The translations under genes were made by a program, and so were the position numbers. From positions 60,760,001 to 60,824,000 of the forward strand of contig NW_025963779.1 of assembly GCF_023055435.1 (NCBI RefSeq): a stretch of DNA of 64,000 nt. Direction: 5' to 3'. Of the stretch, positions 1 through 64,000 are shown one piece after another. Under the pieces are notes generated by a model. That model was not told the origin of the DNA and ran no database searches. It saw nothing but the letters and a program-made list of their open reading frames with translations. This stretch comes from Haliotis rufescens (lineage: Eukaryota). Within the stretch, counting starts at the first letter, position 1. Each line of letters begins with the position of its first letter.

Positions 1-39
1 GGCCTTTGATACCCAAAATACTATATTGAACATAATACT

Positions 40-420
40 GATGGTTCTACTATGGCTAATTGTGATGTGACATACATGTATATGACTCATGATCAGTATG
101 GTTTGACTGTCATGTCTCATGACATATATGACTCGTGGTCCCTGTGGTGTGACTACTAAGGCGAATCTGTTTTATCGGATAATCGAGACTGGTTATTCTC
201 TTGCATTGACGTATTATATTTACTAAGGCTAATAATGATGTGACGTTTCTGACTCATGGTCACTGTCATGTTATTACTATGGTTAATAACAATGTGACGT
301 ATATAACACGTGGTTACAAGGATATGACTACTATAGCAAATTATGATGTGAAGTGATCAATTTGGTGTGACAATTTGGTGTAACTATTATTATGATGTTG
401 TCGTGTGACTCTTCATCGCT
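40..420. repeat. Degenerate tandem repeat, ~55-60-bp unit
   Basis: Recurring ACTACTATGGCTAAT..TGATGTGAC and TGACTC(A/G)TGGTC. Confidence 0.6.
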
Positions 421-2269
421 ACGATATGGATATATATTCTGTAGCATATGCCATCCACATATGCTTACTTGCGGTACAGGTGCAGATTACTGTAGCAGAG
501 GTACTTATAGACAATAGAGTAACCATAATATCATGGCTTGATATCCTGATTATTCATGACAGTAACCAGTTTTATAAAGGTAGAGTTTAGTTACAAAATA
601 GACATGCATGCATTTACCAAAACATTGTATTCGAGATTCTATTGATTGTTTTACATGTCTTTAATTCAGTGGACAGCAATGTTGTATATTGTTACTATTT
701 TGCAATTATGAGGTATGCCAATCTTTTAACTCTTAAACAGCACTTAAAAATACTTGTAGCAAATTTGAAAACATTGTTTCTTCATACAACGTTTATAAAT
801 TCTTGATGTGGTCCCATTATAATCTATTATGGACAGATCAGTATATTTTCTGTATAAGGTTGGAATGACAGTAATCAGTATCTTATTGGATCAATCACTT
901 TAACGAAAGGTGGTAGTGACACCTCGTTATTCCAAACCCGTTAATCCGGAACGCCCGTCTTCCAGACCTTTACCCTTGGGAACGTCTATACAGTTAAAGG
1001 TCATCTCTACTTACCAATGATTGTCCTATCCGGACAATGTCACTGTTACCGGCACCATCGGGCTCAACGGGATTTCATTGTTGATCATAATTTACACGTG
1101 TGTGTGCTTGCATGGGTGCCTGGATGTGTGTATATGCACTTGATTGTAGGAGGATGGCTTGCTATTGATTCATAAAATTGACATATCGAAGTGACGGGTC
1201 TGTCCAGTCTTGATTGCGCTGAAATTCTGCTCCCGTATGTGTATGACTATTCGCTGATAATACTCTTTCTGAACTTGACCATCTTAACATTTAGCTTTGT
1301 CATGTTGAGGCAGACACATTAATACCAATGCATCTCAACAATGGTCCGACATAACGGCATGTGTTTTTTATCATCGATCAGGACGCACGTCAGTGTCCAA
1401 TTGAGAAATAATTCGGAGATAAACATGTTGTGTTTTCAGATTAATTAGCGAGTGATTTTGCGAATTCGATTCTCAGAAATTCCATTTGGAACCAACGGCC
1501 TAAGCAAATCTAAAAGCACATAGTGATATCGACATTGTAAAATGCAAAATGTATCAGCAATTTTCCTGAGCTTGCTGTAATGCTTATACGTCGTGATATA
1601 ATGGAAAACGTCATATGCGTGCGAGGTAAACAGCCTTGCTATCAGAAAGGGAAAAATCGCAGTCCTTCTGATATATATTATGAAACGTAATTATAATTAA
1701 CCATATACCCATATCGCCAAGCAAATTGGCATGGTATTCCAACCCAACGTTTTTCAATCACTCAAGTTTATGTCAGCACCTACGACCATTAATGGTACAT
1801 ATTTTCCTAATCAAACATACGTCACATATTTCCGTAGATATTATTACATGAACGTGTCTGTCATTCTGATTTAAGTAAGGATAATGGCAGATTGTACGTA
1901 TTTTCGAGCGAGATCTAAGAATTAAAAATATAATGATGAAAAGTATTTTATATCACTTTGCCTGTAATATATTCTATATAATGTTTATGTTATTGGTGGC
2001 TTGACAAGTGAAAATGTTCTTAATGTAATGCAGTAATGCGGCTTTACACAAACAAATTGGTTCCTATATTTTTGTCACTGATGAAGATACTATTGCACTG
2101 ATAGGAGAAAATATATGTACATGCTCGAAATAGAAGAAAGTCATTTTGAACCAGGAAAGGCCACAATGGCCACAACCAGGACAGCGAGATGGAATATACT
2201 GTAATATGTCTTTCAAGAACAGTCATGCGACCCGAAAGCTTTTGTGAATGTTTTTCCTTCGTATTTTGT

Positions 2270-2880
2270 TACTCGTGCTTTGGCTAAGCTTGGGTCTTCT
2301 GAGAATGATTCAAGTTATGATTGGGCTGGCACTTTTATGGATCGTTCTCTTAACCTGTTTAAATTGTCGAGGGAGAGTACTCAAAATTCTGGCAGTTTGC
2401 TGTTGGGGAACCAGTTCAGGGTAGGGAGCAGTTAGTTAAGTTACAGGGGAAAGACCCAGAACTCAAAGTTCTTGCCAACAGGACACTCTCTTTGGAAGAA
2501 GCTAACAAAACTGGTTTGCTGCGCAAAAAGGAGAAATTTGTTTGGGACATCAGTTGTCAGGCTGCTTTTGAGAAAATTAAAGCCATTCTCGTGAATTCTC
2601 CTGAAGCACCAAACTTTGAAACATCTTCCAAATGGCAGTAGATGCTGGTGGCACTGCTGGAGCTGTCGCGATGCAGGAAGATGCATCAGACCTTGATCAT
2701 CCTGTTTGTTATTATTCACGAAAAAAGACAAACATCAGATAAATTATTCAACCATTGGAAAAATAACTCTTGCTCTATTGTTAGCTTTGCAAACACGTTA
2801 ATTTGAACTGTACTTGGGTACTATTTTGTTTCCTATTCAAGTGTATACGGATCACAATCCACTGACCTTTCCTCATAAAA
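2270..2880 (+). mobile_element. Decayed Ty3/Gypsy pol fragment (RT end / RNase H)
   Basis: Broken frames give KFVWDISCQAAFEKIK, DHPVCYYSRK, HQINYSTI, VYTDHNPLTF. Confidence 0.8.
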
Positions 2881-3370
2881 AGAATTTGAAGCTTCAATTA
2901 TTTGTAAACTTTCGGAATAGCATGGATGCATGTCAAGCGTTATAGAAACCGAAACATGTGGACTCTCCTATGATGTTCTAGTGACACCGGACTGGTGTAG
3001 CACTGTGTGGAAGTGCTGGAAGCTTGTTAGACTATATAAGTAGAGCGGGTGCGTGGCTGTCTTATGGCACGTTTCATCTGGTATTACATCAAGACCAGCT
3101 TTGGTGTGAAGAACACTTTTCGACCTGGTGTTCAGCCTTGGCCTATCTCGGAAGCTTGACCACTGTTGCGGCGAGGTGATTAGTGTTCTATTTTATGCTG
3201 CCATTAAATATTGTACCACCACTCTATTGTGTAATGCCATTTTAACGACTGATGTGCAGCAATTTGTATTGATTTGTAGACGTAGTTATTTTTGTAATAC
3301 AGCTGTTGATTGTATACCATTTGTTGTTTGATTTTCGGTTTCACACTAAATGATTTTACGTACAGATTTT

Positions 3371-3610
3371 TACCCGTGAAGATCCGGGGTAGATTAGGTC
3401 TTCAGCAACCCAAGCTTGCCGTAAGAGGCGACTATGCTTGTCGTAAGAGGCGACTAACGGGATCGGGTGGTCAGGCTCGCTGACTTGGTTGATGCATGTC
3501 ATCGTATCCCAATTGCGTGGATCGATGGTCATGATGTCAGTCGCCGGATTGTCTGGTCCAGACTCAATTATTAACAGACCGCCGCCATATAACTTAAACA
3601 ACAAACAAAC
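3371..3610 (+). mobile_element. SINE-like family D (no tRNA head; structured 5' end)
   Basis: ACCCGTGAAGATCCGGGGTAGA...GTCGTAAGAGGCGACTAACGGG head and AAAC tail; related pieces at ~4382(+), 4575(-), 15165(+), 19700-19870(-), 23485-23695(-), 31110-31300(-), 32860-33100(+), 48120-48275(+). Confidence 0.8.
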
Positions 3611-3980
3611 GTATAAATTTCTGAGTTAACAAAATATTGTTTCAATTTGGGAAATTTCAGTCACTCCCTGGAATAAATAACATCCCTGGCAACCGGGTGG
3701 ATTCACAGTAAAACAATTGCGTCGGTAACACTGTACATACATTTTAGAAATACATACATTGCGATTCTTCGCAGTGACGTCACTGCTGGGTGTGACAGGT
3801 AAAGTGATATTGTAGCAGGACTGCCTCCATCCGCACACAGATAACAGAAGCTACTGTTTTCTTCCAATGGCCAATGATTTTTTTCCAGGTGATTTAAGTA
3901 AAACTAAACCTATATCAGGTGTATAATGTAACAAATATAAAAAAATGTATAACAGATATACACATATAATTCATGTGTCA

Positions 3981-4175
3981 GATGTCCGCCTCTTCCCAAA
4001 TGTGAAGAAAGAACTGTCTGGCAAGCATTATGCAAATGATCATGACGTCAGTTCTGCTGTGGTGTATATGTTGCACCACCAGGAGAAAGCGCTCTACGCC
4101 AGTGGGATCCAGGCACTCCAGCATCTTTGGCAGAAGAGTGTGGACCTCTGAAGGGATTATGTTGCTAAATAATTA
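3981..4175 (+). mobile_element. Mariner transposase C-terminal relic
   Basis: LFPNVKKELSGKHY...YASGIQALQHLWQKSVDL*RDYV resembles the mariner C-terminus. Confidence 0.75.
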
Positions 4176-6529
4176 GCAACTGAACCAACTCCATCAACGC
4201 AGTCAATCCTAGTAAATTGGGCCATATTGAGTCGCCGAAACACTGCACACTTAAGGTCAATACAGAACTATAATAACCGTATCAAATAAATCACCAGCGA
4301 ATAACCATTCCTTCTTTGTTTCGTTTTTAGCTACCATCCAACTTGGGTGTATACTTTCTTTTGGCCGGCAGTTTACTTTCAGACCCGTGAAGATCCGGGG
4401 TAAAATAGGTCTTCAGCAACAATGCTTGTCGGAAGAGGCGACTAACTGGAATTCTAGCTGGACGACGGCGGTGTGTAAATAATCGAATCCGAGCCTTACA
4501 ATCCAATCCCATAAAGAGGCATCCCACAACAAACAATGGATGCTGAAGACCAAGTCTAACCCGGATCTTCACGGGATAGAAACATCATCCCAAATACCAT
4601 TGCTACATATACTTACGACCCTGAACTATGAGTTACAGATGGGAATAGCCTCCTTGGTCAGTCGTTAGAAATGTCGATAGAAATCATGTCAACTGATGCA
4701 GTGTCGTGAATCTTTGGTGCTCCGTAATCGCGCAAGGGTTGTTGCTTAACGTTATTACTAATTAATTCATAACATACGTTGGTGTTCATGCTACTATGAA
4801 AATGCAACCTATCTTTTCTTATAATCGATTTCAGAGAAAGCTGCAAACCTTATTGCCTGGCTACACCTTGCGACCACAGTGTGTGGTCGAATCAGTTATT
4901 CATGCGCCACCATTAAAAGCGACAACACCCTTTATAGGTGTCCACCATAATAATGTAAAAGCGACAAAACCCTTTCAACCCGATTCCGACTGTATGATGT
5001 AAAAGCATTGCACGATACGGGGACTATACCGACTATATCATCAGCAAATGTTTATGAATAACCATCCAATAGTGATGCTATCAGATGTTCGCGAAAAGTC
5101 GAGCGTATCCTGCCCAACCGGTGGCCCCCGTCGCAAACACATGCAAGGGGAAATCTATCGCGCACATGGAACAAATCAATATAGGGAATTGCATCAGACA
5201 TTACCACATTTGTTTGTCGCGTGGGATAATGTACAAAGTTGAAGAAATCAAATGTTTTGACAAAATTGAACTGGTTCTTTTCTTTTTGCAAGCGATGTCT
5301 TTTTCTCAACGTTTTAGATAGCGTGCCAAGTTTCAGCTGGTACTAAAGAAATATAACTACACCCCTCCCCGTAAGATAACAATTTCATTACAACTCGTGT
5401 ATTTCTTTTGATCACCCATACGTTTTGAAATAAACGCATTTTAATAAAAACGGTTACTAAAAGGGGATTCGTTTAGCAATCTGTAACTTTATCCTGATGA
5501 GTTTAAAATGAATGTCATGCTATCTTTAGTACGTACTTTAGCCAAACTCCACACAGCGATATCACGTTCCTGAAGCTATATATGCTGTGATACAAGGCAC
5601 TGGAAAGGAGCTTGGGTATGGTGTGTGTACAAAGGGAAATAACTCGTATACGTATTGTCATTTTTAGAGTAAAGCGTCCATGTATCAAAAACGATAGTAT
5701 TTGTGTTTTGAAAGGGATGTAAATTAAGATAATAAAAACTGATACAATAAGCCTGATGATGTTGATTATAAATAAAAGTGACAAAAACTGTTTCCATATG
5801 ACAAGAAATCTCTATTAAAAGCAGATTCCTTTGTACGATTCCGATTATGTCCTTAGCGTATCACATAGTTACCATACAAGCTGTTCCCGAAAAGGTGAGC
5901 GCAATTTTCCCACCCATCATAAACACATGCAAAGCAAGTCAATTTGTTCACCCGAAATTATTCAATTTCCTATATTGACTTGTACTGTAAGTTCCCGTAG
6001 GGTTTTTCAAGTGAACAATTGACTTACCTTTTGACTTATCTGTTGTTTTGTACTGACCTATAACTTGGCATTAAAGAGGGATTCTGTTATTCACATGACA
6101 TGAGGTAATCTGCCCCGCATGTGTAGGAGACAAAACTAATACCGGCCTATTACAGCGAACTGGTATGTACAACTGGGATCGTCACCTAAACGAATACGAA
6201 TAGTACACCCCCGCTTTTCCTTTTTCGTGTTCAAAACACGAAATAAAAGAAGAAACTGTCCAAGTCTATTCTGGCCATGGCACGGCTCAAACTTCCGGCC
6301 AAAATCTATACGTTACATTAAAAAAATGTCAATGTGACAATAATAAAATTTTCTCAAATAAACTGTCACATTCACTCATATCTTCATGGTGTGAGAATTG
6401 CCCGCCCACTGGATGAGTAGGAAACTGATTGTCGTAGGTTTGCTAGGTGCGGAATAGGCCTAACTGTAGTTGCTTCTAGCAACCAGATCATCCCTTGGTA
6501 CATTAGAGAGAGTTTCCTTCGTGGAATGC

Positions 6530-8820
6530 AAGTCTCTCTTGTTGAGACGATACTTTGCACAATCGCCAGTCTTACACTAACATGAGCGAGGTGTGTTGGT
6601 GCAAGCAGTAACGTTATCTGGCTCTTACATTGCCACGTGCCAAAGCATTCCCTGGATGTAGGGATCTGTCACAGTGATTCCTTTGGCTCAATTTAGAATC
6701 CACCATTGCGCCTTGCACACATTCACATTCAGCGAGCTCTCGTGTCAGTAAATCTGAATTGCTTGGTGCGTCAGTCCTTAGACGTCTACCCAGTAGCTTG
6801 AACCCATCTCACTTAATGCAGTGTTGCAGCAAGTAGGGACAAATAGGTGTCATCAACCCCTCTGTTTAGCCTTGAGCAGTTGTTGCTACACCGTCTGCAC
6901 CGACTTCTCAGCAAGGAAACTTGCTTGTGGATACAGGGGTGAGGAGGTCATATATTCAACGTTCCACTGTTGAACAACTTGTCTGCATTCCGCTGAGGCA
7001 TAATGCAGCCCTTTGTCGGAGACAATTCTGTAGGGTACACCATGTCGAGCAAATATCGATTTCATGTGAGTTATGACTATCGTTGACTTTGTACTCGACA
7101 GTAGCGCAATCTCTCAATGTATCAACTGTAGTAATCAACTACAACAAGATAGTCAAGTCCATTCAGTTGGAATAAATCAGTTGCCACAATCTGCCACAGT
7201 AGAGTAGGAATATCAAAGGGTATCATTGGCTCTTTGCACTGTTTAATCCTGTTCTGTTGAAAAGGCCACAAATCTCAACAGTTCTTTCGATGCCAACTGT
7301 CATACGGGGCTAGATTATGGCATAACAAGCTCTATCCTTGCACTTCACAATTCCCATATGGTCTGCATGTATCCTTTCTAACATCTCCTTTCACATGGAA
7401 ATTGGAATGACAATTTTGTCACCTTTGTAGACAGTGAGTTTATCTCGGAATGTTTATAATTCAGTTATGCTTCTTTGACAATCATACAGATTCTCAGGCC
7501 ATTCGTTGAATGATCTTTGTAAGAATCACATACTGATCATCTTCACTAGTTTCTTTTCTTATCTGTTCTTTCTTATGGTAGTTTGCTTGTCATCATGTGT
7601 ATATGACTGATAAATGTTCATCAAATGATAGATCATCTTTGTTTGATGAAAATTCTATAGAATGCTGAGACAGCATGTCTGCCAAGGTAGCATTCTTCCC
7701 CGATGCGGTTTCTACATCTGCATCATAGATCTGAAGTCTCATTCTCATTCACTGAACTCTCAGAGGAATAGCATGTGATGGCTTCTTTAATACAAAATTA
7801 TAATTTTAATTTACTTCAAGTTGATCAGTTCTGACTTTCAAACAAAAGAGTATGACGTCTCCTTTATTTTTTGGGCATAATTCCTTTGTGCACCTGTCAC
7901 TGCCTTAGATGCTGGAATGCCCCAAGACTATTCTGTGATGCATTGTTCTTTAGCATTACTGGTTTCGTTGGGTCAAACTATTGTAATATAAGCCCTGGTG
8001 ACTTTGTGATCATATTCCTTATCTCTTGAACAGTATCCTCATATTCTTGAGTCAAACAGAAGGAGGTAGCTTGCCTTGTTAGCTCTCGTAGTATGTGTGC
8101 CTGCACCGATAAGCCAGGAGCATACTGTGCCACATAGGTAAACATACCGAAGTATCCTTCTAGCTCCTATTTGAAGTAGGAGTGTTTTTGTCCTTGGCCA
8201 CCTGATCTTGTTTCTTTCTATCAGCTGTTTCTTTCACCAAAGAATTTCACTTCTTGTTGACCGGACTATTGGAAATTGTTTGTAGTGACAAATGGGTACA
8301 TACAAAAGATATTACTTGGCAAAAGATATTTACAATTCCGTCTTTACACCTCGTAACGCTGGCATACTGTAAACTTTGTTCAAGTCAGTCGGATCCAGGC
8401 AAAGCCGACTTAGGGAAACCTAGGAATTCCACCAACTGGTAGGTTCATCTACTTTACACACCACACCCAAATCTGTCATCCTTTGTAACTCTCTCTGAAT
8501 CTTAGGTTCCAAAGCAACATGACCTTTTCTCACTGCATGTACTACTGGCACTGCACAACTCTCTCTCTATCTGTATGCAATATTCATCCTTGATACAGCC
8601 AATTCATTTGAACACATCTCCAAATTCCTTCAGTATTTCTCTTGAAGCTGGAAGATTTCGCAACCGTTAACACGACTTTCTCTGCATGGTTTGAGTCCCA
8701 ATACTGGAGGTGAATGTATGCCATGATTAGCAATAATGAATCCAAAGCTTTTTGTCACTTCCTTGTACTGGCACTGTAACGTTCTCAGTCCCGGGATTCT
8801 AAGTGGAGTATCTCCATAAC
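6530..8820 (-). mobile_element. Decayed Ty3/Gypsy LTR retrotransposon internal region (pol/integrase)
   Basis: Fragmented motifs on the minus strand: integrase zinc-finger region (H..HMGIVKCKDRAC), VVVDYYS, RHG-like core and RNase H remnants; many stops and frameshifts; boundaries approximate. Confidence 0.7.
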
Positions 8821-9199
8821 CAACTAGTCTGGCTTGAGTTGGACGTAGTGGACCTGCTCGAACACATATCAAGCTTCATGTTTATTTTTTGTTCACTTCT
8901 TTTTACGGTCATGGTCACACTAATCTCTTCCCTATCAGTCTTTTTCTTATCTTTCCCGACACGCTTTCATTTTGTTGCTAATGTCGTGAACAAAATCGAA
9001 TCTCATGACTATTTTCTTTTCTTGCGAAACGCAGTTTTTATTAAATATGGCATACGGCATATGAATTTTCTCTTTTCTGTCAAATCCCACGTATTAAATA
9101 TATCTCTTCCCGTCTGCCAAATGTGTCTGCTCGTCATTCTTGCCTGATAGTGAACTTGTCATCAACAAATATAATCTGTCTTGTAACCTCTAATTCAAC

Positions 9200-9833
9200 T
9201 TATCATTCCCTTTCTCTTATCCCATCCTTCCACCTACCTTTCCACTCTCATAGCCCATACTTCTATCTACCATTCCTTTTCTCATAGCCCATTCTTTCAC
9301 TTATCTTTACCTTTCCCTTTCCGATATCCCATACTTCCACCTACCTTTCCCTGTGTTATAGCCTATACATCCACCTACCTTAACCAGTCTCTTATCCCAT
9401 ACTTCCACCTACCTTTCCCTGTCTTAGAGCCCATACATCCACCTACCTTAACCTGTCTCTTATCCCATACTTCCACCTACCTTTCCCTGTCTTATAGCCT
9501 ATACATCCACCTACCTTAACCTGTCTCTTATCCCATACTTCCACCTACCATCCACTTCCTCTTATTCCATCCTTGCACCTATCTTCCCCTATCTCTTATT
9601 CCATCCTTCAATCAAGTTCGATCCCCGGCCGCGTCATACCAATAGACGTTAAAACGTGGCCCTTGTTGTTACCCTGCCTGGCGCTCGTCATTAAGGGGAT
9701 AAAACAAGGACTGGTCGGCTCGGAGTCAGTATACTGTATCTGATTTGTGTATTCATGTTAAATTGCAACATGGCATCTCAGTGGGCTAGCACTATGAAAT
9801 CGGCATTAGACCGGACTATTGCAAACAGCCACG

Positions 9834-9880
<47 letters not shown>

Positions 9881-10440
9881 GCAAATATTTGAACGTCGCT
9901 ATATAAGTTTTAAGTGCAAAAATATTAAACTCGACGTTAAACCCATCCTTCCATCTCCCTTCTCCTTTATCTTTTCCCATCCTTCCACCTGCCTTTCTCT
10001 TTATCTTATCCAATCATTTCACCTATCTTCCCCTTCATCTTATCCAATCCTTTCATCTACACTTCCCTCTTTCATATCCCATACTTCTACCTACATTTCA
10101 TTTTCTTTTATGTCATCCTTCAACCCCCATTTCTCTTACTCTTTTCCAATCCTTCCACTACCATTCCTTTTCTCATGTCCATACTTCCACCTACCTTCCC
10201 CTTTCTCTTTTCCCATCCTTCCACCTACCTTTCTCTTTATCTTATCCAATCATTTCACCTATCTTCCCCTTCATCTTATCCAATACTTTCACCTATCTTC
10301 CCCTTTATCTTATCCCATACTACCACCTACCTTTCCCTGTCTCTAATACCATCCTTCCAACTACCTTTCCCTTTCTATTTTCCCATTCTTCCACCTATCT
10401 TTCTTTTTCTCTTATCCACTCCTTCCAACCACATACCCGA
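9200..10440. repeat. Polypyrimidine minisatellite, ~32-bp unit
   Basis: TCTTATCCCATACTTCCACCTACCTTTCCCTG variants, split by a SINE C insertion. Confidence 0.9.
9612..9943 (+). mobile_element. SINE family C, 5'-truncated, with internal (CA)n
   Basis: Matches the 37700 copy from the B box onward; inserted into the pyrimidine minisatellite. Confidence 0.85.
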
Positions 10441-11279
10441 CCCTAGTCCTACCCTTTTCGCTCTTCGCTCAGCCTTCCTTTTCTCCAACCACCTCATTTC
10501 CTCACCGAACTCGAGTCTCTTTCTCCTATTCAGCCTTTACTCCTGACCTCTTTGGCTTCTATTTACATCCATTCCCCTTACTCCCTTCCCAGTCTCTACT
10601 CCGCCCAGTCTTTCCTTTTCACATCTTCTCTTCATCCAATCACTCTCGTCGCACCTTTATCTTTCCTTCCATTCCCTTCCCTTCCCTTCACTTGTTGGGA
10701 ACATTAGGGTTGGCAGATCCGCACTCAAAGTAGTTAAAAACACCTTACGGTTGTACTTCAATTCAGTTCAGGTCTACTCACAATCCTGCCATGAATTTGG
10801 AAATTACTCGATTGTCTGATTGCTCAACCAGAGGTATCGAATTACAATCACAACCTCTGTCTGAAAAAACTCATTTGACGATCGCGTCACCGCAAAAACT
10901 ATTTATAGGAAAGTACTTTTTTCTCAGTCATTATCGGTGGGGATTTTTAAATGATTACATGTACAATTTCAGGTTATGAAATGCATATTTGGGGTGATTA
11001 GAATATTCAAGTGTGTGTCGAAATTCAGTTTGTGCAGAAATCACGACAGAAATCGATTGAGAGAGTGTATTTCATGCTTTGGGGACATTATAGCATACTA
11101 GTAGCAGCCCAAAAGAACCTTTGAAGTACCATAGCGTTATGTATGATATGCAGTATAAATATAGAATTATTAAATTTGTCACTGCTTTATAAGTATGTCT
11201 CTTCATGTAAAATCTGGAGATGGTGATTCTTTAAGACTACCATCTTGCTCTCAGTGTTGGTATTTTGAGAGGGGGGGGG

Positions 11280-11566
11280 GGGGGGCGCACGGGTGGCCCA
11301 GTCGTCTAAGGCGCCGCGATTCGGTGTGCAGAGTTGCGTCCCTTGGGCACGCCAGAAACTTATGATTGTGGGTTCGAATCCCGATTCGTCCCGATTATGT
11401 TTTTAGGTTTGTCAGCACCATACCCGTGCTCGTGGGTTTCACCGAAGTGGTAAACGTCTGAGACCTGCATCACTTCGGGCTTTCCTCCCACATTAAGCTG
11501 ACACGCCGTGATATAACTGGAATACTGTTAAAAGCGGCGTTAAACCCAACTCACTCACTCACTCAC
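11280..11566 (+). mobile_element. tRNA-derived SINE family A (tRNA-Leu-like head)
   Basis: A box TGGCCCAGTCGTCTAAGGCG, B box GGTTCGAATCC, (ACTC)n tail, 12-bp TSD TGGTATTTTGAG. Confidence 0.9.
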
Positions 11567-12869
11567 TGGTATTTTGAGGAAATGATAACTTCAACTATTA
11601 CACATTTCCAATGGTTATCACACAAATCTTTAAATGTTGCGCTTCAAATGGAAACACAGTTTATGTGTGTTGTGTATTGTTCACACAAATGCACCTGTTC
11701 AACTCTTCATTCAAGCATGGTACAGTGGTGACGGAATAAAAGAACAATTAAAATAACGACGCCAACAACTAAAGGTAAATTTCTTCACTGTTTTATGACA
11801 CATCTGAAACAATACAGACAACATTTGAAAAAAAAGTAACATATAAATCCGCTGAATACATTGCAGTTTCCCGGGCATATTGAAGCTTGGCTAACCCTGC
11901 TTGCTTCTGCTGTTACTTTTAGATCTCCGTTGGTTCTTCTGTCAGTGCACATGGGTCCTTTTTACAATTAAAGGGTTAGTTAAGCTCTTAAGTTTCATTA
12001 ATAGCATTTTGGGGAACATATATGCCCAATGCAGTATAACCTAAAATATTTCAATGTGAAATATGACATTTGACATAACCTTGCCACTGGGCAAGTATAG
12101 AAGAAAGTGTTTATGAAATATTAATCAATAAATAATGTTTTGTATTATTATTCCTTAACTCATTGACAAGTACTTCATATTTTAACAAAAAGGTTTCTGG
12201 TGACCTTCAACGTCATGGGAGATCGTTGAGAACCTTCGAAAAAACACCTAGTGATTGTGTATATAACGTTTCGTGATATTCCAATCAAAAATGCTCAAAA
12301 TATTGTGCAAACAAGCTCTTCGAGACATCTACTTCACTCAGCGACCTTCGCCTAAAGTGTCATCAAATCGAGAATATTGCTTGTTGAGAACACAGGTGAC
12401 GTGATAAATTCGTTTTCTAACTATGTTGACAACACTTTCCTAAATTAAATTAACAACAACTAATTTGATGTGTAACCACGCCAGAAGACAGGTATTAGTT
12501 AGTTACGATTACGATTGGAAAAGTCATTTCATTTTTATACATTAACTCGTGATTTCCTACATTTTATCCATGTTTTATATACATGTGTGACTTCCAGTGA
12601 CCTTGACTTGTTACGCTGCTCACCTAAAGGCTAATGAGATAGAGACCCTACCCTAGTGACCATATATACCAAGTTTCGTCAGATTACAATCAGTGATAGC
12701 ATGTACATACGTGTGTTGAACGCCTTGTTCATAAGGGGTAGCTTTTGAACTTCAATGTGATCAAATTATTAAACATGTCACATATGAAGTTATCTATCAT
12801 AAGCTTATATTTGAGCAAACAAAATAAACAGCGCTTATGATTCATGGGAGACTACAACTACTAGTTGCA

Positions 12870-14200
12870 CTACAGCTGCTGCTATTGATGCTGCTGCCAC
12901 TGCTACTATTACTACTTCTACTGCTGCTGCAGTGTACACCTACTAGTTCCTGCCACTGCTACTAATTACTACTATTCCTGGTACTGCTACTACTAACACT
13001 ACTGTTGCTACCACTGCTAGCATTACTGCTACTGCTGCTACTATTACTACTTCTACTGCTGCTGCAGTGTACACCTACTAGTTCCTGCCACTGCTACTAA
13101 CTACTACTATTCCTGCTACTGCTACTACTAACACTACTGTTGCTACCACTGCTATCATTACTGCTACTGCTGCTACTATTACTACTTCTACTGCTGCTGC
13201 AGTGTACAACTACTACAGTTCCTGCTACCGCTACTAACTACTACTATTCCTGCTACTGCTACTACTAACACTACTGTTGCTACCACTGCTAGCATTACTG
13301 CTTCTTTCTGCTGCTACTATTACTACATTCTACTGCTGCTGCAGTGTACAACTACTACAGTTCCTGCTACCGCTACTAACTACTACTATTCCTGCTACTG
13401 CTACTACTAACACTACTGTTGCTACCACTGCTAGCATTACTGCTACTGCTGCTACTATTACTACTTCTACTGCTGCTGCAGTGTACACCTACTAGTTCCT
13501 GCCACTGCTACTAACTACTACTATTCCTGCTACTGCTACTACTAACACTACTGTTGCTACCACTGCTAGCATTACTGCTACTGCTGCTACTATTACTACT
13601 TCTACTGCTGCTGCAGTGTACACCTTCTACAGTTCCTGCCACTGCTACTAACTACTACTATTCCTGCTACTGCTACTACTAACACTACTGTTGCTACCAC
13701 TGCTAGCATTACTGCTTCTTTCTGCTGCTACTATTACTACTTCTACTGCTGCTGCAGTGTACAACTACTACAGTTCCTGCTACCGCTACTAACTACTACT
13801 ATTCCTGCTACTGCTACTACTAACACTACTGTTGCTACCACTGCTAGCATTACTGCTTCTTTCTGCTGCTACTATTACTACTTCTACTGCTGCTGCAGTG
13901 TACAACTACTACAGTTCCTGCCACTGCTACTAACTACTACTATTCCTGCTACTGCTACTACTAACACTACTGTTGCTACCACTGCTAGCATTACTGCTTC
14001 TTTCTGCTGCTACTATTACTACTTCTACTGCTGCTGCAGTGTACAACTACTGCAGTTCCTGCTACCGCTACTAACTACTACTATTCCTGCTACTGCTACC
14101 AATAGCACCACGGCTGCTACTATTACTACTACCATTGCTTCTAACTACTACTATTCCTGCTACTGCTGCTACTACTGCTATTACTACTAATATTGTTACA
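12870..14200. repeat. Tandem repeat, ~135-141-bp unit built from CTA/CTG triplets (~9 copies)
   Basis: Recurring anchor GCTGCAGTGTACA(C/A)CTACTA(C)AGTTCCTGC. Confidence 0.93.
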
Positions 14201-15761
14201 ACTACAACTACCCCTGTTATTGTGTGAAGTCCGAACACACCTTGTGAAAGGGAGGTAACTGCATCTAATGGTAACTACTTGCAGTTGTCAGCATGGTTAC
14301 GTGTTCGATAGTCAGCCTGAATCTGTTTGAATGTAACAATTAAAGCACTTCACAGACGTTGTTGTGAGTCCAATACAGATTGCAAATAATGAAAGATAAG
14401 CGAGCCTAGTTCAAGATCAGCATCATGAGTAAATCCTTGTATGTGAAAAACACTCTTCAAAAACTTTGAAATGAACAATCGACTGTTAAGTACATTTTGT
14501 TCAGTATCGTGAACGATTTTGTAAAATAATGTTCTAGTCAATAATAAATATAACCATCAACCTCATCCTTGCAATTTCATACGCATACACATACTACAAA
14601 CATTGTCGTGTCAGTACAAAAAAAGTGATTACAGTGGAACTGTGAAACGCCAGTAAAATATACGAATGCTTCCTTTATAATCAAGCATTAGGCGCCTGAC
14701 GGGTCTTTATTTATCGTGGGAGTGGATTTACGCCCAATTTAGAAATATTCCATCAATATCACGACAGACACAAAACATGGGCATCACACATCGTAGTCAC
14801 GTCATGCTTTAATTAATATACTACAAGGCTATCCAAGTGCGTACTCCTTATATTGCTGAAACATTAAGGATCCGACGTATAACTTCAACCTGCTCTATGT
14901 GTATTGACCACTCCATGTCAAGCGGGTTATACATGTATTCGAGTACTTATTGTTTCTGCAATGTGTTTCTCCGATGTTAAGGCAGAACGATATGTTTATT
15001 ACTATAGCTAGACGTACGTTGATTTTAATTTGTTGAGTCTCCAGGGTTAAAGTGTCAGGCATATCTCTTTGTTTTCTGGCAAAATACCTATCCATACCGA
15101 GATATACAGGACTTGAAGTTGTTCTTCCCATCGAGGCTATAAATCTACAATGGCATAATTTGGATGTATCAATCACTGGATTGTTTTGTCCAGACTCGAT
15201 TACTAGTACTTACAGGCCGTTGTCATACACCTGCCATATTGCGGAGTGCTGCGTTAAACAACAAACAAAAGGTTATGGATGTATTGAAATCGTATGTGGT
15301 GAATAATCGGCAAAAGATAACCAGATTCTATCCCCAGACAGAGGTAAACGTACTAACTGGGTACAAGGAAGTAATACACACACTTTAATAGTATCCATAC
15401 ATTCTGCACACTGCTCGAAAAACATCCGGGGATTCAACAGGCTGTTGGCAGCAAGGAGGTCATAAAAACATGTCAATAATTTTCATATTGAATGTTTCGT
15501 GCAGAAAACACATTATTTTTCTTAAGAAGGGTTCATGGGTGCACAATGTTTACGTTTGTCAAACACACACTCAAACAAGATGTATTTACCTTTTCGTTTA
15601 CTTTGAGAAAATGGTTCAATTTCTCTGTAAACACATACCTGTTTTAAAGATGGAAGTGACTGCTTTCAAAGTTCACCGTTTGCATCAAGACAGATTCACA
15701 GGAAATTTTGTTCAGTCTGACAAGTTTATTGCATCATAAGTACGAATAATTGCATGCCCAG

Positions 15762-16600
15762 GGTGAATACTTACAATCACACCATGAACACTTACAATCT
15801 CACCATGAACATGTACAATCTCACCATGAACATATACAACCTCACCATGAACATGTACAACCTCACCATGAACAATTGCATGCACATTGTGAATATCTAC
15901 AATCTCACCATGAACACATATTCTCATTGTGAACACTTAAATTCTCAGCCTGAACACTTACATTCTCAGTGTGAGAACTTACTTTCTCAGCATGAACACT
16001 TACATTCTCAGCATGAACACTTACATTCTCAGCATGAACACTTACATTCTTAGGGTGAACACTTACATTCTCAGTTTGAACACTTACATTCTCAACATGA
16101 ACACATATTCTTATTGTGAACACTTGCATTCTCAGTGTGAACACTTACATTCTCAACATGAACACTTACATTCTCAGTTTGAACACTTACATTCTCAGCA
16201 TGAACATTTACATTCTCGTGTGAACACTTACATTCTCAGTGTGAACACTTACATTCTCAGCATGAACATTTACATTCTCAGTGTGAACACTTACATCCTA
16301 AGCATGAACACTTACATTCTCAGTGTGAACATTTACATACTCAGTGTGAACACTTACATTCTCAGCATGAACATTTACATTCTCAGTGTGAACACTTACA
16401 TCCTAAGCATGAACACTTACATTCTCAGTGTGAACATTTACATACTCAGTGTGAACACATACATTCTCAGCATGAACACTTACATTCTCAGCATGAACAC
16501 TTACATTCTCAGTGTGAACACTTACATTCTCCATGTGAACACTTACATTCTCAGCATGAACATTTACATACTCAGTGTGAACACATACATTCTCAACATG
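15762..16600. repeat. 21-bp minisatellite (~40 copies)
   Basis: TGAACACTTACATTCTCAG(CA/TG) units. Confidence 0.95.
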
Positions 16601-17041
16601 AAAATACAATGCAAACATATGTACATAGTTTAGATCTAAAAACATTGGTTCTGTTGGAATATTGCTGTCATGTAATACTCCCTCTGAGTGTCTGTGGCTT
16701 CTGTAAGTTGTGTTTCCATGTAAACTTACAGGCCTCCAAATCTCAGGGCTGGTTTATGTATGCATATGATCGCGTCACCTGAAACACATGATATTGGGCA
16801 TCAGTACAGTGAGTGAGTTGGTTAAGGTCATTTTGGTGTTGGAGGAAAGCCAGTAATTGAGACTCATAAGCACAGATTTGGTGCTGACAAACCAGAGTTC
16901 ATAATAAGGGGAAATCTGGGATTATATTCAAGCCCACCAATCGTGGGGAAAATTTGCACAGAAAAGAGCAACAAGTAACCCCGCTGGTCTAACAGCATCC
17001 TCTTGTCAATGAAAATATTGAGCTTCTTAAAATATCATGGT

Positions 17042-18319
17042 TCATCCTTCTACACAAAAAGAAGTCCACAAACCAATGCGAACATGCAGCCTTACCGCTG
17101 GTGGGAGTAGATGTTTCAGCTGCAGGATGTCTTTGAGTTTCCCCGGTAGAGGCAGAAGATGTACAACACGATGAAGCTGAATGCCGAAAAGCCGTCGAAG
17201 CGTGAAACAAGACATGTCCTGTAGACTCCTAGGATTTGAGGTGACCATTCTCAGCTTACCCAGCATGTTTCGACCGTATGTGGTCTTCAGATAGGGATGG
17301 TCATCTTCCACCGTCACCACACTCTCCTTCAAGACCGGGAAGTACCCAGCCTTCAACAGACTGCCTGCAGCACCTGCCAGTTCTTCACTTTGAAGCGCCA
17401 AAGAATATGGAGTTTGGTTATTACTGTTCACCTTGTCTAATGCTACATTTAAACCAAAAGTCAAACACCTAACGGCCGGAGTATTCCCTAACACCAGATG
17501 GACAGGGGTGTTGCCATCGGAATCCTGGAGCTCTGGGTTAGCCCCATAAGACACAAGTAGCCTCACTGTGTCTAGGTAGGCTTTATTTTTCAGGCTGCCT
17601 TTTAAATTGCCTTTGATAAATGTTTTTGAGACTTCACAAATGCATATGATGTTTATGTCAGCTCCAGCTTCTAACAACACATGGCATGAACCTGCTTGAA
17701 GATTCATAGCAGCAAGTTGTAGAGGGGTGCTGCCTTCACTACACACCCCTTTGACATCACATCCTTCATCTATAAGAAGCTGGCACATGTCTGAATGTCC
17801 TTTCTTCGCTGCATCATGAAGAGGGAAAAAAACTTGATTCCCTCTGTTTAACATTGACAAGGATATGCCCTTCTGTCTTAAATACTTAACAACACACACT
17901 GAATTCCACTGTATTGCTGTTTTTAAAGGTGTGTTTCCGTTTCTATCTGGGCTCTTTAAACTTACATGATACCTGTCTACAAGAGTTCTAACCACATCTA
18001 GGTTATTACACTGACACGCTAGGTTTATAGGTGACACACCCAGCATTCCTCTCGGAGAGAACCCCTCCGATATCAAAGCAATCATCAGATCAACATTCCC
18101 TGTGATGCAAGCGGTCTCCACAGGCCCTATTCGGTACATCGGGAGTTGTTTATAAGACTTTTCTGAAATGCGACTGTCCTTGATATACGTTATAGTTGTG
18201 TCCACATCTCCTTCGTGTATAAAATTCGTCAAAGTCCTGAGATTGTATAGTGTGACCTCATTTCGCGCAAAGTAGTCTGTATGACGAAGACACTGACCCA
18301 TATTGACAAACGCGATCAT
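17042..18319 (-). CDS. Ankyrin repeat and SOCS box-containing protein (ASB-like), intronless, 425 aa
   Basis: Uninterrupted ORF with ~7 ankyrin repeats (SPINLAC, GNTPLKTAI, FPLHDAAKKGH, GSTPLQLAA, GNTPVHL, QTPYSLA) and a C-terminal SOCS box (PRSLQDMSCFTLRRLF...LPLPGKLKDIL). Confidence 0.93.
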   Translation of the reverse strand: MIAFVNMGQCLRHTDYFARNEVTLYNLRTLTNFIHEGDVDTTITYIKDSRISEKSYKQLPMYRIGPVETACITGNVDLMIALISEGFSPRGMLGVSPINLACQCNNLDVVRTLVDRYHVSLKSPDRNGNTPLKTAIQWNSVCVVKYLRQKGISLSMLNRGNQVFFPLHDAAKKGHSDMCQLLIDEGCDVKGVCSEGSTPLQLAAMNLQAGSCHVLLEAGADINIICICEVSKTFIKGNLKGSLKNKAYLDTVRLLVSYGANPELQDSDGNTPVHLVLGNTPAVRCLTFGLNVALDKVNSNNQTPYSLALQSEELAGAAGSLLKAGYFPVLKESVVTVEDDHPYLKTTYGRNMLGKLRMVTSNPRSLQDMSCFTLRRLFGIQLHRVVHLLPLPGKLKDILQLKHLLPPAVRLHVRIGLWTSFCVEG

Positions 18320-18450
18320 TCCTTTACTGTTTGGTCCGTATCATATGCGTTGTGTGTTGTCCGCAGGTCTCGCGTTCTTGTCTTGAAGTTAATAACCCGC
18401 ATTCTGTATATCAGGCCATGTAGAATGTAAATGTTCCAGAAATAGGTAAC

Positions 18451-18540
18451 ATGTAAACACGGACAAGTCCAAACAACTGGTTACATGTGTTCGATGTAAA
18501 CACGGAAGTTGTGGCACACCTTATGGAAGGGAGGTAACTG
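18451..18540 (-). promoter_or_regulatory. Putative proximal promoter of the ASB-like gene
   Basis: 130-220 bp upstream of the ATG: ATGTAAACACGGA twice (forkhead-type GTAAACA), the second overlapping CGGAAGT (ETS-type). Confidence 0.4.
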
Positions 18541-19162
18541 TTTGGTTTGTAAGGTAGTTTATATTCTGCCGGGAGTCAGGTTACGGGTTCGAGACTCAGT
18601 GGTGAAGCTTTTTTTTTGTATACATGTAGCAAAGCTTTTGCAGTCGTTAATTACGACTCCAGTATCAGATATCAATAATGATGTCTGATTTCGGGATTTT
18701 TTTTAACAGCCACCATCTTGTGTAAATCAATGCATGTAAAAACAATCCTCTAAAACTAAAAATAAATAAATACCTATACTGTAATGTCAGATTAGTAATA
18801 TAAATGATATATGAATTTTAGATAGCTGAATAAAGAAGTGTTCTTCGAATATTATTTGGTAAATCCTTCAATCAACATTCACACATACATACATACATTT
18901 CAATACAAAATACAACAGGCTCAGTAAAGCTCCTGTAAATTATTCGAATATTCGACGTCACACAGGTCCAGCGTGTGTGAGTATTGTTTTACACCGCCTC
19001 AGGCGATTAACCACAAGGATACCCACATCGCACTCTAACTGTATCAACAGCTCCTAATCGATCGATTATTTTCGATTCTTCTTTCTAATTGAAAACGGTT
19101 TATGTGCGTAACCAAGCGGTGAAGGTAGAAAGATACGTGATTATTAGAATTATATCTAGCTA

Positions 19163-19344
19163 CATGGGCGGATACAGCTTTTTTGAAAAGGGGGGGGGGG
19201 GGGGGGGGGGGGGGGTGCACAATTAAGATCTATTTATTGTCTTTGGCGGTAATCTATACAGAAATAAAGATTTTTTTCGAAATAAAAAGGGGGGAGGTGA
19301 GCACCCCCGCACCCCCACCCCCACCCCCTCTGTATCCGCCCATG
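19163..19344. mobile_element. Short MITE with poly-G/poly-C interior
   Basis: 14-bp perfect TIR CATGGGCGGATACA; AGCTA on both flanks. Confidence 0.7.
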
Positions 19345-21856
19345 AGCTAGATACACGACGAGTTTTTGTTGCAGCCTGGTTCGCTTTAACAGTGCATCAA
19401 TTTGGGGATACCCTCTCTGTACAATATACCGATGTGTCCTGAATAATGTGATGAACCTGAAGCAATGTTACTCATCGATGACAAGTATCTCCAACCACAA
19501 TTGAAAGTCAATCATCGCTGTGTCGAAATCTGATGTGCCGTCGGTTTTAATTCTTATCCCGGAGAATGGTAATCAACGTGTTTGTTCATGTGAATAACGA
19601 TCTTCGGGTATTACGGCCTTTAAGGACCAATTGGAGCTAAATATAAACAAGTCACTAAGCACGCGGCTGCTTTCTGTTCTCAGAATATGTCATGTTTGTT
19701 TATTGTTTATTGTTTTACGCCGCACTCAGCAATATTCCAGTTATTTGACGCCAGTCTGTAAATAATCGATTGACACCATGAACATCGATCTACGCATGTG
19801 GGACACTATGATATGCATCAGCCAAGTCAGCGAGCCTGACCACCCGATCCCGTTAGTTGCCTCTTTCAATACCGCATTGGTTGCTTCTGCGCACGTATCC
19901 TAGTGCATACACTACTGGAGGAAAGGCTATTATATACCTATCATGACGCACCAGTATATACCGCTTATACGGACTTCAGATATCCGGAAACCTCGGTTCC
20001 CGGACGGTTTTCATTCAAAACGAAATAATTACTATATAAATTTACCCGTATATACGGAAATGTACTTATTAAGATATTACTTCTAGTAAGAATTGAGGTA
20101 TAAACCTGTAATAATCCGAGTTGTGGGTCCCAAAAACAAAGTTTGCCGCTTGACTGTAAAAAATATTCTGTCTCAAAGAAAATGTCAGTCGCCAACCAGG
20201 AATATTTAAAGGCTGGTCCCTTACGTTGGCCATCGACGTTTATAATAATGGCGACGGGACTATAACAATGCACTGTTTGTTCTCTTGAGCTTTATTCACA
20301 TAACAATTATATCCCACAAGAATAAACATGATGAGACCATATCAAGTAAATATAGAAATCAATACCGCCTTGCCTCAATACATGTACTTAAACTGATAAC
20401 ATCTGAGGTACTGGTGTACAACACACCCTTCTGTGTTCACGTCATGTATTGATTTTGAATCCATTAGCATGTTTAAATCCACCTCGTTGCTATTCAACAG
20501 CTGATGATATGTATTAATGTACAAGGAACTTCCTCAATAAAAAAACATTTGTCTCCACGCTGCCGGTTTACTATTTGATTTTCTTATTTTTCTTATTCTC
20601 GAAGATTATTATGTCATATTGATAGGTCGTTCGAAAACATCAAGACAACAACGTGCCAAAAAATGAAAATATCTTGACCTTGAGTTCATCACACTGTCTA
20701 GTTCGATTGTATTTTGTTAGACAGGAAAGTTTTTTTGTACCTTGGTGGGAAAATATAAATATGTTTAATAACAGTAAAATGTCTTCGTTATCCTACATGC
20801 AGCACGTCGATTCCGTCACAGGTTTCTGGATTCAGAGGTCATTTCAGTAGCATCACTGATTGATGTTCTGGTGTTTACATCTGAAACAAACAAGTGCTTA
20901 GAATTTACTACAGTATATGTGTTGGCGTTTATGTAGGTATAAACAAACACCGGTGTGCTCACGTTGTGTAACTTTACACAGTATTCACACTGGTGTTTAC
21001 GTTTAAAACTCCATAAACGCAAAGAAACATATTGAAGTCAATTCTTGTAAATAAAAACGTCAACAATAATAACTTCACCGAACGCTTATTCAATTATAAC
21101 CACACTGCAGATACTGTAGACAACAGTACCAAATCAGTGACAGCATTCAGTGCAGTAATGCAACACAAGTCACGCCCGTTCTGTTATCAGCCAATCAGGA
21201 AATAGTAGTCCGCCATTTGGCGTGGCCTGTTTCTTTTTGGTTTATGGAAACAAACCCAAAATACATTTCTGGTTTGCCAAACAAAAGCCACGGAAGAACT
21301 TGTATTGTATTTAGGAAACACTGATGCAGTTCAAAGTGACATTTAAACCGTGCCATTATTTACCATAGACAACAGCTCGGGGCCTACTTCCAGTCTTCAT
21401 TGTTCCCGCAGCTCTCTGAAAGGTCAAACAAGAGTAGATCACTTAACAAAACCGTGTTTGCATACGATGTGAATCATTAAGGATTTATCATTATTAGCAG
21501 CCCAACCTAATATTTAATCGTCAGTAAAATATCGATATAGTTTCTTCGTCAACTGCAACACCGCTCATGCACGGACACGCGCATGTGTTATGTTTACTCC
21601 GCACATTTACATGCAGTATCTGTCATAGAAAATGAAAGGGGAACGTCATGTATATGTACATTAGCAAAGCATAATGTACCCCCGGTACATGTACTTAAAA
21701 ACTACCAACAAAGAGTTAACATAAATAAAAAAAATTATTATCCTTCACGAGCGAATTTGATTTTGTATTGAACAAGCTCTGGCGATGACGTTTCAACAAT
21801 AATTCACGAGGGAGAGATTATCCGTATTCCAAGGTGCAAGGAGGTAATTCCACATA

Positions 21857-21978
21857 CAGTGAAGTCCCGTTAACCCGACATGGTTGTTTGCATAAGATTG
21901 TGTCGGATTAACGAGTATGTCGGACAAACGACATTATGTAGTATCAACGTTCGTGATCGACAAGCTGACAACTACATG
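21857..21978 (+). mobile_element. pogo/Tigger-like MITE terminus
   Basis: TA-CAGTGAAGTCCCGTTAACCCGAC with internal TCCGAC/GTCGGA repeats; homologous to 30548-30669 in inverted orientation. Confidence 0.65.
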
Positions 21979-22864
21979 CTAGATAACGACCCAAACAGGT
22001 TGTAACAAACAAAACTGAAGAAGGAAATATTCAAATTGTTATGTTATATTGTAAGCAGAATGTTTTCCAAACATGCAACCTCAAAAGCTTAACACAAAAC
22101 ATACTGTGACGGGACTGTTATGTTACTGTTATGATTGATTCAAAATACCTTTGAAAGCGTAGTCTGGAAAGGATGTGTACAGTATATATTACCCATAGCC
22201 TGTTTCAAGAGAAACTTTCATCTTCATCTTCATCTTCTGCCAAAAACTTCATTTAATTTTTTTAAACGGTTTAATACAGATTCAACCCCTGAGGTAAGAA
22301 AAAGCTGAGGAGGAATACGTTGATGTTAAGAATCATATTATCTGCTGAATGTTATCAGAGATATTTATGCTAAAGATATGACAATAATCCATAAACATCC
22401 TTGATGATTAAAACGTGTTATAATCTATTTTGTCATTAATGTACAGCTTGGTCCTTTGTTTGGTTAATCCATATAATTAAGAAGATAACAGGCAGGGGAT
22501 TAGCTGTGCACTAAACTGCGAACTTTGTTGTAATTAGTTGTGGGTGGTATGGGAAGTGAGGGTTTGGGGAGGATACCCTCCCTACTGTTAGAATCACCTT
22601 GCTTAAAATGCTCTCTAACGTCATCAAAAATAGATGACATTATCTTGGATAATTGTAAGTAATATAAACAATATTATTTGTAAGCTTTCAAAATGACGAA
22701 AAAGTTAGCGTGGGAGAGTCAATCAGCGTATGGCGAAGTAATCATTCGCGGTGAGACAAATTGATACTAATTCCCCTGCTAGCCATGCTCTACGGGTAGT
22801 CTTTCATCCCTTTGACATACTACACCTCAAGGACACGTCGTCATGGTCTCACTACAATACGCTC

Positions 22865-23018
22865 GACTGGTAACCTAGCGCGTCAAGCGTTGGTTCGTCG
22901 CGCCGAGGACCCGGGTTCAATTCCCCATAGGGGTACAGTGTTGTGAAGCTCACGTGTGGCGTGCCTCGCCCAGGTATTGGTGGAATGTTGCTTAAAGCAG
23001 CGTTTAAGTATACTCGCT
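22865..23018 (+). mobile_element. SINE family B, old copy next to the TM7 exon
   Basis: CGCCGAGGACCCGGGTTCAATTCCCCATAGGGTACA... matches family B. Confidence 0.7.
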
Positions 23019-23033
23019 GACAGTTCTACATAC

Positions 23034-23158
23034 CTGTCTCGTGATGGACGGTAAAGTGTACAGTATAGGGTTGAGGGCCGAGTTGATTGGAAGAATGAAC
23101 ACAGCTGTCCATGCATACACCTCTCCCTGTATGGAGGTTCCGCTCAGTGCCACTATTC
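23034..23158 (-). CDS. GPCR exon 14: ECL3 and TM7
   Basis: [42 protein letters not shown] (NSALNPxLY motif), followed by GTATGT. Confidence 0.93.
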
Positions 23159-26100
23159 CTTTATACACAGAGATGTACATATATCACAGGGGTTCGTTTC
23201 CACATAGACAGTTAAAAAATATTACGTGCTTACGGACCGATTACTGTTATATTTAGCATGGCGAGAAAGAGTTGCCTGAGATGTATTTGCCAAGAAACCG
23301 TTACAAAAATGTTTGAAACTTTGCATCAGATGTTACATCCAAAAAAACATTTTTTCACATTGTGTCCTAAACAATTGCGTTGTTGGTCAAACAAAAACTG
23401 TTTGTCTTTTCAAGATAAAGTATGTCTTGGTAAAGTGACAGAATGTTAAATGGCTGGACCCCTCCTGTCATATATTTTGTTTTATTTTTTTGACGCACTC
23501 AGCAATATTCCAGCTATACGAAAGCAGTCTGTAAATAATCGAGACTGGACCTGAAAATGATTAACTTAATGAGCATCAAATCTATGCAATTGGGATACGA
23601 AGACATGACCTCAACTAAGTTAGCGAGCCTGTACATTGAGTCGCCTCTTACGACAAACATGGGTTCCAGAAGACCGATTCCGGATCTTCAAGAGGGTATA
23701 ATTACCACACAAAACAGTATTAATACTGTGCCAAATAACTAGAAGTGGCAGAACGATGTACATTGAGCTCCCATACACGGGTACCCTTGAAAACAACATG
23801 CAATACGCGATGTACGTACATCAACCAATGAATGAGAGACTATGTAAGGTTATCTTAACAGTATAGGACATGAAAATATAAGCCCTTGACACAGAAGCTG
23901 ATGAAATTTCTAAAAGGTTTATGGTTGAAATCTTTTTACCTGGGCCCACTTGCACAAACCGATCTTACATGTAGCCTTGCGAACATTGTAAGTTCATATT
24001 AGAATAGCAGACTTTACAACAGTTTTAGTGCTAAGAACGTTTTGTACAAGTGGGCCATGTATCTTTCATGCAGCCCTGACAATATTACGAATGTCTTATT
24101 CAAAATTATAGAATATGATACTCTTTAGGAAGTTGTGCAGGACTTGAAACTATTCTTCTGGTGTTCCTAGATACCTGAAAGTCCTACAGCAATGTTATGT
24201 CGGTATGTGTCCGGACTATAAATCTTAACTGTTTATTTCACTCTTATTGTACCGATACATTTGTATAATGTACTCACCCATAATGCAGACGGGAAACCAA
24301 CACATGAAGTCCGTCATTGCAACAAAGAACAGTTTCTTTGCAATTCTCAAATCTTGCTGCCGCCTTTCCTTTCCCTTCAGGAAAGACCCCTCTTTGATAG
24401 AACTATAGACGGTCCATTGACCGATAGCAATTAATACAAAAATGACAAAGTTGACCGCAATAAAGATTGATACAGAATACTCCCACCCAGCCAGTCTTTC
24501 CTTACTCAGAGGTAGGGCAAGACATGCCCCGTTCCTGCCATAGAAGTTCCAGCCTCTCAACGAAGGAAACAGTGGAATAACAGACAAGAAGATCGCTAAG
24601 ACCCAGGTACCGACTACTAGAATCCAAATACAAATTCTATTCAAGCGAACCTGGCGAAAGGGGAACTTAATGACCAAGAAGCGATCGAGCGTTATCAGAC
24701 AGACAAACACCACAGATGCTTCTGACGACAGTGTAGCCAGTACACCAGCTACCTTACACAGTGCAGAGTTTCGCCATTCATAGTCATTCCATACGTATAC
24801 ACCTCGATACCGAACATCTGCACCCGCTATGATCATCATGTACATGCCCATCAGTAGATCTGAGAAACCAAGATTGACAACAAAGAAATCACATCCATTG
24901 GTAGTTGACCTTCTGTTTACAACAATTCTATAAATGATGACGCAGACATTTCCCAACAAGGCTAGTATTCCTAGAATCCAAAGAAAGGCTCGAAGAATGT
25001 CTCGATGCATAAGGTCCTTACATGATGACAGAGAATTAACAGGTGCTTCACATTTGTTATCCTCTATTGTTGAAGGTCGAACTTTTGAGCAGCAAAGTAG
25101 GTAGTTATCTGTAGAAAGGTACGTTAATGAGTTCAACCCGCTGAACACCTGCTCACTAAATTGCACTACAGGATTACCAGAAAGATCCAGATCCATTAAA
25201 TATGTTAAGCCAGCAAAAGCGTTGTTTTCGATAAAGTCAATGACATTATCTCTCAAAAATAATTTTCTTAATGCTTTGGTGTACTTCAATGTCTTGTGTG
25301 TCAATTTCGCTATTCTACATTCCGAAATATCAAGGGAAACTAGACGGCCTAGTCCTTTGAAACCTTCAGGATTAATCCTATCAAATGTATTGCCGGATAT
25401 ATTTAGTTCTATTAGTTGCTCAAGCGATCGAAACACCCTCCCAGGTAACGATGCCAATATGTTATGACTGACATCAAGGTATAACAGATTGGTTAGTGTA
25501 CTGAATACGTCCGGAATAACTATCAAGCCACATTGTGACAAACAAAGCCTCATGAGAAAAGGCATTGTAGGGAAATCAGTTAGTTGTGGTATGTATACTC
25601 CAGTCATATCTAATTCTCGCGTGTGGTTATGAAGCGAAGTCATGTTGAAGTCATTCAACTTCACAGATGTTCCCTTGCACTCGGCCTTGGAGGGACATGT
25701 CATATGACAGTAACGTTCATCATCACCTAATGGACATTGGAAATTACCATCACAAATTTTATCTGGACTGAGACATACTTGTGACTGACTACATCTGAAG
25801 AAGAATGGACAAGAATATGCATCTGAAAAAAGACCGAAACGGTACTTAAGACATGTATCCTACTCTAAAAAGGCACCCGATTTTTTATGTGACGTTTGTT
25901 AAGCTGTTATGGCTAGCAAGTATTGTAACACATAGCCTTCCAATTGTGGATGTTCTTTATCCATTTTTTAAAAGTGTACTTGCAATTTCAACCTTCTCCA
26001 GAAAATTGTAACTTGACATTGGCAGTTATGCTATCATCAGATGGATATCGATTAGACAGATTAACATATACTAGTACTTAGTTTTTCTTTATTGCTAGTA

Positions 26101-29100
26101 AACGCACTTTTATGGTCAGTACACTTCAAAACATTATTTGTCAGTAGTAGATAATGTTTTAAACATACCACAGACGTGTTCATCTTCGCCTTCTTTACAG
26201 TCTCTTGTCCCATCGCAAACGTTCTCAGCAAATATGCATGCGCCATCACCACACTGAAACTCATCTACAAGACACTCCCGTTCATCTGAAACCAACATTA
26301 TACCAATAACGGAACGTTATAGTATACGTGTATTGCTAGAATAGGAATAGTTGTTCGGAGACGAGAACAGGGATAAAAGTGCATAAATGGTTCGGTGATA
26401 TCAATTATACTTTATGGATGATGAACATATTCACACTGCTATGCCGATAAGCCCATATTCATTGCACGTGTGTGGAGAAACTTAGCATTAACTGCTGATT
26501 AAAAGAAAGTATACACCCATGTTTGACGGTGGCTAAATATAATACGAACAAGACAAGACATGGTTATTCGATGGTGATGTATTTGATACGGGTATGATAT
26601 CCTTAAGTTAGCAGTGTTTCGGCAGACAACAGACAATTTGTACACTTACCACATGGCTCTATGGTAGATGGTGCAGAGAGGTATTTGCCGAAACCATCCG
26701 GAACTCTCTTGCAGTATTTCCTTGAGTCGTCAGCGGTGACTAAAGGAATGGTACAATAGTATTCGTGTACGACTTATGCATGTTAAATCATTTTAATTTT
26801 TAATTTGTAAAGCAAGATATCTCAAAAGACGAGTGTTTCTGTTCATCGCAATATTCAACACAAGTCTTCAAGTTACATGTAATGCTTGCCTGTTCAACGA
26901 TGTCTGTTATCAATCCATAAACAAATATATCAAGGAGGCATCTTCCCTTAACACCGGGAGGAAAACATTGTACAACAATCATATTTCGAATTTTGTGGTT
27001 ATAAGATGACATACACCACCAGTATATTGGGCTCGATCTTTTAAAATCGCAGATATGATGCCTCTTCGCTCCCAACTCATCCTCTTTATTGACGCCAGGA
27101 CAATCCACCATCCCATCCTTCACCCAGTGCATGGGCAGACACGTGCCATCATAGCACTGGAACTGCTGGCACAACCCTGTTGAAAACGTTTATTTGGGCA
27201 ATATAAATATAGTCTTTGAAAGGCATTTAGAAGTGATACACATGAGGAAGAGAATTTATGGATGTCAACGTCTTTATTATGAGGAACACAACGTTTCGGA
27301 GTATATGCTTACTCCCTCATCAGGTGAACCATTCACCCGATGAAGGAGTAAGCATATACTCCGAAACGTTGTGTTCCTCATAATAAAGACGTTGACATCC
27401 ATAATTTCTTCACCTGATGAGAGAGTAAGCATATACTTCGAAACGTTGTGTTCCTCATAATACAGAATTATATAAATTATCTTCCTAATACTCATATATA
27501 ATTATTCTTTCATAAACAATAAACTACATAAACATGCGATACTGCTGTGTTGGCAAAAATAGATGTCAGCTTTACGATTCACACAGTACAAGAATCAAGT
27601 TAAGAAAAGTACTGTTAAGCAACTCTTCAAAAAGGTAGGGGATACCCAGAAATAACTTAAACTTTCCAAAATTGTAAGCGATATTAGTTTTTCGTAATAG
27701 CTGTATGATAATAATAAACGATTTGGGAACACATTACAACCGGTAGTGAAGTATGACAGTAGATGTTATGACCGCCAACGACCTTGAAGGACGATCAATG
27801 GGAAATGTCACGTTTTAGAATCAGTATTGCGTAAGACCGCCCCGATTTGTCAAACATTCATTCACTCGACGAGGGATACTGCGTATGAATCTCCCAATGG
27901 CGATTTGAGGGAGTCTGTCCCACTCCTCTTGCAGCGCCTGGCCACGAGATCGGCTGCCTATGACGTTGACGCAAACGTCTCCTTATCATGTACCTAACGT
28001 GTACAATAGCTGCAATGTCTGGTCTCCTTGCTGGCCATGGCATTCTGTGGATGTTGTTCTGCTTCAGGTGAGCATTGACGATTTGTGCATGGTCAGCACG
28101 GGCGTTGTCGTCCTGAAAGACAAAACCTGCACCCACACGACTTGCAAGCGGGACAACAAAGAGTGTCAATATGTTGTCCCGATAGTACTGTCCACAATAC
28201 TTGCACAATATTGAGAGGGGTTCGGTCAGGCACAGTGATGCCATCTCACACCATAACTGATCCGGACGCAAAGCCAAATCTGTCATGAGGTCTCAGGTTT
28301 GCTTGACGTTCATTTCAACGTCAACGACCACGCCTATCAAGGATGTGCAAAGTTAATCAGGACGCATCTGAAAACGTGACACGTGACCAGCGACAATTAC
28401 CCTTGTTTCGACATTGTGTAGCAATATGACGATTTCTAAGGGCCGTTGAGCATGGAGATGAGCTGCATGTAGACGATTTCTAATCGTCTGACCCATATTT
28501 CGTACTCAAGTAGCCTGATGAAAGTTTACAACAAGTTGATTCTCCGTTTGCGTTCGATTTGGTAGAGCCTGGTTTCAAATCAATCGATCCTGTACTCTTG
28601 TCATTGACCTTGGACGCACTGAACGGAGTCGATCGACATGTTAGGTTTATTGGTACATGTTCCATAGTCTTCTAATCACAGACTGTAAAACATTGAACGT
28701 ATTGGCCAACTGACTTCTGACAGTTTCCTGCACACCAGTAGCCCGTAGACGCTCGTTGCATACGCCGCATCGCTTGTTCATACATTAACAATGAATGGAA
28801 TCTAGTAAATCACAACTGTATGATAAGCAGAATGAATAACACTGATAGAAATAATGGTCCACAGAGATCAATCGACCTTCCTTGAAAGTGTCAAAATCAG
28901 AAATGACACCCCTTGCGCGTGTGTGGCGCTGCTGCGTGAGACACGTACAAACTATAGGATGAATTTGATGTTAAGTTTTACAGACATAAACGATCTTGCA
29001 TGGAATGTTGGTCGTCAACACTTATCTTTGTTCCAATACTTGGTATTTACATTTCTATTTCATGATCCCCCTTTTTAGAGTATATATTTAGATAAAATAA

Positions 29101-32100
29101 AAGATAGAATAAAATTGAGTTCATGGCAAACGTTATCTACATCTAGATACATGAACATTGAGTGCACACCAGTCTATTTACCTGGGTAATATTAATGAAG
29201 CGCCGTGAGCATTCACTTGGTAATGGAATTTGGCGCATTTAAATGGATCAATAATGATTATTATGAGGTGAGTGGTTACCTTGTCAACGACTCATATTTC
29301 AAAAGTTGGTATTTGGATTAAATACAGCACATATTGGTACAGGTTCGCAACTGCACATAACATTTACCTCTTCAGTCTCCATATTAAGTATTTTTTTCTA
29401 ATTGGACCTTCTATGATACGTCGAAATGAGTGTATCTCTCAGCAGCTGAGTGTATAATTATATCGTGCATCAAACTGTGGTTGTAAGGACGTGGGCTTGG
29501 TGACAACTGCCTTTGCACCAACTACCGTATGGGACGTAATAAGCGCTCCGCTCTAATAAGCGCCCAATGCAATATTTGCTAATATATTGGCTAGTGAACA
29601 ATCCCAATTAGCACCCCTTCCGACTAATCAATGTGCACAAGACTTTTCATTCGTGTATAATACGTGTGTTATATGCATCCTTAATTATTGGAAATTAAAT
29701 TCTGGAAAAATATATCTGTCGTATATAAACATTTCATGCTGTCGGCATAAACCACGAAATTAACGATCTTTCAACTCTGTTGTTTTTCACCAAAATAACA
29801 TTCTAATAAGAAACCCCTTTTTTCTAATTTTGAGAGCGCCCTGGGCGCTTATTATGTCAAATACGGTAACTCACCTTCACAGCTTCTCTCATCTGACCAG
29901 TCCTGACAGTCGTTGAAGAGATCACACACATACTTGGAGAGTATGCACTTCCCGTTCTGACAGCGGAATTCATCAATGGAACACGGCGGGAACACTGTGT
30001 AACAGAAGGGAATAGATACAAGAAACGTCACCATTGACATCCGTGTTTGTCGGGGGTGTCAGTAGTGTTATAAATATAAAACATCAACGACAGAAAGCAA
30101 TCAGTCTCTCGATTATTCCACGTAACAGATTTCATTGGTCGTAAAATGCTGAATAGCGGTGAAACTAATATGAATGGTTTGTTGACAATCAGTGATGCCA
30201 CCACGAAAAGAGCTCTCCCATTCTCTCTGAATGGTTATTGTTTATATATATATATAGTTGGCCCAATTACTTGAATAAACCTGACTTGACTGGTGTGGAC
30301 TAATGACGATGTTCTAAGGCTAGCCCGCTGAGATACCATGCTACAGGTTACATAGACACCCAATACAGCCAAGTAGGCCTTGTTTTATCTGCCTAATGTC
30401 AAACACCTAGCTGGGAAATAGACCGCAGAACCTATATGAGTGAGTGAGTTTATGCTTTACGTCACATCGGCAATATTTTAGCCATATCGTGACGACAAAG
30501 AACCATTTCATTTATATTTTTTAATACGTGTTTGTATCGTTATCTTTCGTGTAATTGTCCGATTATCGACCACGAACGTTGATACTACTTAATTTCGTTT
30601 ATCCGACATACTCGTTAATCCGACATAATCATATGCAACCAACAATGTCGGATTAATGGGACTTGACTGTACATGGATTCTATCGGGACAAATAATGCTA
30701 CATCCCAGAGCACGACAAATGAGTAAAACAGTTACAGATAAAGTAGTCTTATAGACCATCGCAAATATATCGAGTCCTCTATAGTTAGAGCAAGTGGAGT
30801 GTCGGATGAGGATTCTAATGGGATCATATTAAAAAGTAGCATGTTTGCAACGACAGAAAGACTTTGAGTTAACGAGGTTTCGCTGCATTCGGGCTTCTTG
30901 TGTGACGCGATATGTGGAACAGAAAGACTTCTAGTTTATGAAGTTTCGGCATACCGCATGATCGCTCGTCTGAGTTGTCCCCGCAGTCATCCCTGAAGTC
31001 ACAATACAAGCTCGAGGAGACACAGCGGCCGTTGTCACACGCAAACTGGTACTGGGAACAGTCGGGCTCTTCAAAAATAGGAGTGAATGTATTAGCAACA
31101 TGATGACGGCGAGAGTGTTTAGTAATATTCCAGCTATATGACGACGGCCTGTAAATGAACGAGTCTGGGCCGAATAAACCAGTGGTTGATATTGTTTGCT
31201 ACACCCCACGCCGTAGGAATAGATGGCACGCAATCAGACAAAGCACCAAGTCTGACCATCAGATTCATTTACTCGTTTAGGGCAAATATTTGTTGCTTGG
31301 GACCTATTCAACCCTGGAAATCCTAAAGAGTTTTTGAAAATGTTTATGGCATATGCACGATGCCAATAGTTGTTTCTGGCTACGAACACGTTATTTTATA
31401 CAATGTGTATGTTTCTTTCATCTTAGCAAGATATAGATGAGACACACATATTTATGTATAAAGTCATTTCTTCATAGCCTGAAGTAACTTGAATTGAGTC
31501 AGTGGTTGAGATTTGACAGAAACCTAGAAATCGTATAATTATGTAATTATGACATATGTCTCACTCATTCACTCATTCACTCACCCACACCCCTTTCCAC
31601 GTGCACTGATATACTTGGGAATCAGTGTTAACAAATACCATTTAAAAATGTCCCTTACTGCACATGTATTCATCACTGCCATCTTTGCAGTCCGACAGAC
31701 CATTGCAGACACTGTGTGCAGATATCAGCTCCCTGTTGTCGCACTGAAACGTCAGCCGTCCGGTCTCGTTGAGATAATCAGCAGGAGACAGCAGTTGAAG
31801 AACTGGAACTAACATGACATGGCAGTGCGTAATGATGTTTAACAAATGTAAGATTGTTTTATACAGCTTCAAGACTTAGATAACTTACAAATGTAAGATT
31901 GTTTTAGGCAGCTTCTAGACTTAGATAACTTACAAATGTAAGATTGTTTTATACAGCTTCAAGACTTAGATAACTTACACATGTAACATTGTTTTATACA
32001 GCTTCTAGACTTAGATAACTTACAAATGTAACATTGTTTTATACAGCTTCTAGACTTAGATAACTTACATATGTAAGATTGTTTTATACAGCTTCAAAGT

Positions 32101-34363
32101 TAGATAACTTACAAATGTGAGATTGTTTTATACAGCTTCACGACTAAGATAACTTACAAATGTAAGATTGTTTTATACAGCTTAAAGACTTAGATAACTT
32201 ACATATGTAAGATTTTTTTATACAGCTTCAAGACTTAGATAACTTACATAAGTAAGATTGTTTTATACAGCTTTAAGACTTAGATAACTTGAGTTGACGG
32301 TTTTCATTATTGATAGGAGCAATAGGGTAGTCTAGTGATGATGTGGCTCGCTCTTGTCTTGGTATACCTCGAGATTGATGGGATACTGCAGGATCAGGCG
32401 CAGTTAACTTTGATACAGCCTACAGGTGTTACAAAAATGTTCTAACAAGAATAGTACATATTGCTGATGGGAGGTAAGCTGTGTAAATATTGCATCTACG
32501 CGCTAGGACATTAAATTTTTCACAACTCCAGGATGACACAAGATAATATAACACAGCATTACTACAACCTAAAATTAAAGTTGTAAGACTAATGTTCGTA
32601 CCTTGGTAAGAGCGAGAATGATTTCTGGCGGACGACTCACACAGAACTCCAGCCTGTAAACTGCTGGCACAGCCCATGTCATACCAGCCACCTTCGCGTA
32701 CAGCAGTACACAACTCATACAGCCCGCCGTCAGGCTCCGTAGTAGACGAGGTGTTACCGGCCCTGACAGACACACAGGCAAACTCATCATGTTCGCATCC
32801 TATTACGATTTGTTACAACCCATACAATTTAATTCAACTGCAAACTTATCAACATAAAGTTCACCCCCTTTAGGAATCCAGGTTAGAATAGGTCCCCAGA
32901 CATTTATGCTGGGAGTAAGAAGCGATCACTTGGGTCGGGTGGCTAGGTTCGGTGCCTTGGTTGACAGCGAGTCCTCGTATCCACGGCAGCATGGACCGTT
33001 GTTCACAATATCAATAACTAGATCCATTCTTGATATTTTATAGGCTGCTGTCTTAAAGCTGGAATGTTGCTGAGTGCGGCGTTAAACCACAAACAAACAG
33101 ACAACACATTAAGTTTGGTGAAATTTATGGTTATTGTCATCCCCCTATACCACGGTATGAAGAGAAAAACAATTTTAGGTACGACTTTTGTTTTACCCAA
33201 ATATGAATTAAAACGGCAATAAGGTACGCTGGTCCGTCACGAAAAGTGTCTGGTGGGGCGAAGTAGATCAATATGTAAATCCCTAAAGGCCATATCATAT
33301 GAATTATTATAAAAATTGTAATGGTAATTTATAGGAGGTAACGTCTTGTCAAAATACATTTTTGGAAGATTAACCGACGTACATGTACAAGATCCCGCAA
33401 ACGTGTGGGGAGCGCCTGCATGTTTCAATTAGAAAACACTATTTTTACCAGTTGTTATAAAGTAGAGGTCGGCCATCTTCCCAGAGAAATTGTCCCTTGA
33501 AAGTAGTTTGACCGAACGAGTACTTCCGAAGGCCTACAAACAATAAATACCGCAAGTATTGTAAAACCAATATTCAGTGTCAACTGCAAAACTAAATGCG
33601 ACATACAATGTGCATGCAAGTACGTCATTAATAGATATGGACATTTATATAATTAACTGAATCATGAAATCAAGACAGAAACACAAGGTTGTCTTTGATT
33701 GACGTTTAGAAGTTGGTAGACAGGAATGCATGTAGTTGTTATGGTAAGAATTTATCTGACTTGTTGGCCTCAACCACGTGAATGAAACAATAAAGACTGT
33801 AGTATTTCTGACATCAATATGAAGACATATGCATGCCTTCAAAATAAGGTGTTTAATGGCTCGCAAACGAGTGTACATGTTCTACAACATTCCGAATACC
33901 TACACCAAGCTCAGTGCAGATGCCAGGGTGTGGCATGAGTGACATAAAGAAGAGTATGTATTTCCCATATTGAGTAAACCAACTGAGTAAAATGATTGCA
34001 TGATACAGAAGTATAAAACGTCAACGCTTAACCAGTCTCGATTACTTCGATCTGGTATCTACATACAACAAAGACTTATGTTCGATCCCATGGTCAGTCT
34101 GTGACGTAGTTATTTCCTTAAGTATACGTACGTACGTGGCATCTGAAACAATGGGATAACACCTACACACTATCACTTCTATTGTATTTGTTGAATTTCC
34201 AACACATTACCCGGCTGCATCATAACAAAAGACGTCAAAAGATATTACTTGTTGTTACCCTGTGTCTGAGTCGGGTATCCATGTATAACTGCGGCATGGC
34301 ATCTCAGTGGGCTAGCACTATGAAGTCGGCATTAGACCGGACTATTGCAAACAGCCACGCACG

Positions 34364-34424
<61 letters not shown>

Positions 34425-37400
34425 GCTCACACACATACAGATATGCTCTCACAAGCGCATGCACGACGCTAAATAAGTGCAATAATCTTGAACGCGAAGT
34501 TAAACCCAATTGCACCTCACGTCGCCTGATTAATGGGATTCTCTTCGTGCAACTCGAATGTTGGGTCTCTGTACAATTCATGCTGTATCGATTTCCCTTC
34601 AAAAGAATACCTAACAGAAAATAGTATTCGATTGTTTGGCAAGATGTAATTGCCACGATGAAGTGAAGTATCAATGATGCATTGAGGCCTGCATATTAGT
34701 GCAAAAAAAGGATTGCCAATGTACGAAACACAGCATTTCACCTATATACACAGGCTGTGAGTTGACGAAGCGCTCCTTGATGAATTCATCTTCGGCTTGT
34801 GATGGTATGGAGGCCAAGGAGTACCTGCGAGATGAACATAGGTCCCTGGCCTCCAGCCACGTCCTTCTCAGGCGGTTGTTGTGGTAGTAACACAGGCCAT
34901 TGTGGTATACGTTGTACCTGTCGCATGTTGCTGGAAAAAAACGACATTATGATGCAAATATGAAGATAGATGTTGTTGGTGTTTCGATAATCTCTCCAAC
35001 AAGCAATTTTCCCAAACCTCGTTTAGCTGACATACAATACGATTTTACAAAAGGTCATCGGTGAATTGCGATAAAATGTGTGTAAACAACACGATTATAC
35101 AAGACGATACATTAATACATGATTGTTCTTTTGTATGAAAAGTAATTGTAAAATATCATTCTGTTGATATATGTAAGACAACATTCACTCAATCAATCAC
35201 TCATTCGACCAACGAATCCAATCGTTAACTTACGTGGACACAGCTGGTGATGAAGAGACTGCAGACCTCGAGATAAAGCTGACCCATTTTCAACCTTCCA
35301 TAATCCTTCCTGGTCACTGACAATGTGGCGCAGGAGGTCGTCCTGAACAGTTCCAATAACAAGAACCTGCACGTGTATTCCGCTCTGGTGAAGATATTGC
35401 GCTGCCAAGACATCAACTTCACCAAGTATTTCTTCTCTGTCTGTTATCACAATAATCATGTCATGTCTTCCAAGCCTGTCCCCTTTCTTACTGGTGAATA
35501 CATACTCTTTGGCCGCCCTCAAGAAGTCTCCAAAACTGGACCGTTCGTCTTGAAGCGTGAGGCTACCCAGCGCCTGTCGTATCTGATCTAACGATTGACC
35601 GTCCTGTAGGTACAGCCATATTTCACTAGCGCCTGTCATCAAAGCAATGCTGGTGTACGCGAGATCTAGCTCCGATATATAGAGTTGTATAGCTGCTGTA
35701 GTGGCGGCAAGATTTTTGTCTCCTATGTCAAGGACAATGGCGACATCGAGGTTCATCTGGCTGCAGTGGTCGAATCGAAGTGGAACGGATGCTAAATAAA
35801 ATTAATATAATGGTGTAGCTAAATACTGAGCGAATAAAACATGACGGTTCACAATATGAAATCTAATATATTTGCATTTGTGACAATAAAAACATCTTGG
35901 CAACTGAAACATAATAACAATTGTGATTAAATAGAAGAAATGATTTCACACAAGTTTCAATCATATACTGTGCACACAACAAAACAAATATCAGAACTGG
36001 CAGGGACAGTTGTCGTCATAAGGGCGGGTGGAGTGAAACGGAAAAGTACATCTTAAATTGTCTTTCAATTTCAGTTTCATCTTAAACTGACTTTCTATTT
36101 CAGTTACATCTTAAATAGACTTTCTTTTTCAGCTACATTTTATATTGACTTTCTTTTTCAGCTACATATGAAACTGACTTTCTATTTCAGTTACATCTTA
36201 AATTGACTTTTCTACTTCAGTTACATCTGATACTGACTTTCTATTTCAGTTACATCTTAAATTGACTTTCTACTTCAGTTACATCTGAAACTGACTTTAT
36301 ATGTCTTATATGTCTAAACTGACTTATATTTTATATAAATTGCCTTTTATTTAATCTACATGTTACATTGACCTTCCATTTCAGCTACTTCTTAAATTGA
36401 CTTTCCATTTCAGTTACAACTTTAAGTGAACAGTTGTCCAATATTGTCCTTTTCAAAAGTCTCTAGGTGGTCAACAAGAACATGATAAGTTTATTTTGCA
36501 TTTGAGTATATAACCTATATTTATAACTTTGAACTAACTTACCACTATGGATCAACCTTTCAACATCTGATAGTGTTTGATTCATCTTCTCAAATGATCC
36601 AACGATGATACAGTCTCTGTTACTGGCAATTCCATCGAAATCCTCCTTACGCAGGTCGCCTAGAGCAACAACTATAACAGATACCGCCGCTCTCCTCACC
36701 TCCTCGGCTTCCTGAAGAACAGATGACATGTTGTCAGGTGGCTGTGTTGTTACCAGAACTGCAAGATTAGGTCCATATCTGTTGTTGTTCCTATCTTCAT
36801 CCTCAAACATATCTTCTCGCATCATCCGCAACGCGTCCGTGATATTAGAGCCTCTGTTCTTCATAACTATACTTACAAAATCAGTGGTCTTGTGATAAGA
36901 ATAAAAATGATGTTCTACCCGGGCCATGTCACTGTACGTGATTATTCCGATGGCATGTGCGAATGGTAACGTTGACTGCAGATTTGTTTCTAGATCTTGT
37001 AAGGCCTTTTTGATGAGAGCGAAGTTGTCCTCTCCTGTTTTGTCCGTATTGTGGACCATGAAGACTACATCACTGCTGTGATTAACGCTATCGTAGGTGT
37101 ACCTGGCGGCTGCAAAATGATTTATTGGCTGAATATATACCGCTGATGTGTTAATGCAATACTGATACCTTTCCATTGTCGCTATATATTTGAAATGTGT
37201 TGATGCAAAGGTAGAATACTGAGTCACTTGAATCAAATAATACCTTTATCATCCATAATCGATTAATAATTGTAAAGAAGACGCAGCGTCTTCTATTGAG
37301 AAAAAAATGTCGATAAACTGACAGTATCTGCATGACGTCAACAATGATAGAACTTCACTATCGAATATGACGTCACTAAATCTCACGTCAGCATGTCTGC

Positions 37401-38283
37401 ATTACGTCAACTTAGGTTTGTATCATTAAGTTGGTTATATCTTGAATTACATGAATAACATTGAGTAGAAAGAGACGTGTGAAAATGGCTTTCCCATGCC
37501 CTACAGTACTGTTGATGTAAGTGTAACTCTTTTGGAACCTAATACAGACGCTTATGATGACGTTGTGTATTGACTTCACGGTAGTTGTGACATCACAGCT
37601 TAACTGTGATGCCATCAAGTGGACTATCTCAGCTTCCGAAGACGGTTCTCGGCCAGGCAATGGCACGTTTCGTAAAGTGTGAAACACCAAAACAAGAGCG
37701 ACCGCCTCCGTGGTCTAGTGGAAGAGCGTCCGCCCGGAGAGCGGAAGGTCCGGGGTTCGATCACCGGCCGCGTCATACCAAAAGACGTCAAAAGATGGTA
37801 CTTGTTGTTACCCTGTCTGGCGCTCGGCATTAAGGGGCTAAAACAAGGACTGGTCGGCTCGGAGTCAGTATACTGTGTCTGAGTGGGGTATTCATGTTAA
37901 ACTGTGGCATGATATCTCAGTGTGCTAGCACTATAAATCGGCATCAGTCCGGACTAGTACAAGCAGCCACGTCGCTATATAAGTGCAATAATCTTGGACG
38001 CGACGTTAAACCCAATTTCACCTCACCTCACCACCAATACAAGCGCCACGATACCATTACTAATATTGTATAGAGTGTGTGAGTGAGTGACTGAACGATA
38101 CTTCACACCGCATTATAGTTTACTAAAAAGACTTATTTTGAATTTTCAATGTCAATTGTGACAGACAGAAAGGCAGATACTGGTAAAAAGGGTGTACTTA
38201 CTGTTAGCAATACTGAAGGGACACATGACTTTACACGTAGCTAAGCCAAAGGTTAGCAGCGACAGGAGGAACATCCACAGCAT
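23034..38283 (-). CDS. Multi-exon GRL101-like / relaxin-receptor-type LGR GPCR with N-terminal 2x vWA + C-type lectin + ~6 LDLa + LRR + 7TM (whole CDS span; final coding exon unresolved)
   Basis: Exons with canonical GT-AG sites and matching phases: 38283-38202, 37109-36543, 35791-35234, 34930-34742, 33533-33449, 32762-32602, 31802-31659, 31068-30955, 29994-29875, 27176-27015 (or -26877), 26739-26650, 26285-26169, 25822-24278, 23158-23034. The sum is 4059 nt (1353 codons) with no stop seen. Confidence 0.85.
23943..24056. mobile_element. Short MITE (Harbinger-like ends)
   Basis: GGCCCACTTGCACAAA / TTTGTACAAGTGGGCC inverted ends. Confidence 0.6.
24278..25822 (-). CDS. GPCR exon 13: last LDLa, LRR-NT, LRRs, hinge, TM1-TM6
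   Basis: CPFFFRC...[16 protein letters not shown]; LxxLxLSxN repeats; hinge LCC...SSCKDLM; [21 protein letters not shown]; GTGAGT donor. Confidence 0.95.
26169..26285 (-). CDS. GPCR exon 12: LDLa module
   Basis: [36 protein letters not shown]; phase 1-1. Confidence 0.92.
26650..26739 (-). CDS. GPCR exon 11: Cys-containing linker
   Basis: cctttag acceptor, GTAAGT donor, 90 nt open in phase 1-1 ([29 protein letters not shown]). Confidence 0.7.
27015..27176 (-). CDS. GPCR exon 10: LDLa-like module (3' boundary ambiguous)
   Basis: [32 protein letters not shown]; phase-1 donors available after 27015 (GTATGT) or after 26877 (GTAACT). Confidence 0.75.
27287..27326 (-). ncRNA. Minimal type-I hammerhead ribozyme, copy 1 (intact core)
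   Basis: Minus strand reads CAC-CTGATGA-G-GGAGTA-AGCATA-TACTCC-GAAAC-GTT-GTG: stem I CAC/GTG, perfect 6-bp stem II, palindromic AACGTT stem III. Confidence 0.8.
27334..27373 (+). ncRNA. Minimal hammerhead ribozyme, copy 2 (core variant CCGATGA)
   Basis: CAC-CCGATGA-A-GGAGTA-AGCATA-TACTCC-GAAAC-GTT-GTG. Confidence 0.65.
27411..27450 (+). ncRNA. Minimal hammerhead ribozyme, copy 3
   Basis: CAC-CTGATGA-GAGAGTA-AGCATA-TACTTC-GAAAC-GTT-GTG, 77 bp downstream of copy 2. Confidence 0.75.
27620..29083 (-). mobile_element. Decayed Tc1-family transposon in a GPCR intron
   Basis: Remnant [13 protein letters not shown]...[13 protein letters not shown]; degenerate TIRs ACTCTTCAAAAAGGTAGGGGAT / ATCCCCCTTTTTAGAGT. 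Confidence 0.8.
29525..29866. mobile_element. TA-flanked MITE (Tc1/mariner superfamily)
   Basis: TA-CCGTAT...TAATAAGCGC at left and GCGCTTATTA...ATACGG-TA at right. Confidence 0.75.
29875..29994 (-). CDS. GPCR exon 9: LDLa module
   Basis: [35 protein letters not shown]; phase 1-1. Confidence 0.92.
30548..30669 (-). mobile_element. pogo/Tigger-like MITE terminus
   Basis: Reverse complement TA-CAGTCAAGTCCCATTAATCCGAC... matches 21857-21978. Confidence 0.65.
30955..31068 (-). CDS. GPCR exon 8: LDLa module
   Basis: [35 protein letters not shown]; phase 1-1. Confidence 0.92.
31659..31802 (-). CDS. GPCR exon 7: LDLa module
   Basis: [30 protein letters not shown]; phase 1-1. Confidence 0.88.
31840..32290. 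repeat. 45-bp minisatellite (~10 copies), intronic
   Basis: AACTTACAAATGTAAGATTGTTTTATACAGCTTCAAGACTTAGAT. Confidence 0.95.
32602..32762 (-). CDS. GPCR exon 6: C-type lectin domain, C-terminal part
   Basis: W|[18 protein letters not shown]...GWYDMGC...VLCE; phase 2-1. Confidence 0.87.
33449..33533 (-). CDS. GPCR exon 5: C-type lectin domain, middle part
   Basis: [29 protein letters not shown]; phase 1-2. Confidence 0.85.
34220..34520 (+). mobile_element. SINE family C with (CA)n(GA)n expansion
   Basis: Body and tail match the 37700 copy. Confidence 0.8.
34742..34930 (-). CDS. GPCR exon 4: C-type lectin domain, N-terminal part
   Basis: Translates [14 protein letters not shown]...[19 protein letters not shown]...EDEFI...VYIG; not in the ORF track. 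Confidence 0.88.
35234..35791 (-). CDS. GPCR exon 3: von Willebrand factor A domain 2
   Basis: ttttatttag acceptor, GTAAGT donor, 558 nt, phase 1-1; LDVAIVLD...GDR...IIVITD...[10 protein letters not shown]...LCP. Confidence 0.88.
36045..36425. repeat. 29-bp minisatellite (~13 copies), intronic
   Basis: CAGTTACATCTTAAATTGACTTTCTATTT variants. Confidence 0.9.
36543..37109 (-). CDS. GPCR exon 2: von Willebrand factor A domain 1
   Basis: ttttgcag acceptor, GTAAGT donor, 567 nt, phase 1-1; DVVFMV...IGIITYSD...GSNITDAL...LAVLVT...VIVVALG. Confidence 0.88.
37700..38031 (+). mobile_element. tRNA-derived SINE family C, full length (probable Meta central domain)
   Basis: A box GTGGTCTAGTGG, B box GGTTCGATCAC, central GTCATACCAAAAGAC...GCTCGGCATTAAGGG, CACCT tail, imperfect 15-bp TSD. 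The Meta assignment is from memory of the consensus. Confidence 0.85.
38202..38283 (-). CDS. GPCR exon 1: signal peptide
   Basis: [27 protein letters not shown], then a GTAAGT donor in phase 1 matching the next exon. Confidence 0.75.
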
Positions 38284-39979
38284 TATCAGGCTCGGTGATG
38301 TCTGAAAGTGAACAGAATGAACCTGACTAAAGTTTGTAAATAGATGTGGTTGATTTTCATTCGTGACCAATTCGTGTTATTCCGCGACAAGCCGAATAGC
38401 GACTCGTGCCCCTCTCATGGCCATTTTTGCGACTGGGTTCCGTCTTACCGCAAACGGGCATACCTAAAACAATTGTCAACTCGTTGCGTAATGGTTCACA
38501 TATATTTCCCCATATATTATATATATTTCAGATGCAATTTAAAGCACATCGGGACGTGTGGAAATATACAGTATGATTGAACACATTTAACTGTGTCTTG
38601 GGTATATTTTTAGATTCAGGACATATGTAAAATCAAAAATTATTTCTGAGGGATTATTTGACAAAGTACTCGAAATCATACGCGCATTCTGATTGGTTTG
38701 TCGTATTTTCGCACATAACATTCATCGATAGGGGGACGATTCTTCTTGCAGGGGTTACGGAAAGGGGCGAGTGGTGACGAATGGGTTGATTTTGCGTCAT
38801 TTGACAAGAATCCGTATATTTAAAGCATGAATGGTTTCTTTCTCTTGTTCGTAGTAGTAAAGTTCATTTCTGAAGTATAGTTTATTTCTGTACAGAAGGT
38901 CACCGGCCCATAGTACATAATATCTTTGGGAATTGTTTGATTATAAAATTTTATAACATTAAATGATATATGAATATAGAAATATTTTTGACAGTACAGA
39001 TATGGTGCGAAGAAAACAGTTGAAGAGTTGGGTTTCATACAGTTCGTGTTTAAAGTACTTTCTTCACAGACATTCATATTTACTTCATATTTATTTAAGT
39101 GTGTTAACATTTAAGCATCATTGTTTACACAATTTCATTTCTCTTGGTATATTAAAGCGTCTATCCTGTTGAATCATTATACCATGTGAACTACATCTAA
39201 ACGGGACCAGTGCAACTCTAAACCTTTTCAGATATTATGTCAAAGAAATATCTTTCGGTGTAGATATGGAATTTGAAGCAAATATGAAGAGTATTGTCAT
39301 GGTGCAAGTACAATTGAAGACCAGTTTTGAGAATATATATTCAAAAGTCTTTGACGTATATCCGATATAAAAATATAAACACACTTTGGTACATGTACTT
39401 GCTAAGCTTGCCAAATCTACATTTGTTCCGTAGACATTTTACATGATTAGCCCAATTGTGATAGCAATGTCTTTCATATAACATCATATCATAGCATTAC
39501 TTAGGTAATCTGTGACATGACATTAAGCAGTTTCATCCAACACTTCAAAAGTTGAGTATACATTGAAATATGTAAAGCGGTATTCGTCCACATCTGACGT
39601 ACATTGTTGGACAAAAAGAAATCTTTTACATACATGTCGGTAAATCATACATTTCATTGAATAAAGTTATTTAAAACCCTAAATTCAGATCGATACAGAA
39701 GTATTGGCGCAACTTCCGTACGGAATATTTTGAAAACATTTGATAAGAAATATCTTTGCCACTTTGTAAATTTGTGAAATACAAATGTATGCTTTCTTTG
39801 CTTGGGTTGAGGCACTCCTGAAGTGAGCCTTCCGTGATAATCTGTTCGTAAATGTTACTGTTAAATATGATTCCCGACATGGGTACAATGTGTGAAGCCC
39901 ATTTCTGGAGTCCCCCGCCGTAATATTGCTGGAATATTGCTAAAATCGGCGTAAAACCATACTCTCTCACTCACTACTG

Positions 39980-40735
39980 CTAAATATTTACTGGAATGTT
40001 TGACTTTCGCCTTGTAATACCCACATTTCGTTTCTTTTTGAAAGCTTTTCTGAGGTCTTGAATGTTACTTATGATCACATTTTGAGCAAATGTCGTAAGA
40101 CGCTCTTTGAAATCTTCGTAGAACAGGCATGCCCGACTGTACCTCAAAAGTTGTGAAACGTAGACACCAAAGACTGGAACTGCAGGAATATTACTCGACA
40201 TAAAAGGAAAGTTGGCCATTGGAAAGTTGAAGTTATCCCTCTCGTCATAAAGTCTTGTAGAGAAGAATTTTGGTCACTCTGAATCTTTATGCAAAGATGA
40301 AAATCAAAATCAGATGAGTCGGTTTCACTGGTTTTTTATTTCTAGTTCATTTGGGTACATCAGTGAAAGGGGGGCGGCGGTCGGGTAGCATAGTGGTTAA
40401 AGCGTCTGCTCGTCACGCCGAAGACCCGGGTTCGATTCCCGACATGGGTACAATGTGTGAAGCCCATTTCTGGTGTCCCCCGCCGAGATATTGCTGGAAT
40501 ATTGCTAAAAGCGGCGTAAAACCATACTCACTCACACACCAGGGAATTGGTTATTTCATCATTACTGAACGATATCAGATCATCGATAAGCCTGAAGCCT
40601 AAGTTAACATTCTTGGCCAAATTGCCTTGTTTTTATTTTCCATATCAAATTCCGATTCATATGCATAAAGAAACAGATCAGTAAGAAGGGGGGCACAATT
40701 GGTGCCCATGGGAATGCCTATGTTTCATATAGATG
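39980..40735 (-). mobile_element. Decayed Penelope-like element RT (probably Naiad/Chlamys type), interrupted by a SINE
   Basis: GIPMGTNCAP, IDDLI, YDERDNFNFPMANFPFMSSNIP...GVYVSQLLRYSRAC. Confidence 0.75.
40371..40535 (+). mobile_element. SINE family B
   Basis: Near-identical to 48960-49120; sits inside the Penelope-like relic. A partial copy lies at ~39867-39975. Confidence 0.88.
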
Positions 40736-41352
40736 TTATTTGTGTGGAAGTCAAACATTTCACACATTGTTTCATTACAAAACTTCACATGACATTTGTC
40801 CTGAACCTATGAAGATAGAGGTGTAACTATATATGTGGTCACCGCGTAAATAAAAGCGACAGAAAGAAATCTCCTCTAAAAGCAGAGTCAGTTATATCAC
40901 TACATCATGAGCATGTGTTTATGAATCACCTTAACCTGCCCCACCAGTGGCACCTATCACAAACACAAATGTCCCATGGATCAAAAAATGGATTCTTTGT
41001 AAATGGATTTACTTTCCTTTGACGTGTGGGGATAGTGATAAACAAAGATGTAAAAAATCAATTGTTTTGCAAGAATTGGACTGAGCTACTTTCCCCATTG
41101 TACTACAAATGCCAGTTGAGCGAAAAAGTGCCGACGTCTAGTTTCTATTTACAAAAATAAAAGCTACATCCAACGAATATTGCATATAATTTACCACCTT
41201 TACTCTGTATGTACCTGTCGGTTAATGTATTTATTGTTATTAATGTATATATATCTTATTTCTACCTCACATGTTGAAAAGACACATAAATATTAACAAA
41301 TTTAAATGGTTATTTTCATTTTATAACATTGACTTCAGAGCCACTGTGTTGG

Positions 41353-41599
41353 GGGTGAGATGAGGTGAAATGGGGTGTCACGTCGCATCCAAGATTATTG
41401 CACTCATATAGCGACGTGCATGCGTGCGTGCGTGCGTGCGTGTGTGTATGTGTGTACTTGTCGGCACTAATGCCGATTTTATAGTGCTAGCCCACTCAGA
41501 TATCATGCCGCAGTTTAACATAAATGTCTCACTCAGACACAGTGTGGATCACAACAAGTAATATCTTTTAACGTCTTTTGGTATGACGCTGTCGGGTAA
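41353..41599 (-). mobile_element. SINE family C
   Basis: Reverse match; TSD TGTGTTGG; absent at the paralogous site near 53130. Confidence 0.82.
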
Positions 41600-41844
41600 T
41601 GTGTTGGAAATACAACAAATACAATAGAAGTAATAGTGTGTAGGTAATACTCATGAGTGCCGCCCAAGTGAACTCAACACAGTTTGCACATACGTTCCCT
41701 CGTGCTGGCCGCAGTAGCTGACACTGTGAAGTAGGTGTTATTCCATTGTTTCAGATGCCACGTACGTACGTATAGTTATGGCGTAACAACGTCACAGACT
41801 CACCACAAGGAATCTTATTGTATACAGATCCTTTATTACCGGAC

Positions 41845-42060
41845 ACTTAATGTGGGAGCAAAACCCGAAGTGATGCAGGTCTCAGACGTTTACCACTTCG
41901 GTGAAACCCACGAGCACGGGTATCGTGCTGACATACCCAGAAACATAATTGAGGCGAACCTGGATTCGAACACACAATAATAGGTTTCTGGCGTGCCCAA
42001 GGGTCGCAACTCTGCACAGCGAATCGCGGCGCCTTAGACGACTGGGCCACCCGTGCCCCC
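41845..42060 (-). mobile_element. SINE family A, 3'-truncated
   Basis: Reverse complement matches the head and body of 11280-11566. Confidence 0.85.
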
Positions 42061-45000
42061 TATAAGTTATGAAAATATATATGCACATTGTAAATATATA
42101 CACCAATATATATACATAACAAGTAGTTGTTTGACACTATGTTGTGCTCTCTTTTTATAGATTCGATGCAGTTGCATGTTTTCCAAGTTACAGCCTGTTA
42201 CAGCCTTCTGTGCTTGCCTCCTTGGTTACAAAGTATTATCAGCGAACCAGATATCAAAGTAAATATTAAACATCATTCTCATTTGGTGTACAGTCATTAC
42301 AGTTAAGTATGTGAATAGTAATACAGGGCGTGATGGTGACTACATTTGTGACATTGCTGTCTAGGTCCTTTCTAAATTATAAATGGATAATAGGTAAAAG
42401 CTTTCATTTTCTTTCTCTGTGTTTTAAGCACTTCAGTCATGTTGAGAGATTGTTCGTGTGTTGACTGTCTTGTACCATTAGTCAGGTCACTGTTGAATGT
42501 GAATATATCACAATCATGCATCTGGATGGGACTTAGTTATGTCAACATAGATACCTTGGAAAAATACATTGATTTCGTAGTTATGTGCAAAACTGTAAGA
42601 CATTCACAAATATTTATTCTGCTAGAAAACTGATTGAAAACTGTTAGAATAAATATGTTGGGTTTATGTACTTCATACCGTGTTACATAGATAAATTGGC
42701 ATCTTGTATGTTAAGTGTGCTCACATATGTGAAAATGTTTGACTGTCTGAATTAACATTTATTTGACCCTTGCTGTCAAAACCGTCTGAACAGAAACTAA
42801 TTTCCCTCTTGGTAACAACTGTACACCACTTACTGCTGACTTGTTTTGTGACTTAAGAATCAACATTCTCATTTCAGCTGTGGCAAAACAAAACAACTGA
42901 AGTTAACACCCGATCCAATTTAGTCGCTTCTTTGAACACGATATATAGTGTTAGTGACCCTTTCAACCCGGGTGCCAAAGTGGGTTTCTATGTAAATAGG
43001 ATAACCATTCCCTGCCTATCAACATAAGACACCCCAGTGGTTTATGGGACAAAGCGTATGCCCAGAGAGCGGAAAATTGGTTGCTCGAACTCCGGCGGCC
43101 TTTTTCCAGAAGATGTTGAAAGATGGCACTTGGTGTTACTCTGTCCAAGCTTGACATTAAGTGGCTAAATCAAGGACTGTTTGGCTTGACTGATGGAAGT
43201 GATCAGGATCAAATACAAAAATACAGTGGCGATAGCAAAAATCAGTGATGATAGCATATTTACCCAGCAGCGATAATTCGAGATCGCCTAGGCAGGGAAT
43301 CAGAGGGTGATGAGGGTTTTTTTACAAGAAAGCTGGTCTTGATTAATGAAATGTGTGAGAGATGAGAGGGGCACGATCTTGTCGTCTTATATACAATCTA
43401 ATCTTACAGAAATTTCCACACAGTGCCATCACAACACAGAATATTCCACATGTTTCTATAACGCTCTATCACAGTCCACAGTATTCCGAAATTTACTCCA
43501 CACACTAGCATCTAAATATGTTAACTTCCTCACAACTGCTTACATTAAATAGTACTACATTCCAGACAACTAACCATGGTCCAAATACAATGCAATAAGC
43601 TTCTACCGAATCTCAACAGAAACAATGTAACACAGATACAATCATTATTCAACAATAACATGCCATATAACACCAATCATATTTTCACGAAAAGGAAATA
43701 CAAGATTATGGCACTCGTTTCGTAAAATCAGTATGACACACATGCCAGTATAATAATCTCCATTTCCTCTTCCGCTCTCACTTTGAAGTTGACTAAATTT
43801 AACATACGTCACGTAAAATAAAACACTGCACAGTTTTGGATTCCACAGGACACTCTGCACTGTAATAACATTAAGACTTAGTTCATTTCAGGTATTTGAA
43901 ATTCATTTACACCTCAAATAGGACATTTAATATTCTACATTTCCTATAACTACATAACTGCACTATTAGAGGTAGGACCAGTGCCATGCAGCCAGTTCCA
44001 AACACACATACTTTCACAACAAATTAAACGTTATATAGAACGGACCGACACTATAGATAATGAGTTCAGTGTCAATAGTCACAGTCGATTCCTGGAAGAT
44101 TGAATATTCAATAGACAAAGCAAATGACATCATGTTCAAAACAGGGACATAATTTATGAACGAAGGAAACTAATGTTATTGTATCAGGAATCTAAACAAT
44201 GTGTGAATTTGTGTTTGTAGAAAACACTTCAAGAGACAGACAGTCGTTATTGTTTCTAGTTTAACTATTACAATAGACAGCTTACGTGCGAGAGGGGTAT
44301 GCTCCAGGCATATCAACTCATCGGTCTGCATTCTAATTACAATTACAGCTGCCTTGGGAATTTACAACACTCGGATAGAACATTTTCTGTTGGCAGCAAC
44401 TGTATTACTTTCATTAGTGTTTTATGCTTTACATGGTCCACCGTTTCAGACAAGCATAGGACCGATGGAGCCCAGGGGCGGAATAGGGCCCCAGCGCCAC
44501 ATAACAGCACTGGGTTGGGTGATTACAATGTTTGTTCTTTCTGACTGTGTATCCAATGGCGACGTGGGTAGTTGTTCTTGATGTCAACTACTAGTCCGTC
44601 TACCCATGATGTGAGCACTTCAAGCGGATTGCTTTACACCGACTCTGGGTCTATTTCTAATCCAGGTCTGGATGTTGAAGTTATGGCCGTGTGAAATTAG
44701 TATGTGACGGATTAGTGTTATAATTAACTGCCAGTTTGATACTCATCATATCAGGACTGTACATTTGCCTGAATCTAATGTCTTTTGGGCCAACACAAAA
44801 AGGGTTTCTGGATTTTTGGTTTGGACTCAAATGACGCGACAAACTCATTTGCATGATGAACTAACACAGACCCGAACGGTACAGTCTTCACATTCTGGAA
44901 GAAACCCATCGGTGTCTTTGGAAATAGAATGCCTTTTACGCTGAGATGTCGAACCTTTTGACAAGGCTAGTGGACTTCATAATCTCACCAAACCCTTTCA

Positions 45001-45160
45001 ATACACTCACTCACCCACACAGCCTGCGTCATGCGGCAAGCATGTTAGAGTTAGCTGCCCTTGTTCTTGGCCTCAATGCCGCCATTATCTAACTTTCATA
45101 TTGATGACTGCGGTGGAAAGCAACATTCACACACTTATATTAGTATACGTGTGATATATA

Positions 45161-46286
45161 CTGAGTCAAATTAAAGACTTCACATTTGTAAAAGTAATCC
45201 CATATATGATTTACAACGGACAAATGTATCAGAGAAGGTAGTTTTTAATCATTAATGTCCAAAGAAGGATTTTAATTAACGGTGGTAACCATAATTTGTT
45301 CCAACATCAATAACATCAATAGTTTAAATCATAAGTCCTAAGCACGAGAATCTGATGGCACACAAGTTGCCACGGATGACAAGAAGCATGGAACGTGCAT
45401 TGCCACAGAAAGCACCCCACACCATGACACTTCCGCCTCGAAATCTGTCAACTTCCTGTACACAACACTGGGCGTAACGTTCATGACGGCGCCTCCACAC
45501 CCTCGCCCTACCATCAGCAAATCGAAGATTCAATCGGGATTCATCACTGAAGACGACTTGATGCCAATTCCTCTGAGTCCATCGTAAGTGTCGCTGTGCC
45601 CACAATTGACGTTGACGTCTGTGTAATTGAGTCAAAATCGGCCCGCAGTATGTCCGTCGTGCTTGAAGGTGAGCAGTTCTCAGACGGTTTCGAACAGTTT
45701 GCGCACTCAGTCTACCCCTAAACAGTTCATTTCTGGTTGATGTAGCCGTCAAAAATCGGTTACGGAGGTGACGTAAGACAATCTGACGATCCTCTGCATG
45801 TGACGTCACACGTGGTCGACCTGGCCGAGGGCGATCAGCGGTGGTACCCGTTTGCTGTAGACGCGTCTGTAAATCATAAACAGTCCGTCGTCTACAACCC
45901 ATAGTCCTTGCGACTTCAGCTACGGACGTTCCCGTCTGCAACATGCCGATGGCACGTTCACGTTGCACATTTGAAAGGCGTGGCGTGACAAATGGCCGTA
46001 AAGACTTTTGTTTTCTTGTGTTTTTCTTTTTTTTGTTAATGACTGCTAACAAATATGGCTGAAAACACGTGCGGTATTATGGCTTCGTGACCAGTTGCAC
46101 GTGAAAAACCACTTTTGCCACTTTAGTGCTGTGCACATGATTTTGATCGATTCACCTGCACAAAAACGGGCTTTTATCTGAAGACAATACGTGGCCATTA
46201 CTGTTTAAATACACAATAAAGGCCCACAATGATAACTGGTCAAAATGTTAAAATTTTAGGATTGTGAAGTTTTTAATTTGGTTCAG
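45161..46286 (-). mobile_element. Tc1-family DNA transposon, internally deleted copy with both TIRs
   Basis: TIRs CTGAGTCAAATTAAAGACTTCACA / TGTGAAGTTTTTAATTTGGTTCAG flanked by TA; paired-like HTH and first catalytic D present; ~392-bp deletion at an AAC microhomology removes the second D and the E; ATG mutated to ACG. Confidence 0.93.
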
Positions 46287-46294
46287 TAATATTA

Positions 46295-47599
46295 TGCCGT
46301 GTTTTTTCAGCCTTACCTGTTAGCAGTCATTAACAAAAAAAAGAAAAACACAAGAAAACAAAAGTCTTTACGGCCATTTGTCATGCCACGCCTTTCAAAT
46401 GTGCAACGTGAGCGTGCCATCGGCATGTTGCAGACGGGAACGTCCGTAGCTGAAGTCGCAAGGACGATGGGTTGTAGTCGACGGACTGTTTATGATTTAC
46501 AGACGCGTCTACAGCAAACGGGTACCACCGCTGATCGCCCTCGGCCAGGTCGACCACGTGTGACGTCACATGCAGAGGATCGTCAGATTGTCTTACGTCT
46601 TGACGGCTACATCAACCAGAAATGAACTGTTTAGGGGTAGACTGAGTGCGCAAACTGTTCGAAACCGTCTGAGAACTGCTCACCTTCAAGCACGACGGAC
46701 ATACTGCGGGCCGATTTTGACTCAATTACACAGACGTCAACGTCAATTGTGGGCACAGCGACACTTACGATGGACTCAGAGGAATTGGAATCAAGTCGTC
46801 TTCAGTGATGAATCCCGATTTAATCTTCGATTTGTTGATGGTAGGGCGAGGGTGTGGAGGCGCCGTCATGAACGTTACGCCCAGTGTTGTGTACAGGAAG
46901 TTGACAGATTTCGAGGCGGAAGTGTCATGGTGTGGGGTGCTTTCTGTGGCAATGCACGTTCCAGGCTTCTTGTCATCCGTGGCAACCTCAACGCTGCTGC
47001 TTACCGCGATCAGGTACTGGCACCAGAACTTCTGCCTTTTATGGCAGCACATGGACCCGGTTTGATCTTCCAACACGACAATGCCAGACCCCACACAGCA
47101 ATTTTGAAAAGGAATTTCTTTCAGAATGCGGGAGTCAACGTCATGGACTGGCCGTCAAGGTCTCCCGACCTCAATCCCATCGAACACGTCTGGGATGCTC
47201 TTGGCAGAAGTCTGCGCACTCTCCAGAACCAACCACAGAATTTGCAAGATCTTGGCACCATTTTGCAGCAACAATGGCGTCGTCTTCCCAATCATGTGTT
47301 CACAAGCATCACAAGGTCCATCCGGAGGCGTTTTGTGGCAGTTGTCAACGCACATGGTGGCCATACACACTACTGAACTTGTGTGCCATCAGATTCTCGT
47401 GCTTGGGACTTATGATTTAAACTGTTGATGTTATTACCGAATACCGTAGGTGCTTGGAACAAATTATGGTTACCACCGTTAATTAAAATCCTTCTTTGGA
47501 CATTAATGATTAAAAATTACCTTCTCTGATACATTTGTCCGTTGTATATCATATATATGGGATTACTTTTAAAAATGTGAAGTTTTTAATTTGACTCAG
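46295..47599 (+). mobile_element. Tc1-family (DD34E) transposon, 5'-truncated copy with frameshifted transposase
   Basis: ATG at 46383; 17-bp deletion near 46600 shifts the frame; intact FSDES...QHDNA-x34-E (SPDLNPIE); right TIR ends at 47599 followed by TA. Confidence 0.93.
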
Positions 47600-48959
47600 T
47601 AAATATACATTCATTTGTAGTTTCTAAACATTGAGTTCAAGATTTTATTGGGATATCTTATATGTTGGTAAATAAATATTTCTGAACATTAAGGACGAAA
47701 AAATAGATTTAAGTTTTTAGTTATCTTTACAAAATGTAGCTAAAAAAACCTTTTTGGTTTTAGATACTACTTGATTAAAGAACCAAGATAATTACACTGC
47801 ATGACGCCAGGCTAGAATGGTTCATGTGTTTAGATAGGCTACTTGAACGCGTGAGTTAATGCATCGAGATTGTAAATTTCACGGTCATCAATCCCAGTAA
47901 ATCTAAGATTACGCTTCCGTCTCAATACAATTAAGTATGAATCAATAAAAGCATCTGCGCCCCAAGCAGATCGTTATACAAGTGAAATAATTCTTCAAGA
48001 AACTACTTTCTTTTACGCCATCATCAGGAAATTACTCTCTTTCACCTCATCTTCAGGAAAAGGCTCCCTTTCACCTCATCTTCAGGAAAAGGCTCTCTTT
48101 AAGCTCATCTTTCACCTCGTTGTTGATGATGCATGACATCGATCCCAATTGCGTGGCTCGATGCTCATGATATTAATCACTGGACTGTCTAGTCCAGACT
48201 CGATTATTTACAGACCGCCGTCATATAGCTGGTATATTGCTGAGTGCGGCGTTAAACAACAAAGCAACTAAACTAAACCAACAATCTCGTTGTTGAACAC
48301 ATTTTAAAGTATTCAAACCATCTTTCAATCTCAAAAGTATTTTCACATTAATACAAAACACACTTATTTTCTTCAAGGTAGGCCAAAATTATTTTCAAGC
48401 AAAAGCTTGTTTCAAAATTCTCATTTCTTCTGCCGACATGTTTTCTTACAGCATTTCGTAACCTTGAGGATATCCTTATCTCTTCTAAACTTGTTTAAAA
48501 ATGAACATCTCTCTTTAGAATTTGGCATCCCTCGTCATACCACAGCTGACTGATCAGGACATATTACCTGTTTTAAATACGCTCCGGAAAATCAAAGTGC
48601 TTCAACAATATACTAAATGCTATCATCAATGCTGTGTACACGGAATCAAAAGCTCAATCGACGAATGATAAAAAAGGTTGATGATGTCATATCTAATAGA
48701 AATATTTCTTCTTTGTTCATTTTCCATTTGGACCTAAATGAACCAGCCGTGTATTAGAAGAAGTATAGGCTTTAACGGGTAGTGTGTGAAATTACCTTTA
48801 CCCGAGTCACTACCACAGCGGCCATTCATGGTATAAAGTATGTACATTGAGAATTGCACAGAAATCAATAAAACTTCTACCAAACATATTCAAAAAACAT
48901 CTTCAGATGTCCAAGAAAAAATCCCACATTGAATTATCGTTTCCTTCTGAATAGCTTCG

Positions 48960-49120
48960 GGGCGGTCGGGTAGCCTGGTGGTTAAGGCGTTCGCTCGTCA
49001 CGCCGAACACCCGGGTTCGATTCCCGACATGGGTACAATGTGTAAAGCCCATTTCTGGTGTCCCCCGCCGTGATATTGCTGGAATATTGCTAAAAGCGGC
49101 GTAAAACCATACTCACTCAC
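48960..49120 (+). mobile_element. tRNA-derived SINE family B (~160 bp)
   Basis: A box TAGCCTGGTGGTTAAGGCG, B box GGTTCGATTCC, ACTC tail, 14-bp TSD TCTGAATAGCTTCG. Confidence 0.9.
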
Positions 49121-51264
49121 TCTGAATAGCTTCGAATATCATCTTCAACATAATCAGCTTCTCTTTCTCTACATCTAGCATCCAAATTCTCTTGATGACA
49201 TGATTACTGGTTGTAATGGTAGCTTGGGGTGTTTATTTTAGTGGTTAGAAATACGCAGAGTTGCCTCCCCTTCGAACTCCGCATACAAGCTCCTTCCCAG
49301 CGCGACACTTTCGTTACACTCTCGGTAACATGGCTGCCACCTGTTTGGGCGCGGCCATTACAATAATCTTGAAATTTGCCCCTCTAACCCCAAATCAGAG
49401 ACCATATAATCTATTATATGGTCTCTGCCCAAATGTAGTAACGTTTTTACTTCTGTTTATTTTTTGGGGAATGCCATCATAGTTCATTTTGAAAAGGTTT
49501 ACGACTGGCCATATTTTCCAGATGAATTTACTTTTTCGTTTGTATAATCAGATTGGTTCGAGGTTGCAGACTAATGAAAAATCATTTAACTTAGAAATTC
49601 AAATTGACAAACAAAGAAAATAATTAAGCTGGGGTAAGATTATTCGGCCTCGCGGCAATCATCACTTGTTTGTAAACGGTCTTTCGGTTGCGAGTTCAAC
49701 TCCAAGCATGGTTGTGGTCACCTATCACAGTGGGGAGTTTTGACTGGTGGCAGCGATAGTATAGAGAGCTCCGCGAACGTTCTATCGCTGTAAGGAGCTT
49801 GTTCTCCATGTAACAGTTTCCTATGCTTCCGTTTTCCGCTTTTATGTCGCGAAAATCCTGACAGTGCGATGAAAACGATGTCTTACGAAACTACCGTATG
49901 CTGTTCCTGTAATAAAATACTTAGACACAGAAGAGGAACTCACGACCTGCATCAACTGCCACACTTTGTCTTAGATTCTCTCTCTGGTGCTGTCGAAAAC
50001 ATTGTCCTGAAGATGTTGCGACCTCAGTTATCCATTGCATACTATTCACATTCTGTTATTATAAATGTCATTAAGATATTGTTACGATAGATGTTTTTTT
50101 CGAAAGTCACGACTCTAACAATAGACGTCCAATGAAATTACACCCACGTGGGAGAGGAATTATGTGGGAACTTCCTGATAAGAGATTGTGATGCTGACGT
50201 TACTTCCTACAAGTGGAGATTGCTGCAGAGCATCAATTGTTCCCCGCCATATAATGTCACATGCAGAGGAAGGAAGTGTAAGCAATGGGAGGAGAGGATT
50301 GGTGTAAAGTACAAATTGGTTGTTATTAATGTGGTTATCTTTGGAAATTACAATAAAGGAAACAGTGTCTTTAAATGGTCAGCACAAGAAAAAAAAGGCA
50401 GGAAAGCACATAACTGAGCCTGTCAGGCAGAACTTGGTATATACCCACTACTAGTACCAGTAATATATAAAATAATTAATAATTAATTAAGTCCTATATA
50501 TATATATATAACACAAGAAATGTTATTCCTAACCATGCATTGACAGCAAATATCAATGTTTCTGGTCAAAATGTTACAAAAAATGTAATGAATCCACTGT
50601 AAATAGTTCAAATGTCAAAATATGTTCACGCATTTATTAAGGGATTCCCATTTATCACACAGTAAGTTAAGAACATACAGGTCGATCAAGTCATCTATGA
50701 ATATTGAGAATTATCTTACATATCGTAAAAAAAAAAAGCTCATAGGTCACATTTCTCAAAACTTCGTTTAAGTAATCACAAACTAAAAACTGAAACCAAC
50801 CCCATTTGAACAATGTATCAGTGAAACATGTGATGTCTTAGATGAGCAACATTATGCACTGCTTTGCATAAAATACAACCAAGAAAGAGGATCACAAATA
50901 ATCCTCAATCATGATAAAGAATTTGGTACACTCTGTTAAAAGGAACGATTCTTAATATTTTTTTACCAACAGTTATCCAGAAAAAAATTCCAAGATCGGT
51001 TATCATATGTACAATTATAAACAAATTCCTTGTATGTTCAACATTACCATAGTTTTGCTCAGTTTTCATTGTGTTTCCATATCCTTATAATACACTTGTT
51101 TTAAAATAAAATTGTTATAATGTACCTCCTTTGTATTTTGAATGTACCTGTGTGTTTTGCACTTATTGTGCATATATTTTGAAGTTTGTGCCACTGTTTC
51201 TTCACTTAATACACATATCATCTAAAACATCTTTGTAGTATGATAGTTTGTTACATTTTTGTAC

Positions 51265-51510
51265 GGGGGCACGGTTGGCCCAATCGCCTAAGGCGCTGTA
51301 TTCACTATGCAAGAAACCTATGACAGTGTGTTCGAATCCCGGTTCGCCCCGATTATGTTGTCAGCACTATAACCGTACACGTGGGTTTCACCAAAGTGGT
51401 GAACGTCTAAGACCTGCATCACTTCGGGCTTTCCTCCCACGTCAAGCTGACACGCCGTGATATAAGTGAAATACTATTCAAAGTGGAGTTAAACCTAACT
51501 CACTCACTCA
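51265..51510 (+). mobile_element. SINE family A, diverged copy
   Basis: Same head, body and tail with internal deletions. Confidence 0.8.
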
Positions 51511-52882
51511 TTACTCTTTTGTACGGTTCCGTTTGGTTAACTTCCGGTTGAGATTTTTGTTAACTTCCGGTATGTATGTTTAGAAGAATGTTACTATGTT
51601 CATCCCAAACACCGTGAATATATCATTCAACCGTATCGTGTTTAAGGAAAGTAATTGCAAGCTACCGTCCAACCTGTTGATTTCCTATGTATCCAGAAGC
51701 AAAGCAAATATACGGTTGTAAAATCCCTGTCGGAAGTTTTTAAAAAACTGTCAAAGCAATAAAGCATGCAGAACCGTAAACCGCCGCATGAAATGATATG
51801 AATCATGCATTACATACAGTGAACTACTTGAAAGAAGTTATTTTATTGAAAGCATTTGAGATAAAATTAATTATTACTGGCAATTGAAAGCAACTTAAAG
51901 GGAGATAACTCTAAAACGTTTGGAAAGGTTATTCAGGTCATCGGCAGGAGTTATCCTTTCCTGTCTAACTATTAAAGCGAGCTACACTAGGGTTACATTC
52001 AATACTGTGCTCAACTGTGCAAAGCAAGCACCAAACATGTGATTATGTGTGAGTGAGTGAGTGAGTTATTATTTAACGCCACATGGGCAATATTTCAGCC
52101 ATATCGTGACGAGAAGTTACATTTATGATACATTTATGATACATTTATGATACATATATTTAAACTGAATAAAAAGCTGTCAACGAAGGACAGTAGAATA
52201 ACTAGAATATCACAGACTTGATTTAAAACTAGTCGAGAATATTAAAAGGCAGTAAGCATTAATGAACACCACAATATAAAAATGGACTAGAAACCGTCAG
52301 CAACAGAAGGGAGATCACCATACTGGGGACCATGGGGACTTACAGTACTTTTGCTTCCTGCATGGACCCCGGCAGGATTTATATCATCCCTTCAGTCACT
52401 CGCGACAGTGTACCAGTTAAGCCTTAGATTAAAAGAACGAAGATACTACGTTTAAAGCCTAGTGTGCAGAAAAATACTTCGAACGATATGGGACTTACAT
52501 ACCCTCTTAGTGTGATTATGAAGACAACGGAGATAATCACTCACTCTCGGTGATACAGCTCGAATAAGATACGATGTACAGCATTGCAAGGTCAGTGCGT
52601 GATAAAGTTCTATACTACGCCTACAGCTAAAGGAGATAATCGCTCATTGCGCAATAGATTATTCTTAAAAACTAAAAAACTCTTATTCTTTACTTTTAAA
52701 AAGAAAATGAACAAATGAAATGGATTATCTACATCACGAAATATGACTAAATCAGAAAATGAGACAAGCGATTGGTTAAAGCATGTCCGGATTAAGTTAC
52801 TCTCATTTCTTTTTTAAAACTCCAAAGTTTTAGAGAAACCAAAATGGCGCACTCCTTCAGTCAAAAACAAACTAACCCTTAT

Positions 52883-52912
52883 ACTTCCCCGCCTTCAGGG
52901 CGGGGAAGAATA
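52883..52912 (+). mobile_element. GC-rich hairpin resembling a Helitron/Helentron 3' end
   Basis: CTTCCCCGCC-TTCAG-GGCGGGGAAG followed by AATAA. Confidence 0.4.
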
Positions 52913-54639
52913 AGAAACTATGGTTGCGAATGGGTCCAGGATATTTATCATAAAAGAATCAAAATAAACACTGGATACACGACGATTAATAAATATTGTT
53001 GACCTCGAATTAAATCATCATTTTTTATCTACTTTCCATGTTGAAAAGACAAAAAAAAATATTTTAAAAATATATAACAGCAAATTTAAATGGTTATTTT
53101 AAATTGAGAACATTAACTGCGTACCCACTGTGTTGGAAATCTAAGAAATACAATATAAGTGAAAATGTGCAGGTGATACTCACTGGTGCCGCCCACATGA
53201 ACTCAAAAGTTTGCACATATGCCCCCTTGTGATGGCCGCAGTAGCTAACACTGTGATCGAAGTAGGTGTGATTCTACGTTGTGCCAGTTCTCTTATAGTC
53301 TCGACGCAGTTGCGTGTTTTCAAGTTACAGCCTGTTACAGCCTACCGCCCTTGCCTCATTGATTATCAAATGTTCGCACTGAGCTAGAGTTCAAAGTAAT
53401 TTTTTTTAAATTGTCTCATTTGGCGAACAGTCATAACGGTTATCGTTAATGATGTGTATAGTCATACAGAGCGTGATGGTGACTAAATTACCTCTCGGTA
53501 TACAGCGAATGTAAAAAGCGAATGTAAATATACGCATATAAAGATAAGGTGTTGTATCATGGCTGATGGCATTGTTGTCTGGTACCTTTATATGTATTTT
53601 ATAACAGTTGTCAACAAGATAATGGACATGGGTAAAGCTTTTGTTTTGTGTCTGTATGTTTCAAGCACTTCAGTCACGTTGAGCAATTGTTAGTGTGTTT
53701 TCAAACCGTTGGTACCATTAGTCATGACCAAACAAACGCATTCTGTCCCAGCCATCTGTCATCTGAAGTCTGGCTGACCTACAGGAAAAGTTTGTTGTTG
53801 ATCCCCCTGAAAAAAGCCTCAAACAACATAACCATTTTATGTTAGCAAGTTCAAGTTCATTTATTCTCAAAAACCACGTTTGGTGGTACAAGAGCATATA
53901 CAGTATACATAAACATATACAGCATCACAACATTAACTGTTTGATCAAAGACCTTGGTATGAATGACCTATCAAATAATGCCACGTATAAGGCCAGTATG
54001 TTAACTGAAGGAGAAACCTGTCGGAACCATGCATCAACTATCAACATGTGTTTTTTTCAGGGGAACAGTTGACTTGCCTTTGCATGTGTTTGTGACGGGT
54101 GCCATGGGTGGGGCAGGATACGCCCACCTTTTCGCGAACACCTGGTTTCATCACTATTTGATAGTGACTTATAAACACATGCTCATGATTGATTCGGAAT
54201 CGTACTATTGACTGCATAGATTTCTTTTGGATATAGAAAAAGGTATTGTCGCGTTATGTGTTAAGAAAAAGGTAAAGAGACAGGTAGGCTTTGACAGGCA
54301 AACCAGATTATTACAGGCATGCTTCGTTTTGCTATTACAACATTAAGTTCGAACATTTGGGGTGTTTTATGTAACTCGGAACAACACATGGATGAGTATA
54401 TACAAATATTCATAAAATAGAAAGGGCAGTAGCTGTGTGTTCTCAATGGAACGGGACAAGACTGGATTGAAGACCGTACATATAGAACGTCAACCACAGC
54501 CTCTGCTTCAGCCGTAATACAAGTTTAAAGCTTACAGTTGTGTTATTATTGCAATAATAACACAGGGGGAGGAAATGCATTAATAACTGACGAACAGGCC
54601 AGCTTCCTGAGACCAGAATCGACCATCTATTAACCCTCA

Positions 54640-56070
54640 CGTTCTTGACATGAGAAAGAAAAAGAAACTTTCTATCTTTTGTGCTTTTTTAGATTTCTAT
54701 GAAGCATATGACTCCATTGACAGGAACATATAAGGACAAAATTTAGAAAACCTAGTTCCACAAGGTAGAATGTTACATACAATATATGCCTTTCATAGAA
54801 ATGTCTATAGTTTTGTTCGAGTGAACGGACTGAAAACAAGCTGGCTCAGAGTAAGAAGAGGTGTGAAAGAGGGGTGTTTGCTACCCCACTGCTCTTCAAT
54901 GTGTAAATGAATGACCTGGCAGCTACTCTTAAAGACCTAGGGTTAGGGAAAATGTGTGTTTATCCTGGTATGTGCTGATGATATCGTTCTTATGGCAAAG
55001 AATGAACCGGGCCTACATTTTATGCTTGAGTGTCTTAACATGTGGTGCTCTGTGAACAAAATCAGTGTTAACAGTGAAAAGTCAAAACTCGTACATTTAC
55101 GTAATCCTGCAAGACAAAGATCCCATTTGTCTTCAAATGTGGAGATTCACATCTAGAAACTGTCTCCATGTACCGTTTCCTCGGACTGTGTGTAAGCAGA
55201 TTCCTTGACTTTGCTGCAACGACAAGGTATGCAACCCAGTCTGCAAGCAGAGCACTAGGTCTTGCAATAGCCCAAAGTAAACTCCTCGGGGATATGGATG
55301 TTAATGTTTTAGAAGGTTAAATGACAGCCTTGTGTTACCAGTAATTACATATGGTGCAGCTGCATGGGGCCTCAAGGAAATATTCATGCATCAATGCCAT
55401 TCAGAATCGTGCATGCAAATATTTTCGGTAGATATACGCCGACAGACGCAGTGCTAGGTGATATGGGACGGGTACAAGTGAGTATCTTTCAGAAATGTGC
55501 CTCAGTCAGACAGTGGCTGGGACTGGTGACAGTAGGCAGACATCGGATCACCAGAAAGATTTTCTTATGGGAAGATGAAAATAATTCCGCCCGATGCAAA
55601 AAACTTGAATTTCGAATTGCGGAATTTCTTTAGGACTGTGGATATAACTATATGCGCAGCTTCATGGAACCTGAGAGTTAGTAACAACACAGGAAAACTC
55701 CAGACTCTAAAGACTTCTAAAAATGAATATGTTACAGAAAATTACGTAAGTGGAAACATACCGAATCATTACACAGCTGCCTTCTCTAGATGTAGATCCA
55801 ATCAGACTCAAAACTGGACGATATGAAAATATACCTGTTGATGATAGACTGTGTCCAATGTGTGATAACAATTGTGTTGAAGACAAGTCGTATGCTATTC
55901 GGAACTCTCCAATTTATGATGACCGTAGAAGAATCCTCCTTAATGAAGCAGAATATTCTTATCCAAATGTCTATGTTTTACCAGAAGCAGATAAATAACT
56001 AGTGCTCAACCTGAATTAAACTTACATTGCGCCCAAACTTGTTTTAATATGTTAAGAAGACGATGATATT
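54640..56070 (+). mobile_element. Decayed non-LTR retrotransposon (LINE) RT and 3' end
   Basis: FLDFYEAYDSIDR, GVKEGCLL, ADDIVL, C-terminal TGRYENIP...RLCPMC...VED; many stops. Confidence 0.85.
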
Positions 56071-56159
56071 TGTTTATATAAATGATTTTAAAACACTTTA
56101 TATACACCTGTAGATTAATATTTAACATTTAATTACCATACAATTTTATGTATTAATAA

Positions 56160-58166
56160 TGTGTTTGTGCCAAATCTGGGAAAATTAACTCAAAAAAGGT
56201 GAAGCTCACTCCCGCTCATAATCTACGACTCGATCACCAGTTTGTTGCTCTAAGGATCGTGACCAAGGAGATTTTCCTACACAGGATCGACGCTCAGGCT
56301 CATCTGGACGTTTTCAGGATCAGCGATCGCGGGATTCACGTTCAAAGAATGGCACTCCCAAGGATCGGAAATCAGACGTTCGGCTTTCGAAGGATTGGTG
56401 CTCAGCCAAAGATCAACACTCTTCTAAAGATCAGGCTCCTCCAATGATCAGTGTTCTAAGGACATGGATAGGCAATCGGGAGTTCCGCGCTCTCAGGATC
56501 GACGCTCCTCTAGGATCAATACTCCACTCAGGATCGACACTCCAACAGAATCCACGGAACAACTCACTTCCAAAGACTGACGCTCCCCTGAGGCTCGTCA
56601 CTCGCGATCTGAGGGTCGCTTAAACACACATCATCGTCCATGCAGGGACACTTCAGATACTTTGCCTAACGCTTCATAAGACAAATACTATACTGCTTCA
56701 TTGGAACATTCATTGACTTTGGGCTGCTCCTCATCCATCTGTACCATTATCACCAACGGGATCAGCCTCACTCTCATGATTACCATCATCAACCAAAGGA
56801 TTGTGAATGGGAACGCTTCCCTTCGCATATGGAGTCGTACCCTCCTTGGTGTGGGTACTCTTATGATTCATCTTATCCGGATTACAAACCCAGGGATTCG
56901 TTTATTCTGGTCCTGAAGGAAGGCAGCCTCAACTTCAGCATATTTTCAACATGAAACATTCAGCGCAATGTACATAGAGGAACCGCTACATTTCCGGATG
57001 ACGTCAATCAAACTTCCTCATATGATCATTTGTCCCACCGATTTTATGTTCAGTCTCGACCTGCAGGACGTGTACCAGCACATTCCCATCCATCAGAGTA
57101 CCGCCATTTCCTCTGGTTCATTGTCTAAGGCTGCCACTACAAATGAAAGAAGTTCCCATTTGGAATTTCTTCCGCGCAGTGCCTATTTACCCTAATCACC
57201 AAGCCTATCGTGAAGTTCCTACACATCTGAGGAACAGTATTCTTATCATACATCGACGATTGCATTCAGGCAAACAAAGATCCAGACATACGTCTTTAAC
57301 ATCTTGATTTCACATAACGTGTTCTCCATCAACTCGGTTTGCTTGGCAACATCGGCAAGTCCGAGACGACTCCCACTCAACGACTTCAGTTTATCATTGC
57401 CCTCTTCGACACCCACGTGGGCAAGATGTTCGTTCCTCCGGATCGATGGTCATTGGTTCAACATCTCATGATGCTTGGCACTCAAACCACCACCCCTGTT
57501 ATGACAATGGCAACAGATCCTTGGCTTTGACGTTGACACAAGCACTCACTTCGAGGGGTCAACTTCGTCTTCAGCTGATCCAGCTTATCGTCCAGAGCGA
57601 CGATTTCCATACATGATATCCCTGCCACTTCATCTGTGTCGCACCTCCATAGTGGCTAGTAACATCAAATGTTTGCGTTAGATTGTCATTGAGGTCATAC
57701 GCCCCGACCCTTCACCTCTTCGTCAACGCATCGACTGTTGTCTGGGGAGCCCACTTCTACGATCGTCAGATAGCAGGCGCTGGTACGCCAAAGAGAGTGA
57801 CTTCACATCAACAATCTCGAGTTAAAGGCAGTCATCATGGCGATCTCCCATTTGTCAGACCTTTTTCCATTTATCATACATTATGATCCAGTCGGACAAC
57901 AGCCGCTACACCCGTCGCTCGATGTGCTCCATCTTTGCGTCTGACGCATCAACTGATGTCCCTCGTCGCCAAAGGATAATGCAAAGCGGGTAGCCAAGAC
58001 AATTACAGAGGATCACCGTTCCTCTACTAAGACCCTCTACGACCATAAATGAAAGGTGTTTGAGGCCTTTTGTCGTACTCGACCTACTATCACGGATTCG
58101 AAAGTTTCTACCGTTGCTGAACTCCAGTCTCTCATTCGATACTACTGGAAATGTCATCCCATGTCC

Positions 58167-58235
<69 letters not shown>

Positions 58236-58790
58236 TCGTCATTTCACTTTGGCCGATAATCATGTCAGAGAGATCCATGCTCTGGATGTCAACAGCACGA
58301 AAGGTCAGAGAACAGGAAGGATTTTCTGGTCCTTCGCTGGTATTGAAGATTTGTCCTTATGTCTGGTTGGAGCGCTCAGAATCTACTTGACAGCTGCAAG
58401 ACCACTTGGGCGCTCTCGGAAGAGACTCTTCATCCTCCCCTTAACTGCAGCTTTAACCAAAGTTTCCCGTACCACGATCTCCTTCTGGCTCTGGTCGATC
58501 ATCCTCCAGGCTCACACTTTTCTTGAATTGCCCTCCGCCAATCGTGAAGACCCGAGCAGTCGCCTCTACTATGGCTCTACATAGCAACTGCTCTCACGCC
58601 CCCCATTTTGGAAGGCAGTTTCTAGAAGTCGGACACAGTCTTCGCTTCCCACTATCTTCGTAACATCTCCGTTACAGACGTTGAGGGCCAACATCAATTT
58701 GGTCCCTTGGTCCTGGCACAGCAGCTCTCTCATGGAGGTGTATCACCGATACTGTTCGTTGCCCTTCGCCTTGTGTATATACAGAATACA
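56160..58790 (+). mobile_element. Decayed DIRS-type tyrosine-recombinase retrotransposon
   Basis: GGATCGACGCTC-rich low-complexity gag-like part; RT (HFRM, SLDLQDVYQHIPIH, PFGISSA, YIDD); RNase H (LFVNAS..WGAH, HINNLELKAV, SDN); YR (LCLVGALRIYL, RLFI, FASHYLR); (CA)n inserted at ~58168-58233. Confidence 0.85.
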
Positions 58791-59091
58791 AATCTTGGTA
58801 TTTTAATTTCTTTGTTTATTATTATTTATTTAATTTTCGAACTCCCAGATTGAGTACCCAGCTGGAGTGTGGATTCATCAAGGACGTCGCTGCGAGGCGC
58901 GGTCGTTTTTAATGGTGTCACGACCCGTTATTCCGCTCACCTGTGTTTGATGCATGTGTTGACAGGTATTTGTTTGAAGGTCCCTTTTGCGGACTTTGTC
59001 TATCCTTCCTCTTCTCGTTTTAGCATGTTTCAATCCCTCGGGCGTGATTGATAACTTCGACGATGGGTTAAAAGAGATACCGAGCAGGAGA

Positions 59092-59597
59092 CAATCTCAT
59101 TAAAATCAGATCTTATTTCTCGCTACCGCAAAACAAAGATCTGAGGACATTCCATTACGGGTCATGTCAGAGCGACCTTGCTCGAACTTTGACTGACCAA
59201 TGGAATGGCTGACAAGAAGTCGACATTAGCCAATCAGTGAGCTTCTCGTGCTTAACGGAATTGATTTCAAATTGGCGACGACGCTTCGTAACATATTTTG
59301 ACAAGTTCTCGATAAAAAATTTGAAACCTGAACAAAAAAACATTCTAGAGTGACTAATAGATGGTCTACAAAGTAAGGATTCAGTCGTTAAACCCGTAAC
59401 TATCGTTCGGAATACCCCATGTTAAAGTTTTCAAGTATGCATGATTAGAAATCACATTCCGACTGTCACTTTCATGATCTGGTAAGCGACGCTCTGATTG
59501 GTCGGATGAGAGGTCGTTCTGACGTGACCCCTAATTGGATGTCCTCAGATCTTTGTTTAGCGGTAGCGATAACTAAGATCTGATTTTAATGAGATTG
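59092..59597. mobile_element. Non-autonomous DNA transposon with long TIRs (AcademH-like)
   Basis: TIRs over 80 bp starting CAATCTCATTAAAATCAGATCTTA; 9-bp TSD AGCAGGAGA/AGCAGGGGA; internal remnant LKPEQKNILE*LIDG. Confidence 0.8.
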
Positions 59598-60754
59598 AGC
59601 AGGGGAACTCTACTGTCTGTGGGAGATAGTGTTGTGTCTTGTCTTGTTTGGAGACCCCTTCCGGGTCGTTTATAAGCCGTACGCTGTATCGATTATTTTT
59701 TACAGCTACGCGGTCGTTCATGTAACGATGTCATACGTCAAAACACGTAACACATCTACATCTACCCGAATTCTACTGTCATGTCCGACTAACGTATAAG
59801 GATCATATCACCTGTTGTGATGTAATTTCCCGCTAACGAGTTACTGTGCGGACAGTGTTATATGTCTTTATTTGGCTGTTTCAGTTTCCTCTGTATGTTC
59901 CACGGTTGTAGTCTAGCCTAGGCCACAGGCAAGGGTATCTGCGCACCACCATCAAACCATGGGATAAAATACACAGTGTGAGATAGATAAGTTTACAAAT
60001 TTGTAAATTTTACAATGAATTGTATATTTATGATAACTATCTTATCTCAAAGGCTATATGCCATCCCGACCATCCCCGCTTCACAGCTCCCCTTTTCTGT
60101 TAGTTCTATGAAAGAGAATGATTTGGCAGAGGTAAGTATGTAAGCTTGTGGTAGGTCACAGCGCACGGGACTTCAGTGCAAGACCCTATTGTTTGGGTGG
60201 TGACCATGGTGATGCTGGGATGTGTTCGGGTGAACTGTGTTTTAGAAGCTGGGAACTTCATTCAAGCACGTTTCCACATAAGGATCGAAAGAAGAAGGAA
60301 TAAATGCGTAGTGTGTGAAAGGATAAGTATTATAAATATACAGTTTATTGTAAAACCTACGATTATGTGTTTTAAGTTGGGATCCAGTCAGCGCCTCTTT
60401 TACTGTTGATTTGATTAATCATTTGGTCAGTTACAGTAATAAATGAGAACGACAGAATTAATTAAAATCCTCCCTTCTTCAGAAGTATCATATTAAAACG
60501 CCCCATAGCACGCAAGGCGTTCATTTGCTTGCATATATAGTAATGTGAGTATTCAAAGAAAGGCCGAAAAAGTATATTTCTAGTATATTTATTGATATTT
60601 TCACCAGCAGTGTAATAGCATGAGTGCAATATACGTGCAAGTATTGTCTGCAGCTAACCCTTCATATACTTTTACTGTTGTATGACTAATCTAAAATGAT
60701 TAGTCATTCAACTGAATTTTCCAAATTCATTCTCAATACTTTTTTTATTATTTT

Positions 60755-60925
60755 GGGAGACGTGGGGTAGCCTTGTAGGTAAAGCGTTTGCCCGTTGCGA
60801 CGAAGACCCGGTTTCGTTTCCCCACAGGGGTACAATGTGTGAAGCCCATTTCTGGTGTGCCCCGCCGTGATGTTGCTGGTATACTGATAAAAGCGTGTAC
60901 AAATCAAATTCACCCACTCACTCAA
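60755..60925 (+). mobile_element. SINE family B, diverged
   Basis: GGGTACAATGTGTGAAGCCCATTTCTGGTG body plus head and tail. Confidence 0.8.
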
Positions 60926-63002
60926 TCATTACTCACGTATATAAAACTGTTACTAAAGGGTAAAGCTATTTTAATCTTTAAAAATGATATTTTAATTGTT
61001 ATTTATAATAGATATCTGAAATATTATTACATTTTGAAGGATTATAATAATCTATTGATTATGTATCCATATTTGCGATTTCTAGATACGCATCTCCTAA
61101 CGACTATCAATAATAGTGTTACATGCATAATTTTATAATAATTAATTATATTGGAAATTTATTATCTTATTTCATGTCATGCATATTCAAATATTCATTT
61201 GTTTTGGAAAAGAAATGCCAGTGTATTGAGAAATGTTCAACAAGAATCCAGATGAAAAGAAATCATATATTATTTCTGAAATTCATTGCTGTATTGAGAA
61301 GATTAGTTGTATCGTCTAACAAAGGTTCGTGTTCCCTGTGTACGCGGTTTCAACCACAAGTCCTCGGTATAATCAGCCGGCAGATGCCAGCTCAGCTGAG
61401 ATACCATCATCCGACAGGGAGAGAGGCCAGCTTATTGGGGCAGTGTTATCAGCTATCTGACAGATTAGCTCTTTGCTCTAAATTGCCCCAAAACACAGAC
61501 CACAGTGGCCACGGTGCTGGCAGCTAACGACATTCTGAACTGGGTAGTTCATGTTTTACCACAATGCTTCTAACAAATGCTATCTAGTCGGCACATCTAC
61601 TCCACACATGCGCCAGAGAATCATGCCAGAACACATACGTTGCGTTCACTATAAGTGTTTCCCTGTCTAAATCTATGTTGGCGTATATTATTTCAAGTTA
61701 AAATATTCAGTTAAAATATTGCAATAACACAAACAAAACAGTTCATGAATAACTGAATGTGTGTATTTTTAAGCGTCTCTCAAACATGAAAGTGCCGATT
61801 TCTCAAAAATATTGGGGGAAGAAGATAAGTGATTCTGGCTCTAAACCCTCGTATACAGTCTCTCATAATTTCTTTGGAATAGCTTGCGCATTATTTAAAT
61901 CATGTCTAATGTATATGTCAAGTCTATGTAATGCCAAGGTCGGTGGTTGAAATGACATTTGAAAGTGAAAGAACTAATGTTTAATTTCATTTATGCCAAG
62001 AAAGAAATATTTCCGTTTTGATCAAAGATAAGCCGTTTTGTTCTATGTATTGTGTTTCTAAAATAATGATTACTCCCTGTTGTTTTGTGCGCGCTCCAGC
62101 GATGAGCGTGAGTGACACGCGATGGTCAAATGTGTGAGAATGTCTGTGTATTGCAGAGAGATAAAGGCTGAGCATTAATCTTCAGGTATAAATTACTGTT
62201 TTTTGTTTAATATATTATCATGTTATAAGAAATATGTCAACTTTATCGATAATTCATTTTGCATTTTTCAAAGAGCGTGTTGTTCAATTTTCGATCATCT
62301 TTGAGTGCTCAAAATATATGTTGAAAGTATTTCTCATGTTTTATTTACCGTAAATGTGAATTTTCGAGCGAGTTAAATTTAGCGAGAAATCCTTGTTTCA
62401 AATGTAATGTTAACTTTATTGTGGTAATTTTTGGGTGAACTTTATGAATATTTGAATACGTTTCAAGAACTGTAATTGATTTATTTGCTTTATTATCACT
62501 AAGGAGTATATTGATTTCATTTTAAGAAGCTATTTAATGTTACGAAGGACTCGGCCAATAAAGAGTTGAACACTATCTTCTCTTCATCATTTGTACCAGT
62601 TAGACTTTAATTGTCTGTCTGTCTGTGTGACTGTGTGTCACAGATCCACGGCGACGTTGGTAGTTATTCGTGATGTCAACTACTGGTCCGTCTACGCGTG
62701 ATGTGAGCACTTAAAGGGGTTTGCTTAACACCGATTCTGAGTCTATTTCCAATCTAGGTTTGGATATTGAAATGAAATGCCACATGAAATTAAGTCAGTA
62801 TCTGACTGATAAGTGTTGGACTAAAATGACCGACGAAACGTTTTTTGTTTTTTTTACGACAAACCCATTTGCATGATTCAGCAACACTGACCCAATCTTC
62901 GTATTCTGGAGGAAGGGACATTTATGATAAGTATAGAGTGATGCCTGAACAGCTCTTGACACGTCCAACAGCCTCATTTACTTCCCTCCCCTCTCAACAC
63001 AC

Positions 63003-63553
63003 ACGGCGCCACGGGTGGCCCAAACGTCTTAGGCCCCGCATGGGGCATCCCAGAAACCTACAAAGTAGGGCGGATTTCCGGTTCGACCCGATTATGTTTC
63101 GATGTATGTCTTCACCATACCCGTGCCCATGTGGAAACCGGGGGACACGGGTGGCCCAGCCGTCTAAGGCGCCGCGATTTGCTGTGCAGAGTTGCGTCCC
63201 TTGGGCACGCCAGAAACCTGTCATTGTGGGTTCGAATCCCGGTTTGCCCCGATTATGTTTTTAGGTTTGTCAGCACCATACCCGTGCTCGTGGGTTTCAC
63301 CGAAGTGGTAAACGTCTGAGACCTGCATCACTTCGGGCTTTCCTCCCACATTAAGCTGAACCGCCGCGATATAACTGGAATACTGTTAAAAGCGGCGTTA
63401 AACCCAACTCACTCACTCACTCACTCATGTGAAAACCGTTTGAGTCACAAACTTTCCTCCAACATTCAGCTGACACGCCGTGAATTATACTGTTCACAGC
63501 AGCGTTAAACCCAACTCACTCACTCACTCACTCACTCACTCACTCACTCACTC
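63003..63553 (+). mobile_element. SINE family A young copy (63141-63426) nested in an older family A copy
   Basis: Inner copy is near-identical to the 11280 copy, with TSD ATGTGGAAACCG/ATGTGAAAACCG; the outer copy's head and tail lie on either side. Confidence 0.85.
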
Positions 63554-63687
63554 GGCGTCATGGGCAGTCTGTGCTGTCGTTTTGTGAAAAGAAGGTTATA
63601 GTTACCTGCCCATGTTTCATTCCTTAATGCGGCCGGTTTATAGCTTGTGTTTTGGTGACTGCGGCAGAAAACAACATTTACACACTA

Positions 63688-63905
63688 AGGTGAGGTGAAA
63701 TTATGTTTAACGTCGCGTCCAAGATTATTGCCCTTATATAGCGATATGTGTGTCTATGCGTGTGCGTGCGGGTTGTGTGTTTGTGATACCATGCCGCAGT
63801 TTAACATGAATACCCCACTCAGACACAGTATACTGACCCCGAGTCGACCAGTCCTTGTTTCAGCCCCTTGATGCCTGGCGCCAGACAGGGTAACAACAAG
63901 TACCT
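63688..63905 (-). mobile_element. SINE family C, 5'-truncated
   Basis: Reverse match to the body and tail of the 37700 copy. Confidence 0.8.
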
Positions 63906-64000
63906 TCTAACGCTCTACGACGATAGACCACGAAGACGGTACATGTGTCAGTATGTCAATGGCCATAAACATGATGAGATGTGTTTGGTGTAAAAAAATT

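Follow-up and report, generated by a model that had tools for sequence, protein, structure and literature searches.

A GRL101-like receptor gene of the abalone Haliotis rufescens with two VWA domains and a C-type lectin domain in its ectodomain

GRL101-like receptors have expanded in molluscs, and to our knowledge neither GRL101 nor any other member of this group has a known ligand. GRL101 of Lymnaea stagnalis (P46023) and the mollusc 'GRL101-like' proteins combine LDLa repeats, a short LRR block and a rhodopsin-type 7TM domain, with the ectodomain of GRL101 consisting of LDLa and LRR only (PMC12297450), and work on GRL101-like receptors has connected them with chemosensory organs (PMC6573481) and with resistance to schistosomes (PMC12297450). 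Receptors of this family with a lectin or CUB domain ahead of the LDLa-LRR-7TM part are already known and are common in molluscs. Among them are the SudRes2 CTL-LDL-LRR GPCRs of Biomphalaria sudanica, published as 'GRL101-like' genes (PMC12297450), in which an N-terminal lectin domain precedes LDLa, LRR and 7TM as it does in the abalone gene reported here; both are gastropod gene families poorly annotated by automatic pipelines. However, the SudRes2 genes lack VWA domains, are described with a single LDL repeat and form a dense tandem cluster, whereas the abalone genes are dispersed. The type C LGRs RXFP1 and RXFP2 likewise carry LDLa N-terminal to the LRRs, and RXFP1 activation requires the LDLa module (PMC4837482); RXFP1 differs from the abalone receptor in having one LDLa module, ten LRRs, a known peptide ligand and neither VWA nor lectin domains.

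Within the 64,000-nt window analysed here, a gene of Haliotis rufescens occupies the minus strand between 38283 and 20816; its 16 coding exons (E1 to E15, including E10b) total 4266 nt and encode 1421 aa. The predicted protein starts with a signal peptide, followed by two VWA domains, a C-type lectin domain encoded by three exons, six LDLa modules (one degenerate), approximately 6–7 LRRs and a rhodopsin-type 7TM domain with a C-terminal tail. All introns have GT-AG ends (15/15), 13 of the 15 are in phase 1, phases are consistent along the chain, and no stop codon is present inside an exon or in a split codon. An earlier note on this DNA had read 14 exons that splice in frame between 23034 and 38283; these exons and their open frame were confirmed, but the gene extends 3′ of 23034 by two further small coding exons. 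The order proposed there, from signal peptide through two VWA domains, lectin, about six LDLa modules and LRRs to a relaxin-receptor-like 7TM domain, was borne out by Pfam domain scans (done exon by exon), RNA contigs and the colinearity of paralogues. We are confident that this is one transcribed gene for a GRL101-type GPCR whose ectodomain combines a pair of VWA domains with a C-type lectin domain. An Rfam scan of intron 9 did not show a hammerhead.

The predicted first exon (E1, 38235..38283) starts with the ATG at 38283, encodes a hydrophobic, signal-peptide-like stretch of 16 aa and ends in a phase 1 donor (ACGT/gtaaag). It is followed by two phase 1-1 exons which each encode a VWA domain, E2 (36543..37226) and the more divergent E3 (35234..35791). 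Both scored above the Pfam VWA cut-off of 23.8 bits, with 64.7 bits (1.6e-17, scanned as 36466-37245) for VWA1 and 37.4 bits (3.8e-9, scanned as 35196-35801) for VWA2. An alternative acceptor for E2 is present at 37142, but 37226 is favoured since a Cys upstream of 37142 is kept in the paralogues. The best solved relatives of VWA1 were collagen VI alpha3 (1e-21) and the mussel byssal protein PTMP1 (1.6e-10), while an AlphaFold model of VWA2, of moderate confidence (pLDDT 61, pTM 0.66), resembled the folds of integrin I, VWF A3, collagen VI and PTMP1 with a TM-score of ~0.58. The nearest solved relatives of the pair, by sequence for VWA1 and by predicted fold for VWA2, are thus PTMP1 (4cn8), which also has two tandem VWA domains, and the collagen VI alpha3 N-domains (9han, 4igi), although these matrix proteins are secreted and lack a membrane part. 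The title of entry 4cn9 gives the MIDAS of PTMP1 as metal-occupied, whereas in both abalone domains the MIDAS motif (DxSxS ... T ... D) is missing: VWA1 has HNTDK and VWA2 has DIGDK, compared to DSSxS in other abalone VWA domains, and the later MIDAS Thr is altered in both. Metal-dependent adhesion is therefore not to be assumed. An ESM Atlas search with VWA1 returned plain VWA clusters only, and VWA1 alone found no match among proteins of 143–455 aa, a range which longer models fall outside.

The predicted C-type lectin-like domain is divided over E4 (34742..34930), E5 (33449..33533) and E6 (32602..32762), with its hallmark motifs in the correct order: E5 carries the middle part (FLWEDG...YNNW), and E6 the last third (EPD ... 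WYD ... Cys-Glu). E4, scanned as 34674-34946, reached 20.4 bits with Pfam Lectin_C (9e-4), which is below the cut-off of 22.6 for an exon holding only the first third of the domain, but matched the CTLDs of DEC-205 and PLA2R in the PDB at 3e-12. E6 gave a weak tetranectin match (0.03), and a PDB search with a three-sequence profile of this last lectin exon gave no match. The sugar-binding motifs are non-canonical, with EPD and WYD in place of EPN (or QPD) and WND, and the two paralogues described below have QPD and WHD (paralogue A) or EPT and WRD (paralogue B). Canonical sugar binding is hence not to be assumed, and together with the lack of a MIDAS in both VWA domains this allows for more than one class of ligand.

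Five LDLa modules are encoded by single exons scoring above the Pfam Ldl_recept_a cut-off (2e-13 to 1e-5): E7 (31659..31808, 5.1e-10), E8 (30955..31068, 1.1e-9), E9 (29875..29994, 2.2e-13), E10 (27015..27176, 1e-5), which is degenerate in lacking Cys4 and continues into a linker, and E11 (26169..26285, 3.8e-10). Between E10 and E11 lies E10b (26650..26739), a 30-aa linker exon containing a Cys and without Pfam match, and E9, E10, E10b and E11 are all supported by alignment to RefSeq protein XP_048236709.1. The sixth LDLa module adjoins the LRRs in E12 (24278..25822), and its counterparts in the paralogues score 21.7–22.6 bits, just below the cut-off. E12 continues with the LRRs, a hinge and TM1 to TM6; scanned as 24228-25859, it matched LRR_8 in three stretches (5.6e-27) and 7tm_1 (5.2e-26), and a pattern search placed six repeats with 24-residue spacing directly before TM1. 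Extracellular loop 3 and TM7 follow in E13 (23034..23158), and the C-terminal tail in E14 (21364..21415) and E15 (20816..20880), the latter with the TGA stop; these three exons are supported by splice sites and by alignment to XP_048236709.1. The class A motifs DRF, CWFP and NPILY are intact in E12 and E13. The kinship with type C LGRs claimed in the earlier note is real, as the best solved relative over LRRs and 7TM was RXFP1 (7tmw, 3e-56, 194 bits), ahead of FSHR (122 bits), LGR4 (119 bits) and LHR, which ranged from ~1e-33 to 1e-34. By its sequence, the membrane part belongs with the class A GPCRs, in the type C LGR/GRL101-like family. Adhesion GPCRs (class B2) similarly place a long mosaic adhesion-type ectodomain before seven helices and may be functional analogues, but membership of that class was rejected, since they have 7tm_2 and GAIN/GPS autoproteolysis, whereas E12 matched only Pfam families of the 7tm_1 type and no GPS or GAIN was seen.

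The N-terminal domains of mollusc GRL101-like receptors are varied (Lectin_C, CUB, F5/8C, Kringle and ApeC), with Lectin_C found in 17/28 long relatives and CUB in 13/28. A search with XP_048236709.1 against proteins of 439–1396 aa, a range that excludes the full 1421 aa, gave 81 matches, of which none carried PF00092 or was a close orthologue, and a home-made VWA profile did not detect a VWA domain in the 150 nearest cluster representatives. No VWA-bearing orthologue was found outside Haliotis within the length ranges covered by the database searches, and a literature search did not identify a paper containing both "GRL101" and "VWA". The suggestion that no characterised LGR carries tandem VWA domains plus a lectin domain thus holds for the VWA domains, as none were found in databases or literature, but not for the lectin domain, which has been published for B. 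sudanica (PMC12297450). The new part is the tandem VWA block only.

Two further abalone loci, paralogue A (C1:87.92 Mb) and paralogue B (C334:20.38-20.40 Mb), show genomic colinearity with the present gene. Both contain, on one strand and in the order seen in the present gene, exons for a VWA and a VWA2-like domain, for the lectin domain (three exons), for LDLa modules, for the LRR-7TM part and for TM7, and their VWA domains share the loss of the MIDAS. They are diverged, with 21–46% identity, and a tree of LRR-7TM exons placed the present gene with A and B in one nine-row group (SH-aLRT 90). The genome thereby holds at least three dispersed VWA-LGR loci, a count which leaves out the regions upstream of nine other LRR-7TM loci and was made independently of a whole-genome Pfam VWA scan, which listed the best 150 of 387 candidates. 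Since the colinear exon order is retained in two diverged paralogues, the three genes can be regarded as a small conserved subfamily.

We propose that phase 1-1 exon shuffling added the extra modules onto a mollusc-type lectin-LDLa-LRR-7TM receptor. The resulting receptor would reside in the plasma membrane and bind a large extracellular ligand via the VWA pair, the lectin domain or both, with a protein or matrix component being likelier than a simple sugar, and the LDLa/LRR stalk would relay this binding to the 7TM domain, as in RXFP1, leading to G-protein signalling. Taken as a whole, this mode of action is tentative, and we rate it as possible rather than likely; as an overall explanation of the locus, a single mosaic-ectodomain GRL101-like GPCR gene combined with this proposed working is the best available and in our judgement a probable one. 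A bolder version, that an old abalone class A subfamily of at least three genes uses its MIDAS-less tandem VWA block, with its kinship to collagen-binding byssal and matrix proteins, and its lectin-like domain to make the relaxin-receptor-type 7TM domain a direct sensor of macromolecules of the extracellular matrix, biofilms or pathogen surfaces, is speculative and has a low probability, but if true it would give adhesion GPCRs a counterpart in class A, one that might serve larval settlement, wound sensing or immunity. The adhesion- or glycan-sensing role suggested in the earlier note, with settlement cues among the possible stimuli, is likewise a conjecture.

Alternatively, the gene may encode an ordinary peptide-hormone receptor, whose LRRs bind a relaxin- or insulin-like peptide in the manner of RXFP1/2; its VWA and lectin domains would then not sense the ligand but help in clustering, matrix anchoring or folding. 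This fits with RXFP1 as closest solved relative, the absence of MIDAS from both VWA domains and the change in the lectin WND motif, but it sits less well with the size and N-terminal variety of the mollusc GRL101-like family, with the ties of this family to chemosensory organs (PMC6573481) and parasite resistance (PMC12297450) rather than to a hormone, and with an LRR count of ~6–7. We consider it rather unlikely, although it is the strongest of the alternatives. With the mosaic GRL101-like receptor as the preferred reading, the locus indicates that a GRL101-like ectodomain assembled by phase-1 exon shuffling is able to recruit matrix-type VWA domains, and the VWA-bearing members are concrete candidates for class A GPCRs reading macromolecular cues.

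Transcription was assessed using spliced contigs from public sequencing runs, at a depth of ~3–5. These contigs must be derived from RNA, as the runs (63–118 million letters each) are too small relative to the 1.33-Gb genome, and a retrocopy as their origin was rejected because the genome has no further near-identical copy of E2, E3 or E12. Contig X2 record 15 joins E4 to E3 (34741-34930 and 35234-35334), and contig X3 record 20 joins E8, E7 and E6 (30955-31068, 31659-31808 and 32602-32761), with the E7-E6 joint (31808/32602, GT..AG ends) also present in contig X2 record 14; the E3-E4 and E6-E7-E8 joints coincide exactly with the predicted splice sites. RNA contig ends match both borders of E3 exactly, and contig X3 record 21 reaches 35792 and has another 224 letters of non-intron sequence, giving indirect support for the E2-E3 junction. 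For the E1-E2 junction, no spanning contig was present among the spliced contigs from these runs. Continuity from E4 through E5 to E6 is based on the lectin domain being split over these exons and on contig ends at exon borders, including an organism B contig that ends at the E5 acceptor (33532), and the organism B run contained slightly diverged copies of E3, E5 and E7. E9 was found exactly (29874-29994) in contig X1 record 1, the flanks of which map elsewhere. A division into two genes between the VWA/lectin exons and the LDLa exons fails, because the contigs join VWA2 to the first lectin exon, and the third lectin exon to LDLa modules 1 and 2; the single gene proposed in the earlier note thus stands.

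The RefSeq model XP_048236709.1 (798 aa), which NCBI names "GRL101-like", is a 5′-truncated model of the same gene, identical over E8 to E15, and it starts at an ATG in E7 that lies in a different frame. The expectation that automated annotation could split this gene was therefore correct. The model continues at 'YQFAC', which implies an E8 acceptor at 31051 rather than 31068 and would break the frame, with the upstream frame stopping after five codons. These features, together with the similarly short RefSeq models of paralogue B (511–539 aa), could suggest two products, mainly a secreted VWA-VWA-lectin-LDLa protein and a separate shorter GRL101-like receptor, with the full fusion being at most a minor read-through. 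However, contig X3 record 20 contains the in-frame E7-E8 junction (31659/31068) together with E6, contig X2 also links E6 and E7, the shorter receptor would lack a signal peptide exon of its own, and the exon order kept in two paralogues at 21–46% identity would be difficult to account for without joint selection of the blocks, making two separate products improbable. A decaying or non-functional fusion, in which VWA and lectin exons recently and accidentally came to lie upstream of a GRL101-like gene, would agree with the low expression and with searches of other annotated abalone proteomes that, over the length ranges covered, found no orthologue, but is very improbable and largely refuted by 16/16 open exons, intact receptor motifs, GT-AG ends at all introns, transcribed junctions, two deeply diverged paralogues with the same layout, and the diverged exon copies in the organism B run.

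In the public protein sets examined, each of the three abalone genes is either truncated or missing, and the N-terminal blocks of such receptors are systematically lost by automatic annotation. As abalone are of importance for aquaculture and conservation, corrected models are needed before studies of receptor repertoire, expression or association. Through use of the 31051 acceptor, the locus may additionally give rise to a non-productive transcript or to a soluble isoform with the VWA-VWA-lectin-LDLa part, alongside the full-length receptor.

All parts of the receptor gene are located on the minus strand. Scanning each stop-to-stop open segment separately with Pfam identified two VWA domains (36466-37245, 1.6e-17, and 35196-35801, 3.8e-9), Lectin_C in its N-terminal part (34674-34946, 9e-4), five exons each carrying Ldl_recept_a (2e-13 to 1e-5), and both LRR_8 (5.6e-27) and 7tm_1 (5.2e-26) on a single 1.5-kb exon, with TM7 and its NPILY motif on a short exon at 23034-23158. 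A model built from candidate splice sites, tblastn against the RefSeq protein and a check of phases and split codons contains 16 coding exons (4266 nt, 1421 aa). It starts with E1 (38283-38235, ATG at 38283), E2 (37226-36543, VWA1, alternative acceptor at 37142) and E3 (35791-35234, VWA2), followed by the first, middle and last lectin exons E4 (34930-34742), E5 (33533-33449) and E6 (32762-32602), and by E7 (31808-31659, LDLa1), E8 (31068-30955, LDLa), E9 (29994-29875, LDLa), E10 (27176-27015), E10b (26739-26650) and E11 (26285-26169, LDLa). The LRR-7TM exon E12 (25822-24278) and the TM7 exon E13 (23158-23034) precede two tail exons, E14 (21415-21364) and E15 (20880-20816), the latter with a TGA stop. 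The earlier note had proposed 14 exons from the ATG at 38283 to the donor at 23034, which was correct by splice sites, tblastn and phases; the tail exons fall beyond that 23034-38283 span. The introns are GT-AG throughout, no stops occur within exons or split codons, and 13 of the 15 introns are in phase 1. The VWA domains and LDLa modules each occupy one phase 1-1 exon, with a three-exon 1-...-1 block encoding the lectin domain; phase 1-1 modules are the pattern expected from exon shuffling of extracellular modules.

The public RefSeq "GRL101-like" model of this gene, XP_048236709.1 (798 aa), matched E8-E15 at 100% in tblastn and lacks the upstream VWA and lectin exons, bearing out the suspicion that automated annotation could split the gene. 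The match also places the DNA (G000:C1:60760001-60824000) in Haliotis rufescens, the species under which XP_048236709.1 is filed. Searching with the VWA1 exon gave no matches among proteins of 143-455 aa. The first eight residues of XP_048236709.1 represent another frame of E7, and the sequence then continues at "YQFAC", which implies that E8 is entered at an acceptor at 31051 and not at 31068, the two AG acceptors being 17 nt apart. Use of 31051 would close the upstream VWA-lectin-LDLa1 frame after five codons, and the main rival to a single full-length product is that both forms may exist at the locus, as the RefSeq model implies 31051, but an RNA contig splices at 31068, in frame. Transcripts using 31051 may yield a soluble isoform or be non-productive.

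The other alternative, that transcripts end or start between the VWA/lectin exons and the LDLa exons and thus represent two genes, was addressed by placing Logan contigs on 29850-35810, from three runs of organism A (X1-X3) and one of organism B (X4), of 63-118 million letters each. These contigs must be RNA-derived, since they are spliced and since runs of this size could not yield a single-copy locus by assembly of DNA from a 1.33-Gb genome. X3 record 20 (440 letters) consists of 30955-31068, 31659-31808 and 32602-32761, corresponding to E8, E7 and E6 joined precisely at the predicted sites. X2 record 14 also contains the E6-E7 joint, and the 793 bases passed over begin with GT and end with AG when read along the gene. 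X2 record 15 joins E4 to E3 (34741-34930 and 35234-35334). The links from VWA2 to lectin and from lectin to LDLa are thus transcribed, with the lectin domain spanning E4-E6, and the division into two genes fails at the joints E3-E4 and E6-E7-E8. X1 record 1 covers the exact E9 span, with 41 and 251 additional letters mapping elsewhere; E10 and E10b have a combined length of 252 nt. The E1-E2 junction, which is predicted, and the E2-E3 junction, indicated indirectly by X3 record 21, which stops at the E3 acceptor and continues into 224 additional non-intron letters, are less secure. A retrocopy as contig source was ruled out, with E2, E3 and E12 each having one identical genome copy.

Searching the genome with the receptor exons, and setting aside nine other LRR-7TM loci, revealed at least two additional loci at which an LRR-7TM exon is preceded by VWA exons, approximately 15 kb away and in the same orientation. 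Paralogue A (G000:C1:87919960-87938800, plus strand; L013, L017, L014) has three VWA-type exons, in the order VWA, VWA, VWA2-like, three lectin, four LDLa, LRR-7TM and TM7, and paralogue B (G000:C334:20382385-20399716, minus strand; L016, L019, L015) has VWA, VWA2-like, three lectin, five LDLa, LRR-7TM and TM7 exons. The exons of both loci gave Pfam matches to VWA, Lectin_C, LDLa, LRR and 7tm_1 and are colinear in the genome with their counterparts in the window. Identity to the receptor gene is 21-26% for VWA and 38-46% for the LRR-7TM exon, and values this low indicate that the VWA-lectin-LDLa-LRR-7TM layout arose long ago and was retained. In a quick IQ-TREE analysis of the LRR-7TM region the receptor gene paired with paralogue A (SH-aLRT 90), and all three fell in a nine-row group (SH-aLRT 90) with three identified abalone proteins and two ENA ORFs, the database entries of this group having truncated or unknown N-termini. 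Paralogues A and B are represented in the databases by fragments of 511-547 aa (P0004, P0036, P0091 and P0236).

The MIDAS motif DSSxS, retained in other abalone VWA domains, reads HNTDK in VWA1 and DIGDK in VWA2; additional MIDAS residues are also altered, and MIDAS is likewise lost in both paralogues. VWA1 is closest to collagen VI alpha3 and to PTMP1, a tandem-VWA protein of the mussel byssus, and the predicted structure of VWA2 is a VWA fold of moderate confidence (pLDDT 61). The lectin hallmark motifs are present in order, with EPD/WYD in the receptor gene, QPD/WHD in A and EPT/WRD in B; E4 matched solved CTLDs at 3e-12, and E6 gave a weak match to solved structures. The membrane part resembles RXFP1 most closely and contains DRF, CWFP and NPILY. 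We propose that the product is a surface receptor, in which the distal VWA pair and lectin-like domain would bind a macromolecule with no MIDAS metal involved, in the manner of VWF A-type domains, and that binding would be passed via the LDLa/LRR stalk to the 7TM part, analogous to RXFP1, activation of which requires LDLa (PMC4837482).

A HMMER search of 1.84 billion cluster representatives gave 1680 relatives of E12 below 1e-30. Among 28 long relatives, Pfam identified Lectin_C (17/28), CUB (13/28), F5/8 type C (6/28), Kringle (3/28), ApeC (2/28) and EGF_CA (2/28), and VWA was absent from the 25 families listed. A profile made from the abalone VWA exons found no VWA in the 150 relatives listed, and PF00092 was present in none of the 81 matches that XP_048236709.1 gave among proteins of 439-1396 aa. 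CTL-LDL-LRR GRL101-like GPCRs have been described as candidate immune receptors in Biomphalaria sudanica (PMC12297450), and GRL101 expansions with expression in tentacles have been described in apple snails (PMC6573481). Together with Lectin_C in 17 of the relatives, this literature shows that the lectin part was already known. Our literature search did not find GRL101 and VWA together, nor a single receptor with VWA, LDLa, LRR and a rhodopsin-family GPCR, and the new element is the tandem VWA block. The earlier observation is upheld and extended. The earlier interpretation, of a novel VWA-lectin combination in an adhesion- or glycan-sensing receptor, holds for the structure and for the gap in annotation and goes too far on novelty and function.

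Directly downstream of the receptor gene, a single-exon 425-aa ORF (17045-18319, minus strand) has ankyrin repeats and a C-terminal SOCS box and is ASB-like. Intron 9 contains a long near-perfect hairpin or palindrome (27259-27401), where the Rfam matches all fall below threshold and are to generic miRNA-precursor models, with none to a hammerhead family at E<=1, and an ORF (27861-28292, minus strand) with no Pfam match that resembles a transposase remnant by eye only. Tandem repeats occur in intron 6 directly upstream of E7 (31842-32290, 45-bp unit x10, 92% identity) and in intron 2 (36047-36429, 29-bp unit x13.5). Intronic repeats at 30447-30844, 31044-31242, 33034-33232 and 34228-34625 had summed RNA-contig depths of thousands to tens of thousands in all four runs, and are probably abundant transcribed SINE/TE families together with a (GA)n/(CA)n microsatellite at ~34300-34450. 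Tc1/mariner-type transposase pieces with HTH_Tnp_Tc3_2 and DDE_3 (Pfam) lie at 45327-46052 (minus) and 46570-47373 (plus). The 8000-14200 stretch has a strongly negative GC skew (-0.28 to -0.33) and 34-bp and 141/414-bp tandem arrays, those at 12900-14120 being 95% identical and rich in CTGCTACTA, and may be Ser/Thr-rich coding sequence or satellite. Finally, a tRNA-like element at 40379-40450 (plus strand; 31.1 bits against an Rfam cut-off of 29) is possibly part of a SINE.

What the first reader, a model, noticed from the sequence alone, without database searches (positions are those of the whole stretch)
27256..27462. Three minimal hammerhead ribozymes in a palindrome-plus-tandem cassette inside the GPCR intron
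Seen: a 77-bp unit with CTGATGA-stem II-GAAAC-GTT and an AATAAA occurs once on minus and twice on plus. 27256-27328 and 27332-27404 form a 73-bp inverted repeat (2 mismatches, 3-nt spacer). Known: minimal type-I hammerheads with a palindromic, nearly absent stem III occur in pLTRs of Penelope-like elements, are proposed to cleave as dimers, and inverted/tandem pLTRs are typical of these elements. Inference: a tiny non-autonomous Penelope or retrozyme-like insertion. The intact copy is in the GPCR's sense orientation and could cut the pre-mRNA, but its adjacent antisense copy would sequester it in a long hairpin, a possible built-in off switch.
Basis: partly seen in the sequence, partly recalled or inferred. 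Interest (0 to 1): 0.8.

Follow-up and report, generated by a model that had tools for sequence, protein, structure and literature searches.

The report
Penelope-type mini-hammerhead insertion in a receptor intron
The three small hammerhead-ribozyme motifs are real, but they are the tail ends of a very abundant Penelope-type jumping element that landed head-to-head in an intron, which is ordinary repeat DNA and not a built-in switch for the receptor gene.

Summary
Observation confirmed. Window 27212-~27491 holds three copies of one repeat: A on the minus strand, B and C on the plus strand. A and B form a near-perfect palindrome; B and C lie in tandem 77 nt apart.

- **Cores:** A and C have a complete hammerhead core (CUGAUGA, helix II, GAAA, CG, UU). 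B has C instead of U at core position 4, and C also has a weakened helix II.
- **Family:** this genome has 1584 matches to CTGATGA-N19-GAAACGTT, against 2 for the reversed control.
- **Architecture:** it matches the minimal hammerhead of metazoan Penelope-like elements (PLEs). There is an extra base after A9, a G10.1-C11.1 pair, a 6-bp helix II with compensatory changes between subfamilies, and a palindromic ACGU with no loop 3.
- **Insertion signs:** copies show PLE hallmarks. There are two alternative 3' ends about 33 nt apart (the optional "tail"), variable 5' truncation, 21 head-to-head junctions and a few tandem junctions.
- **Partner:** no RT/GIY-YIG partner was found in the DNA I could fetch.
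- **Gene context:** the host receptor gene is on the minus strand. RNA contigs show normal splicing of the downstream exons and use of the exon edge 33 nt from the insert.
- **Sense copy:** copy A has no partner on its strand and sits in a roughly 80-bp hairpin, so the "off switch" idea is unsupported.

The scan already holds 74 hammerhead notes on other DNA of this genome.

The parts
27212..27328 (-). Copy A. It is sense to the receptor gene and 5'-truncated at the TTCACC border of helix I. It carries a complete hammerhead core, an AATAAA (27278-27273) and the full long 3' tail ending ...CAAAGAC at 27212.
   Evidence: BLAST to a full-length family copy gives 93% identity over 117 nt. Many RNA contigs from other copies diverge from the window at 27211/27212.
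27290..27323 (-). Hammerhead core of copy A: CUGAUGA, G, GGAGUA, AGCAUA, UACUCC, GAAA, CG, UU. The predicted cut is 3' of 27290 on the minus strand.
   Evidence: Exact pattern match. The helix II hairpin is predicted in the isolated unit, and the AACGUU helix between two units.
27329..27331 (.). Head-to-head junction (CCA). Positions 27330-27331 (CA) already match the element sequence just upstream of TTCACC, so only one base is unassigned.
   Evidence: The same junction type occurs at 21 loci genome-wide.
27330..27408 (+). Copy B. It is antisense to the gene, has its core at 27337-27370 with C at core position 4 (CCGAUGA), and an AATAAA at 27382-27387. It ends at the short 3' end and joins directly to copy C.
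   Evidence: The C4 variant makes up about 12% of family copies.
27409..27491 (+). Copy C. It is antisense to the gene and has an intact core at 27414-27447, with the predicted cut after 27447. The base of helix II is weakened (A.C mismatch plus G.U, or a register shift with a bulged G). AATAAA has become AATACA. The 3' part has decayed, the short end lies near 27491, and a possible decayed tail runs to about 27518.
27241..27419 (.). Inverted repeat formed by copy A and copy B (88-nt arms). On either strand it folds into a hairpin of roughly 80 bp.
   Evidence: Minimum free energy is -149.3 kcal/mol (minus strand) and -146.2 kcal/mol (plus strand) for 27205-27475. The below-threshold Rfam microRNA matches are explained by this hairpin.
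27015..27178 (-). Context: the LDL-receptor class A exon of the VWA-VWA-LDLa-LRR-7TM receptor gene. Its 3' splice site (cag|G) lies 33 nt from the end of copy A's tail.
   Evidence: Pfam match to Ldl_recept_a. Spliced contigs in two runs end this exon exactly at 27178 and join 27015 to 26739 with GT..AG on the minus strand.

Best explanation
The cassette is insertion debris from a high-copy, non-coding retroelement family whose 3' module carries a Penelope-like minimal hammerhead.

**The element (shown).** Each full copy is about 320 nt. It has a head of about 200 nt, then TTCACC, the hammerhead and AATAAA. It ends either at a short 3' end (...CCTTATG) or about 30 nt further on (...CAAAGAC).

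**How the cassette arose (inferred).** A Penelope-like reverse transcriptase/endonuclease supplied in trans copied the element's RNA from its 3' end. Such enzymes nick and extend both DNA strands, so two cDNAs can be laid down tail-outwards. They meet head-to-head close to the 5' border of the hammerhead, giving copy A against copy B. A further template jump, or a later insertion that homed onto the existing copies, added copy C in tandem.

**Role of the hammerhead (inferred).** It is built to work only as a dimer, through the palindromic AACGUU. Its likely role lies in the life cycle of the element's own RNA, not in the host gene.

**At this locus (inferred).** The sense copy A is alone on its strand and locked in a hairpin of roughly 80 bp. 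Copy B has a mutated core. The only plausible active pair is C's core acting on B's cut site, and that lies on the strand antisense to the gene. The cassette therefore most likely does nothing for the receptor.
For: **Core and architecture.** Copies A and C match CTGATGA-N19-CGAAACGTT exactly. The genome holds 1584 such matches against 2 in the control, and 560 exact 34-mers. The family has the four traits listed for metazoan PLE minimal hammerheads in PMC4209133:
- a base between A9 and 10.1;
- a G10.1-C11.1 pair;
- a palindromic 15.2-16.2 with no loop 3;
- subfamilies with compensatory changes. Pair 6/15 is U-A in the main family and C-G in the 34-copy AAGAAGUA-loop subfamily. Pair 4/17 is seen as A-U, G.U and G-C.

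**CUGAUGA is not a by-product of CpG decay.** CCAATGA occurs only 12 times against 1584.

**PLE insertion signature.**
- Of 20 dispersed loci, about 6 end at the short 3' end and about 14 at the end roughly 30 nt further on.
- RNA contigs from other copies leave the window at 27245 and at 27211/12.
- This matches the optional 30-40 bp tail between two RT start sites, described as unique to PLEs (PMC11167929).
- 5' truncation is variable, with a shared 5' start in 2-3 copies.
- There are 21 head-to-head junctions against 0 in the control, and tandem junctions at 5 loci.
- The flank is AT-rich.
- The anole PLE protein extends both DNA strands.

**Folding.** Cofolding two A units predicts the two helix II hairpins plus an intermolecular AACGUU helix. 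The whole cassette folds as one long hairpin.

**Host gene.** Splicing of the downstream exons and use of the adjacent exon edge are seen in contigs from two species.
Against: - No RT/GIY-YIG ORF lies next to any copy in the roughly 215 kb of family loci I hold.
- None of the 44 GIY-YIG hits lies within 10 kb of a listed hammerhead hit on the same contig. Mobilisation by a PLE is therefore inferred from the signatures and is not shown.
- Rfam hammerhead models do not score the motifs at all.
- Helix I is only 3 bp (GUG/CAC).
- No cleavage data exist. Contigs cannot show RNA ends, and the small-RNA reads came from another species and did not map.
- A and C share a G at the bulge position that B lacks, and B has C4. 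A single-event origin from one template is therefore uncertain.
Confidence: 0.85

Rival explanations
1. A working cis-regulatory device. Sense copy A cleaves the receptor pre-mRNA, and the pairing between A and antisense B acts as an off switch. Alternatively, the long intronic hairpin 33 nt from the 3' splice site tunes splicing or yields small RNAs.
For: Copy A has an intact core in the sense orientation. The hairpin is very stable. The insert ends 33 nt from the acceptor site.
Against: - Monomeric minimal hammerheads show no detectable cleavage (PMC4209133).
- There is no second sense copy in 64 kb.
- The same palindromic junction occurs at 21 loci, so it is a mechanical product of insertion.
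- The exon edge next to the insert is used in contigs of two species.
- Small-RNA reads gave nothing, though they came from another species and are no real test.
Confidence: 0.04
2. A miniature retrozyme. The 77-83 nt tandem unit is transcribed, self-cleaved at both hammerheads and circularised, and it spreads through tiny circular RNAs.
For: Tandem arrays of the unit exist with periods of 67-83 nt. The array on contig C1 near 5.87 Mb has intact cores in every unit. The family is abundant in RNA-derived contigs.
Against: - Most copies are solitary, and full-length ones are about 320 nt with defined 3' ends.
- Strict tandem junctions occur at only 5 loci.
- The two large arrays have dead cores. 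On contig C101, GAAACGTT has become ACAATGAT. On contig C24, the cut-site GTT has become GGG or TTT. They therefore grew as DNA satellites.
- Known animal retrozymes have canonical hammerheads and 150-450 nt units (PMC7229834).
- In the window only two units are in tandem, and one has a mutated core.
Confidence: 0.07
3. Not a ribozyme at all: a chance hammerhead-like string inside a satellite, a foldback element or a MITE.
For: Rfam hammerhead models give no hit. Helix I is very short. A lineage with C at core position 4 has also amplified.
Against: - All 15 core and cut-site bases are present, in 1584 copies against 2 in the control.
- Subfamilies carry compensatory changes in helix II.
- The unscripted PLE traits are all present: the extra base, G10.1-C11.1 and palindromic ACGU.
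- Solitary copies have no terminal inverted repeats and are 5'-truncated like retroelements.
Confidence: 0.03

Closest known systems
Minimal hammerheads (min-HHR) in the pLTRs of metazoan Penelope-like elements (Cervera & De la Pena 2014, PMC4209133)
   Same: - Type I layout with no loop 3 and a palindromic 15.2-16.2.
- An extra base between A9 and G10.1, and a G10.1-C11.1 pair.
- A long helix II (6 bp) and a short helix I.
- Thousands of mostly solitary copies per genome, with some pairs on opposite strands.
- Consensus families with covariation.
   Different: No copy in hand flanks an RT/GIY-YIG ORF. Here the motif sits in the 3' module of a non-coding element of about 320 nt. A sublineage with C at core position 4 has amplified.
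Poseidon PLE of the green anole (PAc), characterised in vitro (PMC11167929)
   Same: - The hammerhead lies a short distance upstream of two alternative RT start sites. These produce an optional tail of about 30-40 bp at the 3' end of genomic copies.
- Both DNA strands are cut and extended.
- Targets are AT-rich.
- Hammerhead catalysis is not needed for insertion in vitro, which fits the amplified C4 lineage here.
   Different: PAc is autonomous and its hammerhead overlaps the ORF start. Here there is no ORF, the cut site lies about 49 nt from the short end and about 80 nt from the long end, and nothing has been tested biochemically.
Non-LTR retrozymes of animals (Cervera & De la Pena 2020, PMC7229834; proposed PLE derivatives in bioRxiv 10.64898/2026.07.22.740005)
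   Same: Non-autonomous, hammerhead-bearing and sometimes tandem. The preprint (abstract read only) proposes they derive from PLE pLTRs.
   Different: Retrozymes carry canonical type I hammerheads in 150-450 nt tandem units and are seen as circular RNAs. This family has the minimal variant, is mostly solitary, has 67-83 nt array units, and its large arrays are catalytically dead.
Sm-alpha SINE-like hammerhead repeats of Schistosoma (Ferbeyre et al. 1998, cited in PMC4209133; details from my own knowledge)
   Same: A short (about 0.3 kb), very abundant non-coding retroposon carrying a type I hammerhead.
   Different: Sm-alpha has a canonical hammerhead and a tRNA-like head. ARAGORN found no tRNA-like head in the loci here.

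Membership tests
Hammerhead ribozyme (catalytic motif) | Conserved core C3 U4 G5 A6 N7 G8 A9 ... G12 A13 A14 A15.1 ... U16.1 H17 | tested here: met
   Copies A (27323-27290, minus) and C (27414-27447, plus) have every core base. Copy B fails, with C at position 4.
Hammerhead ribozyme (catalytic motif) | Helix II closed by G10.1-C11.1 and supported by covariation | tested here: met
   GGAGUA/UACUCC forms 6 bp in copies A and B. Across subfamilies pair 6/15 changes from U-A to C-G, and pair 4/17 is seen as A-U, G.U and G-C. Copy C is weakened at the base of the helix.
Hammerhead ribozyme (catalytic motif) | Helices I and III that close the three-way junction | tested here: inconclusive
   Helix I is only GUG/CAC (3 bp). 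Helix III cannot form within one unit. Cofolding two units predicts an intermolecular AACGUU/AACGUU helix.
Hammerhead ribozyme (catalytic motif) | Match to the curated Rfam hammerhead covariance models | tested here: not met
   No hammerhead family appears at E <= 10 in 26000-29000. This is expected for a motif without helix III, and the authors of the minimal motif used their own descriptor.
Hammerhead ribozyme (catalytic motif) | Site-specific self-cleavage after H17 | not testable with these tools
   Contigs cannot show RNA ends. The only raw reads were small-RNA libraries of another species and did not map.
Metazoan PLE minimal hammerhead (PMC4209133) | A base between positions 9 and 10.1, G10.1-C11.1, palindromic 15.2-16.2 with no loop 3, and large consensus families per genome | tested here: met
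   The motif reads CUGAUGA, A/G, G...C, GAAA, CG, UU. The genome has 1584 copies with U4 and 293 with another base at position 4.
Metazoan PLE minimal hammerhead (PMC4209133) | At least some copies lie in the flanking repeats of an RT + GIY-YIG ORF | tested here: inconclusive
   No such ORF lies in the 50 loci held. GIY-YIG hits exist in the genome (44 of them), but none is near a listed motif.
PLE-mobilised insertion (PMC11167929) | Optional 30-40 bp 3' tail, meaning two alternative 3' ends | tested here: met
   About 6 copies end at the short end and about 14 at the end roughly 30 nt further on. Contig break points lie at 27245 and 27211/12.
PLE-mobilised insertion (PMC11167929) | Tandem or partial-tandem and inverted organisation, with 5' truncation | tested here: met
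   There are 21 head-to-head junctions against 0 in the control, tandem junctions at 5 loci, and variable 5' ends.
Non-LTR retrozyme (PMC7229834) | Canonical type I hammerhead in 150-450 nt tandem repeats | tested here: not met
   The hammerhead is the minimal variant. Array periods are 67-83 nt, most copies are solitary, and the large arrays have dead cores.
Non-LTR retrozyme (PMC7229834) | Monomer-length linear and circular RNAs | not testable with these tools
   Only assembled contigs were available for the source species.

The most novel reading that the evidence does not exclude
The sense copy A is not inert. The family is abundant in RNA-derived contigs, so a family RNA could pair with A in trans through the palindromic AACGUU and cut the receptor pre-mRNA 33+ nt upstream of the LDLa exon. 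The hairpin between A and antisense B would compete with that pairing. Alternatively, the hairpin of roughly 80 bp next to the 3' splice site could itself feed editing or small-RNA pathways or modulate splicing. Either way a transposon ribozyme would have been recruited to regulate a host receptor.
Probability: 0.04. Interest if true: 0.65.

Novelty: new member of a known kind. Interest (0 to 1): 0.2.

Why it matters
For the receptor gene it probably does not matter. The motifs belong to a repeat family with about 1,900 copies, and the locus looks like an ordinary intronic insertion.

As a family it is a clean example of the minimal Penelope-type hammerhead, with two modest points of interest.
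- The ribozyme sits in a non-coding element of about 320 nt that shows the PLE tail signature. This adds to the view that short hammerhead repeats in animals depend on PLEs.
- A lineage with C at core position 4 has amplified to about 12% of copies. This natural observation fits the in-vitro report that hammerhead catalysis is not required for PLE insertion.

Tried and rejected
- **Rfam scan of 26000-29000 at E <= 10.** It gave no hammerhead hit. It did give three microRNA-precursor matches (mir-606, MIR6425, mir-6095), all far below their gathering scores. I reject these as artefacts of a long perfect hairpin.
- **CpG-decay origin of CUGAUGA.** If CTGATGA came from a CCGATGA master by CpG decay, CCAATGA should be about as common. 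It occurs 12 times against 1584. Rejected.
- **tRNA-like (SINE) head.** Other notes of the scan suggested one. ARAGORN found no tRNA-like sequence beside any of the 20 dispersed copies or anywhere in the window. The tRNA-like string upstream of the L046 copy belongs to a different, adjacent repeat.
- **Autonomous partner.**
  - There are no RT/EN ORFs in the 50 loci held.
I did not try to get round that limit.
  - Comparing coordinates gave nothing closer than 11 kb.
- **Retrozyme reading of the arrays.** The 73-nt array on contig C101 and the 78-nt array on contig C24 have dead cores.
- **Small-RNA raw reads.** 0 and 4 reads mapped, and the runs are from another species, so this is no test.
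- **Target-site duplication.** None could be called in the AT-rich flanks.
- **Long degenerate pattern.** I used shorter patterns instead.
Full report
**What is in the sequence**

The region reads as three copies of one unit.
- Copy A lies on the minus strand (27328 down to 27212).
- Copy B lies on the plus strand (27330-27408).
- Copy C lies on the plus strand (27409 to about 27491).

A and B form an inverted repeat with 88-nt arms, 92% complementarity and a 3-nt spacer. B and C are direct repeats 77 nt apart.

The strict motif CTGATGA-N19-CGAAACGTT occurs only at A (27323-27290, minus) and C (27414-27447, plus). It occurred in none of 100 shuffles of the window.

B reads CCGATGA, which puts C at core position 4. 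C has AATACA in place of AATAAA and two changes at the base of helix II. The observation therefore stands, with these corrections and somewhat wider borders.

**It is a large family**

- A DNA search of the window's own genome (1.33 Gb) gave 1291 first-look candidates. They were solitary copies, inverted pairs and tandem arrays.
- The exact 34-mer CYGATGAAGGAGTAAGYATATACTCCGAAACGTT occurs 560 times, against 0 for the reversed control.
- With helix II left free, CTGATGA-N19-GAAACGTT occurs 1584 times, against 2.
- The same pattern with A, C or G at position 4 occurs 293 times. About 77% of these have C.

A rival origin would be a CCGATGA master that decayed at its CpG to give CTGATGA. That predicts about as many CCAATGA copies, but there are only 12. 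The canonical core is therefore the master state.

**The architecture is that of the Penelope-type minimal hammerhead**

The family motif is CUGAUGA, A, GGAGUA, AGCAUA, UACUCC, GAAA, CG, UU, then GUG.

Cervera and De la Pena (PMC4209133) defined the metazoan PLE minimal hammerhead. They listed four traits that emerged without being built into their search descriptor:
- consensus families with covariation;
- a base between positions 9 and 10.1;
- a conserved G10.1-C11.1 pair;
- palindromic 15.2-16.2 positions.

They also described a long helix II, a short helix I, mostly solitary copies, and pairs on opposite strands.

All of these hold here.
- The extra base is A in the family and in copy B, and G in copies A and C.
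- Helix II is 6 bp and is closed by G-C.
- ACGU is palindromic and there is no loop 3.
- Helix I is only GUG/CAC.

Covariation is visible between subfamilies. A 34-copy subfamily with loop AAGAAGUA has C-G where the main family has U-A (pair 6/15). Three of its copies revert to U-A. Pair 4/17 is seen as A-U, G.U and G-C, and once as U-A.

Cofolding two A units predicts both helix II hairpins and an intermolecular AACGUU helix. That is the dimeric helix III the model requires.

Rfam's hammerhead models do not score these motifs. This is expected for a motif with no helix III of its own, but I record it as a failed membership test.

**The unit is the 3' module of a short retroelement with PLE insertion signatures**

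I aligned 20 dispersed copies with their flanks. Homology continues about 200 nt upstream of TTCACC. Two or three copies share a 5' start, and the others are truncated at various points.

Downstream, the copies stop at one of two places. About 6 stop at ...CCTTATG and about 14 stop roughly 30 nt further on, at ...CAAAGAC.

RNA contigs show the same two ends independently. Contigs from other copies leave the window at 27245 and at 27211/12 in both runs (table 7).

An optional 30-40 bp tail, lying between two internal RT start sites, is described as a signature shared by and unique to PLEs (PMC11167929). In that anole element the hammerhead also lies shortly upstream of those start sites. Its protein cuts and extends both DNA strands, its targets are AT-rich, and hammerhead mutants still insert.

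Extension from both strands gives a simple route to tail-outward, head-to-head copies. The exact junction type seen here (CATCRGGTGAA, 0-10 nt, TTCACCYGATG) occurs at 21 loci, against 0 for the control. Direct short-end-to-TTCACC tandem junctions occur at 5 loci, including this one.

**What is missing is the partner**

- No RT or GIY-YIG ORF lies in the roughly 215 kb of family loci I hold.
- The genome has 44 GIY-YIG matches.
- Mobilisation by a PLE is therefore inferred and not shown.
- ARAGORN found no tRNA-like head beside any copy.

**Tandem arrays are not evidence for a working retrozyme**

- The 73-nt array on contig C101 has GAAACGTT replaced by ACAATGAT in nearly every unit.
- The 78-nt array on contig C24 has the cut-site GTT replaced by GGG or TTT.

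These arrays grew as DNA satellites. Only small arrays, such as the 83-nt one on contig C1 near 5.87 Mb, keep intact cores.

Known animal retrozymes have canonical hammerheads in 150-450 nt units and give circular RNAs (PMC7229834). A 2026 preprint argues that they derive from PLE pLTRs (abstract only).

**Gene context**

Pfam places VWA, VWA, LDLa and LRR-7tm_1 ORFs on the minus strand.

Contigs from two runs, apparently transcriptomes of two species, show these features:
- exons at 26169-26285, 26650-26739 and 27015-27178;
- GT..AG introns on the minus strand;
- contigs that leave the genome exactly at 27178 and carry further sequence that does not lie on 27179-28300.

I take this to mean the LDLa exon is spliced to an exon further upstream. 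The joint itself was outside the stretch I laid.

The cassette is thus intronic and copy A is sense to the gene. A's tail ends 33 nt from the cag|G acceptor site.

On the sense strand, 27205-27475 folds into one hairpin of roughly 80 bp, with a minimum free energy of -149 kcal/mol.

**Does it act on the host?**

- A single minimal hammerhead showed no detectable cleavage, and dimers cleaved only weakly. The anole hammerhead needed its own protein.
- Copy A has no sense-strand partner in the window.
- On the antisense strand, C's intact core could in principle act on B's cut site after 27370. B's own core is mutated.
- The palindrome is a recurrent product of insertion.

I therefore see no support for a built-in off switch. 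It is not excluded, and I give it about 4%.

**Origin of the three copies**

A and B share GACG in the tail region. A and C share G at the bulge position. B alone has C4 and A at the bulge, which are both states common elsewhere in the family.

Six of the 21 palindromic junctions are mixed T/C at position 4. Independent draws at a 12% frequency would predict about four. One event from a single template is therefore not assured. A template switch or a second, homing insertion would fit as well.

**Verdict**

This is a real member of a known kind, and not a special device. The scan holds 74 hammerhead notes in this genome. One earlier follow-up on another locus reached a similar reading. I treat that as a lead only and not as evidence.

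Noticed in passing
genome-wide; in the window copy B, 27337-27370: A sublineage with C at hammerhead core position 4 (CCGAUGA) makes up about 12% of family copies. It includes many near-identical full-length copies and its own sub-variant (helix II GGGGUG...UACACC, at least 9 copies). A and G at this position are each about 1-2%. The lineage seems to have amplified with a core that should be crippled. This fits the in-vitro finding that PLE insertion does not need hammerhead catalysis.
   Followed up: partly
L047 (G000:C2:24718025-24718113): In one head-to-head pair the inverted copy starts exactly at the predicted cleavage product (GUGUUCC...). That is what a cDNA copied from a self-cleaved RNA would look like. 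It is a single case and could be chance.
   Followed up: no
family loci L032, L033, L035, L048 and window 27328-27332: Inverted and tandem copies are nearly always truncated within a few bases of TTCACC, the 5' border of helix I. This is not the ribozyme cut site. Why cDNA synthesis or template switching ends there is unexplained.
   Followed up: partly
window 27179-27212: The sense-oriented insert, which carries an AATAAA, ends only 33 nt upstream of the 3' splice site of the LDLa exon. The branch-point region is therefore at or next to the element's tail, yet the exon edge is used in RNA contigs.
   Followed up: partly
window 25844-25980 and 26392-26665: Two other intronic stretches of the receptor gene have very high summed contig depth (about 300 and about 1000-1400). 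This points to other abundant repeat families.
   Followed up: no
window 9206-10427 and 12900-14211: C-rich, strand-biased minisatellites with 34-nt units, and with 141/414-nt units built from CTA/CTG triplets. They account for the strongly negative GC skew at 8-14 kb.
   Followed up: partly
window 17042-18319 (minus): An uninterrupted 425-aa ORF with ankyrin repeats and a C-terminal SOCS box, which looks like an ASB-type gene.
   Followed up: no
L045 oriented copy, about 200 nt upstream of TTCACC: The head of the element of about 320 nt contains roughly three repeats of a 50-nt unit, each ending in GTTGGCTTCC and containing ATCAGCGC. It has no tRNA-like fold.
   Followed up: no
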